From contig CAYVTG010000001.1 of NCBI GenBank assembly GCA_964454575.1, forward strand, positions 1 through 44,158: 44,158 nucleotides of DNA, given 5' to 3'. Source of the DNA: an uncultured Thermoplasmata archaeon (GTDB lineage Archaea > Thermoplasmatota > Thermoplasmata > Halarchaeoplasmatales > Halarchaeoplasmataceae). The notes beneath the pieces were generated by a model that saw nothing but the letters and a program-made list of their open reading frames with translations, did not search any database and had not been told where the DNA came from. Both the position numbers and the translations under genes were made by a program. Positions within the stretch are counted from its first letter, which is position 1, and every line of letters begins with the position of its first letter. Below, piece after piece: positions 1 to 44,158 of this stretch.

Positions 1-2
1 CA

Positions 3-1823
3 AACGGTCGATCAGCCGTATATCTGCCGGGTATAGTGTTGGGTGCCGGTGAAAGGTTGGTGCTGGCCGAGGACGAAGACGGATATCGTGATATATGGCA
101 GGAACCCCCGTGTTATACGTGGGATGAAAGCGGTCTAGTACGTGAGGGGTACTTCCGGTTGAGGGATACCGGCGACGACGTTTTTCTGATGAACGGAAAC
201 CGGATCGTAGACACATTCTCTTATGGTGACGGAGAGGGGGTCATCGAGGGTTGGGATGGTCCCAGGTATCGAACCATGGGTAGGGGTGAATATGCCAAAA
301 GAGGATCTCGAGACACAGACACCGCTGAAGATTGGATATGGACGAGAACATGGCGGGTGGGGCAGTCTAACTTTTCAGTGGAACAGATAGCCTTCGAAGA
401 AGCCACTCTCTTCGTTTCTCCGGATACCTCTTCGTCGGCCATGATGCAGTTCTTAGAAAGTGTAGACCATAACCTGGTCATCTCGGTTTACCTTTTGAGC
501 GAACCCGCGATAACAGATAAGATCTCCAACCTATCTAAAAACGATGTGGATGTAAGGATACTCGTAGATGGTAGTCCGGTGGGAGGTATGCCTGATTATG
601 TCAGGCGGAGCCTTGATATCATAAGCGATGTCGGAGCGGAAGTGATGGTATTGAAGGATGGAAAATATTCGCCCCACAGTTACTTTCATTGTAAATATAT
701 GATCGCCGACAATTCATCCGTACTGGTTTCATCGGAAAACTTCGTCAACACGGGATATCCGGGAGACGGCATCAACGGAAACCGGGGGTGGGGTATAATA
801 TTACATAGTTCTGAAGTGGCCGATCATTTTTCAGATGTGTACCGCTGGGATCGTAATTATGCACACGAATTCACAGCAGATGATGTTTCATATACTGTTC
901 GATCACAAGATGAAATATCGTCGTACCGCAGCAGATACGAACACACGAAGGTAGAGGGCAATTTTACAGTGACCCCTCTTCTATCACCGGATTCATCCAT
1001 GTCTGACAAAACCATCTTGGGTATGATAAACGACGCAGAAGAGAGCATAATGGTGCAGCAGTTCTACATACATGAATGGGGTTATCGGGAAAACCCATAT
1101 CTGGAAGCACTTATCCAAGCGGCTGAAAGAGGCGTCGAGGTGAAGATAATGTTGGATTCGACCTGGTACAATCTAGGTGGAGAAAAAAACGATAATGACT
1201 ATACCGTTGACAGGTTGAATAATATCTCTTCTCAAAAGAACATTCCCCTTGAAGCCAGGCTGCTGGATCCGGGACACGGTATGAAGAAGATACACAATAA
1301 AGGGATGATAGTTGATAGAGATACGGTCCTCATATCGAGTATAAACTGGAACTCCAATTCCGTACTTCAGAACAGAGAGGTCGGTGTGATAGTCCAGGGT
1401 GTAGGCGGATACTATGCCGAAGTTTTCATGAACGATTGGAGATTCGATGTGATCCGACCCATAGCTGACGCCGGAAGGAACAGAGAGGCTGCAGTAGGAG
1501 AAGTAGTTCGCTTCGATGGAAGATACAGTTGGGACGATAAAGAGATAGTATCCTATAGATGGGACCTATCGGGAAATGGTGTGTATGAAAGCGAAGGAGA
1601 TATAGTGTCTACCGTTTTCAGAGAACCGGGTGAGTACAAAATAGAGCTCATAGTGGAAGATGGTGCTGGGAATGTGGGTATGGACAGAACGGTGATAACC
1701 GTAAAAGAACAGCAGGATTCCTTCATGTCATTACAGGAAGACGAATTCCCCATGATTATATTGGTCATCGTCTCCGTAGTTATCTTTGTCTCGATCTTAA
1801 TCTACAGAAGATACCGAAGTTAA
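3..1823 (+). CDS. Phospholipase D-superfamily protein with two HKD motifs, a PKD-like domain and a C-terminal EFP/TM/RRYRS anchor or sorting signal; 5' end lies outside the window
   Basis: The frame is open from nt 3, with no stop before the ORF-track start at 36. HKD motif 1 is HCKYMIADNSSVLVSSENF (His codon 687-689) and HKD motif 2 is HNKGMIVDRDTVLISSINW (His codon 1293-1295). YRWDLSGNG...GEYKIELIVEDGAGNVG looks PKD-like. The N-terminal LVLAEDEDG...DDVFLMNGNRIVDTFSYGD resembles the end of a lamin-tail domain. The tail reads QEDEFPMIILVIVSVVIFVSILIYRRYRS. Confidence 0.8.
   Translation, partial: NGRSAVYLPGIVLGAGERLVLAEDEDGYRDIWQEPPCYTWDESGLVREGYFRLRDTGDDVFLMNGNRIVDTFSYGDGEGVIEGWDGPRYRTMGRGEYAKRGSRDTDTAEDWIWTRTWRVGQSNFSVEQIAFEEATLFVSPDTSSSAMMQFLESVDHNLVISVYLLSEPAITDKISNLSKNDVDVRILVDGSPVGGMPDYVRRSLDIISDVGAEVMVLKDGKYSPHSYFHCKYMIADNSSVLVSSENFVNTGYPGDGINGNRGWGIILHSSEVADHFSDVYRWDRNYAHEFTADDVSYTVRSQDEISSYRSRYEHTKVEGNFTVTPLLSPDSSMSDKTILGMINDAEESIMVQQFYIHEWGYRENPYLEALIQAAERGVEVKIMLDSTWYNLGGEKNDNDYTVDRLNNISSQKNIPLEARLLDPGHGMKKIHNKGMIVDRDTVLISSINWNSNSVLQNREVGVIVQGVGGYYAEVFMNDWRFDVIRPIADAGRNREAAVGEVVRFDGRYSWDDKEIVSYRWDLSGNGVYESEGDIVSTVFREPGEYKIELIVEDGAGNVGMDRTVITVKEQQDSFMSLQEDEFPMIILVIVSVVIFVSILIYRRYRS
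1740..1820 (+). other. C-terminal tripartite signal DEFP / hydrophobic helix / RRYRS
   Basis: Read directly from the sequence: the EF codons GAATTC are at 1743-1748, followed by 19 hydrophobic residues and a basic end. Confidence 0.7.
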
Positions 1824-2866
1824 CAAATCCTGGGGACCAGATCTCCAACTGGCCTTTCCAAGATACGCCTTCCTCCGACACCTGTCTTTAAGACAACGCC
1901 GTTGATACCATCGCGTACTTCGCCTATGATAGCGGCTTCACGACCATTTTCGGTTTCATGCAAATATTCCAAAACATGTTCCGCTCGTGAGGGGTGGACG
2001 GCCAGTACGAATTTTCCTTCGTTTCCTATCGAGAGGGGGTCTATACCCAACATCTCTCCCGCGGAAATGACCCAGTCCTTCATGGGTATCTTATCCTCTT
2101 CTATCTCTATGCCCACCTCTGATTTTAAGGACCATTCGTTCAAGGTTTCCGCTAAACCACCACGTGTTGGGTCCTTCGCTGCGGCAACACCCTTTCCGCG
2201 AAGTGCGGCTTCCATCTCGTCTTTTAGTGCGGCCACATCGCTCTTTGCTTTCCCTCCAAAACCGTATCCTTCTCTAGCAGACAGTATAGTTATTCCATGA
2301 TCTCCGACCGTACCGGTAAGGATTATTTTATCTCCCACGTTAAGATTGTTATCCGTAAGCCACCTTGATTTTCGGCCGCCGGCTAACTCAAGATCTTCGT
2401 CCAATAGAGGGTGCCGTTTTCCTATCCCAGAAGTGGTCATTATAGGCTCGTCCAGGTCCTCTCGACCTACGACCTTGGTGTCGCCGGCTATAACGGGTAC
2501 GCCGGCCTTATCGGAAACCGCTGCTGCGCTTTCAAGGATCCTTTTTAACTTACTCATCTCGAGCCCTTCGGGTATCACCAAAGCAGTGCAGATAGCCACC
2601 GGGGTAGCACCCACGGCCAGGATGTCGTTTATCGTTCCAGCTACAGAAAGGCTGCCGAGATCTCCCCCGGGAAAAAAGATAGGTTTGACCGTATGTCCGT
2701 CTATGGTCACGACCACATTATCCACGATGGCCGAATCGTCAAGGTGATTGAGGTTTATCTCCCCGATATCCTTTGCAAAGAGCGGCAGTATCTCGTTTTC
2801 TATCAGATCAGACATCACTTCTCCTCCCGCACCGTGTGCCAGTGTTACTCTCTTTTCATCTGTCAT
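1820..2866 (-). CDS. hypE: Hydrogenase maturation protein HypE (carbamoyl dehydratase, PurM/AIR-synthase fold)
   Basis: Has the N-terminal LAHGAGGEVM motif, then FFPGGDLGSLSVAGTINDILAVGA and GDTKVV. It is colinear with E. coli HypE as I recall it and ends in the diagnostic PRIC. Confidence 0.9.
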   Translation of the reverse strand: MTDEKRVTLAHGAGGEVMSDLIENEILPLFAKDIGEINLNHLDDSAIVDNVVVTIDGHTVKPIFFPGGDLGSLSVAGTINDILAVGATPVAICTALVIPEGLEMSKLKRILESAAAVSDKAGVPVIAGDTKVVGREDLDEPIMTTSGIGKRHPLLDEDLELAGGRKSRWLTDNNLNVGDKIILTGTVGDHGITILSAREGYGFGGKAKSDVAALKDEMEAALRGKGVAAAKDPTRGGLAETLNEWSLKSEVGIEIEEDKIPMKDWVISAGEMLGIDPLSIGNEGKFVLAVHPSRAEHVLEYLHETENGREAAIIGEVRDGINGVVLKTGVGGRRILERPVGDLVPRIC

Positions 2867-2960
2867 CGATGGTTTATGTGATTCATATATATTAGATTGT
2901 CGAATCCCAAAGTATATGTGTGTTCGTCTATATCGTTATCTCGTGAAAAAAGTTCATGCC

Positions 2961-3125
2961 ATGGGTATCGCACTCGGTCTGGTGTTCGGTATAATATCCG
3001 TTTTACTGTTTTTATATCTGGGTGCTCAGAGTGCATTTCCGGTGATAATACTATGGATGCTCGTTCCGGTGTTCATGAAAAAGTTGATAGTCAGGCTCAG
3101 GAGGGAAAATGGTAGAAACGTATAA
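2961..3125 (+). CDS. Small hypothetical membrane protein (54 aa, two hydrophobic helices)
   Basis: The ATG at 2961 gives MGIALGLVFGIISVLLFLYLGAQSAFPVIILWMLVPVFMKKLIVRLRRENGRNV. I recognise no family, and the upstream part of the ORF-track entry does not look coding. Confidence 0.35.
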   Translation: MGIALGLVFGIISVLLFLYLGAQSAFPVIILWMLVPVFMKKLIVRLRRENGRNV

Positions 3126-3260
3126 ATACGATGCAGTACAAAATCATAATCACAGAGATATGCGGAGATCATCTGAAGGCGATAAAGAAATAAAAATATT
3201 TATAACGGGGGGCCTTTCTCATGGGCAAGTTAACGCAATCTCCGAGATAGGGCATAAATC

Positions 3261-5438
3261 ATGGCAGGAAGTTCTCAGGAAAGCTATGCAGACAAGGAGT
3301 CTACGCAAGGGGATACATTAATGGGTACTATGTCTGAAAGGGAGATCAAAGCTGTTCTGGAGGACTTTCAGCAGATATCTTTGGTGGACGAAGAACTAGC
3401 TCAGAAATTTTTAGATTCGGGATTCTTTGACCTTGAAAGTCTTGCGGATGCTTCAGCGGATAAACTAGCAGAGCTTGGTATAGTCGACGCAGAGCAGTCA
3501 TCGAAGGTGATCCAGGAAGCCGGTGAGCTGGTAAAAGCCGTATCTGACTCAAATACAACAAGATCATCGGACGGAGATGACGCGCTGGCAAAATGGTTGA
3601 CCGGCGAAACAGACGGGGAACTTGAGGGTTTGATGGAGACAGAGATAAAAAAGAAAGAAACGGTAACCGAGACCAAGACGCCGGTAACAGATGATGAAGA
3701 TGACACCGAAGACCTCGACGCTCTGAAATCATGGCTCAGTGGAGACTCGGATTCTTTCTCAGAATGGCTCGGTGAGGAAACATTCGAAGAAGAGAGAGAA
3801 GAGCTCGAGGAGGAGATCGCCGAACGTCAAGAAGAGCTCGTCGAGTCAAAAAGAGCGTTGGACAGTAAGATGCACGAGATGGAGGTGCTCAAAGGAGAAT
3901 TTGAAGATAGACTAAAACAGCTGGATACCGGTGAATTTGACGCCAATGAATTAGTGGAAGAAAATCTTACTCTCAGGGAAGAGATAGGAGACCTAAAGGC
4001 ATCCATAGAAGGTTTGGAAGAAGAACGAGAGAACCTGGTCCAGGAGCTGGAGGAGATCAAGCAGGGCAGTATCGCCATGTTGAAATACCTCAAAGCTCAA
4101 AAGCTCAAACAAACCACTTCGGGAGGAGGAGAACTCGGTGAAGGTCAAGTAGCCGTTGACGGGGAAGAGGTAAGATCATTAAAGGAAGAAAATGACACGT
4201 TGAAGAGTAAGTTGGAAGTCTTGAAGTCCAGTGGAGATTATGAAGGAGTCGAAGAATCGGAACTGATCGAAGATCTAAAACGAAAGGAGACCCAACTCGA
4301 TAGGTACGAGCGTGAGATCAAAGATAAGACAGAAAAGATACAGTCACTTCAGGATGATCTAAATATCAAAAACGAAGAACTCGACAAGATGAAAGAAAGG
4401 ATGAGGTACAAAGAGGATGAACTGAATAAACATGAAACAGACCTCCAGCACAGAGAAGAAGTCATGAAAAAGCAGATGAGAGAAGCCGAGGCGTTGAAGG
4501 AGGAGTTCGGAGGTTCTACGGAAAAAGAAAGGCAGAGACGGATGGAGGAACTTGAAAAGGAGATATCGAGAAAGGAACAGGAACTCAAGGCTAAAGTCAG
4601 CTACATGGAGCAGAAGGAGAGAGAGCTCAGGGCAAGGGAAGATGACCTGATAGATGAGGAATTGGAGGAACGTAAAGAAGAGATATTGCAGGAGATAGAA
4701 CAGGAAAAGGCAAAAACAGGCACATCTCGACTGGACGACCTTCTCCTTGGAGGATTCCCACTCGGTTCTAACCTATCTATATATGGTCCACCGCACGTGG
4801 GTAAACGTGTCCTGATCAATTCGTTCGTTGCAGAGGGATTGGAGAAGGGTGTGCCTGCTATATGGGTTATCACGGATAAGACCATCGCAGCGGTAAGGCA
4901 AGAGATGAAATTTGTACTTCCCACTTACGAGGAGTACGAGATGCGCCGTCTTATATATTACGTTGATGCATATTCCGTTAGTATGGGCGAAGTGAGAGAG
5001 GACGAAAAAGACAAGGATTACATCGCTTTCATAGACGAACAGTCCGACGTCGACGCTATAACCGAGGCGGTGGAGAAATTTGCCGAAGAGATAAAGAAAA
5101 AACACAGATACTATCGTCTTGCCTTCGAATCGGTATCAACCATCATAGCTTACCTGGACTCCACGACCACTTTCAGAACTCTGCAGCCCTTCGCCGGTAG
5201 AAGAAGAAGGGATCAGGCAGTCGCCCTGTATACGCTGGAGAAGGGGATGCACAGCGAGCAGGACATATCCATGTTAGGGCACATGATGGACGGAGAATTA
5301 GAATTTAAGTTCCAACAGTTACAAACTTATCTCAGAGTCGAAGGTTTGGGAGATGTCCAGACCAGACAATGGGTCAAATACAGTCACAGCAAGAGCGGTA
5401 TCACCATGGGTTCGTTCTCTCTGGATACAATACGTTAA
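3261..5438 (+). CDS. KaiC/RecA-superfamily ATPase-like protein with an N-terminal helix-hairpin-helix, an acidic WLxG repeat linker and a roughly 300-aa coiled coil
   Basis: The C-terminal domain LDDLLLGGFPLGSNLSIYGPPHVGKRVLINSFVAEGLEKGVPAIWVITDK is KaiC/FlaH-like. The middle third is heptad-rich and E/K/L-rich. The N-terminal LESLADASADKLAELGIVDAEQSSKVIQEA is HhH-like. An alternative start is the ATG at 3321 (MGTMSEREIK). Confidence 0.8.
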   Translation: MAGSSQESYADKESTQGDTLMGTMSEREIKAVLEDFQQISLVDEELAQKFLDSGFFDLESLADASADKLAELGIVDAEQSSKVIQEAGELVKAVSDSNTTRSSDGDDALAKWLTGETDGELEGLMETEIKKKETVTETKTPVTDDEDDTEDLDALKSWLSGDSDSFSEWLGEETFEEEREELEEEIAERQEELVESKRALDSKMHEMEVLKGEFEDRLKQLDTGEFDANELVEENLTLREEIGDLKASIEGLEEERENLVQELEEIKQGSIAMLKYLKAQKLKQTTSGGGELGEGQVAVDGEEVRSLKEENDTLKSKLEVLKSSGDYEGVEESELIEDLKRKETQLDRYEREIKDKTEKIQSLQDDLNIKNEELDKMKERMRYKEDELNKHETDLQHREEVMKKQMREAEALKEEFGGSTEKERQRRMEELEKEISRKEQELKAKVSYMEQKERELRAREDDLIDEELEERKEEILQEIEQEKAKTGTSRLDDLLLGGFPLGSNLSIYGPPHVGKRVLINSFVAEGLEKGVPAIWVITDKTIAAVRQEMKFVLPTYEEYEMRRLIYYVDAYSVSMGEVREDEKDKDYIAFIDEQSDVDAITEAVEKFAEEIKKKHRYYRLAFESVSTIIAYLDSTTTFRTLQPFAGRRRRDQAVALYTLEKGMHSEQDISMLGHMMDGELEFKFQQLQTYLRVEGLGDVQTRQWVKYSHSKSGITMGSFSLDTIR

Positions 5439-5455
5439 ACACAAGGAGGATATAA

Positions 5456-6829
5456 TTGATTATCTCTGATATCCTGGCAGCGACCACTTTTATAACGATG
5501 CTTCCTGTTCTGGCAGCGGTATTATTCATCGCATACATGCACAAACGGGATTTTCTACGTTCAACCGGTTTCGGAGGCCCGGAGGTAGGGATGATATTGG
5601 TCGGCTCTATGTTCGGTATCATAACTGATATCCCAGTAATAGTGGCTGAAAGTGCACTTCTAAATATCAATCTTGGTGGGGCATTGATCCCGGTGATCGT
5701 TTGTGGGAGTTTGATATACAGCAAGAGGTTGAATCTCATAAAGATATCATTGGGTGTGATCATGATATCTGTTCTTGCTTTTTATATCACAAGGTTTGAG
5801 CCTACCATGGGGATCGTAGCAGAATTCCCATATTTTTTGATGCCGTCTGCTTTAGGGATCGGCCTGGCATTTGTTTTTGAAAGGATGGGCGAAACAAGGA
5901 TACCTTATGCATATTCGGTATCTGTATTGGGAACACTTATAGGCGCAGACCTGGTCCGGATCCCTTTATTGGTACAAGAAGGCGTATTCGGCTCCATAGG
6001 CGGAGCGGGTGCCATGGATCTGGTTTACTTATCAGGTTTGATGGCGGCTGTCCCTTTGGTCGCTTTTTACTATTTTAGATATCCAAAAACCAGGGCGGAG
6101 GATCCCATGGATGAAAGTCGCAAGATGCTTCGTTCGGGCCACTACAAAGAAAGCATAGATAATTCGATATATTCTGTTGATCGTGAGTTAAAAAAAGCAT
6201 CGAGATTGGTTAACCGTGATAAACTTCCATGGCTAGGGCTTAATCCGGATATAGATGTGATGGTCATGTTAGGACTACACCCGATGATAATAGGGGATTA
6301 TACCAATCTTTTGAAGGCAAGGCTATCCATTACACCAACTGCGGCGTACAAGGCATTCTACACCTCAAAGTTGCTGCAAAAAGCTATCAAAACCGGCATA
6401 AATGAAAAATATACCAGTATGAAACGAAGGATGGCAGCCTACATAATAGACGTACTGTTCACCACTGTACCGATAATATTAGCCATATTCTATCTGTTCA
6501 TATCGGTTCCCACCTACACCGAGGTGTACCAATATTCTTCACTGTTTTTGGCACTTATTTCACTCCTCATATCTATCCAATTTATCTATTTCACCATCGC
6601 AGAGTGGCTGTTCGGCACGACTATCGGTAAGGCACTTCTGGGACTCAGGGTGGTTTCGGATGACTTCCATAAGTTAAACTTCATACAGAGCGCCGCAAGA
6701 AACTCAGCACGCTATGCAGACATATTACTGTTCTTCTACTTCGTCAGTATCGTGCTGATGATGTCCGGTCCTGAACGCAAAAGGATAGGGGATCATGTAG
6801 GCGGCACCAGAGTGGTGAAAATTAAATAG
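5456..6829 (+). CDS. Polytopic membrane protein: DUF1614-like N-terminal half fused to an RDD-family C-terminal half
   Basis: LLNINLGGALIPVIVCGSLIY and the surrounding helices resemble DUF1614. The C-terminal RRMAAYIIDVLF...GKALLGLRVVSDD...RIGDHVGGTRVV fits the RDD pattern. It has a TTG start 18 nt after the upstream stop. Confidence 0.7.
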   Translation: MIISDILAATTFITMLPVLAAVLFIAYMHKRDFLRSTGFGGPEVGMILVGSMFGIITDIPVIVAESALLNINLGGALIPVIVCGSLIYSKRLNLIKISLGVIMISVLAFYITRFEPTMGIVAEFPYFLMPSALGIGLAFVFERMGETRIPYAYSVSVLGTLIGADLVRIPLLVQEGVFGSIGGAGAMDLVYLSGLMAAVPLVAFYYFRYPKTRAEDPMDESRKMLRSGHYKESIDNSIYSVDRELKKASRLVNRDKLPWLGLNPDIDVMVMLGLHPMIIGDYTNLLKARLSITPTAAYKAFYTSKLLQKAIKTGINEKYTSMKRRMAAYIIDVLFTTVPIILAIFYLFISVPTYTEVYQYSSLFLALISLLISIQFIYFTIAEWLFGTTIGKALLGLRVVSDDFHKLNFIQSAARNSARYADILLFFYFVSIVLMMSGPERKRIGDHVGGTRVVKIK

Positions 6830-6835
6830 TTGTAG

Positions 6836-7942
6836 ATGATATCGGTAAGCGATATCATGAAAAAAAGGATAGAAAGCATATTCAAGTGCACAGAAGAAGA
6901 TCTTGACGGTATAATCCTATATAACTCAACAAAGCCCCATGTCGACCTCACATTTTTCTACGTCACCGGATTGATAGAAGGCGAATTCGAGGGAAGTGCG
7001 GCCATCATGTATCCCGATAACACGGCGGAGATACTCACATCCAGACTAGAAGAAGAGAGTGCCAAAAAATCAGGGATGCCTGTTACTGCTATCATGAAGA
7101 AAGACGAAAGAGAGTCATGGCTCAATGATAATCTCGATGGTATGGAACGCCTAGGGGTTAACAGTACCGAGCTCACCTATTATGCGTACAAGAACATCAA
7201 AGAAGCTACAGATGCAGAGATAATCGACATATCCGATGCAGTTATCGAGGCAAGGAACATCAAGGACGAAGAAGAGCTTAAACGATTACGCAAGGCATGT
7301 GATATAGCATCACGGGTAGCTGAAGACATAGTCGAATTTATCGAACCCGGTATAAAGGAGTACGAGCTCGCAGCGGAGATATCGTATCGTATGAAAAAGC
7401 TGGGAGCCACAGGTGATGCCTTCGAGATAATAGCATCCAGCGGTCCTAATTCCGCAGAGCCACATTACACGGCAGGTGAGAAGGAATTGGAAAAGGGAGA
7501 TTTCGTGGTACTGGACTTCGGAGCTCTTTACAAAAGATATCGTTCAGATATAACGCGTACTTACGTTGTGGGAAAAGCATCGGGCAAGCAAAAACGGATC
7601 TACAATATAGTTCTTGATGCACAAAAAGCCGCACTCGATGCGATAAAACCCGGAGCCAAGGGCGCAGCAGTTCATCAAAAAGCCGCAAAATTCATAGATG
7701 AAACAGAGTTCAGAGGAAAATTTACCCACGGCCTCGGACACAGCATAGGTCTTTCAGTCCATGATGGCTCAGGACTATCTCCCAATTTGGATGTAACCCT
7801 TGAACCCAATATGGTCTACACGGTCGAACCGGGCATCTACATCCCCGGATACGGCGGTGTACGTATAGAGGACGACATAGTCGTGACTGAAGATGGCTAC
7901 GAATTACTCACGGACGCTGACAAAGAATTGACAGAGGTCTGA
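6836..7942 (+). CDS. pepQ: Xaa-Pro aminopeptidase/dipeptidase, peptidase family M24B
   Basis: Contains DFGALYKRYRSDITRT, HGLGHSIGLSVHD and VEPGIYIPGYGGVRIEDDIVV, which carry the M24B metal-ligand motifs. Confidence 0.9.
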   Translation: MISVSDIMKKRIESIFKCTEEDLDGIILYNSTKPHVDLTFFYVTGLIEGEFEGSAAIMYPDNTAEILTSRLEEESAKKSGMPVTAIMKKDERESWLNDNLDGMERLGVNSTELTYYAYKNIKEATDAEIIDISDAVIEARNIKDEEELKRLRKACDIASRVAEDIVEFIEPGIKEYELAAEISYRMKKLGATGDAFEIIASSGPNSAEPHYTAGEKELEKGDFVVLDFGALYKRYRSDITRTYVVGKASGKQKRIYNIVLDAQKAALDAIKPGAKGAAVHQKAAKFIDETEFRGKFTHGLGHSIGLSVHDGSGLSPNLDVTLEPNMVYTVEPGIYIPGYGGVRIEDDIVVTEDGYELLTDADKELTEV

Positions 7943-7995
7943 TTTCGTTAACGCGGCCAAAATATTTATATCCCTAATAGGTATACGAGGTATAG

Positions 7996-8238
7996 GTGAA
8001 GCATATGGCGATAGGATTCGTACTGATAAAGACCGCACCCGTAACCGAACGGGAAGTATACAAGGTATTAGAGAAGCTACCCGAAGTCGAAGAGGTTTAC
8101 TCTTTGTTCGGGGAATTCGATATCATCGCCAAGATACATGCTGAGAACTTCAACACCCTTGGCCAGGTGGTCGTAGATCATATACGTTCCATCGACGGCG
8201 TCGAGGATACGAAGACATTGACTGGAATAGAATTTTAG
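7996..8238 (+). CDS. Stand-alone Lrp/AsnC-type ligand-binding (RAM) domain protein
   Basis: AIGFVLIKTAPVTEREVYKVLEKLPEVEEVYSLFGEFDIIAKIHAENFNTLGQVV...GVEDTKTL is the typical AsnC_trans_reg fold pattern. There is a GTG at 7996 and an ATG at 8005. Confidence 0.8.
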   Translation: MKHMAIGFVLIKTAPVTEREVYKVLEKLPEVEEVYSLFGEFDIIAKIHAENFNTLGQVVVDHIRSIDGVEDTKTLTGIEF

Positions 8239-8249
8239 GAGGAAAAAAA

Positions 8250-8552
8250 ATGCAACTAGAGATGTTTCAATTTCTGACGATATTGCTCCTGACCATGGGG
8301 CTAGGCCTGTTACTGACCGGACTTTTCACAGCGTACTTTGGAAGAGGTAAAAGCCGCATCGTTGGAATTGTACTGGCGATCGTAGGTATATTGGTGGGGT
8401 TGTTCACCTGGCTGATACACGCACAGAAGATGATAGAATTCAATTACCCCTTTGAAGCGACCGTTTGGATCGCTGTAGAGGTGATAGGTGCCTTCATAAT
8501 CGGTGCAGTTATAGCATTGGTCATCTTCTTAGCCGCCATAATGAAGACCTGA
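8250..8552 (+). CDS. Small hypothetical membrane protein (three predicted helices)
   Basis: Hydrophobic segments throughout, with an AGGAGG-like sequence just upstream (8237-8242). No family recognised. Confidence 0.5.
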   Translation: MQLEMFQFLTILLLTMGLGLLLTGLFTAYFGRGKSRIVGIVLAIVGILVGLFTWLIHAQKMIEFNYPFEATVWIAVEVIGAFIIGAVIALVIFLAAIMKT

Positions 8553-8598
8553 ACGGTCTTCCAAAAACTATTTCTATCCTTTTTTTCTTACCGTTATC

Positions 8599-9069
8599 AT
8601 GCGAGTAAAAATCATACTAGGTAGTAAAAGCGACAAAAAGGTCGGAGAGAAAGCAGTAAAAGTGCTGAAGGAACTAGATATAGATCATCAGATAACAGTA
8701 TCTTCCGCCCATCGTACTCCTGAGAGAACTGAGACACTGTGTACCGGAGCGGATGTATTCATAACTATCGCCGGTCTATCTGCGGCTCTACCCGGTGTGG
8801 TGGCATCACATACAACTAAACCTGTGATCGGTGTTCCCGTAAGTGGCAAGTTGAATATGGATTCTATTTTATCCATACTACAGATGCCGCCGGGCATACC
8901 TGTGGCGGCTGTTGGATTGGACCGGGGCGACAATGCAGCACTGCTGGCAGCGGAGATACTCGCAATCAACGATCCGGAGATCGGTGATAGATTGAAACGA
9001 TACCGAGCTAAATGGGGAGATAAAGTAGCCTCAGATGCCGCAGATATAGAGAACGAACTGGGGAAGTGA
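8599..9069 (+). CDS. purE: Phosphoribosylaminoimidazole carboxylase catalytic subunit / N5-CAIR mutase PurE
   Basis: Contains KIILGSKSD, VSSAHRTPE, AGLSAALPGVVASHTTKPVIGVPV and LQMPPGIPVAAVG. Confidence 0.92.
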   Translation: MRVKIILGSKSDKKVGEKAVKVLKELDIDHQITVSSAHRTPERTETLCTGADVFITIAGLSAALPGVVASHTTKPVIGVPVSGKLNMDSILSILQMPPGIPVAAVGLDRGDNAALLAAEILAINDPEIGDRLKRYRAKWGDKVASDAADIENELGK

Positions 9070-10019
9070 AATCGATGTTCGATCCTAAGAAATTCATAGA
9101 AAAACAGATATCCAAGATATCCGAGATCAAGGGCAAAGCAGTCGTTGGCTGCAGCGGCGGTGTGGACAGTACGGTGGCCGCGGTTTTAGTCGGTAAAGCT
9201 ATGGGAGATCGTTTGCTCTCTGTGTACGTCGATACGGGATACATGAGAAAAGGCGAGACCCGACAGATGGACAAACTCTTATCAGATATGGATATCAACC
9301 ACAAGATAATCGATGCAAAAGAAGAGTTCTATGATTCCATGGCCGGTGTAGTCGATCCGGAAGAAAAGAGAAAGGTCATCGGCAATAAGTTCATAGAGAT
9401 ATTTGACCGGGAAGCAGAGACATTCGGTGCCGAGTATCTGGTACAGGGGACCATAGCTCCGGATTGGATAGAGAGTGGAGATGATGTACGTGATACCATA
9501 AAATCTCATCATAATGTAGGAGGTCTCCCGGACGTTATGAATCTCAAACTCATCGAACCATTGAGAGATCTTTATAAAGACGAAGTCAGAGCGGTCGCCA
9601 GAGAACTGGGTTTACCGACTTCGGAAAGACAACCGTTTCCCGGGCCGGGTTTAGCCATACGCATAGTAGGCGAGGCTACTCCCGAACGAGCTGAGATGAT
9701 CCGAGAGGCATGTGCTATCGTCGAAGAGGAGCTGGAGACGGCGGCTTCGAAAGGGATCATAGAACTACCCTGGCAGTACTTTGCAGTTCTTCTACCGGTG
9801 AGAACAGTCGGCGTACAGGGCGACAAAAGAGCCTACGGAAACACCATCGCGGTGAGAGCTGTAAGTTCCTTGGACGCAATGAGTGCACGTTTTTCTAATA
9901 TTCCCATGGACGTTTTAGAACGGATCTCCATGAGGATAACCAACACCATGAAGAATGAGATAAATCGTGTGGTTTACGATATAACCGATAAACCTCCGGG
10001 AACCATCGAATGGGAATAA
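9066..10019 (+). CDS. guaA: GMP synthase subunit B (ATP pyrophosphatase plus dimerisation domains; archaeal split form)
   Basis: Has the PP-loop GCSGGVDSTVAAVL, then HHNVGGLP and the C-terminal KPPGTIEWE. It overlaps the purE stop by 4 nt. There is a GTG at 9066 and an ATG at 9075. Confidence 0.92.
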   Translation: MKSMFDPKKFIEKQISKISEIKGKAVVGCSGGVDSTVAAVLVGKAMGDRLLSVYVDTGYMRKGETRQMDKLLSDMDINHKIIDAKEEFYDSMAGVVDPEEKRKVIGNKFIEIFDREAETFGAEYLVQGTIAPDWIESGDDVRDTIKSHHNVGGLPDVMNLKLIEPLRDLYKDEVRAVARELGLPTSERQPFPGPGLAIRIVGEATPERAEMIREACAIVEEELETAASKGIIELPWQYFAVLLPVRTVGVQGDKRAYGNTIAVRAVSSLDAMSARFSNIPMDVLERISMRITNTMKNEINRVVYDITDKPPGTIEWE

Positions 10020-10050
10020 ACTTTATATAAAAGCCGTAATCGGCAGTTCC

Positions 10051-11463
10051 TTGACACCCGTAACACTACTGATACTGGCAACACTGTTCACCTTCGTAGG
10101 TATAGGTCTTGGTATAATCACAGGTCTGATCCCGGGAGTCCATGTAAACACTATATCTTTTCTTATCGTTACTTCGCAGGCAGCTTTGATATTATTCTTC
10201 ATACACATACTAGAAAATTATTCTCCTACCATGCCCCAGTTGCTCGCTATCATATCCACCATGGTGATGGGATGCATGGTGTCCCACACATTCCTTAACT
10301 TTATACCGAGTACATATCTCGGTGCTCCTGAGGGGGAAACAGCACTATCCGTTCTTCCTGCCCACAAGATGGTTTTGGAGGGTAACGGTTATGAGGCCAT
10401 ACTCACGAGTGCATGGGGGAGTCTCGGTGCGGCTATACTCGCATTGGTCCTGGTGGTTCCGGCCCGCTTGATCATGGGGCCGCCGGGGGACCTTTACATA
10501 CATATCACACCTTGGATAGCTATCATACTACTTGCAGTCGTGAGCTTACTGGTACTACAAGAAGGTAGAAGTCTTATGGAGATAAAGCCAAAGTTGGTCG
10601 CACTCGGTATTTTTTTTCTTGCAGGCTTTTTAGGTCTGATCTTGCTGGCTCCAACCGGCCTCTACGCCGGGCATTGGTTTCCCTTTAAACAGTCGGGTGT
10701 GGCCCCGGCGACATTGATGTTCTTTCCACTGTTCACCGGTCTTTTTGGTATCTCCAATCTGCTGGTGAGTTTGATGGATAATCCCATAATACCCGATCAG
10801 AAATTAGATGGTGTGGATGTTAACCTTGAAGGAAAGAATCAGCTAAGAGCAGTGGTATCGGGTACCATATCCGGAGGGATGGTGGGATGGCTCCCCGGTA
10901 TAACTGCCGCCGCCGCAACAGCGGTGACCAAAACATTCACCTCCAAAGATGATCCTGAGGAAGTACAGGGTCGGGAATATATCATGGCGGTGTCCGCAGT
11001 GGATACAAGCTGTGCGATATTTACACTTGTGGCACTATTCGTTATCATGAAGGCAAGGAGTGGAGCTATGCAATCCGTGCTGCATATCAATCAAGAGAGC
11101 CTTGAAGGATGGACACATTTAGCCCAGATGCCCTGGCTCATGGCGTTACTGTTGTATTCGGTGATATTAGCATCTGCGGTAGCCTTCTTTCTTACACTTT
11201 ACTTCGGCAAATTGTTATCCGGGATACATAAAAAGGTGGAATATGCAAATATATCCAAAGCCATCATCATATTTTTGGTGATCATGATATTCATTTTCGC
11301 AGGCCCTCTGGGACTGTTCGTTGGATTGATAGCAACCTGTATCGGTCTCGTTCCTCCGCTATATGGAATCAAAAGAGTTCATCTAATGGGCTGTATAATA
11401 TTCCCTATAATCCTGTTTCTTATGGGCTGGGAGCATATTGTACTTGGATCGGTGGGCTTATGA
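10051..11463 (+). CDS. Polytopic membrane protein, TctA/DUF112-like transporter permease
   Basis: A glycine-rich G-(L/W)-(I/L)-P-G motif occurs twice (GIITGLIPGV and GGMVGWLPGITAAAA), as in TctA-family permeases. There are roughly 11-12 hydrophobic helices. TTG start. Confidence 0.6.
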   Translation: MTPVTLLILATLFTFVGIGLGIITGLIPGVHVNTISFLIVTSQAALILFFIHILENYSPTMPQLLAIISTMVMGCMVSHTFLNFIPSTYLGAPEGETALSVLPAHKMVLEGNGYEAILTSAWGSLGAAILALVLVVPARLIMGPPGDLYIHITPWIAIILLAVVSLLVLQEGRSLMEIKPKLVALGIFFLAGFLGLILLAPTGLYAGHWFPFKQSGVAPATLMFFPLFTGLFGISNLLVSLMDNPIIPDQKLDGVDVNLEGKNQLRAVVSGTISGGMVGWLPGITAAAATAVTKTFTSKDDPEEVQGREYIMAVSAVDTSCAIFTLVALFVIMKARSGAMQSVLHINQESLEGWTHLAQMPWLMALLLYSVILASAVAFFLTLYFGKLLSGIHKKVEYANISKAIIIFLVIMIFIFAGPLGLFVGLIATCIGLVPPLYGIKRVHLMGCIIFPIILFLMGWEHIVLGSVGL

Positions 11464-11510
11464 ACACCAAACATTTAAGTACAATATATGTGTAACCAAA
11501 AGATAATATC

Positions 11511-12515
11511 ATGTCTCTTGAAGAAGGATGTCGGACAGCGGTTGTCACATGCATGGGTGTAAAAGAGTCCGACAGAGTGACCATAGTTTCAGACACTAAA
11601 AGCGAGAATATAGGTAAGACACTCAGAGCCATCGCTCTGGAGATAACGCCAATGGTCCGGTATTTTAACCTTGACCTTTACGGTAAACGCCCCCTTGATC
11701 ATTTTCCCGAAGCTGTGAAAAAGGCGGCCCTCGATTCTACCGTTACTTTTTGGACCGCCGGTTCGAAAGAAGGCGAGCTTGAAAGCGTCAGAGGCCCGTT
11801 CATAGATGCTGCCAAGGTGGGTGGCAGGCACGGACATATGGTCAATATAACTGAGGAAGTGGTCAAGAACGCTCTTGCTGTGGATTATGAAGAGATAGGT
11901 AAATTCACCGATAAATTGTATCAGCGTTTAAAGGACGTTGAAACCATCAGAGTAACAAATCCACAAGGAACGGATATCACCGCCAAATTCCGAGATTCAT
12001 GGAAGTGGGTACCTTCTGCAGGCATATGTCATCAAGTAGGTCATTGGAACAATCTGCCCGACGGGGAGATATTCACGGCGCCTTTCAGGATGGAAGGCAA
12101 GATGGTCGTGGACGGCATAATAGGAGATTATCTGGGCAACAAGTATCTCCATGCGGATCTGCAGGAAACCCCTCTTCGTATAAAGATAGAGAACAAGGAC
12201 GTCCCCCGGGTGGTGGATGTCCACTGTGAGAACTCCGAATTGATGGCGGACGTGAAAAAATATATCCGTCTAAATGACTGTGCCTCGCGGATCGGTGAGT
12301 TCGGATTGGGAACCAACATATTCCTGAAGGAACTCAGCGACAACATGCTTCAGGACGAAAAGTTCCCCGGAGTACACATAGCTTTTGGGGATCCCATGGC
12401 CGAGGAGACCTTTGCCGATTGGAGCTGCCCTGAACATCTCGACAACATACTCACACACTGTGACGTATGGTTCGACGGAGAATTGGTCATGAAGGACAGC
12501 AAGTATCTTATCTAA
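11511..12515 (+). CDS. Aminopeptidase, thermophilic metalloprotease family M29 (AmpS/PepS-like)
   Basis: NLPDGEIFTAP, EFGLGTN and FPGVHIAFGD resemble M29 signature regions, and the length is typical. Confidence 0.72.
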   Translation: MSLEEGCRTAVVTCMGVKESDRVTIVSDTKSENIGKTLRAIALEITPMVRYFNLDLYGKRPLDHFPEAVKKAALDSTVTFWTAGSKEGELESVRGPFIDAAKVGGRHGHMVNITEEVVKNALAVDYEEIGKFTDKLYQRLKDVETIRVTNPQGTDITAKFRDSWKWVPSAGICHQVGHWNNLPDGEIFTAPFRMEGKMVVDGIIGDYLGNKYLHADLQETPLRIKIENKDVPRVVDVHCENSELMADVKKYIRLNDCASRIGEFGLGTNIFLKELSDNMLQDEKFPGVHIAFGDPMAEETFADWSCPEHLDNILTHCDVWFDGELVMKDSKYLI

Positions 12516-12555
12516 GAGTAAGGAAAAACAATAAAACTAACAGCGATATATCGGG

Positions 12556-14211
12556 TTGATGAAACGCTCACATCTCTTTGGACTGATGTCGATAGCTCTG
12601 ATATCTTTCGTTGTACGGAGCGTACCATTTTTCCGATATACATTTTGGGGGGTAGACTGCGGCGAATACGTTTATTACACACAGCAGTGGGTGTCAACCG
12701 GTCAGATCTATCTCAGTATCGATGGTTGGGCAAATGCCTATCCTTTTTTTCCGGGCATCTTCATACTCGGCGGCTCGGTCAACTTCGCAGGCTTTTATCT
12801 TTTCGAAGCGGTCCAATTATCTCCACTTATACTCTCTGCTGCAGTACCCCTGATGGTATTTCTTCTAGCTCATCGGATCACAAACAGTGCTAAGGCATCA
12901 CTCGCATCCGCCTTATTTTTGGCTTTGCTCGCTCCTTTTGTGTACAATTTTTCTCAACCGAAACCGGAGACCATAGGTTTCTTCTTGATGCTGTTTATCA
13001 TGCTGCTTTCCACGATGTTGACCTACGACAACCGAAAGTTATTGCTGTTGATGGCACCTGCATCATTTGCCTTGATAGTTTCCCATCACTTTTCGTCATT
13101 TTTCTTGATATTATTTCTATTCGGTGGGCTGTGTTTTTCAGTCCTGCTCAGACGAAAACTTCATCGAGCCGATATATACAGGATAGCTTTTTTCCTCTTT
13201 TTCACTACCGCAGCCATCTCATACTGGCTATTAGCAGCACCCCCGTTCAGAGAGAACCGCCTCATGAACGCTTTCGGTATGCCTTCGTATTCTATACTTT
13301 TGGGTCCGTACATAGGCATAGGTCTTTTACTGTTGTTACATCGTATATCGGTAAAAAGGAGGATGATCCCGTCGATCAAGTTACACAAAGAAAATCTTTC
13401 TCGATTTTACTTGTACTCCATGATACTGATAATATCGATCGTTATCTTTATCGCCTATCTTTATCATAATCCCATACCGGGCAGAGAGATAGAATTGAAC
13501 GAACTGGGATTCTACTACATACCACTTGTTTTTCTTGGAATCTTTGCCCTGGGTTCGACCAAGATAATCTGGGCAATGAGAGATGGTGTTCACGTACTCG
13601 GCTGGATGACCTTTTTGTTGATTTCCTTCTCCGCAGGAGTTGTAACCGGCTCTTCATCTTTGCTCCCTATGCGCCAGGTAGCCTTTGTTATGCTCCCCGT
13701 TTCCCTACTCTTCGGCATAGGTCTTATACGGTTTTGGTCTATGATAAATCCTTTTTCCAAGCTGAAGAAAACAATCGTTATAGCCGTGCTTATCTCATTC
13801 CTATTTGCATACAACGTACCTTTGATGTACCCGTCCCAAGATATGTCGCAGGGATACAACGAAGCTACAGAATGGGATGAAATGGAGGGAGGATTTTGGT
13901 TGAGAACCAATGTCGGAGAGAAAGTTGCAGCCGACCACAGACTCAGCGCATCGCTTTTTGCAGTAGGAAATAAAAATCTTACTTGGGTCGAGGGGAACGA
14001 CATATATTTCTCAAGCGATCCTCACGACGCTCTAGAAGAAGCTCACGGGTTACATGTGCGTTACATGATGTGGGATGAGAAGACGATACAGGGTGTTACC
14101 ACCACAGACGGAGCTCATCCATATCCATTCGATACAGATCTTTTGAGATACTACAGAAGTAATTATATGCTGTATTCCGGGGAACAAACGGAATTGTACA
14201 TCGTTCCATAG
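12556..14211 (+). CDS. Large polytopic membrane protein with a C-terminal soluble domain; possible GT-C-fold (PMT/ArnT-like) glycosyltransferase
   Basis: There are roughly 13 hydrophobic helices. An acidic first loop (GVDCGEY) sits where GT-C enzymes carry their catalytic acidic motif. A roughly 130-aa hydrophilic C-terminal domain follows. No WWDYG motif, so it is not AglB. The ATG at 12559 is the likely start. Confidence 0.55.
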   Translation: MMKRSHLFGLMSIALISFVVRSVPFFRYTFWGVDCGEYVYYTQQWVSTGQIYLSIDGWANAYPFFPGIFILGGSVNFAGFYLFEAVQLSPLILSAAVPLMVFLLAHRITNSAKASLASALFLALLAPFVYNFSQPKPETIGFFLMLFIMLLSTMLTYDNRKLLLLMAPASFALIVSHHFSSFFLILFLFGGLCFSVLLRRKLHRADIYRIAFFLFFTTAAISYWLLAAPPFRENRLMNAFGMPSYSILLGPYIGIGLLLLLHRISVKRRMIPSIKLHKENLSRFYLYSMILIISIVIFIAYLYHNPIPGREIELNELGFYYIPLVFLGIFALGSTKIIWAMRDGVHVLGWMTFLLISFSAGVVTGSSSLLPMRQVAFVMLPVSLLFGIGLIRFWSMINPFSKLKKTIVIAVLISFLFAYNVPLMYPSQDMSQGYNEATEWDEMEGGFWLRTNVGEKVAADHRLSASLFAVGNKNLTWVEGNDIYFSSDPHDALEEAHGLHVRYMMWDEKTIQGVTTTDGAHPYPFDTDLLRYYRSNYMLYSGEQTELYIVP

Positions 14212-14258
14212 ATGGTAGAAAGTTTTATTTTCTATATACTGTATGTTTTACCATATAC

Positions 14259-14777
14259 ATGACTGTGAAGGACAAGATAAAACCGGTGCTTTCCTACTTA
14301 CCCCTATCTATAAAAAAAGAATTCAAAAAAAATCGCAGTTCCACACCCTTTCTAACATCGGTATCCTTTACCATCACCTTCGTAGCAGCCAGACTTTGGG
14401 TCACGCTACTAGAAGCTAACAAAACCCCCACCGAAGCAACATTCGTTTTAGGCCGCAATCTGATAATAGGCGGATATCACATACATCACATCACCTACGG
14501 TATCGTCCTTATCTCCATCGCCGCATGGTTATCGATAAACTACTGGAGCAGCTCCATCGCAAGGATAAGCTCTATCTGTTTCGGATCCGGCCTGGGATTC
14601 ATAGTAGATGAATTGGGCTTCGTCATCGAAGGCATAGAGCCGTATCAAGCGGATAAAGAAGTGTTTTACATCGCAGTTTTTATAATGGGTGTTTTCCTAA
14701 GTATAGTGTACTTTCCATCCTTTTATCGCAGCATAAAGAGAGATATCCTTAGGTGGAAAAGACTCATCTTCGGTTGA
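14259..14777 (+). CDS. Hypothetical membrane protein (four helices)
   Basis: Hydrophobic profile, with GGYHIHHITYGIVLISIAAW. No family recognised. The 3' end overlaps the convergent gene by 14 nt. Confidence 0.5.
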   Translation: MTVKDKIKPVLSYLPLSIKKEFKKNRSSTPFLTSVSFTITFVAARLWVTLLEANKTPTEATFVLGRNLIIGGYHIHHITYGIVLISIAAWLSINYWSSSIARISSICFGSGLGFIVDELGFVIEGIEPYQADKEVFYIAVFIMGVFLSIVYFPSFYRSIKRDILRWKRLIFG

Positions 14778-15399
14778 AGTGAAGGCAGTAATTTGAAACG
14801 GGACATTCTTCGCATACCGGTTTCACCTTGCAGTAGTTTTTTCCCAAGTTTACCAGCAGTGCGTGGAATTCTTGATAGAGCTCTACATCTTCTTCAAGCG
14901 AAAGATGGAATTGTTTTTTTATGTACTCGTAGTCGCCTTCTACAGCGTAAATCCTCTTCAGTATACGCATGGTGTAAGCGTCCACCACGAAGTGTGGCAT
15001 ATGAGCAGCGTAGAGCACTATGCTGTCCGCGGTTTCGGGACCGATACCGTTGATATCCAGCAGCCTCTCTCTCAGATCGTCCCTCTCAAGAAAAGACTCC
15101 ACATCTCCGACATCTAAAACAGCCGCCGCCAATCTTTTGATCCTTTGAGTTTTCTGTTTGTAGAAGCCCGACGGCCTGATCATCTGTTCTAATGATTTAT
15201 CATCGGTTTCAAGTATGCTTTCCGGATCCAGTATATTTTCTGATCTGAGGCATGCGATGGCGGTTTCTACATTCTTCCAGCTGACGTTCTGAGTCAATAT
15301 CGCTCCTATCATCATCTCAAAAGAACTTTCCGCGGGCCACCAATCTTGTGGACCAAAATCATCGAGCAGCTCGTCGTATAGTTTGGACAGGTCCATCAT
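14764..15399 (-). CDS. Endonuclease III-related HhH-GPD family protein with a C-terminal Fe-S cluster loop
   Basis: Contains MIGAILTQNVSWKNVETAI, IRPSGFYKQKTQRIK, LLDINGIGPETADSIVLYA and VVDAYTMRI. The terminal CKVKPVCEECPVSNYC has C-x6-C-x2-C-x5-C spacing. Confidence 0.88.
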   Translation of the reverse strand: MMDLSKLYDELLDDFGPQDWWPAESSFEMMIGAILTQNVSWKNVETAIACLRSENILDPESILETDDKSLEQMIRPSGFYKQKTQRIKRLAAAVLDVGDVESFLERDDLRERLLDINGIGPETADSIVLYAAHMPHFVVDAYTMRILKRIYAVEGDYEYIKKQFHLSLEEDVELYQEFHALLVNLGKNYCKVKPVCEECPVSNYCLHFNRR

Positions 15400-15420
15400 A
15401 TGTAACCCAATTAAAACGGA

Positions 15421-15430
15421 TATATAGTAG
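15421..15430 (-). promoter_or_regulatory. TATA-like box for the endonuclease III-like gene (leaderless geometry)
   Basis: The minus strand reads CTACTATATA, centred about 26 nt upstream of the ATG at 15399. Confidence 0.45.
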
Positions 15431-15437
15431 TTTATGT

Positions 15438-15501
15438 GCCGGCAATGGGTCGGACCTCCTCAACCGAACGCTTTACAGCGCTCCGACCCATCTCAACCGG
15501 C
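15438..15501. other. Nested GC-rich hairpin in a 323-nt divergent intergenic region
   Basis: GCCGG (15438-15442) pairs with CCGGC (15497-15501), and GGGTCGGA (15447-15454) pairs with TCCGACCC (15482-15489). Confidence 0.4.
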
Positions 15502-15692
15502 GGGTTATTTGGATATATGATCGAGGAGATATATACTACATGAGGCTGCATGCCTTCGGCCCGGACTTACCACTGATAGCTTTTTGTAATACCTCCTCAA
15601 CAGATATTACGTGATCACTTCTAGATACGAGTAATAGATATATATCTTTTGCAACTTTATCATACACACTTTCATCTACCTCTGCCGTTCGG

Positions 15693-15702
15693 TTATTAAT
15701 AT
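15693..15702 (+). promoter_or_regulatory. TATA-like box for the DUF763 gene (leaderless geometry)
   Basis: TTATTAATAT is centred about 26 nt upstream of ATG 15723. Confidence 0.45.
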
Positions 15703-15722
15703 CTCCGGCGGTATCAGATATC

Positions 15723-16832
15723 ATGAAGGTAACCGGCACCGCGGATCTGCCGCTCCACAACGGTAGGGCGCCTCGCTGGCTCTTCGATAGGATGGTCGAG
15801 CTTAGCGGAGCGATATCTCATGTTGTAATACAAGAATACGGCAGAGAAGAGTTTTTACGCCGCCTCACAGATCCATACTGGTTCCAAGCACTAGCGTGTA
15901 CCATAGGTTTCGACTGGCATTCCAGCGGTACTACCACCACTACCTGCGGTGCCCTCAAATCGGCAATCGATCCTGCAGAATACGGCGTAGCGGTACTCGG
16001 CGGTAAAGGCAAAGCAGGCCTCAAAACTCCCGATGAGATACGCAGTCTGGAAAACATTTTTTCCATAAAGCCGTCTTCACTGGACGAGATGACCTACGCT
16101 TCCCGGCTTTCATCAAAGGTGGATAACGGCTGCGTACAGGACGGCTACCAGTTATATCATCATTCCTTCATTGTAACCGAAGACGGAGATTGGGGCGTGA
16201 TTCAACAGGGGATGGATGGAGGAAAAGGCTTTGCCCGACGGTATCACTGGAGGGGTGATTCAGTGGCTGATTTCGTCCGTGAGCCGCACAATGGTATCTG
16301 CTGTGATTCCAAAGGGGATAGGGTCTTGGATATGACTTCCCATCGTAGCGACGAATCTAGGCAAACCAGTGTGGATCTCCTCAACGATGGTCCCGAGCAT
16401 CTACGTCGATATCTAGCGGGGAAAGGGCAGACGAACTTACTTTCTTTTCAAGACAGGGATCTTAACATGCCAGCACGTCACGGAGTCATCAAGATGGACA
16501 TATCGAAAAAAGGGTGGGAAGTTCTTGAACAAGCATACGAATTTCAACCGAGAAATTACGAAGAGATGGTGAGTTTGAACGGCATGGGTCCGAAAAAGCT
16601 CAGGGCTCTTGCACTGGTATCTGACCTGATCTACGGTACACAGCCAAGCTGGGACGATCCTGTAAAGTACAGCTTCGCCCATGGGGGCAAAGATGGAACA
16701 CCATACCCCGTGGATAGAGATGTCTATGATTCCACCATCGAAGTATTGAAAGATGCGGTTGAAAGAGCGGCTATAAAAGAAACACATCGTTTGCACGCAC
16801 TAAAACGTCTCAGTGAGCTGGTCTGTAGATGA
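15723..16832 (+). CDS. DUF763-family protein (function unknown)
   Basis: The N-terminal TADLPLHNGRAPRWLFDRMVEL...LTDPYWFQALACTIGFDWHSSGTTTT matches my memory of the DUF763 signature. Confidence 0.8.
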   Translation: MKVTGTADLPLHNGRAPRWLFDRMVELSGAISHVVIQEYGREEFLRRLTDPYWFQALACTIGFDWHSSGTTTTTCGALKSAIDPAEYGVAVLGGKGKAGLKTPDEIRSLENIFSIKPSSLDEMTYASRLSSKVDNGCVQDGYQLYHHSFIVTEDGDWGVIQQGMDGGKGFARRYHWRGDSVADFVREPHNGICCDSKGDRVLDMTSHRSDESRQTSVDLLNDGPEHLRRYLAGKGQTNLLSFQDRDLNMPARHGVIKMDISKKGWEVLEQAYEFQPRNYEEMVSLNGMGPKKLRALALVSDLIYGTQPSWDDPVKYSFAHGGKDGTPYPVDRDVYDSTIEVLKDAVERAAIKETHRLHALKRLSELVCR

Positions 16833-16897
16833 GTGTTTCACCACAATATTTATTATAACCCTTCTCGCTAAATCAGATATAGAAAAACGGTGGTTAC

Positions 16898-18103
16898 TTG
16901 GCAGAAGACAATTTAAGCGAATCTTCTCAAGGATTGACGAGACGCATCGAAGAGCTACAACGGAAGCATGACAGCCTTTTGATAGACGTTGAGTTCGGCG
17001 GCGATAGAGAGCACATCCTTAGCGAATTAGATCGTCTAAAGCGCGAGATGAGAGAGATAAAAAAGGAACTCGCCAATCTTAAGAAACCACCGCTGATAAT
17101 CGGGACCGTTAGGGAGAATTTACCCGACGGTCGTGTGATAGTGAATAGTTCCACAGGCCCTGATTTTTTAGTCACCGTTGCAGATTATATTCGAAAAGCG
17201 GATATCAAACCTAGGATACGCGTAGCTATGAACAAACAAACCTTATCCATAATACGATTGCTTCCGGAATCGACAGATCCAAATGTTATGGCTGCCGAGA
17301 TAGTTGAGAAACCGGAGATCACATACGATGATATCGGCGGCTTGGAGCACCAGATAAGGGATGTGCAGGAAACCATCGAGGATCCTTTGCTTTACCCGGA
17401 GAAGTACAGACGTATGGGGATAGAGCCTCCGAAAGGGGTACTGCTGGTAGGTCCGCCGGGTACAGGTAAAACTCTTATAGCTAAGGCAGCAGCCCATCAC
17501 ACGAACGCCACGTTCATCAGGTTGGTGGGATCGGAGCTGGTACAAAAATACATCGGCGAAGGAGCCAGGATGGTAAGAGAGTTATTCGCCATGGCAAAAC
17601 ACAAAGCACCGGCTATAATATTCATAGATGAGATCGATTCCTTTGCATCTAAGCGTTTTTCGAATGCTACTTCAGGTGATAGAGAGGTACAGAGGACCAT
17701 GATGCAGTTCCTGGCGGAATTCGACGGATTTGATCCACTCGCCGATGTGAAGATAATGGCAGCGACCAACAGACCGGAATTGTTGGACAGTGCGCTCCTC
17801 AGGCCCGGACGATTCGATAGGATACTGGAAGTCCCCATACCGGATAGAAATGCCAGGAAAAAGATATTTGAAATACACACCGCAAACATGCCTATAGCCC
17901 ATGATGTAGATATGGACCTTCTGGCAAAGAAAACCGAAGAAGCCAGCGGCGCTGATATCAAATCTATCACTACCGAAGCAGGTATGTTCACTCTCCGAAA
18001 CGGTAGATCCGAGATAAGCATGGAAGAATTCCTATACGCCATCGAGAAGGTCCTATCGGACTCTCCCGAGAGAAAGATAAAGAAACAGGTAATGTTCGCC
18101 TGA
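16898..18103 (+). CDS. pan: Proteasome-activating nucleotidase (AAA+ ATPase, archaeal Rpt homologue)
   Basis: It has an N-terminal coiled coil and an OB segment (GTVRENLPDGRVIVNSSTGPDFLV). Walker A is GPPGTGKT and Walker B is IIFIDEID. The second region of homology is ATNRPELLDSALLRPGRFDR. TTG start. Confidence 0.93.
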   Translation: MAEDNLSESSQGLTRRIEELQRKHDSLLIDVEFGGDREHILSELDRLKREMREIKKELANLKKPPLIIGTVRENLPDGRVIVNSSTGPDFLVTVADYIRKADIKPRIRVAMNKQTLSIIRLLPESTDPNVMAAEIVEKPEITYDDIGGLEHQIRDVQETIEDPLLYPEKYRRMGIEPPKGVLLVGPPGTGKTLIAKAAAHHTNATFIRLVGSELVQKYIGEGARMVRELFAMAKHKAPAIIFIDEIDSFASKRFSNATSGDREVQRTMMQFLAEFDGFDPLADVKIMAATNRPELLDSALLRPGRFDRILEVPIPDRNARKKIFEIHTANMPIAHDVDMDLLAKKTEEASGADIKSITTEAGMFTLRNGRSEISMEEFLYAIEKVLSDSPERKIKKQVMFA

Positions 18104-18108
18104 TAGAC

Positions 18109-18249
18109 TCAATCTTCATCATCTATTTCTAGAATTAGTACACCTAGGTAATCACAATCCTTACAGTGATACTTATATCCCGTGATAAATCCCGCCACAG
18201 GGATCACATCGGTACTACCGCATGAAGGACACTTCAATATCTTACCCAT
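18109..18249 (-). CDS. Small zinc-ribbon protein (46 aa)
   Basis: MGKILKCPSCGSTDV...YHCKDCDYLGVLILEIDDED has C-x2-C-x17-C-x2-C spacing. The ORF-track start (GTG at 18303) adds 18 residues that do not look native. Confidence 0.5.
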   Translation of the reverse strand: MGKILKCPSCGSTDVIPVAGFITGYKYHCKDCDYLGVLILEIDDED

Positions 18250-18304
18250 TTTCAACAACTCAGTTAAAGGTATGTGTCCCCTGACAGTAACAGTAGGGTT
18301 CACA

Positions 18305-18470
18305 GTATGGCTTCGGCCATCTCCCCTTCCTGACTCAAGTCAGGGGCTTGTACGATCCTGGGGTTGTTCCACGCTCATGTGCGGACGTTTCGTCCATTTC
18401 ACTAGGAGACCCAACAGGACCCTGCCCGACCCTTGCATCATGGATCATCATAGTCACCATGACCTTTTTG
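18305..18470 (+). ncRNA. Candidate structured small RNA of unknown class (strand and ends uncertain)
   Basis: A GC-rich island in an AT-rich spacer. Hairpins: ATGGC-TTCG-GCCAT (18307-18320, a UUCG tetraloop if read on plus), CCTGAC-TCAA-GTCAGG (18329-18344), GGACG-TTT-CGTCC (18383-18395) and TCATGG...CCATGA (18438-18462), the last followed by T5 (18465-18469). Confidence 0.2.
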
Positions 18471-18530
18471 AATCGGGCATCTTGTTCTACGGTGCCAAGG
18501 GTATATTAAACCATCGCTTCCAAACCTAAG

Positions 18531-18539
18531 ATATTTATA
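18531..18539 (+). promoter_or_regulatory. TATA-like box for the three-paralog operon
   Basis: ATATTTATA is centred about 28 nt upstream of ATG 18563. Confidence 0.45.
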
Positions 18540-18562
18540 CTTCCGTAGTAATACCTCTCTAT

Positions 18563-19192
18563 ATGCCTCGGGATACTCGAAACGGGGAAGAAGGTGATCC
18601 AAAGCGTTTTTGGCAGAGCAAGACCGATGAAAGGTCTCAGTTCATATTTATCTCATTCGTTCTCGTGATAATATTTATGTTGATCGTGGTGATCAGTATG
18701 GGGGCATACGGTTATTATTCTTGGCTGGGATGGAAAGAAGGACCGCAGATACGTGTCGACGAAGGTTTGTTCGAATTCAGTATGAACGATACTCATCCCG
18801 AGGCGGATATCACCATACATCTGACACTTATCAATCAGGGTGAGAAGGAGAGCGGCAGCGTCAGGCTGGAATGGTTGGTGATGGAAAGTACAGATGCAAA
18901 GGATAATATCGTCTTCGAAAGCGGTTCGCTCATGTTCCAACCGATCACTTCGGAATCCACACGGAAAGAAACCTTCGATGTGAGTCTGCCCCAAGGCGAT
19001 TACGTGATAGCCTACCGAGTATATGATGATCAACTATTCAGCTACGAAGCCAGACAGAACATATTCGTCCGCTCCGATGATGTAAGCAGCGAGTCACCGG
19101 AGACCATATCAGTACCCGAATTCCCCGTGCTGATGGTTCCTATTCTAATTATTTTGTTGATATTTGCCTTATATAGGAGGAGATATAGTTGA
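18563..19192 (+). CDS. Paralog 1 of a three-gene family: N-terminal signal anchor, Ig/CARDB-like ectodomain, C-terminal PEFP/TM/RRRYS signal
   Basis: Contains KRFW, a TM helix, ITIHLTLINQGEKESGSVRLEWLVM, and the tail SVPEFPVLMVPILIILLIFALYRRRYS. A TATA-like box lies at 18531-18539. Confidence 0.8.
   Translation: MPRDTRNGEEGDPKRFWQSKTDERSQFIFISFVLVIIFMLIVVISMGAYGYYSWLGWKEGPQIRVDEGLFEFSMNDTHPEADITIHLTLINQGEKESGSVRLEWLVMESTDAKDNIVFESGSLMFQPITSESTRKETFDVSLPQGDYVIAYRVYDDQLFSYEARQNIFVRSDDVSSESPETISVPEFPVLMVPILIILLIFALYRRRYS
19115..19189 (+). other. C-terminal tripartite signal PEFP / hydrophobic helix / RRRYS (PEF-CTERM-like)
   Basis: The PEFP codons are at 19115-19126, followed by VLMVPILIILLIFALY and RRRYS. 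Confidence 0.7.
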
Positions 19193-19809
19193 CTGAAAAA
19201 GATACTAAAAGATACTGGGAGCGCAGAGAAGGCGGAAAATCATCCGCACTGATGATGGTATTCATCATAACGATAATCGTTATGCTTGTGGTAGTCACGG
19301 TGATGGCCGGCTACGGATACGCAAAATATCAGGAATGGGCTCGACAGCCACAGATCCATGTTGAACGAAGTTTGTTCGAATTCCACGATGACGTATATGA
19401 AGAACAGGTAAATATCACCGCACATGTGTATCTTAGAAATCGGGGTGACAAGGACACGGGGCCGCTCGAACTCGAATGGTTGATAATGCCTGCGGATCGT
19501 GCAGCCGATAACATATACATATTCAAAGGTCGAAAAGAGGTGGAGTCCATGAAGGTAGATGAAACTATGGAAATCACATTTGATCTCAGGCTGCCGACGG
19601 GTGAGTACAGGATAGCTTTTAGAACCTACGAAGAAGATTACTTCGGATATGAAGGTCGGCAGTCGTTAACCGTGGGTGAGGAAGATGTGGAGGAACGGGC
19701 CGGAGCGGACGATGAAAAATGGACCGAAGAAGCTGTGCCCTCTCTTTCATTCTTTTTCGTGATTTTGATCACGCTAATAACAACCATCATATGGAGGAAA
19801 CGCAGATGA
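19189..19809 (+). CDS. Paralog 2: N-terminal signal anchor, Ig/CARDB-like ectodomain, C-terminal TM/WRKRR tail
   Basis: The TTG start overlaps the upstream stop (TTGA). Contains KRYW, a TM helix, ITAHVYLRNRGDKDTGPLELEWLIM, and the tail AVPSLSFFFVILITLITTIIWRKRR. Confidence 0.78.
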   Translation: MTEKDTKRYWERREGGKSSALMMVFIITIIVMLVVVTVMAGYGYAKYQEWARQPQIHVERSLFEFHDDVYEEQVNITAHVYLRNRGDKDTGPLELEWLIMPADRAADNIYIFKGRKEVESMKVDETMEITFDLRLPTGEYRIAFRTYEEDYFGYEGRQSLTVGEEDVEERAGADDEKWTEEAVPSLSFFFVILITLITTIIWRKRR

Positions 19810-20228
19810 AAATAGATGATAAAGGACTGTCCGGTGCAGAAGGTTTTTTCGTGATCTTTATCGCACTGCTGCTGATAATCACCGTGATCTTTGGAGTGAT
19901 GATCAACAGGATAGGACCGGAGAACCAACCGTATTTTGAGATACAGGATGTTTACTACCGTGACAACGGTAACAATACCATGACCGCCTATGTATATCTG
20001 AGCAACATGGGCAATCCTCCCGGGGAAGCCCGTATAGAGTGGACGGTAATAAGGGACGGAGATCGTTTGATAGATTCCGGGGATATGGATGTTACAATCG
20101 ATGGTCGAACTACGGACACCGTGTCTTTTGAATTTTTAGTACAACCCGGATACTCCAACCGATTGAACATAGATGTTTACCACGACGGAGAGATAGCCAC
20201 ATACTACACAAAGTTAGTCTCCGAGTAG
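19806..20228 (+). CDS. Paralog 3: N-terminal signal anchor plus Ig/CARDB-like ectodomain, no C-terminal anchor
   Basis: The ATG at 19806 overlaps the upstream stop (ATGA). Contains a TM helix followed by MTAYVYLSNMGNPPGEARIEWTVIR. The ORF-track start at 19719 lies inside the previous gene. Confidence 0.72.
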   Translation: MKIDDKGLSGAEGFFVIFIALLLIITVIFGVMINRIGPENQPYFEIQDVYYRDNGNNTMTAYVYLSNMGNPPGEARIEWTVIRDGDRLIDSGDMDVTIDGRTTDTVSFEFLVQPGYSNRLNIDVYHDGEIATYYTKLVSE

Positions 20229-20279
20229 TGTTATAATATATATACCTGTAACCGCTTTAGATAAAAAGAGGAATTAAAC

Positions 20280-21542
20280 ATGTTCCAAATAGAAGCCGTA
20301 AGAGCAAGAGAGATACTAGATTCCCGGGGTAACCCTACCGTGATGGCAACCGTGTACACAGATATATCAAAAGGTTCCGCCGCGGTGCCCTCCGGTGCAT
20401 CGACTGGGAGCAGGGAAGCATTGGAGATGAGGGACGGAGATAGTAATAGATACAAAGGTAAAGGTGTTCTAGATGCTATTGAAAATATCAAAGGCCGTAT
20501 CGCCCCTATTGTAACCGGTATGGATGTAAGGAACCAGTGTCTTATCGATCATATGATGATAGAACTGGATGGAACGGATAATAAAAGCGAACTCGGTGCA
20601 AACGCTATACTGGCGGTTTCATTGGCAGCGTCCAGAGCGGCAGCGGCTGCCGTCGAACTACCACTTTACCGTTATCTGGGACGGAGCAATGATACCGTTC
20701 TACCGGTCCCATTTTTGAATGTGATAAACGGCGGAGAACACGCCGGTAACGAACTCGATATACAGGAACACATGATCGCGCCGGTGGGTGCAGAAAGTTT
20801 CACAGAAGCGATGCGTATGGGTGTTGAAGTATACCACACTTTAGGAGGCATACTAAAGAAAAGATACGGTCCTACTGCAACCAACGTTGGCGATGAAGGT
20901 GGATTCGCTCCACCTTTGAAGGATCCCGTAGAGCCCTTCGAACTTATCACGGACGCTATAGATACAGCGGGATACTCGGGAAAAGTGAAGATCGCCGTCG
21001 ATACGGCGGCATCAGAATTCTACGATTCGGGAAAATACAGCTTTGCAGGTAAGGAATCAGACTCATCAGACATGATCGAATTCTATCAACGGCTGATAGA
21101 TGAATACCCGATAATCTCTCTGGAAGATCCCTTGGCCGAAGATGACTGGTCCGGATTCAAAGATATAACAGAAGCGCTCGGAAAGGACATACAGATCGTC
21201 GGCGACGACATATTCGTCAGTAACCCAAAGATAATAGAACGTGGGATCAAAGAAAACGTATGCAACGCTTTACTCTTAAAGGTCAATCAGATAGGAACTC
21301 TGACGGAAGCACTCGACGCCGCATCCATGGCCATGAACAACGGCTACCGAGTGATGGTTTCTCACCGGTCGGGAGAGACAAGCGATGATTACATAGCCGA
21401 TCTGGCAGTTGCACTTTCATGCGGGCAGATCAAATCCGGCGCACCTACAAGAGGCGAACGCACTGCCAAGTACAATAGGCTCATGGATATCGAGGAAGAG
21501 CTGGGTGTTTCATCCGCCTACGGTTTCAACAGTACCACGTAG
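20280..21542 (+). CDS. eno: Enolase (phosphopyruvate hydratase)
   Basis: Contains REILDSRGNPTV, GASTGSREALEMRDGD, VGDEGGFAP, IVGDDIFVSNP, LLLKVNQIGTLTEA and SHRSGETSD. Confidence 0.95.
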   Translation: MFQIEAVRAREILDSRGNPTVMATVYTDISKGSAAVPSGASTGSREALEMRDGDSNRYKGKGVLDAIENIKGRIAPIVTGMDVRNQCLIDHMMIELDGTDNKSELGANAILAVSLAASRAAAAAVELPLYRYLGRSNDTVLPVPFLNVINGGEHAGNELDIQEHMIAPVGAESFTEAMRMGVEVYHTLGGILKKRYGPTATNVGDEGGFAPPLKDPVEPFELITDAIDTAGYSGKVKIAVDTAASEFYDSGKYSFAGKESDSSDMIEFYQRLIDEYPIISLEDPLAEDDWSGFKDITEALGKDIQIVGDDIFVSNPKIIERGIKENVCNALLLKVNQIGTLTEALDAASMAMNNGYRVMVSHRSGETSDDYIADLAVALSCGQIKSGAPTRGERTAKYNRLMDIEEELGVSSAYGFNSTT

Positions 21543-22828
21543 AAGCCGTAAAGCAGGAAGAATGATAAGAAAAGTGATAATATAGTGATGGGAAGAGCTA
21601 GGCGTATATATTCTCTGAACGAAATCGGATACCCCATCCTTTCTGAGATATTGGCCGCTATCAGATTGGCCGGAGAGCTGGTCAGTGCACCGTTTCCTCC
21701 CAGACAAGTACCAAGAGCAAGTCCCCACCATAGAGGGTTTACCGGATATCCTATACCTAGTCCGCTGATATCTATAAAGCTAGCTACTGCAGGTATGAGC
21801 ATTATAGCCGCAGGGATATTACCTATCACGATAGCAAAGGCTCCACTTACCATCACCACTATAAACAGCCCTAGGAATAGATTGTTACCGCTAGCTACAT
21901 CGATATTATGGGCGATGATATCTATGACTCCCGCATGAACCAACCCACCGATAAGGACAAACAGCCCCATGAAGAAAATAAGTGTACTCCAATGGACGTG
22001 CTTCAAAGCGTCTTCCGGATCTGAAAGGGTTATCAGCAGTAATATACTCGCTCCGGTCATGGCCACCACCCAAAGATCTAACTTCAGTATGTGATGAATG
22101 GAGAACAAAAAGAGCGTGAAAAGAAGGACCAACATAGTCTTTTTCAACAATACCCAATCCACGATGCTCCTGCTCTCGTCCAGATCTATCACATTTTTAA
22201 AATGCTCCATATCTTTTTCAAGCATATCTTTGAAGAGTAACTCGAATAACAACAGTACGACGAACAGCACTATCAGAATTATGGGCGCGATATAGATGAT
22301 GAACTGAGTGAAGTAGAGACCGGCGGCACTAGCTATCATGATGTTCGGCGGGTCTCCGATCAAAGTCGCAGTACCTCCTATATTCGATGCGATCACTTCT
22401 GAGAAAAGAAATGGTGTTGGGTTGATATCGAGGTCTTTTGCGATGGTTATCGTTACTGGTGCCATCAAAAGTATCGTGGTTACATTATCCAGAAACGCAG
22501 ATGTGAATGCAGTCACCAGTATGAAAAGTGCTAGTAATCTATAGTAACTACCCTTTGATAATTTTGCAGTTTTGATAGCTACATACTGGAAAAAACCAGT
22601 TTCACCGAGTATGCCTACGATCATCATCATGCCTAACAACAATCCGATAGTGTTGAAATCGATGGCATCTATCGCGAGCTCCTGTGAATAGAAATTCATA
22701 TAGGTTCCAACTATCACCATGGCGATAGCCCCGGCCAGTACGGATATTGTTCTATCTATCCTTCTGTTGATAAGCCCAAAATAGGTTATCAAGAAGATCA
22801 CAACGGATGCAGCTACCGACGTTGACAA
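21518..22828 (-). CDS. ArsB/NhaD-superfamily ion transporter permease
   Basis: There are roughly 11-12 helices. LDNVTTILLMAPVTI and GGTATLIGDPPNIMIA are typical of this superfamily. Confidence 0.78.
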   Translation of the reverse strand: MSTSVAASVVIFLITYFGLINRRIDRTISVLAGAIAMVIVGTYMNFYSQELAIDAIDFNTIGLLLGMMMIVGILGETGFFQYVAIKTAKLSKGSYYRLLALFILVTAFTSAFLDNVTTILLMAPVTITIAKDLDINPTPFLFSEVIASNIGGTATLIGDPPNIMIASAAGLYFTQFIIYIAPIILIVLFVVLLLFELLFKDMLEKDMEHFKNVIDLDESRSIVDWVLLKKTMLVLLFTLFLFSIHHILKLDLWVVAMTGASILLLITLSDPEDALKHVHWSTLIFFMGLFVLIGGLVHAGVIDIIAHNIDVASGNNLFLGLFIVVMVSGAFAIVIGNIPAAIMLIPAVASFIDISGLGIGYPVNPLWWGLALGTCLGGNGALTSSPANLIAANISERMGYPISFREYIRLALPITILSLFLSFFLLYGFYVVLLKP

Positions 22829-22829
22829 A

Positions 22830-23648
22830 CTAATCTCCCACCATCAAAAATGGAATATCGGTTTCAGCGATCAATTCCTTTTCCAATGTACTGAGTGCCA
22901 ATGTAGGAAAAAGATATCTGAATTTGTAAAGCAGCCCCCCTCGTCCTCGGCTGCCCACCATGAGATCGTATTCGCTGCTCTTTTTCAAAATATCTTCGTC
23001 AGAAGCGTTCGGTGCATAGATCAATTCGTATTCTACACCTTTGGATTCCGCTTTCTTCTTTACCCTTCTTTCCGCTGCACCTGGGTCTCCCTTACCGATA
23101 TGATATACCGTCAATTTGGACCCAAAATAAGCAGAAAGGTCCAGTGCCATCATAGTGGCATATATGGAATAAGTGCTGAAAGAGGTGGGATTGATAATAT
23201 TCTTAGGCATTTTCGGTTTGCATGTGCACGAAAAAACAAGTGATGGTATATGAGTTATCTGTAGAGACTGCAGCGCAGTATCGCCGATATGAACTTTCTG
23301 TGTCCCACTTTTGGAATGGGTTGCAAGGACTATCAGATCTATTTCATATTTAGCGGTATATCTCATGATCTCCTTCGAAGGTGTGCCCATAGGCATAGAG
23401 AGTTTTACTTCTTCGATCCCCATACGTTTCAATATCTTTTTACCTTTATTCAGAGCATCCTTTGATATATCTTTCATGTGGCTTTGTACCAGTGGCGTCT
23501 GAGGTATGCTTCCGTCACTCGTGTTGATCACGTTGATGAGGTGGTAATCCGAGTAAGGAAAAAGCCTAGCAGTATATTGTATGGCCTTTCTCATCAAGGG
23601 CGAATTATCCGTCGCTATCAGGATCTTATCGAACATGGGATCGCTCAT
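22830..23648 (-). CDS. Tandem universal stress protein (UspA) domain protein
   Basis: Two USP-like halves: ILIATDNS...DLIVLATHSKSGTQKVHIGDTA and ...DLMVGSRGRGGL...IPFLMV. Its stop lies 1 nt from the start of the permease gene. Confidence 0.78.
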   Translation of the reverse strand: MSDPMFDKILIATDNSPLMRKAIQYTARLFPYSDYHLINVINTSDGSIPQTPLVQSHMKDISKDALNKGKKILKRMGIEEVKLSMPMGTPSKEIMRYTAKYEIDLIVLATHSKSGTQKVHIGDTALQSLQITHIPSLVFSCTCKPKMPKNIINPTSFSTYSIYATMMALDLSAYFGSKLTVYHIGKGDPGAAERRVKKKAESKGVEYELIYAPNASDEDILKKSSEYDLMVGSRGRGGLLYKFRYLFPTLALSTLEKELIAETDIPFLMVGD

Positions 23649-23780
23649 TTAATCCGTTTAGAGGTATATACATATTTCTGCATATCGAAAAGTAATCCTC
23701 CGAAAATTATAAAATATAGTCCCCTTATTTCGAAAAGCATATATACTACTACTGAAATATTTAGCTAATAAGGTGGAAAC

Positions 23781-24155
23781 ATGAGCGCAAAAACACTAAC
23801 GAAAGAACAGAAAGAATTGGTCGAACGTTTGATTAAAGCTGGCATTCAGAAAAACATAGCAAAAACACTTGTTTACGTAGCTGGTAAAGAGGAGACAAAA
23901 AGCCGAGAGATAGAATTAGCTACGGACCTCAGGCAGCCGGAAGTATCAATCGCGATGCAGAATATCCGGAACCGGGGATGGGTAACCAAAAGAGACATCA
24001 AGAAGGAAGGTAAAGGAAGGCCAGTTCACGGTTACAGTTTAGACAAACCTATAGAAGAGATAATAAAAGAGATAGAGACGAAGGAAAAAGAACGAATAAA
24101 GGATATCGAAGAGAATCTAAAAGCCATAAAAAGGCTGGCTAGATCACTCTATTGA
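23781..24155 (+). CDS. Winged-helix transcriptional regulator (ArsR/TrmB-like) with a C-terminal coiled helix
   Basis: KSREIELATDLRQPEVSIAMQNIRNRGWVTKRDIKKEGKGRPVHGYSL is a helix-turn-helix plus wing pattern. Confidence 0.68.
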   Translation: MSAKTLTKEQKELVERLIKAGIQKNIAKTLVYVAGKEETKSREIELATDLRQPEVSIAMQNIRNRGWVTKRDIKKEGKGRPVHGYSLDKPIEEIIKEIETKEKERIKDIEENLKAIKRLARSLY

Positions 24156-24830
24156 TATCTCTTCAACCCCTTCTTTTTTTCCTATTATCACCCTGTCAAC
24201 CATATCTACAAATAGGCCGTTCTCTATGACTCCAGGTATGGCATTTAGTTCGGAGGATAGGGTGTCGGGATGGGGTATGCTGTGAAATTTGCAGTCTGCG
24301 ATGTAATTGCCATTATCTGTTTTGTAGATCGAGCTGCCCTCCATACGGAGATTTGCTGAGCAATCGAGTTTTTCTATACTACAGATTATAGCTGTACTCC
24401 AAAGAGGAATTATCTCTACCGGAAGTTCAAATTTTACACCAAGGATGTCAACCATCTTTGAAGGATCGGCTACGATTATAACTTCTTTAGAATGGTAAGC
24501 GACGATCTTTTCTCTAAGCAGCGCGCCTCCACCTCCCTTTATCAGATCTAACTGCGGATTCACCTCATCTGCTCCATCTATTGTGATATCGATCACCTGG
24601 TGCTCGTCCAAAGATGAAATCGGGATACCGAGTTCTTCTGCTTGTGTCCTGGTTTTTTCAGACGTGGGTATACCTATTATCTCCAGTTCTTCCTTCTTGC
24701 ATCTCTCGCCCAATCTTTCTACCGCATGCTGTATAGTTGAACCGGTCCCCAGTCCTACGACCATACCGTCTTTGATGTATTCAGCAGCATATCGCCCTGC
24801 ATTCCTCTTTTCGACTAACATTGTACTCAA
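24144..24830 (-). CDS. rpiA: Ribose-5-phosphate isomerase A
   Basis: Contains VVGLGTGSTI, TIDGADEV and LIKGGGGALLREKIV. Confidence 0.92.
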   Translation of the reverse strand: MSTMLVEKRNAGRYAAEYIKDGMVVGLGTGSTIQHAVERLGERCKKEELEIIGIPTSEKTRTQAEELGIPISSLDEHQVIDITIDGADEVNPQLDLIKGGGGALLREKIVAYHSKEVIIVADPSKMVDILGVKFELPVEIIPLWSTAIICSIEKLDCSANLRMEGSSIYKTDNGNYIADCKFHSIPHPDTLSSELNAIPGVIENGLFVDMVDRVIIGKKEGVEEISIE

Positions 24831-24877
24831 ATCAACAATGGTTAGCAGGTATATATTTTTATTCTACATCTCCAAGT

Positions 24878-26590
24878 TCAAAAAACCGGCGGTCTGATCA
24901 ACTCATCACACTGGGGACATCTACCGTATTCGTTGTTACTCTCACCCTCTATGTAATAATATCCACAAAAAGGACATGTGGATGGTTTACCTTCAAGATC
25001 TTCTCGCTCCTGTTCCCAACCCTTTTGTTTCCTGTTGATGATCTTTTTCAATCTGAATACTTGTATGGTGAGAACTGCGGAGATCGCACTCAATACACCG
25101 ATCACCCCTAAAAATATCCCACCTATACCACCCTGTTCCTCCTCCGGTTCCGGAAGAGGTAAAGAAGCAGATACAGTTTCTCCCGGAGGAGATTCTCCTA
25201 TCTTATTCTCTGCAGTTATCCTGTAAGTGTACTTTATTCCAGGCTCGATATCAGTATCCAAAAATTCCGTCACCGGATATCTGACGGATACAATATATCT
25301 TTCAAGTCCATCATCCTCTTGTTTGTATATGTTGTAATGGGTAGGTTCTCCGGATTCGGGAGGATTCCATGTAATATTGACGTGTTCCTCCTCTGTTATT
25401 TGGGCGGATGTTTGTAACGGTTTACTGGGTATCCTCTCTGTTTCTATGTGGCCGTTCAATGCGAAAACGTCTCCGTCGTTATTGCCGATGTAAACCATGC
25501 CGTTTGAACCTATGGACGCCGACGACAGCACAGGGCTTCCCAGGTCGATCTTTCGGAACAAACTACCGTCTTCTTCAAGTACATAAAAGTGATCATCGCT
25601 GGAACCGAAGAATACCCTGCCGTCCGCGGATATCGTGGGTGACGAGCTTACATAACCCCCTGTTTCGAATTTCCACAAAAGATCTCCGTCTTTGCTCACC
25701 GCATGTAAATGGTTATCAAAAGAACCAAAGTATATCGTACCGTCGGGCGACAGAGCGGGTGATGAAGTGATCCGTCCGCCGGTTTCGTATGTCCATAATA
25801 ACTCGCCATCGGGTGATACAGCATAGAGCTTTCCGTCGGAACCACCGAAGTATATCGTTCCATCGTAGTTGATCGCAATATCCGAATATATAATGGTCTT
25901 TAAGACGATGGACCATATCTCTTCGCCATCGGTGTTGATGGCCATGAACGTTGTATTTTCTTGGAAAAAGGCCATAGATGAACTGAGATATATTTTACCA
26001 TCGATACCGATCGCAGGGGTGCAGTAGATGTTCTGGCCTGTATCAAAGGTCCATTCCACGGTTCCATCAGTGTTGACTGCATACAGATTACCCTTATGAG
26101 ATGTGAAATAAATGATACCGTTCGGCCCCATATTTGGGGAACTATGTGTATCTTCTTCGCTTTTAAACTCCCATTTCAAGTTACCATCCGGATCCAGGGC
26201 GTAAAGCGTACCTGCTCTGCTGGTTATGTAGATCGTTCCGTCTTCTCCCAATAATGGTGACGTTCTCAAGTCACTATCTGCGGTAAAAGACCATCTGAGT
26301 AAACCTGCGGATGAGATCGCATAAAGAGTGTGATCTACCGAACCGACGTAGATATTGCCGTTAGAGTCTATGGCCGGAGTCGATGTTATCGGTCTTTCGA
26401 TAGAGAATGTCCATGAAGTGATACCGATGAAATTTTTCATGGAATATGGGCTGAAACGTGTATTGCCAGCATCATGTCCACCGGAAGGCCAGGGTGAATC
26501 CATCATCTCACCTCCCACCAGCGGTGATACTGATATTAGCATGAACAATACAACTATGCATACTGTTACGGTTTTTCTTCCATTACCCAT
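24878..26590 (-). CDS. Surface protein: signal peptide, PQQ-like (BamB-type) beta-propeller, Fn3-like domain, TM helix, cytoplasmic zinc ribbon
   Basis: About eight repeats of the form SSPxIxxDGTIYfgSxDgxLYAvxxDGxLlWxF. Fn3-like ITWNPPESGEPTHYNIY...YTYRITAENKIGES. TM helix IGGIFLGVIGVLSAISAVLTIQVF. Tail CPFC-x15-CPQC. Confidence 0.85.
   Translation of the reverse strand: MGNGRKTVTVCIVVLFMLISVSPLVGGEMMDSPWPSGGHDAGNTRFSPYSMKNFIGITSWTFSIERPITSTPAIDSNGNIYVGSVDHTLYAISSAGLLRWSFTADSDLRTSPLLGEDGTIYITSRAGTLYALDPDGNLKWEFKSEEDTHSSPNMGPNGIIYFTSHKGNLYAVNTDGTVEWTFDTGQNIYCTPAIGIDGKIYLSSSMAFFQENTTFMAINTDGEEIWSIVLKTIIYSDIAINYDGTIYFGGSDGKLYAVSPDGELLWTYETGGRITSSPALSPDGTIYFGSFDNHLHAVSKDGDLLWKFETGGYVSSSPTISADGRVFFGSSDDHFYVLEEDGSLFRKIDLGSPVLSSASIGSNGMVYIGNNDGDVFALNGHIETERIPSKPLQTSAQITEEEHVNITWNPPESGEPTHYNIYKQEDDGLERYIVSVRYPVTEFLDTDIEPGIKYTYRITAENKIGESPPGETVSASLPLPEPEEEQGGIGGIFLGVIGVLSAISAVLTIQVFRLKKIINRKQKGWEQEREDLEGKPSTCPFCGYYYIEGESNNEYGRCPQCDELIRPPVF
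24908..24976 (-). other. Cytoplasmic C-terminal zinc ribbon (C-x2-C-x15-C-x2-C) of the PQQ-propeller protein
   Basis: The Cys codons are at 24974-24976, 24965-24967, 24917-24919 and 24908-24910 (minus strand). Confidence 0.7.
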
Positions 26591-26700
26591 CGGACTGCCT
26601 CATTTTACCTTGAGATATAACACTAACTATTTTGTATTTTCTGTTGATAGCCGCTTTATCCCAAACGATTAAATACTACAATCGTCTCGTTTCTTTCATC

Positions 26701-26850
26701 ATGGCTAGATTCCCAGAGGCAGAGAGAAGATTACTGCACAAAAAGATTTGCATGAAATGCTTTGCAAACAATCCTGTCAGATCGAAGCAGTGTCGAAAAT
26801 GCGGACACAAAAATCTACGTATGAAGGCAAAGGAAAGTCGTCGATTGTGA
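26701..26850 (+). CDS. rpl40e: Ribosomal protein L40e
   Basis: [49 protein letters not shown] has the right length and the C-x2-C...C-x2-C pattern typical of archaeal L40e. The ORF-track entry starts too early, at 26632. Confidence 0.9.
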
Positions 26851-26851
26851 A

Positions 26852-29110
26852 TTAGTCTTCCGGGTTACAATCTGGATTTGGGCATAATTCCCAAGGCTTT
26901 TTTCCCTTTTTGATTATCTTTACCATAGGTGCTCCGCAGTCAGGACATTTTTTATCAGCGTACTCCGCATTACCTGTTTGTGGTATAGGATATGTATTAT
27001 CACATTTAGGATAGTTTGAGCATCCGAGGAATCGTTTACTCCTGTAAGATCTCATCTCCAGCATATCTCCGCCGCATTTAGGACATATTCCGCGGAATCT
27101 TTTATCCTTAGAATACTTACAGTTGATATCTATGCACAATTCTTCGGAATCACCTTTGTGATATACTCTTATCTTCGGAGCGCCGCACTCCGGACATTCA
27201 CCGTCTCCGGATTTTACTGAACCGGAGCGTGGTAAGTTATACGTATTTTTGCAATCGGGATAGTTACTGCAGCCTACGAATCTACCGGTTTTTGATTTTC
27301 TGATCAACAGAGTACCTCCGCACTCCGGACATTCACCCAGTGAATTTTGGTCTTGAAGTGACTCTCTTAGCTCCTTCCTTATCTCTTCTTTATCCTTCTT
27401 TAAAGACGAAAGCACTTCTTTAAGCATATCTCGTGATTCTTCAGCCACTTTTTCCTTTGTCTGATCTGCTTCAGCTATCTTCTCCATATCCTCTTCCAGC
27501 GTTCGAGTCATCTCGGGTTTGGCCACCATATCCGCGTGGGCTTTTAGTGTTTGTACCACCGATTTACCCGAGAGAGTACCTCTGGGAGTTTTACCGGAGA
27601 TGAACCCACGGTCGTACAATTTCTGTATTATCGCGTGCCGGGTACTCTTGGTACCGAGACCGAGTTTGTCCATCTCCCGTATAAGCCCACCTTGAGTGTG
27701 ACGGTTGGGTGGTTTTGTTTCATCTTCTGTGATATCCACCTTTTTGAGTGTTACGTTTTCCTGCTCATTGAGTTCGGGAACGCTGTTTTCCCTAGGTCTG
27801 TAATAGGGATAATACTTCATCCAACCCTCTTCGGTCATCTGGTATCCGTCACTCTTGAATTTTTCGTCCCTGATATCGAATTCGGCCTTTCTTACCAGAG
27901 CCTTTCCCGGTGGAGACACAGTGACCATAAAGCGTCTGAGGATCATCTCGTATACTTTCCACTCCATCCCTTTGAGGTCCTTCTTTTTGGCCGCTTTGAT
28001 GGGATATATCGGCGGATGGTCGGTGGTCTGTTTTTTACCCTTGGTTGCACGTATCTTTTTCTGCTGCAGTATCTCTTCTATCTCTTTGGAAAGTTCGGAT
28101 TCCAGCAGCATCTCGAGATGACTCTTGAGATTTAGTGATGGAGGGTAAACGGTATTCTCCGTACGCGGATATGATACCCACCCGCTTTGATAAAGACTTT
28201 CAGCGATCTTCATAGCCTGGGCCGGACTCATGTCAAGTTTGGTAGCTTCTGAGAGAAATTGTGTTGTGTTGAATGGTGGGAGTGGCCATACAGTCTTCGT
28301 TTTTTCCGTGAAAGAGGTGGTTTTCGCCTCATCCGCTCCGTCCAATTTTTCGAATAACTTTTCCGCTCTGGCACTATCCCATATCCTTTTTTCTTCATGG
28401 TTGGCTTTGAATTCAAAATCCTTGAAAAGGATGGCCTCTATCTTCCAGTACGGGTCGGGCACAAATTTTTCGATCTCTTCATCTCGATCGATGATGAGCG
28501 CTAAAGTCGGGCTCTGTACTCTTCCTGCAGATATGAAGTTTTTACCGTATCGTCCGGCGGTTTTAGACAGAAATCTGGTGAGTACTGCACCCCATGCAAG
28601 ATCTATCTCTTGTCTAGCTTCGGCTGATTCCGCAAGCTTAATATCTAACTCTTTTAGATCATCGAATGCACTCTCAAGCTCTGATTTTGACAGTGAGCTG
28701 AACTTTGCTCTTTTTACCTCTATATCCGGTACCTCTGTAAGCAGCAATCTTATGGCTTCCAAACCGATCAATTCACCTTCTCTGTCGTAATCCGTTGCAA
28801 CGATGGCTCTATCAGCCTTTTTTCCACTTTTCTTTAATAGTGAAACTATCCTTGATTCGGTGATAAACTTTTCAGGTTCCGCGTCTATAAGATCTTCTTC
28901 GTCTACCTTTCCCCACTGATTGTATTTCTTAGGATAATCGAACTCTACTATGTGACCTCTCAGTCCGATCACTGTATAATCATCATTTCCTCTCTTGAAC
29001 TCGAAATAAGGGACCTTATGAAATTGCTTCCGTTTCTGTTTACCATCGGAAAGTAGAAACGCTATGCGGGATGCGGCACTGTTCTTTTCGCAGATTACCA
29101 ATGTATTCAT
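26852..29110 (-). CDS. topA: DNA topoisomerase, type IA, with four C-terminal zinc ribbons
   Basis: Toprim domain MNTLVICEKNS...VATDYDREGE. Active-site region SLYQSGWVSYPRTEN. Also GRVQSPTL. Four CPxCG...C-type zinc ribbons follow at the C-terminus. Confidence 0.93.
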   Translation of the reverse strand: MNTLVICEKNSAASRIAFLLSDGKQKRKQFHKVPYFEFKRGNDDYTVIGLRGHIVEFDYPKKYNQWGKVDEEDLIDAEPEKFITESRIVSLLKKSGKKADRAIVATDYDREGELIGLEAIRLLLTEVPDIEVKRAKFSSLSKSELESAFDDLKELDIKLAESAEARQEIDLAWGAVLTRFLSKTAGRYGKNFISAGRVQSPTLALIIDRDEEIEKFVPDPYWKIEAILFKDFEFKANHEEKRIWDSARAEKLFEKLDGADEAKTTSFTEKTKTVWPLPPFNTTQFLSEATKLDMSPAQAMKIAESLYQSGWVSYPRTENTVYPPSLNLKSHLEMLLESELSKEIEEILQQKKIRATKGKKQTTDHPPIYPIKAAKKKDLKGMEWKVYEMILRRFMVTVSPPGKALVRKAEFDIRDEKFKSDGYQMTEEGWMKYYPYYRPRENSVPELNEQENVTLKKVDITEDETKPPNRHTQGGLIREMDKLGLGTKSTRHAIIQKLYDRGFISGKTPRGTLSGKSVVQTLKAHADMVAKPEMTRTLEEDMEKIAEADQTKEKVAEESRDMLKEVLSSLKKDKEEIRKELRESLQDQNSLGECPECGGTLLIRKSKTGRFVGCSNYPDCKNTYNLPRSGSVKSGDGECPECGAPKIRVYHKGDSEELCIDINCKYSKDKRFRGICPKCGGDMLEMRSYRSKRFLGCSNYPKCDNTYPIPQTGNAEYADKKCPDCGAPMVKIIKKGKKPWELCPNPDCNPED

Positions 29111-29151
29111 CGTCTTCGGCTTAGACCCCCTTATCTATATAACATTTAGGT

Positions 29152-31269
29152 TTACTCGGGAGGTTCCAATTCTTCACCGCAGTGAGGGCATTCGGTAGAA
29201 TCTGCGGGGATGACTTCTACACAATTTGGGCAAAGGCCCTTGTCTACACCATACATGGCCGGTGTTTCTTCTTCGGATCTATCTTCCTCTAAATCATCAT
29301 CCGCCATCTCTTCGTCGGATCCATCTTCTTCTTGAGAAGATGTCCTTTTCTTATATATATATATGATTGACAGCACGACGATGATCAACAGAATTAGCAG
29401 CAGGAAAAAGAGCCAGCTCCATATGCCCTCCCCATCTCCGGTCAATCCGTTATCCCCATTATCTCCATTATCATCGTCATCGGTTTGGGGAAATTCTGCG
29501 TATATTGTTAGTTCCTGGCTGTTGGCAGAATTGCCTCTGACATCCTCTGCGGATACCCACGCCCTTATTTCTCCCTCTATCATCACTTCCGAGTATTCCA
29601 ACTCGAAGACGTATATACCGGACTCCGTTTCGTTCATCTCGAATCGTTCGTCGGTTAGATTGAATCCGTCGATATGCAGATAAACGGTATCAAGATCGTC
29701 ATCGGGATCCGTCACGTTAGCAGTGAAGTATAACCGATTCCCGTCTTCCAAGGTAAAATTAGTCTCGGTGGAAATATTAAGTGTACTAGTTCCCACGCCC
29801 GCATGTGTGATCTCCGGCGGTCTCTCGATGAGAGTTATAGTCAAACCATCGCTATCGGCCGTGAACCCTTCTTCATCGGTGGCTCGTATCGAGAGTTCCC
29901 ACGAACTGGCAGACATGTTCCTGTCGTATAAGATGGTGGCACTGTATATATCCGAAGATATCTCCTCCATCTCGATCTCTTCATCGGCGTATTCCAGGAT
30001 GACTTCCACCAGATCTCCGTCGGGGTCGACCACTTCTGCGTTAACGGTAAAGTTGGCTCCGTCCCTTAGTATCATGTCTGCAGCACCGTTTCCTTCGTCC
30101 GTATCACTGTATATCGATGTTTGAAGTATCTGAGGTGCTTCCTTTCCAAGATAGGTATAGAATATATCGTACTGGAAAGTGAGATTCTCAGATGCCGAAG
30201 GATGTCTTTCTTCCCAAACTATCTGGTCTTGGTATATCGCAGGGAACCTGGCCACGACTCCCTCGGTTTCTCCCACATCGACCTTTGCTACGCGTGTTTT
30301 TGTGTTCTCCAAAATATCGTAGATCCATATGGCATCATGAACATGATCAACCCCTTCATAATATCTCTCGAAGAAGATTATCCTACCTCCGTATATCTCT
30401 GGAGCCTCTTCGCTGGATGGTTCAGCGGAAACAACAGTTTTGTTTTCGCCTAGACGCTTCATGTATATGTTGTTGTTCTTTCCTTCGTATTCTATCCATG
30501 TGGCAGTATTTTTATATATACTGGGATTACGTTGATGTATGGGTTCCTCGATAAAGGGAGATTCTTCTTCAGTATTGAGATCATACATGTATATATCTGA
30601 AACCATCGTTTCGTAAACTCCTGTCCAGTAGTTACGATAATCTGTCCAGACGATCGTGTCTTCGTAAATATCAGGGTTTTCTTTTCTATGTCTCCCATCC
30701 GAGATCACAATTGTTTCATCTTCTTGTATATCGTACATGTATATGTCACCGAACATATTATCTGTGTAATCTCCCCAGACTATCTTCTCTCCGTGTATCT
30801 TTGGCGATATTTGGTCGCTTCCATGGGTGGTTACACGGTGTTCCGTCATGGTGTTGAGGTCTATGTAGTAAATATCCGCATTACCGTGGCGGTAATCTTC
30901 CCAAACAACGTAATTTTCCCATATACGCGGTTTGATCTGGGCGGATGGATCATCGGTCAATTGTATTATATCTCCGGTTGAGAGATCATGCATATATATA
31001 TCTGAATTTCTGTAGTACGGGCTGCCGTACCCGCCAAGAGGATCGTTTCTATAATCCTCCCAAACTATCCTGTTACCCCATATATCTGCTCTCATCTGCC
31101 AGTTTTCATCTGCTGTGATGTTTGCATATTGATCGGAATTTGCGGTCATATCTCGCGGTACACCACGGCCTAACTCCGATGCGGTGCAAACTACACTTGA
31201 TACCAGCATGATAAACAATGTTATAACCGTGACGACCTTTCCTATGTGCATGATACTCAAAGATTCCAC
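29152..31269 (-). CDS. Surface protein: signal peptide, beta-propeller built from IVWxDYR...DIYmyDL repeats, two Ig-like domains, DNG linker, TM helix, acidic cytoplasmic tail, zinc ribbon
   Basis: About eight repeats such as NRIVWEDYRNDP...SDIYMHDLSTG, NYVVWEDYRHGNADIYYIDLNT, EKIVWGDYTDNMFGDIYMYDIQ and DTIVWTDYRNYW...SDIYMYDLNT. From memory this is the archaeal beta-propeller repeat seen in methanogen surface proteins. TM helix IWSWLFFLLLILLIIVVLSIIYIY. Tail CPNC-x10-CPHC. Confidence 0.85.
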   Translation of the reverse strand: MESLSIMHIGKVVTVITLFIMLVSSVVCTASELGRGVPRDMTANSDQYANITADENWQMRADIWGNRIVWEDYRNDPLGGYGSPYYRNSDIYMHDLSTGDIIQLTDDPSAQIKPRIWENYVVWEDYRHGNADIYYIDLNTMTEHRVTTHGSDQISPKIHGEKIVWGDYTDNMFGDIYMYDIQEDETIVISDGRHRKENPDIYEDTIVWTDYRNYWTGVYETMVSDIYMYDLNTEEESPFIEEPIHQRNPSIYKNTATWIEYEGKNNNIYMKRLGENKTVVSAEPSSEEAPEIYGGRIIFFERYYEGVDHVHDAIWIYDILENTKTRVAKVDVGETEGVVARFPAIYQDQIVWEERHPSASENLTFQYDIFYTYLGKEAPQILQTSIYSDTDEGNGAADMILRDGANFTVNAEVVDPDGDLVEVILEYADEEIEMEEISSDIYSATILYDRNMSASSWELSIRATDEEGFTADSDGLTITLIERPPEITHAGVGTSTLNISTETNFTLEDGNRLYFTANVTDPDDDLDTVYLHIDGFNLTDERFEMNETESGIYVFELEYSEVMIEGEIRAWVSAEDVRGNSANSQELTIYAEFPQTDDDDNGDNGDNGLTGDGEGIWSWLFFLLLILLIIVVLSIIYIYKKRTSSQEEDGSDEEMADDDLEEDRSEEETPAMYGVDKGLCPNCVEVIPADSTECPHCGEELEPPE
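29179..29232 (-). other. Cytoplasmic C-terminal zinc ribbon (C-x2-C-x10-C-x2-C) after a D/E-rich tail
   Basis: GLCPNCVEVIPADSTECPHCGEELEPPE, read directly from the minus strand. Confidence 0.7.
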
Positions 31270-31390
31270 CGGTTATTAAGTATTTTTCGTAGAAATCTAT
31301 TCAAGTTCTGTGTCATAAAGTTTATATTAGAAAACCCATCTACTTGAGGTAAGATACGAAAAATTAACATACATATTGGAGGAAATAATA

Positions 31391-33658
31391 ATGAACAAGA
31401 ACATGAAAAGAGGTATGTGTCTTCTGCTTATCAGCGCACTGGTACTGACCAGTTTTGTTGGTGTGATAGCAGGAAATATACTACCGCACGAAAGATGGGG
31501 AAACGCAGACATCGATGGCGTGGATGCCGCCGATAATCTGGAGATCACCTCATGGATATACGGTGTGGAATACGGCTCCAACATAACATATAATGGAGAC
31601 GGATCATTTTCGGTATTCACCGAAGGTGATGATGAAACCGATACCACCTGCAAATACGGTGGAGTGAACGGAGATACGATATTCTACATGATAGACAACA
31701 CGGGCGATGGGAAACCGGACCTGATAGCTAACGAAGTGAGCACATTTGACTCGGGCGCGAGCGAGAACGCCAATCTGAACTTCGCTACTACCGGTCAGCC
31801 TGATATGAACATCAAGATAAACGAGATCGTACTTCAGCCCGGAGATGCGGGTAACCAGTACGTTTACCTCTACGTCCCCGTTGGTATTACATTAGCCGAA
31901 TGGACGCTTGAGACCCATGCGGGAGTTATCGGTACGCTCGATGTATTGACAACCGCTGCACATCCAACCGACGGAGAATTACTCTATGTTGATCTCGGCG
32001 GAGTTCCATTGGGAACCGGCCCTGGACATCTTATGCTCTCATGGCAGGCATCCGGCGGTATCGCAAATAATGCTCTGATCACACTTGACCGAGTAGAGTA
32101 TGGAAATCAGGATACATCTCCTGAAAACACCACACACGTTGATTACCCCGGTGTACCCGGCGCGGGCGAAGGACTCGTACGTGTCACAAAAGGCGTCGAC
32201 ACAGATGACAGCTCGGTTGACTTCACCATCGCTTCGGAGACCGGCAGACCCGTAACATTGACAACGGGCAGCACGGCGAATGGTTCGGTAACCACACCCG
32301 GTGAAGGAACATTTAACTATTTACAGTACGAATTAGTAGCAATCGAAGCGACCGCTGATGCGAACTATCACTTCGTCAACTGGACTGGTGATGTTGGTAC
32401 GATAACCGACGTTAACGCAGCATCGACCACGATCAACATGACCGCTTCTTACTCGATAACAGCTAACTTCGCGATAAACACACACACACTTACCACGACC
32501 AGCACGGTCGGCGGAAATGTAACGGATCCTGGTGAAGGAACGTTCACATATGACTACGGAACGGTTGTAAACATAACTGCAACACCGGACACAGATTATC
32601 ACTTCGTCAACTGGACTGGCGATGTTGGCACCATAGCCGACGTCAACGCAGCATCGACCACGATCAACATGACTGGAGATTATACGATCCAAGCCAACTT
32701 TGATCCAGATGCGGTTCTCAATACTGTAACCGGCATATGGGTAGAGAAGTCCGGCGCAGACCTGATCGTCCACTGGGACGATGTAGGCGCACCCGGATAC
32801 AACGTATACCACTCTGCAGACAAGTATGCTGTAATGCCTTGGACTCTCGTCGGAGATAATGTAGCAACCAATTATTTCACACACGCTGGCGCACTCGGCG
32901 GCGAAGACTACTACTACGTCCGAGCAACCGACGGCGAAGCCGAAGGAAACATGTCCGGCATGGGCTACTGCGTAGATGTAGAGTTCATCTATCACAGTGC
33001 ATCTCAACAGAGATACTACACCTCAGTACCCGCGGGCTTCCCAGACATGAACGGCGACGCTTCGCTGACGGCCAGTGACCTTGTGATCCACATAGAAGGT
33101 GGCACAGGCGACGGTACGAACACGAAGATCAGCAGGATAGGTAAGTGGGACGCTACGATAGGTGGATATAGCGAGAATTTCTACTACCAAGAAACTTTCG
33201 GTGGAAATGGATGGACCGGCGGTACCGACTTCACCATAGCACCCGGCGATGGTATAGTGTTCTTCGTCGAATCAACATTCACGTGGCAGGTCAATGCGAC
33301 AGACACGCAGGACGATATCGGATTCATCTATCACTCAGCTGCTCAACAGAGATACTACCTATCGGTACCATACACAGTGATGGACTACAACGGCGACGGT
33401 TCTTTGACGGCCAGCGATCTTGTTGAAGCAATAGAAGGTGGCACAGGCGACGGTACGAACACAAAGATCAGTAGGATTGGTAAGTGGGACGCTACGATAG
33501 GTGGATATAGCGAGAATTTCTACTACCAAGAAACTTTCGGTGGAAATGGATGGACCGGCGGTTCAGACTTTACCATAGCACCCGGAGACGGTATAGTGTT
33601 CTTCGTCGAATCGGACTTCACGTGGAACCCGATACTGATAATCCCACCGCAGCCGTGA
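31391..33658 (+). CDS. Secreted multidomain protein: signal peptide, N-terminal beta-rich region, two B-repeat-like units, Fn3-like domain, two copies of a 113-aa dockerin-loop module; no membrane anchor
   Basis: The ATG at 31391 is preceded by GGAGG (31379-31383). Signal peptide MNKNMKRGMCLLLISALVLTSFVGVIAG. Domains are listed as separate repeat features. It ends in the proline linker IIPPQP. Confidence 0.85.
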   Translation: MNKNMKRGMCLLLISALVLTSFVGVIAGNILPHERWGNADIDGVDAADNLEITSWIYGVEYGSNITYNGDGSFSVFTEGDDETDTTCKYGGVNGDTIFYMIDNTGDGKPDLIANEVSTFDSGASENANLNFATTGQPDMNIKINEIVLQPGDAGNQYVYLYVPVGITLAEWTLETHAGVIGTLDVLTTAAHPTDGELLYVDLGGVPLGTGPGHLMLSWQASGGIANNALITLDRVEYGNQDTSPENTTHVDYPGVPGAGEGLVRVTKGVDTDDSSVDFTIASETGRPVTLTTGSTANGSVTTPGEGTFNYLQYELVAIEATADANYHFVNWTGDVGTITDVNAASTTINMTASYSITANFAINTHTLTTTSTVGGNVTDPGEGTFTYDYGTVVNITATPDTDYHFVNWTGDVGTIADVNAASTTINMTGDYTIQANFDPDAVLNTVTGIWVEKSGADLIVHWDDVGAPGYNVYHSADKYAVMPWTLVGDNVATNYFTHAGALGGEDYYYVRATDGEAEGNMSGMGYCVDVEFIYHSASQQRYYTSVPAGFPDMNGDASLTASDLVIHIEGGTGDGTNTKISRIGKWDATIGGYSENFYYQETFGGNGWTGGTDFTIAPGDGIVFFVESTFTWQVNATDTQDDIGFIYHSAAQQRYYLSVPYTVMDYNGDGSLTASDLVEAIEGGTGDGTNTKISRIGKWDATIGGYSENFYYQETFGGNGWTGGSDFTIAPGDGIVFFVESDFTWNPILIIPPQP
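32278..32701 (+). repeat. Tandem 77-codon repeat encoding YHFVNWTGDVGT...TINMT...ANF units (InlB B-repeat-like fold suspected)
   Basis: NYHFVNWTGDVGTITDVNAASTTINMTASYSITANF and DYHFVNWTGDVGTIADVNAASTTINMTGDYTIQANF lie 231 nt apart. The DNA is also very similar between the two units. Confidence 0.75.
32978..33655 (+). repeat. Two tandem copies (339-nt period) of an unrecognised 113-aa module with a dockerin/EF-hand-like Ca-binding loop
   Basis: VEFIYHSASQQRYYTSVPAGFPDMNGDASLTASDLVIHIEGGTGDGTNTKISRIGKWDATIGGYSENFYYQETFGGNGWTGGTDFTIAPGDGIVFFVESTFTW, followed by a second copy. An 84-nt run is perfectly identical between them (33140-33223 = 33479-33562). Confidence 0.9.
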
Positions 33659-33709
33659 GGTGCAACGAAAAAGATATATACATAAAGATAAGATAAGGAG
33701 ACGATAAAA

Positions 33710-34654
33710 ATGAAAAAGATACTAACGATCGCGGTGGTGCTGGGCATGGCTTTAGTCATGCTCTCCGGCGCCACTGCGGGATACGGAGAAACATTGCAAG
33801 GATCTACACAAGATGCCTACGATGGAACCAAACTGGATGGAGGAAATTGTACAGTAGTACATGTTCAGGACCCTGGAGATACACCGGTTTACAGCGGTAG
33901 TTTTGCTACTGGCGGTTTTGGCGATTACAGCTGGGATGCGACGGTTCTAACAGAGGCTGGTTGGGTCACTGTACCAAATACAGCCGGCGAAGACCTATAC
34001 TTCATCAAAGAAGTAGGTAACTACATCGCAGCAACACACGCCGACGTGACGGAAACAACCTCGATCAAAGCATCACAATACGACATGGTTGATCGCTTGG
34101 AACCAATACCAACACCTGAAGCAAATGCTGTTGGCTCAGATTATATCAATCTGACTATACCCGCACCCAAATATACGGATGCTTCACTAAGTGTCGGTGG
34201 TTCAACTGGACAGGGTACTTTTGATGTAGTTACAAGCTACGCTGTATTTTACACCGACGATGCTGGTGCAACATGGACTTACGCAGGAAACGCAGAACAT
34301 TTCGTTGACGGCCCAGATAACCCATTGGAACCTAGTTACGATGACGCTATTAACCCCGACGGTATCGATACTGGCCACTATACATTCAACACATCTACAG
34401 ACGGCGGCCTAACCCTTAACCCCGAAACAACCTACAATTTTGCTGTACGTGTCAACATCGGCCCAGCCGGAACAGGATACGGCGGATGGAACGGTGGTGT
34501 GGGCTCGTATACAACCTGGACAATGGGAACATCATCAGCCGACATAACAACTGACCCAGCATCCGAATTCGGAATCGGTATGATGGTACCTGTTGTAGCT
34601 ATAATCGGTATGTTCGTTGCTTTCACCGTCTACAGACGGAAGAAGTACGAGTAG
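33710..34654 (+). CDS. Surface protein with signal peptide, Fn3-like region and a C-terminal SEFG/TM/RRKKYE tripartite sorting signal; likely archaeosortase cargo
   Basis: Signal peptide MKKILTIAVVLGMALVMLSGATAG. Tail DPASEFGIGMMVPVVAIIGMFVAFTVYRRKKYE. AAGGAG lies at 33694-33699. Oligo-T tracts follow the stop. Confidence 0.85.
   Translation: MKKILTIAVVLGMALVMLSGATAGYGETLQGSTQDAYDGTKLDGGNCTVVHVQDPGDTPVYSGSFATGGFGDYSWDATVLTEAGWVTVPNTAGEDLYFIKEVGNYIAATHADVTETTSIKASQYDMVDRLEPIPTPEANAVGSDYINLTIPAPKYTDASLSVGGSTGQGTFDVVTSYAVFYTDDAGATWTYAGNAEHFVDGPDNPLEPSYDDAINPDGIDTGHYTFNTSTDGGLTLNPETTYNFAVRVNIGPAGTGYGGWNGGVGSYTTWTMGTSSADITTDPASEFGIGMMVPVVAIIGMFVAFTVYRRKKYE
34562..34651 (+). other. C-terminal tripartite signal SEFG / hydrophobic helix / RRKKYE (PEF-CTERM-like)
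   Basis: The SEFG codons are at 34562-34573, followed by IGMMVPVVAIIGMFVAFTVY and RRKKYE. Confidence 0.7.
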
Positions 34655-34683
34655 CTGAACTGGTAAAACCCAAACAAAACCCC

Positions 34684-34703
34684 TTTCTTTTTTTAATTTT
34701 TTT
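34684..34703 (+). terminator. Oligo-T tracts (T3-C-T7-AA-T7) 30 nt after the stop of the SEF-tailed surface protein gene
   Basis: Archaeal termination commonly uses oligo-T runs, and two T7 runs sit here. The tract is also the 5' part of repeat copy 1. Confidence 0.45.
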
Positions 34704-34756
34704 GTTCTAAATTAAAAAATAAGCAGAATCCGTCATGATTGTGCGGCATCTTTCAT
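34689..34756 (+). repeat. 68-bp direct repeat, copy 1 (T-tracts, TATA-like TAAATTAAAA, then ATGATTGTGCGGCAT)
   Basis: 63 of 68 positions are identical to 34921-34988 by my position-by-position count. The offset is 232 nt. Confidence 0.9.
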
Positions 34757-34920
34757 CGTTGCGATGAAAGGTAAGTGGAACCGGCTCAGGTTGCGCGGCA
34801 TTTTTTTATTATTTTTTTGTTTTTTCAAATAATAAAATAATTAGAATTTTCAATTCTGATACATTTTTTTCTATTTTTTTAAATAGAAAAAAGCATCGAA
34901 AATCTTCGATTTTGGATAAG

Positions 34921-34988
34921 TTTTTTAATTTTTTTGTTCTAAATTAAAAGATAAGCAGAATCAGTTATGATTGCGCGGCATTTTTCAT
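34921..34988 (+). repeat. 68-bp direct repeat, copy 2, immediately upstream of the archaeosortase gene
   Basis: Same count as above. The 15-mer TTGCGCGGCATTTTT (34971-34985) also recurs exactly at 34791-34805. Confidence 0.9.
34941..34952 (+). promoter_or_regulatory. TATA-like box of repeat copy 2; candidate archaeosortase promoter
   Basis: AAATTAAAAGAT lies about 20-27 nt upstream of ATG 34967 and TTG 34971. This is the same geometry as the TATA-to-start spacing seen at 15723, 15399 and 18563. Confidence 0.4.
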
Positions 34989-35045
34989 TTTTCACACACT
35001 CTTCTACACAAACTATTTTTAGGCACCTACCGCTTATTGTTATAT

Positions 35046-36410
35046 ATGAGTAAACTCAAAACCTGGCGTTTCTTCGCCGGCTTGATCATATTCTTCGCCG
35101 GCCTTGACGTTACACTTTTACTGAGCCATTTGTCACGGTTCATCGGAGTTGCCCTGCTTTTCGCCGGTCTGTTACTGATGATAACTGCCCATCCTAAGCT
35201 GTCTAAGCGTACCAAAGATGCACTACCGGACAAGTTCGTTTCCTTGTTCTCTCCAGAAACACTGTCCAAACTCAGATATCTCGTATTTTTTGTGCTGAGC
35301 GTGTTTACGGTCATACTATTCTTTCGATCTCTTAACACTTTGATCCCACTTATCGTGTTACTAGTAGCACCCGAATTAGCCATGCGAGCGCTAAAAAAAG
35401 AAGATACAGATAACACCCTGTTATCGATGGAGTTCCAGATGTTCGTTTTCGTCTCCACAGTTTTGTACATCAACTTCGATGCGGTATTCGGCTATCGAGA
35501 TCCGCCGGCGATATTCCCGCTGGTGTTCCTTGTAGCCGCTTGGATCATCGAAGGCATCTATCTGTTCGGACGTTTAGCACCTGCAAAGCCCATCGAGTCA
35601 GTAAAGCAACCTATTGAAGAAGAAGGCCCGTACCTCTCGGAACGTTTTATCCACATGATAACCTTCAACGGCAGGTTCAAACCGTTTATACCGGTAGTCG
35701 GCGCTGCTATGATAGGAATGGTGTTCGTGTTCAACCTCTTCATAACAGGCGGACTTTCCCTAGGTTCTCACGACGGTGCGACTCTACTTCTCGGAGTTGC
35801 GTTGTTAGCATATAATCGTATACCGGACAAGTACTCCTTCGAACGTGATTTCACCATGCTTTTTCTTGCATTTCTTTTCCTTATCTTAGTACTACCCATA
35901 ACTATCCTCGCATACACATCCGGGCCTATGACGGAGGCCAGCAATTCACCGGTCATCTACCATATGCTGGCACGACCGACGGCGTGGTTACTCCGTTCAG
36001 TAGGTATCCCAGCACGCGCTGCGATAAAAGGCGAATGGGTCATAATCGGCATGCCCATGGCAGCTAACAGCTTTTACATCGACTACGTATATCGGGAAGT
36101 ACTGATAGGTCTTTCCTGCACAGGTCTATACTCGGTGACCATCTTCATCTCGGCCTTCCTAGCATTCGTCATGGTGCACTTCAAGAAGATGACATTTCAA
36201 CTCTCTCTATTCATGGTATTAGGGATAATCGCTTCATGGATCGCCAACATACTACGTATGTTCGTCATAATGCTCATGGGATATCATTACGGTTCGGAGG
36301 CCATGATGTGGACACACAACAACGCAGGTATCTTCATATTCATGGTTTGGATAGCTCTATTCTGGGGCGTGATGTTCAAATTCTTCGATATACCCGTAGG
36401 TAGGGATTAA
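35046..36410 (+). CDS. Archaeosortase (exosortase/archaeosortase-family transpeptidase), with an N-terminal extension of about 150 aa
   Basis: Polytopic membrane protein carrying the three family hallmarks in order: LIGLSCTGLYS (Cys codon 36117-36119), IANILRMFV (Arg codon 36255-36257) and WTHNNAG (His codon 36315-36317). I prefer the ATG at 35046 (MSKLKTWRFFAG) to the TTG at 34971 in the ORF track. Confidence 0.85.
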   Translation: MSKLKTWRFFAGLIIFFAGLDVTLLLSHLSRFIGVALLFAGLLLMITAHPKLSKRTKDALPDKFVSLFSPETLSKLRYLVFFVLSVFTVILFFRSLNTLIPLIVLLVAPELAMRALKKEDTDNTLLSMEFQMFVFVSTVLYINFDAVFGYRDPPAIFPLVFLVAAWIIEGIYLFGRLAPAKPIESVKQPIEEEGPYLSERFIHMITFNGRFKPFIPVVGAAMIGMVFVFNLFITGGLSLGSHDGATLLLGVALLAYNRIPDKYSFERDFTMLFLAFLFLILVLPITILAYTSGPMTEASNSPVIYHMLARPTAWLLRSVGIPARAAIKGEWVIIGMPMAANSFYIDYVYREVLIGLSCTGLYSVTIFISAFLAFVMVHFKKMTFQLSLFMVLGIIASWIANILRMFVIMLMGYHYGSEAMMWTHNNAGIFIFMVWIALFWGVMFKFFDIPVGRD

Positions 36411-36438
36411 TCTTTTAGCGTAGTGTTATCATATCCGT

Positions 36439-37404
36439 ATGATGCTTGAAAGGTATCAACGGATACTCGAAAAAGGATTAGAGCCGTACTATCTCAAGGC
36501 CAAGAAAGTTAATGTGACGCCATTGTTCGATAAGACCGTGGAAGAACTGTGGAAACTTCACGATACACAGTTGGAAGATAGCATACCTTCCTTGGAACTC
36601 AAATCTGAGCTAGCGCACCGCATGTTAGATCACTGCGAACTGTGCGAGTGGAGGTGCGGAGTCAACAGGAACAGGGGTGAATTGGGAGTATGTGGTGTTT
36701 TCGCCGAACCGAAGGTATCACCCGTCTTTCTGCATTTCGGTGAAGAGGACGTGTTGGTCCCTTCACACACAGTTTTCTTCGCCGGCTGCAATTTTAACTG
36801 TATCTACTGCCAGAACTACGATATAAGCCAGCGGCCGGACAGCGGAAGTTACGTTCGACCGGAAGTACTATCAGAGAGATTGAACCACGGCGGCGGCCGT
36901 AATGTCAACTGGGTTGGCGGCGACCCAACGCCGAACATAGCGTACATCACCGAAGTGCTAAGGCACATGACCGCACCGCTTCCGCAGATATGGAATTCCA
37001 ACATGTATCTAACGGAAGAGGGAATGAAACTTTCGGCGAAACTCATGGACGTTTATCTTACCGATTTCAAGTACGGTAACGATGACTGTGCGCAGCGCTT
37101 GTCGGGTGTAAGGGATTATACCGAGATAGTCAAACGTAATCACTTGTTGGCGGAGAAAACCGGCGACATCATCATCCGTCATCTAGTACTGCCGGGGCAC
37201 ATCGACTGCTGCACTCGGCCGTTGCTACAATGGATAGATAACAACTTGGATTCACCCTATGTGAACATAATGAAACAGTACCGACCGGTTTATCGTGTAT
37301 CGGAATGTTCAGAGATAGATAGGCATCTGAGTAGCGAAGAGAACAGAACTATCGACGAACTGCGGGACGAATACGCTAATCTATCGCTATCTAACCGGTC
37401 GTAA
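36439..37404 (+). CDS. Radical SAM protein, PflX-like (pyruvate formate-lyase activase-related, COG1313 type)
   Basis: The radical SAM motif is GCNFNCIYCQNYD (Cys codons 36787-36789, 36799-36801 and 36808-36810). An upstream Cys cluster reads HCELCEWRCGVNRNRGELGVCG. Also contains NWVGGDPTP. It starts 28 nt after the sortase stop. Confidence 0.85.
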   Translation: MMLERYQRILEKGLEPYYLKAKKVNVTPLFDKTVEELWKLHDTQLEDSIPSLELKSELAHRMLDHCELCEWRCGVNRNRGELGVCGVFAEPKVSPVFLHFGEEDVLVPSHTVFFAGCNFNCIYCQNYDISQRPDSGSYVRPEVLSERLNHGGGRNVNWVGGDPTPNIAYITEVLRHMTAPLPQIWNSNMYLTEEGMKLSAKLMDVYLTDFKYGNDDCAQRLSGVRDYTEIVKRNHLLAEKTGDIIIRHLVLPGHIDCCTRPLLQWIDNNLDSPYVNIMKQYRPVYRVSECSEIDRHLSSEENRTIDELRDEYANLSLSNRS

Positions 37405-37437
37405 AATACATATAATACCTGTATTTACGCCGGCTTC

Positions 37438-40263
37438 ATGCAAGCAAAAAAGACGTTGATAATGTTCGTACTGGCAATGTTACTGACCGCAGGTATCTCC
37501 GATATAATGGGGGGTAGCGAAACGAGTTCTTTTGATATCCCTGCTCCCGAAGGTCTGAGCATCGAAAAGACCGACACCGACGTGATACTGAGTTGGGATG
37601 AGATCGATGGCGTGGACGGTTACAAGATATATCATACCACGGACCTTTATGGCTCATTTCCCGAGGATTGGGAATACTATAACACAACATCTCTACAATG
37701 GATCCACGACGATGTTCTAACCGGCACCGAAGATCATTTCTACATGGTGCGCGGCTTGAACGGTGTTGTGGAAGGCGAACTCTCGGAGGTAGTTTTCTGT
37801 GCGGCTGTAGAGTTCATATACCACAGTGCATCCCAACGAAAATACTACTTATCGGTACCATCCGACTTCCCAGACATGAACGGCGACGATAACTTGACGG
37901 CCAGCGACCTTGTGATCCACATCGAAGGGCACACGGAAGATGGTTCCAACACGAAGATAAGCCACGTGGTGAAGTGGGATGCGGAGATCGGTACTTATTC
38001 CGAGCAATACTACTACGTTGAAGACCCGTTCAGTGACAACGGTTGGAATGGCGGTACGGACTTTCCCATCTACCCCGGAGACGGCATCGGCTTCTTCGTG
38101 GAGTCCAACTTTACCTGGTATGTTAATGCGACGGAGACCGGAGACCCCATCGAATTCGTATATTATGGTGAAGCCAACAACAAATATTATCTCTCGGTAC
38201 CGTACACCGTGACGGACTACAACTACGACGGACAACTGACGTCCAGAGACTTAGTAGTGGCCATCGAAGGGGACACAGGTGAGGGAACGAACACGAAGAT
38301 AAGCAAGGTGATGAAGTGGGATGCGGAGCTCGGAGGATATTCAGAGCGGTTTTACTATGAAGAAGATCCGTTCAGCGGCAGTGGATGGTATGGAACGGAC
38401 TTCCCCATATCCCCCGGCGACGGCATCGGCTTCTTCGTCGAGTCCAATTTTACCTGGAATCCCGAACTTATCGATCTACAACCGCCGGCAGTGATCAACA
38501 TAACTCCGGGCACGTCGATCATACCTTTAGATACCGAAATAACCCTGAGCTTCTCCCGGGATATGAATCGGACATCGGTGGAGGCAGCCTTGGATTGGTC
38601 CGACATGACCGTTGAATTAGAGTGGGAGGACGACCGCACGCTCACTATAACACCACAACAGCCGTTGACGCCGGGTAAGGAACACAACCTAACCATCACC
38701 CCGTCAGCCAAAGACACCGTCAGAAACGCCTTGGACGGCAGCGGAGACGGCATCCCCGGGGACGTCTTTGTATATACCTTCACCGTCGAGCTACCGCCGG
38801 TCATCGAACACGCACCGCCGGAGAGATGGCACTTGGAGGATAATATCACGCTCGAAACCGAAGCGACCGACGACATAGAGTTGGATAGTGTTTCGCTGGA
38901 ATACAGTTATGGTGAAAACTACGGTAACGTGACTATGGATAACATAGAAAACGATACATTCACTCTCACACTAACTGCACCGGGCACGGAGTGCATACTG
39001 AACTACACCATATGGGGCACCGATAGTAGCGGGCTGGTCTCTTCGGAGAACTACACGCTTCCCATACTCAACCTTACTGCTCCTGTGGTAGTAAACATAT
39101 GGCAGGAACACGAGGTCATGCCGATGAACGGAGTACTGCAGTTAGAATTCTCCAAACCCATGGACCTCGATATATACTCTGCACTGACTGTGACACCGGA
39201 TGCAGAGTTCGAATTGTTCTGGGCGAGCACAAAACATTTGAATATTCAGTTTTACAATCTCACTGAAGAAACGGAATATACGATCACTCTAAATTCCAAT
39301 CTAACCACAGATGTTAATGGGATCTCCATGGAAGAGGGCGTATCTTACAGTTTTATATCTCAAGGACGTCCGACTATCAGTTTATCCGATACCTCAGAAG
39401 AGATATCAAAATGCTCGGAAATAGTGGTTGAAGCAGAGATACTATCCGATATGGAGATAGCAGAAGTTAATCTATATTACAACGACACGAACGGCGAAGA
39501 ACACTCTCTCCTAGCGAATTACAGCGAAGGTTTTTGGACAGCTACCATACCGAGCCAAAATCTAAGCGGTGAGATACGTTACATGTTCGAAGCTATAGAC
39601 ATCAGCGGATTGAAGAGCTATACGGACATCCACAGCATAGTGGTGACCAACCCAACGGTCATCCATCCCTGTCAAGATATCGACGCAGAGGCGGCTACAC
39701 CTTTCGAGTTCACAGTAAGGGTGACCAATCCCACGGGAGTACGAATGGTGATACTGCACTACAACGACGGAGAATCTACAGAGCTAACACTCAGGGATGG
39801 CAGCCCTGCAGATGGCAACTGGAGTACTCAATTGACCGTCGACGAACAGATATTCGAATATCAGTTAGAAGTGGTGGACTGGGACGGAGAAAGCATAGTC
39901 CTACCTAACACACCACTTTCCATGGAGGTCGGCGAGCAGCAGTCATCGGCATTCGGTAATATCTGGTTACTGCTTCTTATCGCAGTGGCCTGCGCTGCCG
40001 GTATCGGTACCATTGCGTGGAAAAAGAAGGGAAGCACCGTTAGCGAAGATGTGCCGGAAGCAGCCGCAGCACCGGTCACGGAATCACCCGAAGAACAAGT
40101 TAATAATACCACATGTACTGTATGCTTCGGTACCATAGAAGGCACCCCGCATAGATGCAGCGGCTGTGGAAATGTATATCATAGAAACTGCATCCAAGAA
40201 CTCGGGGAATGTCCGGTTTGTGGTACTGATCCTTTAAAAGGTGGTAATGATGAATCACCGTGA
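37438..40263 (+). CDS. Giant surface protein: signal peptide, Fn3-like domain, two 113-aa dockerin-loop modules, several Ig-like (SbsA/Big-type) domains, TM helix, cytoplasmic C4HC3 zinc finger
   Basis: Signal peptide MQAKKTLIMFVLAMLLTAGIS. The cassette is homologous to the C-terminus of the 31391 gene. There are about 20 N-x-S/T sequons in the ectodomain. TM helix NIWLLLLIAVACAAGIGTIAW, followed by KKKG. It starts 33 nt after the radical SAM stop. Confidence 0.88.
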   Translation: MQAKKTLIMFVLAMLLTAGISDIMGGSETSSFDIPAPEGLSIEKTDTDVILSWDEIDGVDGYKIYHTTDLYGSFPEDWEYYNTTSLQWIHDDVLTGTEDHFYMVRGLNGVVEGELSEVVFCAAVEFIYHSASQRKYYLSVPSDFPDMNGDDNLTASDLVIHIEGHTEDGSNTKISHVVKWDAEIGTYSEQYYYVEDPFSDNGWNGGTDFPIYPGDGIGFFVESNFTWYVNATETGDPIEFVYYGEANNKYYLSVPYTVTDYNYDGQLTSRDLVVAIEGDTGEGTNTKISKVMKWDAELGGYSERFYYEEDPFSGSGWYGTDFPISPGDGIGFFVESNFTWNPELIDLQPPAVINITPGTSIIPLDTEITLSFSRDMNRTSVEAALDWSDMTVELEWEDDRTLTITPQQPLTPGKEHNLTITPSAKDTVRNALDGSGDGIPGDVFVYTFTVELPPVIEHAPPERWHLEDNITLETEATDDIELDSVSLEYSYGENYGNVTMDNIENDTFTLTLTAPGTECILNYTIWGTDSSGLVSSENYTLPILNLTAPVVVNIWQEHEVMPMNGVLQLEFSKPMDLDIYSALTVTPDAEFELFWASTKHLNIQFYNLTEETEYTITLNSNLTTDVNGISMEEGVSYSFISQGRPTISLSDTSEEISKCSEIVVEAEILSDMEIAEVNLYYNDTNGEEHSLLANYSEGFWTATIPSQNLSGEIRYMFEAIDISGLKSYTDIHSIVVTNPTVIHPCQDIDAEAATPFEFTVRVTNPTGVRMVILHYNDGESTELTLRDGSPADGNWSTQLTVDEQIFEYQLEVVDWDGESIVLPNTPLSMEVGEQQSSAFGNIWLLLLIAVACAAGIGTIAWKKKGSTVSEDVPEAAAAPVTESPEEQVNNTTCTVCFGTIEGTPHRCSGCGNVYHRNCIQELGECPVCGTDPLKGGNDESP
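37807..38490 (+). repeat. Two tandem copies of the same 113-aa dockerin-loop module found at 32978-33655
   Basis: VEFIYHSASQRKYYLSVPSDFPDMNGDDNLTASDLVIHIEGHTEDGSNTKISHVVKWDAEIGTYSEQYYY...PGDGIGFFVESNFTW and IEFVYYGEANNKYYLSVPYTVTDYNYDGQLTSRDLVVAIEG.... The two genes share identical DNA runs, for example CTTCCCAGACATGAACGGCGACG. Confidence 0.9.
40114..40221 (+). other. Cytoplasmic C4HC3 zinc finger (PHD/RING-variant-like spacing)
   Basis: CTVCFGTIEGTPHRCSGCGNVYHRNCIQELGECPVCG gives C-x2-C-x10-C-x2-C-x4-H-x2-C-x6-C-x2-C. Confidence 0.6.
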
Positions 40264-40312
40264 AGTACACATAAAATATATATACAGCGTATAACTATTA
40301 TATGGTGATAAG

Positions 40313-40510
40313 ATGGCGACGACTATACGGATAGATGTAGAAACCAGAGAAAATCTGAAGAGGTTTGGTCACAAAGGTGAATCATACGACGACATCATCG
40401 AACGATTGATGGGTTATTGCGAGGAATTCGATATCGAAGAGTTGATCGAAGCAAAATGGCTACGCCTTCAGAAAGAAAAGGACCAATACATCCCATTGGA
40501 TGAGATTTAG
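40313..40510 (+). CDS. Putative antitoxin (small acidic protein, possible ribbon-helix-helix N-terminus)
   Basis: 65 aa, MATTIRIDVETRENLKRFGHKGESYDDIIERLM.... Its stop codon directly abuts the start codon of the RelE-like gene. Confidence 0.6.
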   Translation: MATTIRIDVETRENLKRFGHKGESYDDIIERLMGYCEEFDIEELIEAKWLRLQKEKDQYIPLDEI

Positions 40511-40822
40511 ATGGATATCGTTGTACACCCGCGAGTTCAAAAATACATCGAAAAAAGTGGGGAAAAAGAAAGGTTTGTACAATCTTTAAAATTACTCTCT
40601 GCAGATCCATATAACTCTAGAAGTGGTGTTGACATAAAAAATGCCGTGCAATCTGAACCGATTCCACTTATTTTTCATCTTTCCCAAGAGATGAAAAAAC
40701 TCAAAGGGAAACGCCATGATATGTACAGATTAAGAGTGGGTCCCCACAGATTCGAATATATTGTAGAGGATGAAAAGATATGGGTCGACGATGCTTTTTA
40801 CAGAGAAAGAGGATATCGATGA
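40511..40822 (+). CDS. RelE/ParE-superfamily toxin-like protein
   Basis: Contains KKLKGKRHDMYRLRVGPHRFEYIVEDEKIWVDDAFYRERGY. This is the ...KLkG...yRlRvGdyRiiY...R..aY pattern of RelE/StbE toxins. Confidence 0.72.
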   Translation: MDIVVHPRVQKYIEKSGEKERFVQSLKLLSADPYNSRSGVDIKNAVQSEPIPLIFHLSQEMKKLKGKRHDMYRLRVGPHRFEYIVEDEKIWVDDAFYRERGYR

Positions 40823-40890
40823 TACCACCGAACACCTTAAAAATAACCGACATACTGTACGCTTTAAAACGCACTTGACAGGTGGTATAG

Positions 40891-42294
40891 ATGAAAAAAC
40901 ACGAAGATTTCAGCGAGTGGTACAACGAAGCGATAGAGAAGGCCGAACTCACGGATAAACGATATCCGGTAAAGGGTATGAACATATGGAAGCCCTACGG
41001 CTGGAAATTGATGCGACTTATAGACGAAGAAACAAGAAAGTTGGTTGAAGAGACAGGTCATCAGGAAGTCAAGTTTCCACTGCTCATCCCCGAAGAGGAA
41101 TTCAAAAAGGAAGCTGACCACATAAAAGGTTTCGATGAACAGGTATTCTGGGTTTCCCATGCGGGCAAGAACGAGCTGGACATACCTTTACTACTCAGAC
41201 CGACCAGCGAGACGGCTATGTATCCCATATTCGATCTGTGGGTGCGTTCGCACGCTGACTTACCTTTGAAGATTCATCAGTTCGTCAATGTTTTCAGATA
41301 TGAAACAAAGCAGACCAGAGCATTCATGCGTATGCGCGAGATCCACTTCTTCGAAGCACACACCTGTCACGCCAGTAACGACGAGGCAGAGGAACAGATA
41401 AAGGAAGACTTCGAGATAATGGACGCACTGACAAAAAAGCTGTGTCTCCCGTACCTTAAGCTGCAGCGCACGGATTGGGACAAGTTCCCTGGTGCGGATT
41501 ACAGCGTGGGCGCAGATGCATTCATGCCGACCGGAAAACTACTGCAGATTGCCGGCATACATCAGTACAAGACCAACTTCGCGAAGGCCTACGATATCAC
41601 CTTCGAAGATGAAAGCGGAGACCACAAGCACGTTTACCAGACCACATACGGCATGTCGGAACGTTTGATAGGTGCCATCGCAGCCATACACGGCGACGAT
41701 AATGGTGTCGTGATACCTCCGGAAATAGCTCCGATACAGGTACGTATCATACCCATAGCTTACGGTGAAGACACAGAACTGAAAGAATTCTGTGAAAACA
41801 CAAAGAACAAACTCATGGAAAACGGATTCCGAGCGGATATCGACGACAGAGAAGACATAAGGCCCGGCAGCAAGTTCTTCGACTCGGAACAGATGGGTAT
41901 CCCTTTGAGGTTGGATATAGGTAGAAAGGAGATGGAAAAAAATACTATCACCGTAGTAAGGAGAGATACCGGTCAAAAGGATACCATACCAGCCGAAGAA
42001 CTCATCAAACGATTAAAAGATACCTCAGACGCCATGCAAAAAGAACTGTACCAGCGAGCTAAGGATGAACTAGACAGCAACATCATCGATGCCAAGGACT
42101 TCGAAGATATGACCGAACAGAAGATATATCGAACGGGCTGGTGTGGAGAATTGGAATGCGGTCAGTATATAGAAGAAGTAGCAGACAGGGATATCCTAGG
42201 CTCTCGTTACGGAGAATCAGACACCTACAACGGACGATGTCTTTCCTGCGGTAAACCTACGGATAAAGCGGTATATCTGTGTAAGACCCATTAA
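40891..42294 (+). CDS. proS: Prolyl-tRNA synthetase, archaeal/eukaryotic type
   Basis: Contains FSEWYNEAIEKAELTDKRYPVKGMNIWKPYGW, LLRPTSET, FRYETKQTRAFMRMREIHFFEAHT, and a C-terminal Zn-binding region ending in Y-x-C-K-T-H. Confidence 0.93.
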   Translation: MKKHEDFSEWYNEAIEKAELTDKRYPVKGMNIWKPYGWKLMRLIDEETRKLVEETGHQEVKFPLLIPEEEFKKEADHIKGFDEQVFWVSHAGKNELDIPLLLRPTSETAMYPIFDLWVRSHADLPLKIHQFVNVFRYETKQTRAFMRMREIHFFEAHTCHASNDEAEEQIKEDFEIMDALTKKLCLPYLKLQRTDWDKFPGADYSVGADAFMPTGKLLQIAGIHQYKTNFAKAYDITFEDESGDHKHVYQTTYGMSERLIGAIAAIHGDDNGVVIPPEIAPIQVRIIPIAYGEDTELKEFCENTKNKLMENGFRADIDDREDIRPGSKFFDSEQMGIPLRLDIGRKEMEKNTITVVRRDTGQKDTIPAEELIKRLKDTSDAMQKELYQRAKDELDSNIIDAKDFEDMTEQKIYRTGWCGELECGQYIEEVADRDILGSRYGESDTYNGRCLSCGKPTDKAVYLCKTH

Positions 42295-42752
42295 AATTCA
42301 GAGATCAATACTCGATCTCCAACAGATATCTCATTATCTTCGAAGAAGCCAATATTAACTTCGAGAGCATATCGGTATTCGACCCCTGGTGAATGGCTCT
42401 CTAAAGAATATGGCTCCATATCTTGAATGTCGATTATCGTTCCATTCTCAGATATAAATGCGATAGAAAGAGGTATGGAGGTATCTTTCATCCAGAATGA
42501 AGTGCTTACATTTTCTTCAAAAACAAAAAGCATGCCGCAGTCGTAACATAAGGACTCTCTACCGGATAGTCCTTTAGAATGTTGATGATCATCTAATGCT
42601 AACTCAACATATACGGTGATCTCTTCACCCGAACTGTTGATCACGGTTAGCTCGTTTCTCTCACACTCAGAACTGGGATTAAATATCAACACTCCTAATA
42701 ACACAACTACCACTGCGGCGAATACCACCATCAAGATATGATTCTTATCCAT
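42291..42752 (-). CDS. DUF192-family protein with an N-terminal signal anchor
   Basis: Contains GLSGRESLCYDCGMLFVFE, FWMKDTSIPLSIAFI and YALEVNIGFF, matching the DUF192 (COG1430) pattern. Confidence 0.82.
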   Translation of the reverse strand: MDKNHILMVVFAAVVVVLLGVLIFNPSSECERNELTVINSSGEEITVYVELALDDHQHSKGLSGRESLCYDCGMLFVFEENVSTSFWMKDTSIPLSIAFISENGTIIDIQDMEPYSLESHSPGVEYRYALEVNIGFFEDNEISVGDRVLISEF

Positions 42753-42761
42753 ATCGGAGTT

Positions 42762-42962
42762 TTAGTCCTCCATGGAATACAGCAGAAATCCGACTATGCC
42801 GAAACCCATGAGGACTATAGTGATAGTATATACGCCGAGGTCAAACCAAGTACCGAACATTATGGACCACGATAAGTAAAATCCAACACCGAGTGCAGCG
42901 ACGAAGGCGAATAACAACGTCAGGTATTTTTTTGGTATTATCTCCATATCGCTGTCGGTCAT
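42762..42962 (-). CDS. Small hypothetical membrane protein (two helices)
   Basis: 66 aa and hydrophobic, tightly packed between DUF192 and EF-2. No family recognised. Confidence 0.45.
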   Translation of the reverse strand: MTDSDMEIIPKKYLTLLFAFVAALGVGFYLSWSIMFGTWFDLGVYTITIVLMGFGIVGFLLYSMED

Positions 42963-42969
42963 CTAGATC

Positions 42970-44157
42970 TCACCCGCTGTAATGTGCTTCGTTGAAGGGT
43001 TCTGGTTTGAGCCCTTTGCGTTCTCTGATCTCCTTGACCACTTCGGGCAGCATATTGGTTGGTACTCTTTCGAAGCCTGCGTGCTCTGTAGACCACAATG
43101 CTTTACCACCTGTAGCACTACGGATATCTCCGGAGAAACCGAACATCTCGGCAACAGGAGTTTTAGCTTCGAGCTTAGTGTTGTTTCCTTTCTGTTTCAT
43201 GTCGAGTATCTCACCGCGTCTCTGCTGTATCTGTACCGAGGCATTCCCCATGAGATCCGCTGGTACGTCGATGAACACCTTTTGTTTGGGTTCGAGAAGG
43301 GTCCTTCCGGCCTGACACATGGCACCGTAGATAGCGTTCTTAACTGCGGGTATAACTTGCGCAGGGCCACGATGGATAGCATCTTCGTGAAGCTTAGCGT
43401 TCACTAAGCGTACCTTCACACCTTTACAGTTCTCTCTTGACAGTGGCCCTTGGTCCATGGATTCATGGAAACCATCCACTATCAATTCCATAGTTTCGTA
43501 GAGGTACTGTATACCTTTGGTCATATTCAAGAGAACATTATCTCCGTAGAAATCTACAAAGTTTTTGGATTCGTCTTTATCCATGCCAAACTCTCTGAGC
43601 TGCTTGGACAATTCGTTTTTGTTCTCTATCTTACCAGACACGGATATGGTACCATCGTCTATGGCCTTCACTATATCCTTTTCCAAGGGTTCGATCTCTA
43701 TGTAGAATCTGTTGTGTCTATTGGGTGAAACTCCTTCGAAGGGTCCTCCCTTACCTTCTACACTCTCTCTGTAAACCACTATGGGTTGAGATGATATAAT
43801 CGAAACACCATGTTCATGTTCGATCCGGTGCTCGGTGACTTCAAGGTGAAGTTCTCCCATTCCGGAGAGCAGATGCTCACCTGTTTCTTCGTCTATCTTG
43901 ACCATTATACTCGGATCTGATTTACCTATGGATCGCAGTACGGAAACAAGCTTTGGTAGGTCGGCCGTTCTTTTAGCCTCCACAGCCTTCGTAACAACAG
44001 GTTCGGAATAATGCTTCATCGCCTCAAAGGGCGTGATATCGGGAAGTGAACTTACCGTGGAACCTGCTATAGCGTCTTTTAATCCAGTGATCGCTACTAT
44101 GTTGCCCGCTCTGATATCGTCTACCGGTACTCTGTCCGCGCCGACGCTAAGAGATAC
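42970..44157 (-). CDS. fusA: Translation elongation factor 2 (aEF-2), C-terminal two thirds; 5' end outside the window
   Basis: The frame stays open upstream of the ORF-track Met to the window edge (...[18 protein letters not shown]...). Also contains [42 protein letters not shown] and [18 protein letters not shown]. Confidence 0.93.
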
Positions 44158-44158
44158 T

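Follow-up and report, generated by a model that had tools for sequence, protein, structure and literature searches.

A putative ArtC-like archaeosortase and its adjacent PEF-type cargo in a likely surface-gene island of a Thermoplasmata archaeon

The window, by which we mean the whole stretch of 44,158 nucleotides that was analysed, contains a run of genes that the original prediction had read as a surface-display system centred on an archaeosortase and a radical SAM enzyme. All six open reading frames that it listed are present where they were placed (Table 1), and the gene order, the gaps, the cassette shared by two of the proteins, the tail signal of the cargo and the repeats of the spacer were each found in the sequence. 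The nearest named relatives of the host belong to Candidatus Halarchaeoplasmatales. As part of the reading that we favour, it seems likely that the host is a halophilic Thermoplasmata archaeon and that the locus is a lineage-specific island of cell-surface genes on its chromosome.

Table 1. Coordinates of the genes and features in the window, in order of position.
Feature	Coordinates	Strand	Description
Candidate cargo, PLD-like nuclease/PKD protein	36-1823	+	tail ...EDEFPMIILVIVSVVIFVSILIYRRYRS
Candidate cargo	18563-19192	+	209 aa; tail ...SVPEFPVLMVPILIILLIFALYRRRYS; TIGR03024 18.6 bits
Propeller/zinc-ribbon surface protein	29152-31269	-	705 aa; signal peptide, beta-propeller repeats, Ig-like domains, TM 620-638, acidic cytoplasmic tail, C-terminal zinc ribbon
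Secreted cassette protein without anchor	31376-33658	+	760 aa; signal peptide, two Flg_new_2 (InlB B-repeat-like), fn3-like segment, two 113-aa modules
Modules of the 760-aa protein	32978-33316, 33317-33655	+	
SEF-tailed cargo	33710-34654	+	314 aa
Spacer	34655-35045		391 nt, AT-rich
68-nt direct repeat in spacer	34689-34756, 34921-34988		93% identical
Conserved segment in spacer	34803-34918		about 110 nt; palindromes 34843-34857 and 34899-34913
Sortase, whole gene	35046-36410	+	
N-terminal membrane module of sortase	35046-35570	+	residues 1 to about 175, about six helices
Catalytic core of sortase	35631-36410	+	residues about 196-454; PF09721, TIGR04178, invariant columns
Sortase Cys358, Arg404, His424	36117-36119, 36255-36257, 36315-36317	+	invariant across 21 relatives
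Radical SAM gene	36439-37404	+	321 aa
CxxxCxxC of radical SAM protein	36787-36810	+	residues 117-124, CNFNCIYC
cass941, cassette membrane protein	37438-40263	+	941 aa; signal peptide, fn3-like segment, two modules, Big_5/Ig, TM 842-860, acidic tail, RING-like finger
Modules of cass941	37807-38148, 38149-38490	+	
RING-like Cys/His finger of cass941	about 40114-40224	+	kept in six orthologues
Prolyl-tRNA synthetase (ProRS)	40891-42294	+	tblastn 63-76% identity, 25 of 27 related loci; Pfam on orthologues

The sortase, whose ATG start is backed by an alignment of orthologues, passes the cut-offs of both PF09721 (42.6 bits, cut-off 25.7) and TIGR04178 (50.6 bits, cut-off 23), and by sequence it is a member of the exosortase/archaeosortase superfamily. 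Hydropathy and the AF2 model predict a polytopic protein with multiple hydrophobic helices, and the core carries an invariant cysteine, arginine and histidine (Table 1). When the enzyme was classified with subfamily HMMs, as had been proposed, ArtC was the best-scoring named subfamily for the window sortase and for nine relatives, with the curated cut-off missed in each case (TIGR03762, 47.8 bits for the window protein and 41-77 bits for the relatives, cut-off 100). No sequence relatives of the sortase were found in the PDB, its AF2 model matched nothing meaningful there in a fold search, and a scan of genome contigs with the single sortase protein found nothing.

The 314-aa secreted protein encoded directly upstream of the sortase is its predicted substrate. 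The C-terminus, ...PASEFGIGMMVPVVAIIGMFVAFTVYRRKKYE, is tripartite, with SEF-G followed by a TM helix (residues 289-307) and RRKKYE at the extreme end, and this form is kept in six orthologous loci. Among the NCBIfam models the tail matches GG_III-CTERM first (13.2 bits) and TIGR03024, the PEF-CTERM model, second (11.0 bits, cut-off 23). The tails of the orthologues read PEFGPG-TM-YRRKK in five related species (SEFGPG in one), and on all five that were tested TIGR03024 was the top NCBIfam match at 16.2-22.3 bits, under the same cut-off. Judged from these motifs, the SEF tail is the form that a PEF-CTERM-like tail takes at this locus. The predicted adjacency of an archaeosortase and a tail-signal cargo gene is real, and the pairing is kept in related species, the gene directly upstream of the sortase having a PEF-type tail in L001, L003, L005, L011, L012 and L023. 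Two sister-lineage loci, both without a sortase core at this position, showed PGF-like tails.

It would seem likely that a divergent ArtC-like sortase and its upstream PEF-type cargo form the functional core of the locus, with the radical SAM gene as an inherited passenger. Counting against this reading, the sortase and the tails score below the curated cut-offs for ArtC and PEF-CTERM. These low scores would also suit a chance juxtaposition, in which the sortase is inactive or unrelated to its tail-bearing neighbour and the tail serves simply to anchor that protein in the membrane. This is, however, hard to reconcile with the invariance of the catalytic residues and with the retention of both the adjacency and the PEF motif in six species whose cargo has otherwise fallen to 27-55% identity, and we consider it extremely improbable.

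The ArtC/PEF-CTERM system, in which TIGR03762 is paired with TIGR03024, was reportedly described by Haft et al. in 2012. PEF-CTERM is recognised by ArtC (PMC5244752). The locus resembles that system in its polytopic enzyme of the exosortase family, in which Cys and Arg are conserved, in a predicted substrate tail that runs from P-E-F through a TM helix to basic residues, and in a candidate cargo gene adjoining that of the sortase. It differs in that the enzymes here score 41-77 against a cut-off of 100 bits and the tails 11-22.3 against 23, in about 120 extra residues (four more helices) from the N-terminal hairpin to the core, and in the motif, which is usually PEFGPG here and SEFG in the window. 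ArtA/PGF-CTERM of Haloferax volcanii belongs to another subfamily with another motif (PGF) and is experimentally characterised (PMC9263693, PMC7157517). The critical ArtA residues are Cys173 and Arg214 (PMC9263693); a Cys and an Arg are likewise invariant in the sortase here, and the mechanism predicted for it is that of ArtA, in which a tripartite C-terminal signal is cleaved and a lipid is then attached. By analogy with ArtA, the cargo would be exported via its signal peptide, after which the helix in its C-terminal (P/S)EF-G/TM/basic tail would keep it in the membrane. The sortase, with Cys358, Arg404 and His424, would then cleave at the motif, and the new C-terminus would be re-anchored, probably to a lipid. 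If our reading is true, the known sorting systems gain a further, as yet unnamed subfamily of ArtC-like archaeosortases, one with PEFG-type cargo, and halophilic Thermoplasmata employ ArtC-like sorting, a result of value for annotation and of little surprise.

The description of the system as dedicated is doubtful, for PEF-like tails are also borne by genes 15-35 kb from the locus. In all, (P/S/D)EF-TM-basic tails occur in the window on the cargo beside the sortase and on two to three other proteins. TIGR03024 is the best or second-best match on the three EF tails, below the cut-off of 23, and does not match the weaker tail of the protein at 19189-19809. These further tails make the sortase look like an enzyme for sorting in general, with a single substrate encoded next to it, much as in the known ArtC/PEF-CTERM pattern, and PEF-tailed proteins encoded elsewhere in the genome are probably also served by it. 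The most canonical PEF tail of the window is that of the 209-aa protein (Table 1).

The product of the gene following the sortase is a predicted soluble radical SAM protein of the PflX type. It passes the cut-off of PF04055 (52.5 bits, cut-off 29.5) and has the motif CNFNCIYC, in which C117, C121 and C124 are invariant, together with further invariant cysteines at positions 66, 69, 73 and 85. In its radical SAM core with CxxxCxxC and its extra conserved N-terminal cysteines it resembles the uncharacterised PflX-type or PFL-activase-like proteins, which are annotated as putative pyruvate formate lyase activating enzyme; structures of PFL-AE are the best sequence relatives in the PDB (E 9e-6). 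Unlike an activase, the protein reaches no NCBIfam cut-off, with TIGR02493 (PFLA) the best of the glycyl-radical activase models at 39.7 bits (cut-off 231.75), the others far lower, and the AmmeMemoRadiSam model TIGR04337 at 34.8 bits (cut-off 220). No glycyl-radical enzyme was seen nearby among the Pfam matches of the scanned window ORFs and of the genes of related loci. The family is widespread: 4551 homologues with an identity of about 50% or higher are spread over Thermoplasmatota, Theionarchaea, Methanomassiliicoccales, Altiarchaeota and Hadarchaeota, and the genomes of at least 587 species contain a relative. Taken with the synteny and the short-form loci described below, this distribution largely corresponds to an outcome that the original prediction had set against itself, a universally conserved housekeeping gene placed here by chance. 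The gene is probably a passenger housekeeping gene, where 'housekeeping' refers to its distribution only.

The packing of the last three genes had been read as operon-like. The gaps are as claimed, 28 nt from the sortase to the radical SAM gene and 33 nt from there to cass941, but such tightness is nothing exceptional in the window, where same-strand gaps between unrelated housekeeping genes are likewise 6-65 nt. In L001 and L003 the cass941 orthologue runs 11-14 nt over the start codon of ProRS, and therefore close packing here also links unrelated genes. The sortase and the radical SAM gene are co-directional in every long-form locus with a gap of 8-44 nt, an observation that counts against taking the latter for a passenger, as we do. 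The adjacency is limited to a single order-level clade, that of the long-form sortase, throughout which the synteny radical SAM-ProRS-EF2 is shared, and the gene does not appear to be a dedicated partner of the sortase as had been proposed. At 25 of the 27 loci of the order the radical SAM gene is followed by ProRS, whether the sortase is present or absent. The sortase core was found in only 8 species loci, three or four have neither sortase nor N-terminal module, and in sister species radical SAM-ProRS persists where no sortase core exists. As the adjacency of ProRS is kept at least as well as that of the N-terminal module, synteny at this evolutionary depth is no discriminator.

Beyond this inherited synteny the sortase and the radical SAM gene did not co-occur: a radical SAM neighbour was found for none of the five closest short-form sortases examined, and a sortase at none of 53 more distant radical SAM loci. 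The neighbours at these distant loci are variable, being AMMECR1-like (as in L051 and L063, where such genes adjoin the radical SAM homologue), MBL-fold, or a small 88-codon ORF that is conserved among the Theionarchaea loci. Relative to the window the radical SAM protein is 57-73% identical, close to ProRS (63-76%), and the surface genes are much less so (sortase 44-55%, cargo 27-55%, cass941 33-47%). On our reading, the radical SAM gene is located here because a radical SAM-ProRS-EF2-S7-S12 block is ancestral in the order and surface genes built up to either side; the gene may well be co-transcribed with the sortase, and the enzyme most likely stands outside the sorting mechanism. Short gaps and adjacency within one order are no proof of a functional link.

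The one part of the locus of potentially wider importance is the N-terminal module of the sortase. In the AF2 model helices span residues 6-177 and are followed by a disordered linker (184-190). In 11 sister species a stand-alone protein of about 180 aa, homologous to the module, is encoded immediately before the radical SAM gene; module and protein align collinearly, with tblastn E values from 1.6e-4 to 5.5e-15, and an HMM of the module scores 204-235 bits on the stand-alone ORFs. The stand-alone form is under purifying selection (dN/dS 0.09-0.23), and in the derived clade that lost the sortase core the radical SAM gene is still immediately preceded by the module. An origin of the long-form sortase in a recent fusion between a short sortase and a stand-alone module was considered and rejected, as the radical SAM tree, in which the deep nodes are weakly supported, favours loss of the core in the derived clade. 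Profile searches gave no named family for the module. The archaeosortase H N-terminal-like domain (NF041739) is comparable as an archaeosortase N-terminal membrane domain that also occurs outside sortases, though the module has no significant match to it.

Because a stand-alone module under selection sits upstream of the radical SAM gene, a link between the module and the enzyme is conceivable, and its retention there counts against our reading, since a functional pair would look alike. In such a pair the soluble enzyme would dock on the module at the membrane, which in the long-form sortase would bring radical chemistry close to the sorting site, and the cargo or its lipid anchor would be modified during sorting. 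At 19 of about 23 informative species loci the module, fused or stand-alone, immediately precedes the radical SAM gene on the same strand, the gap being 8-90 nt; it has outlasted the loss of the sortase core, and its family is narrow, with 9 representative clusters only among 1.84 billion proteins, and was here found solely at this position. The radical SAM family, by contrast, is far broader and keeps all its invariant residues where the module is absent, and the three or four species without the module still have the radical SAM gene and ProRS, the adjacency of which is at least equally conserved. Short-form sortases, moreover, do without both the extra helices and a radical SAM neighbour. 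On balance we think a functional pair unlikely. We give slightly less credence to the more specific proposal that docking the PflX-type enzyme is the dedicated role of the module in this order and that, in the long-form sortase, the module couples radical SAM chemistry to C-terminal sorting. An interaction of the two would give the first functional clue to the large uncharacterised PflX family, and their coupling would make this the first archaeosortase tied to a radical SAM enzyme; a search of the literature on PflX, COG1313 and archaeosortases with radical SAM found no description of such coupling.

Of the three large neighbours, the 705-aa protein matches the beta-propeller repeat model TIGR04275 (166.7 bits, cut-off 85), has weak Zn_Ribbon/UPF0547 matches at its C-terminus and has orthologues in L001, L003 and L012. 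It is a predicted type I membrane surface protein, as is cass941, which matches PF13205 with 59.4 bits; on the finger of the latter Prok-RING_1 (PF14446) is the best of many weak RING/PHD-like matches and stays below its cut-off (21.4 bits, cut-off 29.1). The 760-aa protein matches PF18998 with 98.2 bits, and its orthologues in L001, L003 and L012 likewise carry two modules. The cassette that it shares with cass941 is real, an fn3-like segment and two modules of 113-114 aa in each protein, the four copies being 58-79% identical in protein and 65-72% in DNA between the two genes.

The original prediction had called the cassette a dockerin-loop cassette and envisaged that its Ca-loop modules hold the unanchored protein at the surface in a cohesin-dockerin-like manner. 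The loop D-x-N-x-D-G-x-L-T-x-x-D-L is predicted to fit an EF-hand or dockerin-type Ca site and, as in dockerin, is followed by a helix; the EF-hand profile matches one copy weakly. The dockerin label was not borne out, as Dockerin_1 gave no match to the modules even at E = 10, each beta-rich module has one EF-hand-like loop compared with the duplicated 22-residue segment of dockerin, and a PDB fold search with the AF2 model (pLDDT 65.6) returned neither dockerin nor cohesin nor any other meaningful match. By these comparisons the module falls in no classified domain family, has a single EF-hand-like loop and is not a dockerin. That the sortase, the radical SAM enzyme and the cassette proteins are one dedicated display machine would be in line with the cassette pair that flanks the sortase in L001, L003, L012, L014, L015, L023 and L035. 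Nevertheless, the cassette is missing from the L005/L017 lineage, where sortase and radical SAM gene are both present, and turns up on an unrelated high-GC contig that has no sortase; a cohesin-like partner was not identified, and the PEF-like cargo is scattered over the window, all of which make a single machine very unlikely. A scan of metagenomes with the module found one locus, L092.

What stands of the original model is thus the sortase-cargo pair, and not the radical SAM partner or the dockerin. On our preferred reading the three large neighbours would be surface proteins of an ordinary kind that make no use of the sortase. Two of them would be held by a TM helix of their own and bear a zinc finger in the cytoplasm, and the third would be secreted with no anchor.

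The spacer between the cargo and the sortase begins with T-runs immediately after the cargo stop codon and has, in addition to the two copies of the 68-nt direct repeat, a third, partial copy. A search of Rfam returned no family for it. In L005 a MarR-like protein, a candidate regulator, is encoded upstream of the sortase. Together with the conserved segment and its palindromes (Table 1), these features suggest that it probably combines a terminator with a duplicated promoter or operator region.

The ORF map of the window reproduces exactly the gene order of the original prediction. The locus is probably a surface-protein island around an archaeosortase C (ArtC)-like archaeosortase within an ancestral block of radical SAM, prolyl-tRNA synthetase (ProRS) and EF2 genes, and the island would have grown around the sortase inside that block. 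Two things are new here: the subfamily of the sortase and an N-terminal module that can be separated from it.

Features of the window, with positions in nucleotides
Feature	Position	Strand	Description
PLD-like nuclease/PKD protein	36-1823		tail …EDEFP…YRRYRS
209-aa protein	18563-19192		tail …VPEFP…YRRRYS
Weaker tail case	19189-19809		VPSLSFF...
705-aa protein	29152-31269	-	signal peptide, Methanosarcina-type beta-propeller repeats, TM helix 620-638, C-terminal zinc ribbon
760-aa secreted protein	31376-33658	+	two Flg_new_2 domains, no anchor
314-aa cargo protein	33710-34654	+	C-terminus PASEFGIGMMVPVVAIIGMFVAFTVYRRKKYE
Spacer between cargo gene and sortase			391 nt; 68-nt direct repeat (93% identity) and partial third copy
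Sortase	35046-36410		ATG start at 35046
Radical SAM gene	36439-37404		28-nt gap after sortase
941-aa protein	37438-40263		33-nt gap after radical SAM gene; Big_5 domains, TM helix 842-860, C-terminal Cys/His finger

The mechanical ORF of the sortase begins at a TTG (34971), while the alignment of all orthologues begins at the ATG. The propeller repeats of the 705-aa protein score 166.7 bits with TIGR04275 (cut-off 85). Gaps of about 30 nt are ordinary within the window, where upstream housekeeping genes that are mutually unrelated (purE, guaA, a TctA transporter, an M29 peptidase and others) lie 6-65 nt apart or overlap. In the related loci L001 and L003 the gene for the 941-aa orthologue runs 11-14 nt into the start of ProRS (14916-14926 and 15260-15273, respectively), so that operon-like packing here also joins a surface-protein gene to a tRNA synthetase. 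In the window, two small overlapping genes that are missing from L001 and L003 separate the 941-aa gene from ProRS; they probably encode a toxin and its antitoxin, the product of 40313-40510 being DUF7557/VapB-like (39.9 bits) and that of 40511-40822 weakly ParE-like.

The sortase carries the exosortase/archaeosortase signature (TIGR04178, 50.6 bits against 23; PF09721, 42.6 against 25.7). Its membership of the superfamily thus stood, but no subfamily model reached its cut-off, ArtC being the best named subfamily both for the window protein (47.8 bits against 100) and for nine relatives (41-77 bits, cut-off 100). The 62 sortase homologues come from Thermoplasmata metagenome-assembled genomes, the nearest named relative being Candidatus Haladaptatiplasma of the order Halarchaeoplasmatales. 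An alignment of 21 relatives shows no variation at Cys358, Arg404 and His424, and the first two match the Cys and Arg shown to be essential in archaeosortase A (ArtA) of Haloferax (PMC9263693). Two forms are found, a long form of 451-488 aa and a short form of about 307-414 aa, the extra ~120 residues of the long form being placed after an N-terminal helical hairpin common to both. The AF2 model of the window sortase (pLDDT 83.9) has helices over residues 6-177 and a disordered linker (184-190) followed by the core.

The 'SEF' tail of the cargo, the 314-aa protein encoded upstream of the sortase, is a local variant of the PEF-type tail. Orthologues directly upstream of the sortase end in VPEFGPG...YRRKK in L003, L011 and L012, and the motif reads TPEFGPG in L023 and SEFGPG in L001; in L005 this position is taken by a different protein of 1137 aa with the tail APEFPIG...YRKKK. 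The top NCBIfam match of all five orthologue tails tested was PEF-CTERM (TIGR03024), at 16.2-22.3 bits, just below the cut-off of 23, and ArtC is the enzyme assigned to PEF-CTERM (PMC5244752). By analogy with ArtA, the sortase would cleave at the (P/S)EF motif, with lipid re-anchoring of the cargo. Two to three further tails, of the form (P/D)EF-TM-basic, occur in the window far from the sortase, one of them on the PLD-like nuclease/PKD protein, a predicted surface-anchored nuclease. These tails point to a general sorting enzyme of ArtC-like type that has a single substrate gene beside it, as in the known ArtC/PEF-CTERM pattern, and count against a sortase dedicated to the flanking giant proteins. 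PGF-like tails were seen on proteins of ~424 aa in two sister-lineage loci without the sortase core (L025 1741-3015, minus strand, …TPGFELS…KKRKKRS; L031 1552-2823, minus strand, …IPGFGSL…), which hints that these lineages may use an ArtA/PGF-type system instead.

The radical SAM protein has the CxxxCxxC motif and a PF04055 match (52.5 bits), and it reaches no cut-off among the curated activase models; its sequence relatives in the PDB are PFL-activating enzymes only (E about 1e-5). It has 4551 homologues, those listed being 49-73% identical and coming from Thermoplasmatota, Theionarchaea, Methanomassiliicoccales, Altiarchaeales and others, and a relative is present in at least 587 species (scan of one genome per species). 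The best 80 radical SAM loci were compared with the window proteins by tblastn and HMMs. In eight species loci (L010-L015, L017 and L023) a long-form sortase lies directly upstream of the radical SAM gene with gaps of 8-44 nt; L001 and L003, fetched separately, are the contigs of L013 and L010, and L005, likewise, is a near-identical relative of L017. At the sortase position, eleven sister species (L018, L019, L022, L024, L025 and L027-L032) have only a membrane protein of ~180 aa, and L020, L021, L026 and probably L016 lack both this protein and the sortase. This clade comprises 27 loci, of which 25 have ProRS after the radical SAM gene; the contigs of the other two (L011, L012) end 1.3-2.9 kb downstream. 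Among the 25, a convergent EF2 gene comes next after ProRS in 21.

None of the 53 more distant radical SAM loci has sortase, module or ProRS nearby, and their upstream genes vary by lineage: in other Thermoplasmata, an AMMECR1-like gene overlapping the radical SAM start (L051 5522-6136, L063 5502-6161) or an MBL-fold gene in six loci (L065, L070, L083, L085, L087, L088), and in Theionarchaea a conserved small ORF of 88 codons. The AMMECR1-like and MBL-fold neighbours are reminiscent of the AmmeMemoRadiSam grouping, though the TIGR04337 cut-off was not reached. Conversely, none of five short-form sortase relatives (39-47% identical over the core) has a radical SAM neighbour; they lie beside large CARDB/FixG_C-type surface proteins or glycosylation genes. 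For the radical SAM gene (57-73%) and ProRS (63-76%), identity to the window declines in parallel; divergence is much faster among the surface genes (sortase 44-55%, cargo 27-55%, 941-aa protein 33-47%). The proposed coupling of the radical SAM gene to the sortase gives way to inherited synteny of a widely conserved gene; distribution and synteny thus go a long way towards the case the original prediction had set against itself, a universally conserved housekeeping gene lying here by chance. From the distribution we infer that the gene is a passenger.

The N-terminal part of the window sortase, residues 1 to ~175, aligns collinearly with the stand-alone proteins of the eleven sister species, which end where the charged linker of the sortase starts. 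These proteins belong to no named family and were seen only immediately before the radical SAM gene (L019 7365-7943, for example). Among the motifs that both share are (Y/F)(Y/F)P(R/T)LPY(F/L)QT, with P0021 the clearest long form, and FQ(L/I)F(L/I)FFSTF. The family is very narrow: a set of 1.84 billion proteins contains nine of its representative clusters, of which one is fused, five are stand-alone (about 180 aa) and three are short fragments. In a neighbour-joining tree of the radical SAM proteins, whose deep nodes are weak, all module-only loci but one fall in a single clade with 95% bootstrap, which includes L026; the exception, L024, clusters with L032 within that clade. A larger clade with 100% support encloses it together with the fused locus L017 and two loci that have neither, and at the base the fused loci form a paraphyletic group. 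The tree is most simply read as showing an ancestral fused form from which the catalytic core was later lost, the module being retained. Purifying selection on the stand-alone genes (dN/dS 0.09-0.23, dS near saturation) leaves room for a functional partnership of the module with the radical SAM enzyme. We consider this, the main rival reading, unlikely, however, since ProRS stays beside the radical SAM gene just as consistently, the module but not the radical SAM gene was lost from three or four species, and the enzyme family exists unchanged where there is no module.

Each of the large proteins carries a cassette of an fn3-like segment and two modules of 113-114 aa, the four copies being 58-79% identical. 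The 113-aa module matches no Pfam family, and no Dockerin_1 match was found at E up to 10; EF-hand matches were sub-threshold and in one copy only. An invariant loop, D-x-N-x-D...D-L, fits a Ca site, with one loop per module, and an AF2 model of moderate quality (pLDDT 65.6) found no match in the PDB. The label of a dockerin loop does not hold up against the missing Dockerin_1 match, single loop and lack of a PDB fold match. In L001 and L003 the orthologues of both large proteins have two modules each; L012 shows the pair in its 760-aa orthologue, and L014, L015, L023 and L035 in their 941-aa orthologues. The L005/L017 lineage, which retains sortase and radical SAM gene, has no modules. The same fn3 and two-module arrangement occurs in a 628-aa protein (31% identity) at 6156-8042 of L092, a 9-kb unrelated high-GC metagenome contig with no sortase or radical SAM gene. 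The module matches, loop count and cassette distribution leave cohesin-dockerin-like holding without support, and the full model of a dedicated display machine of sortase, radical SAM enzyme and cassette proteins is very improbable. Within the 760-aa gene the module copies (33092-33286 and 33431-33625) share 94% DNA identity over 195 nt, far above the 65-72% between the 760-aa and 941-aa genes, which suggests recent duplication or gene conversion.

The cytoplasmic finger (40114-40224) at the C-terminus of the 941-aa protein, CT[IV]CFG...C..CG..YH..C....GECP[VI]CG, is conserved in six orthologues and is RING-like (Prok-RING_1, 21.4 bits, below cut-off). A similar finger is found at the cytoplasmic C-terminus of four distant short-form sortases (P0046, P0058, P0060 and P0062; pairwise BLASTP E = 5e-7 and 6e-6), a weak Rosetta-stone hint that such fingers may cooperate with the sortase at the cytoplasmic face.

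The 68-nt repeat has a 22-nt core that is confined to the two spacer copies. A segment of ~110 nt (34803-34918) is strongly conserved with the L003/L010 spacer, the sortases of the two species being 52% identical; its counterpart (L003 9668-9893) is a tandem 113-nt unit in 2.2 copies. The segment contains two 6-3-6 palindromes, AGAATT-TTC-AATTCT and AAAATC-TTC-GATTTT (34843-34857 and 34899-34913), which are the only matches in the window to ARAATYNNNRATTYT (0.13 expected by chance). As RNA it folds better than shuffled controls (z = -3.95), and an Rfam search of the spacer gave no family match. The ~110-nt segment probably holds a pair of operators or encodes a small RNA. T-runs directly follow the cargo gene's stop codon, which gives the spacer the look of a terminator with a regulated promoter region behind it; if this is right, the cargo gene and sortase would be separate transcription units.

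Follow-up and report, generated by a model that had tools for sequence, protein, structure and literature searches.

The window, a 44,158-nucleotide stretch of DNA from an uncultured salt-lake archaeon (Thermoplasmata), is likely, on sequence comparison, to encode a functional member of a Thermoplasmatota-wide archaeosortase family, unnamed and nearest to ArtC, with a preferred cargo encoded directly upstream, at least three further cargos dispersed in the genome, and an insertion whose role is independent of catalysis. Archaeosortase systems determine which proteins become lipid-anchored on the archaeal surface, and the locus is a compact enzyme-cargo pair for this uncatalogued family, to which current NCBIfam models give only a generic "family protein" label. 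The genes for the upstream cargo, the sortase, the radical SAM enzyme and the two further tailed proteins (18563-19192 and 36-1823) all lie on the + strand.

The sortase gene and its predicted catalytic residues

The open reading frame of the sortase gene (34971-36410) has a TTG start and encodes 479 aa. The homologues always start at the ATG equivalent to 35046, giving a protein of 454 aa (35046-36410) and a spacer to the cargo gene of 391 nt (34655-35045), the length given in the initial annotation. The product matches the superfamily signatures TIGR04178 (50.6 bits, cut-off 23) and PF09721 (42.6 bits, cut-off 25.7). Cys358 (36117-36119), the predicted catalytic nucleophile, Arg404 (36255-36257, motif A-N-I-L-R-M) and His424 (36315-36317, in W-T-H-N-N-A-G) lie within the last three membrane helices and are invariant in an alignment of all 60 homologues. 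These residues, previously singled out as hallmarks at the same positions, align with the Cys, Arg and His of both the ArtA of the same genome and a genuine ArtC. The genome also encodes cognate proteins with a motif, a transmembrane (TM) helix and a basic C-terminus. An AF2 model of the sortase has a pLDDT of 86.3 and a pTM of 0.77; searches of the PDB with the sortase by sequence and by fold gave no match, and there appears to be no solved exosortase or archaeosortase structure.

Placement relative to archaeosortase C

ArtC (TIGR03762) and its PEF-CTERM signal (TIGR03024) were defined by Haft, Payne and Selengut (2012), to judge from the citations in PMC6098224, PMC5244752 and PMC9723798. 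ArtC is the best subfamily match of the window enzyme, at 47.8 to 50 bits against a curated cut-off of 100 bits, and the same holds for all 22 homologues sampled, each of which falls below that cut-off. Across 401 Thermoplasmatota genomes the TIGR03762 scores are bimodal, with a single protein at 361 bits and the rest at 89 bits or less, and a profile of the window family scores this genuine ArtC at only 40 bits. In a tree with that protein (from genome G037) as its one reference ArtC, it sits on a long branch outside a 77-row family that includes the window enzyme (96% SH-aLRT), and the two share no clade. By the curated model the enzyme is thus not an ArtC, and by sequence comparison it is a member of an unnamed Thermoplasmatota-wide family with ArtC as its nearest curated subfamily, which bears out the earlier suggestion that it is related to ArtC or represents a new subfamily.

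The two systems have much in common, including the superfamily signature, the aligned Cys, Arg and His, a signal whose (V/I)-P-E-F core precedes a TM helix and an Arg/Lys cluster, and several cargos per genome beside a separate ArtA/PGF system. They differ in that the window family has an N-terminal hairpin and charged linker, to which the window clade adds a four-helix insertion, and in that its signal allows Ser for Pro, tends to follow EF with G or P, and conserves a Pro at 6-7 residues into the helix, a Pro that eight canonical G037 tails lack. It is quite unlikely that the enzyme is simply a divergent archaeosortase C using ordinary PEF-CTERM signals, with no novelty at the subfamily level. 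The uniform best match to the ArtC model, the JGI label 'archaeosortase C (PEF-CTERM variant)' on several relatives and the V-P-E-F, TM and basic core shared with G037 would fit such a reading, but the window enzyme's score of half the cut-off, the mere 40 bits of the genuine ArtC against the family profile, the bimodal distribution and the tree argue against it, as do the tails themselves: 11 exceed the PEF-CTERM cut-off of 23 bits in G037 (27-43 bits), and none does in the window genome. The locus represents a known type of anchoring system in a divergent form that has not been catalogued.

A cargo gene upstream of the sortase

The gene upstream of the spacer (33710-34654) encodes a 314-aa protein with the N-terminal signal peptide MKKILTIAVVLGMALVMLSGATAGY and the C-terminal sequence ...DPASEFGIGMMVPVVAIIGMFVAFTVYRRKKYE, in which SEFG (34562-34573) precedes a TM helix (34574-34633) and RRKKYE (34634-34651). 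Its ectodomain is predicted to be all-beta with an FN3-like C-terminal domain (AF2 pLDDT 80.8 and FN3-like matches). The SEFG tail had been noted from the open reading frame, and the orthologues confirm it: E-F-G is invariant in 14/14, preceded by Ser in seven and by Pro in seven, in proteins that are only 36-65% identical. A full-length orthologue adjoins the sortase in G002, G003, G004, G011, G012 and L049-L054, and adjacency with a [P/S]EFG tail is seen in these and in G013. Tails adjoining more distant members of the sortase family read PEF, GEF, PEY, PVF or PFF.

The AT-rich spacer itself contains two copies (34697-34756 and 34929-34988) of a dispersed intergenic element, a hairpin with a T-run, of which there are 13 core copies genome-wide. 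The repeat hairpin is no more stable than shuffled sequence, and an Rfam search of the spacer found no family, only sub-threshold noise.

EF tails elsewhere in the window and genome

The initial annotation placed the signal on at least three proteins of the window, with Ser, Pro or Asp in its first position; two of the tails and the first two residues hold, but the third tail and the Asp do not. The second supported cargo, a CARDB/DUF7490-like protein of 209 aa (18563-19192), ends in VPEFP, a TM helix and RRRYS (19115-19189). The motif is kept in its orthologues (VPEFPAVILPV, VPEFPSVVIPI), and no other tail of the genome scores higher against PEF-CTERM (18.9 bits). The string DEFP, TM helix and RRYRS (1740-1820) is present in a PLD-PKD protein assigned by Pfam (36-1823), but its 21 orthologues all have plain TM anchors lacking EF, even in three sortase-positive genomes of the same genus. 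Because of this, and because the DEFP tail lacks the intramembrane Pro common to the other tails, Asp in the first position is unsupported, and the tail is probably, from the sequence, an ordinary TM anchor carrying no sortase signal. Two further candidates, a NEFT tail on contig C59 and the VPSLSFF tail of the gene at 19189-19809, were dropped, neither having P/S-E-F or an intramembrane Pro.

Four [P/S]EF tails are supported genome-wide, one of them adjoining the sortase. An extended motif that includes a Pro at F+6 or F+7 is common to otherwise unrelated proteins with FN3-like, CARDB-like and BNR-propeller folds and to giant proteins. EF ties for the most frequent dipeptide at the TM boundary of ~51 C-terminal TM+basic tails, and the enrichment check proposed earlier gave four occurrences against ~0.8 expected by our estimate. 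PEF-CTERM is the best-matching model for the window tails, at 11.9 to 18.9 bits and so below the 23-bit cut-off, as is the tail of the best relative at 22.7 bits; the description of the signal as PEF-like is apt to that extent. The signal can now be defined as [P/S]-E-F-[G/P/S]-x(3-4)-h-P, which would permit annotation of the surface proteomes of these uncultured haloalkaliphiles.

That the tails are ordinary stop-transfer anchors, with EF structural or fortuitous and the sortase-cargo adjacency functionally meaningless, is very unlikely. The DEFP tail, one of three in the window, is probably such an anchor, and the tails all fall short of the curated PEF-CTERM cut-off; against this stand the invariant E-F-G in divergent cargo orthologues, the recurrence of the extended motif on unrelated folds, the enrichment of EF at the TM boundary, and loss of the motif together with the sortase core (see below). 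The tails also contain the literal P-E-F-G string of PEFG-CTERM (TIGR04296), a signal linked to ArtE of Thaumarchaeota, but they score only 9-14 bits against that model (cut-off 25), and the sortase has no match to ArtE (TIGR04124).

The N-terminal module and the radical SAM neighbour

The sortase had been credited with an N-terminal membrane extension of about 150 aa. An extension is real, but it proves to be an internal four-helix insertion behind a family-wide hairpin. Alignments and hydropathy define the two-helix hairpin (residues 1-47; 35046-35186), which is common to the whole Thermoplasmatota family. The ~130-aa insertion that follows (residues ~48-180; 35187-35585) comprises two short helices and four TM helices, is modelled by AF2 with pLDDT 87-97, and is confined by alignment and tree to an 8-row clade. 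It is not an internal duplication of the catalytic core, to which it has no similarity (hhalign probability 0.7%).

In the sister genus g7 the hairpin and insertion are encoded by themselves, as a free-standing protein of 185-190 aa that lacks the catalytic core; its gene sits immediately upstream of the counterpart of the radical SAM (rSAM) gene that follows the sortase in the window, and in two metagenome contigs the module and the rSAM gene likewise form a tight pair from which the core has been lost. The G018 pair overlaps by 4 nt. The g7 genomes with the free-standing module have no EF tails. Since purifying selection has kept the module (dN/dS 0.13 for the closest pair) even where the core is lost and it stands as its own gene, the insertion is a lineage-specific add-on with a role independent of catalysis. 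This natural split between module and catalytic core is a clue to the function of accessory membrane domains in sortase-like enzymes.

The rSAM gene is of the PflX type (36439-37404; Pfam PF04055), lies 28 nt downstream of the sortase, and adjoins it in all loci of the insertion clade. Orthologues with 55-69% identity also occur in genomes lacking the sortase, and the rSAM gene is a conserved neighbour that is not sortase-dependent. A strictly dedicated partnership with the sortase was rejected, as orthologues persist with neither sortase nor module among the housekeeping genes for ProRS, EF-2 and a helicase. Given that g7 and the two contigs retain a tight module-rSAM pair after core loss, the six-helix module (hairpin plus insertion) might conceivably, though rather improbably, be a membrane partner of the rSAM enzyme. 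In that case the sortase of the insertion clade would be physically tied to a step that depends on radical SAM chemistry, such as a modification of the cargo, the acceptor lipid or the sortase itself.

ArtA, and co-occurrence of the sortase core with EF tails

The genome has a true ArtA, a separate 278-aa gene on contig C4 that scores 118 bits against TIGR04125 (cut-off 75); the window sortase has no match to this model. The ArtA/PGF-CTERM system of Haloferax volcanii is the only experimentally studied archaeosortase system (PMC6098224). The window enzyme belongs to another subfamily, with a signal other than the PGF recognised by ArtA and an N-terminal module that ArtA lacks. The two would share the predicted chemistry, in which Cys-dependent cleavage at the tripartite C-terminal signal leads to lipid attachment. 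On the model of Haloferax ArtA, the cargos would be exported by Sec via the N-terminal signal peptide and held transiently by the C-terminal helix with its Arg/Lys cluster in the cytoplasm. The enzyme would recognise [P/S]-E-F-[G/P/S]-x(3-4)-[LIV]-P-[VI] at the outer membrane boundary, where Cys358, aided by Arg404 and His424, would cleave and transfer the freed C-terminus to an acceptor that is probably a membrane lipid. The small upstream cargo would be the preferred substrate, with the three or more dispersed cargos as further ones, and ArtA would serve a separate set, the four PGF-tailed proteins of the genome.

Plain co-occurrence of sortase and EF tails in 41 MAGs is weak, with both in 10, the sortase alone in 6, tails alone in 9 and neither in 16. 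As the sortase is often on short contigs or contig ends (G004, G005, G011, G013, G026, G035, G040), this was replaced by a locus-aware comparison. With a tail profile built partly from genomes afterwards searched with it, EF tails are present in all seven genomes whose assembled locus contains the core (G000, G002, G003, G004, G005, G012, G013) and in none of the five in which the core is visibly absent on long contigs (G009, G010, G018, G021, G022). The genomes are related, and the split therefore perhaps represents two or three independent events. The core-less genera also lack the BNR-propeller cargo family. Genera g3 and g4 are rich in EF tails, with no sortase found in either, and g4, represented by two MAGs (95% and 81% complete), is an exception to the pattern.

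Nine MAGs (G001, G006, G007, G014, G015, G016, G019, G023, G030) have EF tails and an ArtA-sized archaeosortase, with no ArtC-like sortase found. Taken with the similarity of the PGF and PEF motifs, this would suit a scheme in which EF tails are substrates of ArtA, or of both enzymes, while the ArtC-like enzyme acts on something else. We consider that scheme unlikely. Eight of them either lack the syntenic rSAM locus or have it interrupted by the end of a contig, and G030, which has the rSAM orthologue, counts as a second exception; conversely, the five core-less genomes retain an ArtA-sized archaeosortase and have no EF tails. The EF tails are better read as substrates of the ArtC-like enzyme: the cargo adjoins its gene in at least 10 loci, and PGF and EF are distinct tail classes in a genome with two sortases, with the intramembrane Pro at F+6 or F+7 found only in the EF tails.

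The archaeosortase gene and its relatives

The archaeosortase-like gene lies between two genes on the same strand, one encoding a 314-aa protein (the adjacent cargo; 33710–34654) and the other a PflX-type radical SAM protein (rSAM; 36439–37404). Counted from a TTG the reading frame spans 34971–36410, and an ATG at 35046 (MSKLKTWRFFAGL...) is the start position in all aligned homologues; the sortase is thus 454 aa long and separated from the cargo by a 391-nt spacer, as initially annotated. It scores 50.6 bits against the TIGR04178 exosortase/archaeosortase signature (cut-off 23) and also passes Pfam PF09721. The proposed hallmarks Cys358 (nt 36117), Arg404 (nt 36255) and His424 (nt 36315) lie at the bases first assigned to them, are invariant in 60 homologues, and align with the same residues in the ArtA of the window's own genome (G000) and in a genuine ArtC. 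An AlphaFold2 model from a 60-sequence alignment is confident (pLDDT 86.3, pTM 0.77), and neither a sequence search nor a fold search of the PDB gave a match.

The suggestion that the enzyme is an ArtC relative or a new subfamily agrees with its scores. Of the subfamily models ArtC (TIGR03762) fits best, but the sortase reaches just 47.8 bits where the cut-off is 100, and 22 of 22 sampled relatives also fall under that cut-off. Scores are bimodal across the 401 Thermoplasmatota genomes searched: G037 (complete, 1.49 Mb), which has a genuine ArtC, is the sole genome to reach 361 bits over the full model, and the remaining 56 genomes with a match score 33–89 bits, with the window at 50. Searched with a profile built from the window's family, the genuine ArtC scores only 40 bits and ArtA is not matched. 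A maximum-likelihood tree with 81 sequences, from a quick search and with one reference ArtC and long outgroup branches, puts the sortase inside an eight-row clade (99% SH-aLRT) of haloalkaliphilic Thermoplasmata, including Ca. Haladaptatiplasma and Ca. Saliniplasma, nested within a 77-row Thermoplasmatota family (96%) with the genuine ArtC outside. NCBI names the relatives only "exosortase/archaeosortase family protein", and JGI calls some ArtC. Given these sub-cut-off scores, tree position and generic naming, the sortase is ArtC-type in its predicted way of working yet falls outside ArtC by membership tests; it belongs to a family of archaeosortases that is uncatalogued and has ArtC as its nearest neighbor.

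The EF signal and its distribution

Screening every ORF of G000 for a C-terminal transmembrane (TM) helix with a basic cluster recovers two tail classes. EF-type tails are SEFG on the adjacent cargo (C1:34654; C1 is the window's contig), PEFP (C1:19192), PEFS (C2:29165–30529), SEFS (C11:36099–36650) and, by string, DEFP (C1:1823); the four PGF-type tails (APGF or TPGF, TM, basic residues) are at C2:3873–4964, C9:30983–31891, C29:2–973 and C68:5679–6242. There are exactly two archaeosortases in this genome, the sortase and a true, canonical ArtA (C4:32286–33122, minus strand; 118 bits against TIGR04125, cut-off 75). G000 thereby fits the classical pattern, with as many tail classes as enzymes, two of each.

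The genome-wide EF enrichment that the initial annotation proposed as a check is present, with EF the joint top dipeptide at the TM boundary of ~51 C-terminal anchors (4 observed versus roughly 0.8 expected by our estimate from boundary composition). Scored as also proposed, the tails match PEF-CTERM (TIGR03024) best, all below the cut-off of 23 bits (11.9–18.9 in the window, 22.7 for the best relative); for comparison, 11 tails of G037 score 27–43 bits. In 14 cargo orthologues (36–65% identical) E-F-G is invariant, preceded by Ser in seven and Pro in seven, and relatives' tails carry the extended motif [P/S]-E-F-[G/P/S]-x(3-4)-[LIV]-P-[VI], with a Pro 6–7 residues past the Phe. The canonical PEF tails of G037 (V/I-P-E-F-S..., n=8), in contrast, have neither the Ser option nor the intramembrane Pro. 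The signal is PEF-like, Ser/Pro-tolerant at position 1 and with an intramembrane Pro.

This relaxed first position had been taken to include Asp, and the signal to occur on at least three window proteins, with the DEFP tail among them. That tail sits on a PLD-PKD protein conserved family-wide, and 21 orthologues (three from sortase-positive genomes of the same genus) end in a plain TM anchor with no EF; the DEFP tail also lacks the intramembrane Pro. An ordinary anchor is the best reading of it, which leaves Asp unsupported, and the supported window cargos (SEFG and PEFP) are therefore two, not three. The tandem paralogues at 18563–19192 and 19189–19809 are CARDB/DUF7490-like, and the stop of one overlaps the start of the next; VPEFP, TM and RRRYS close the first, whereas the second has AVPSLSFFF... 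and WRKRR with no EF motif.

A naive comparison of sortase with EF tails across 41 related MAGs is weak, and nine of these genomes have EF tails with no ArtC-like sortase found. The sortase locus is poorly assembled: in G004, G005, G011, G013, G026, G035 and G040 it lies on a contig of at most 8 kb or runs off the end of one. Of the nine discordant genomes, eight also lack the syntenic rSAM or have it broken off where a contig stops (contigs G001:C59 and G006:C68 end inside the gene); the ninth, G030 (74% complete), has an rSAM orthologue. We therefore limited the comparison to family members with an assembled rSAM locus. The sortase's catalytic core and EF tails are both present in 7/7 (G000, G002, G003, G004, G005, G012 and G013), and in 5/5 (G009, G010, G018, G021 and G022) the core is absent on 27–92-kb contigs and EF tails are absent (best E-values 0.003–0.4). 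All five core-less genomes still have an ArtA-sized archaeosortase, and EF tails are therefore not sustained by ArtA alone; these five also have no members of the BNR-propeller cargo family. An exact test on the split gives p ~0.001 by our arithmetic, with the genomes representing only two or three independent lineages, and a link between core and EF tails is therefore suggested rather than proven. Genus g4 (two MAGs) has EF tails, and neither sortase nor rSAM was found there.

An N-terminal membrane module

The N-terminal membrane extension reported for the sortase is real and composed of membrane helices, but only part of it is particular to this group. Alignment resolves a two-helix hairpin (residues 1–47) common to the whole family, an insertion of ~130 aa restricted to the eight-row clade, and a charged linker with the core. 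The structure model resolves the insertion, at high confidence, into two short and four TM helices, an even count that keeps the topology. Its origin as a duplication of the core was rejected on comparing the two.

With the insertion as query, free-standing ORFs of 180–190 aa were found in genus g7 (G010:C20, L132:4828–5406, minus strand; G018:C1, L134:3944–4486; G022:C26, L133:3480–4196). These consist of hairpin and insertion only, stopping exactly at the start of the linker with no catalytic core. Free-standing module genes, including those at L172:1758–2330 and L173:804–1361, immediately precede the rSAM orthologue in every case (4-nt overlap in G018). Three database clusters (185–190 aa) contain the free-standing module, and a metagenome contig inspected for two of them carries the module–rSAM pair in both. 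The closest free-standing pair has a dN/dS of 0.13 at dS 1.4, so the gene is maintained and not debris. The clade-specific membrane module is thus able to exist alone.

Module–rSAM pairing is a recurrent association. The rSAM gene is present without module or core in genus g6, and its orthologues are common among housekeeping genes, so the rSAM does not need the sortase. Its neighborhood (36439–37404 in the window; L132–L136 in relatives) is a conserved housekeeping one of an RNase PH-like gene, an oppositely oriented gene for a 690-aa helicase, the rSAM, prolyl-tRNA synthetase and EF-2, into which the genes for the sortase and the giant surface protein appear to have been inserted.

Cargos and proposed processing

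The order of cargo (with a [P/S]EFG tail), sortase and rSAM is seen again in G002, G003, G004 and G012, in part in G005, G011 and G013, and in public contigs L049–L054. The adjacent cargo is small and all-beta, its C-terminal domain is FN3-like, and its ectodomain is found again within larger surface proteins. Distant family members adjoin proteins with PEF, GEF, PEY, PVF or PFF tails, so that taken together the family reads signals of the P-x-[F/Y] type.

The grounds for a processing mechanism are family membership, the aligned catalytic residues, a tripartite signal conserved on unrelated secreted proteins, enzyme–cargo adjacency, and the presence or loss of both together. If the system works as Haloferax ArtA does (PMC6098224), cargos would be exported by Sec and transiently anchored by the C-terminal helix, the sortase would cleave at the EF motif in a Cys-dependent manner, and the cleaved cargo would be transferred to lipid.

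Giant proteins of 1,000–2,000 aa (loci L031–L046, on G005:C23, G006:C1, G007:C14, G011:C58, G012:C60, G014:C77, G019:C29 and G023:C16) carry I-[S/P]-E-F, TM and YRRKKE ahead of a long, acidic tail in the cytoplasm, so that their sortase-like signal is internal, not C-terminal, and recalls the Haloferax ArtA substrate with a non-terminal signal that PMC6098224 cites. A cytoplasmic zinc finger (C-x2-C-x10-C-x2-C-G-x2-YH-x2-C-x6-CP-x-C; 40114–40221) in the tail of the giant surface protein encoded downstream (37438–40263) looks like the very domain with which distant sortase homologues end (P0044, P0056, P0058 and P0059; L022–L024), a hint that a cytoplasmic docking module is shared.

An intergenic element dispersed through the genome has the core AAATAAGCAGAATC-N(3-7)-GATTG[TC]GCGGCAT-T-run and 13 copies in G000, at 34697–34756 and 34929–34988 in the window and also on C6, C8, C42, C67 and C94, partly in tandem arrays (59-nt period on C94). 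Rfam gave no matching family, and the element may be a repeat of the REP or MITE type that is terminator-like.
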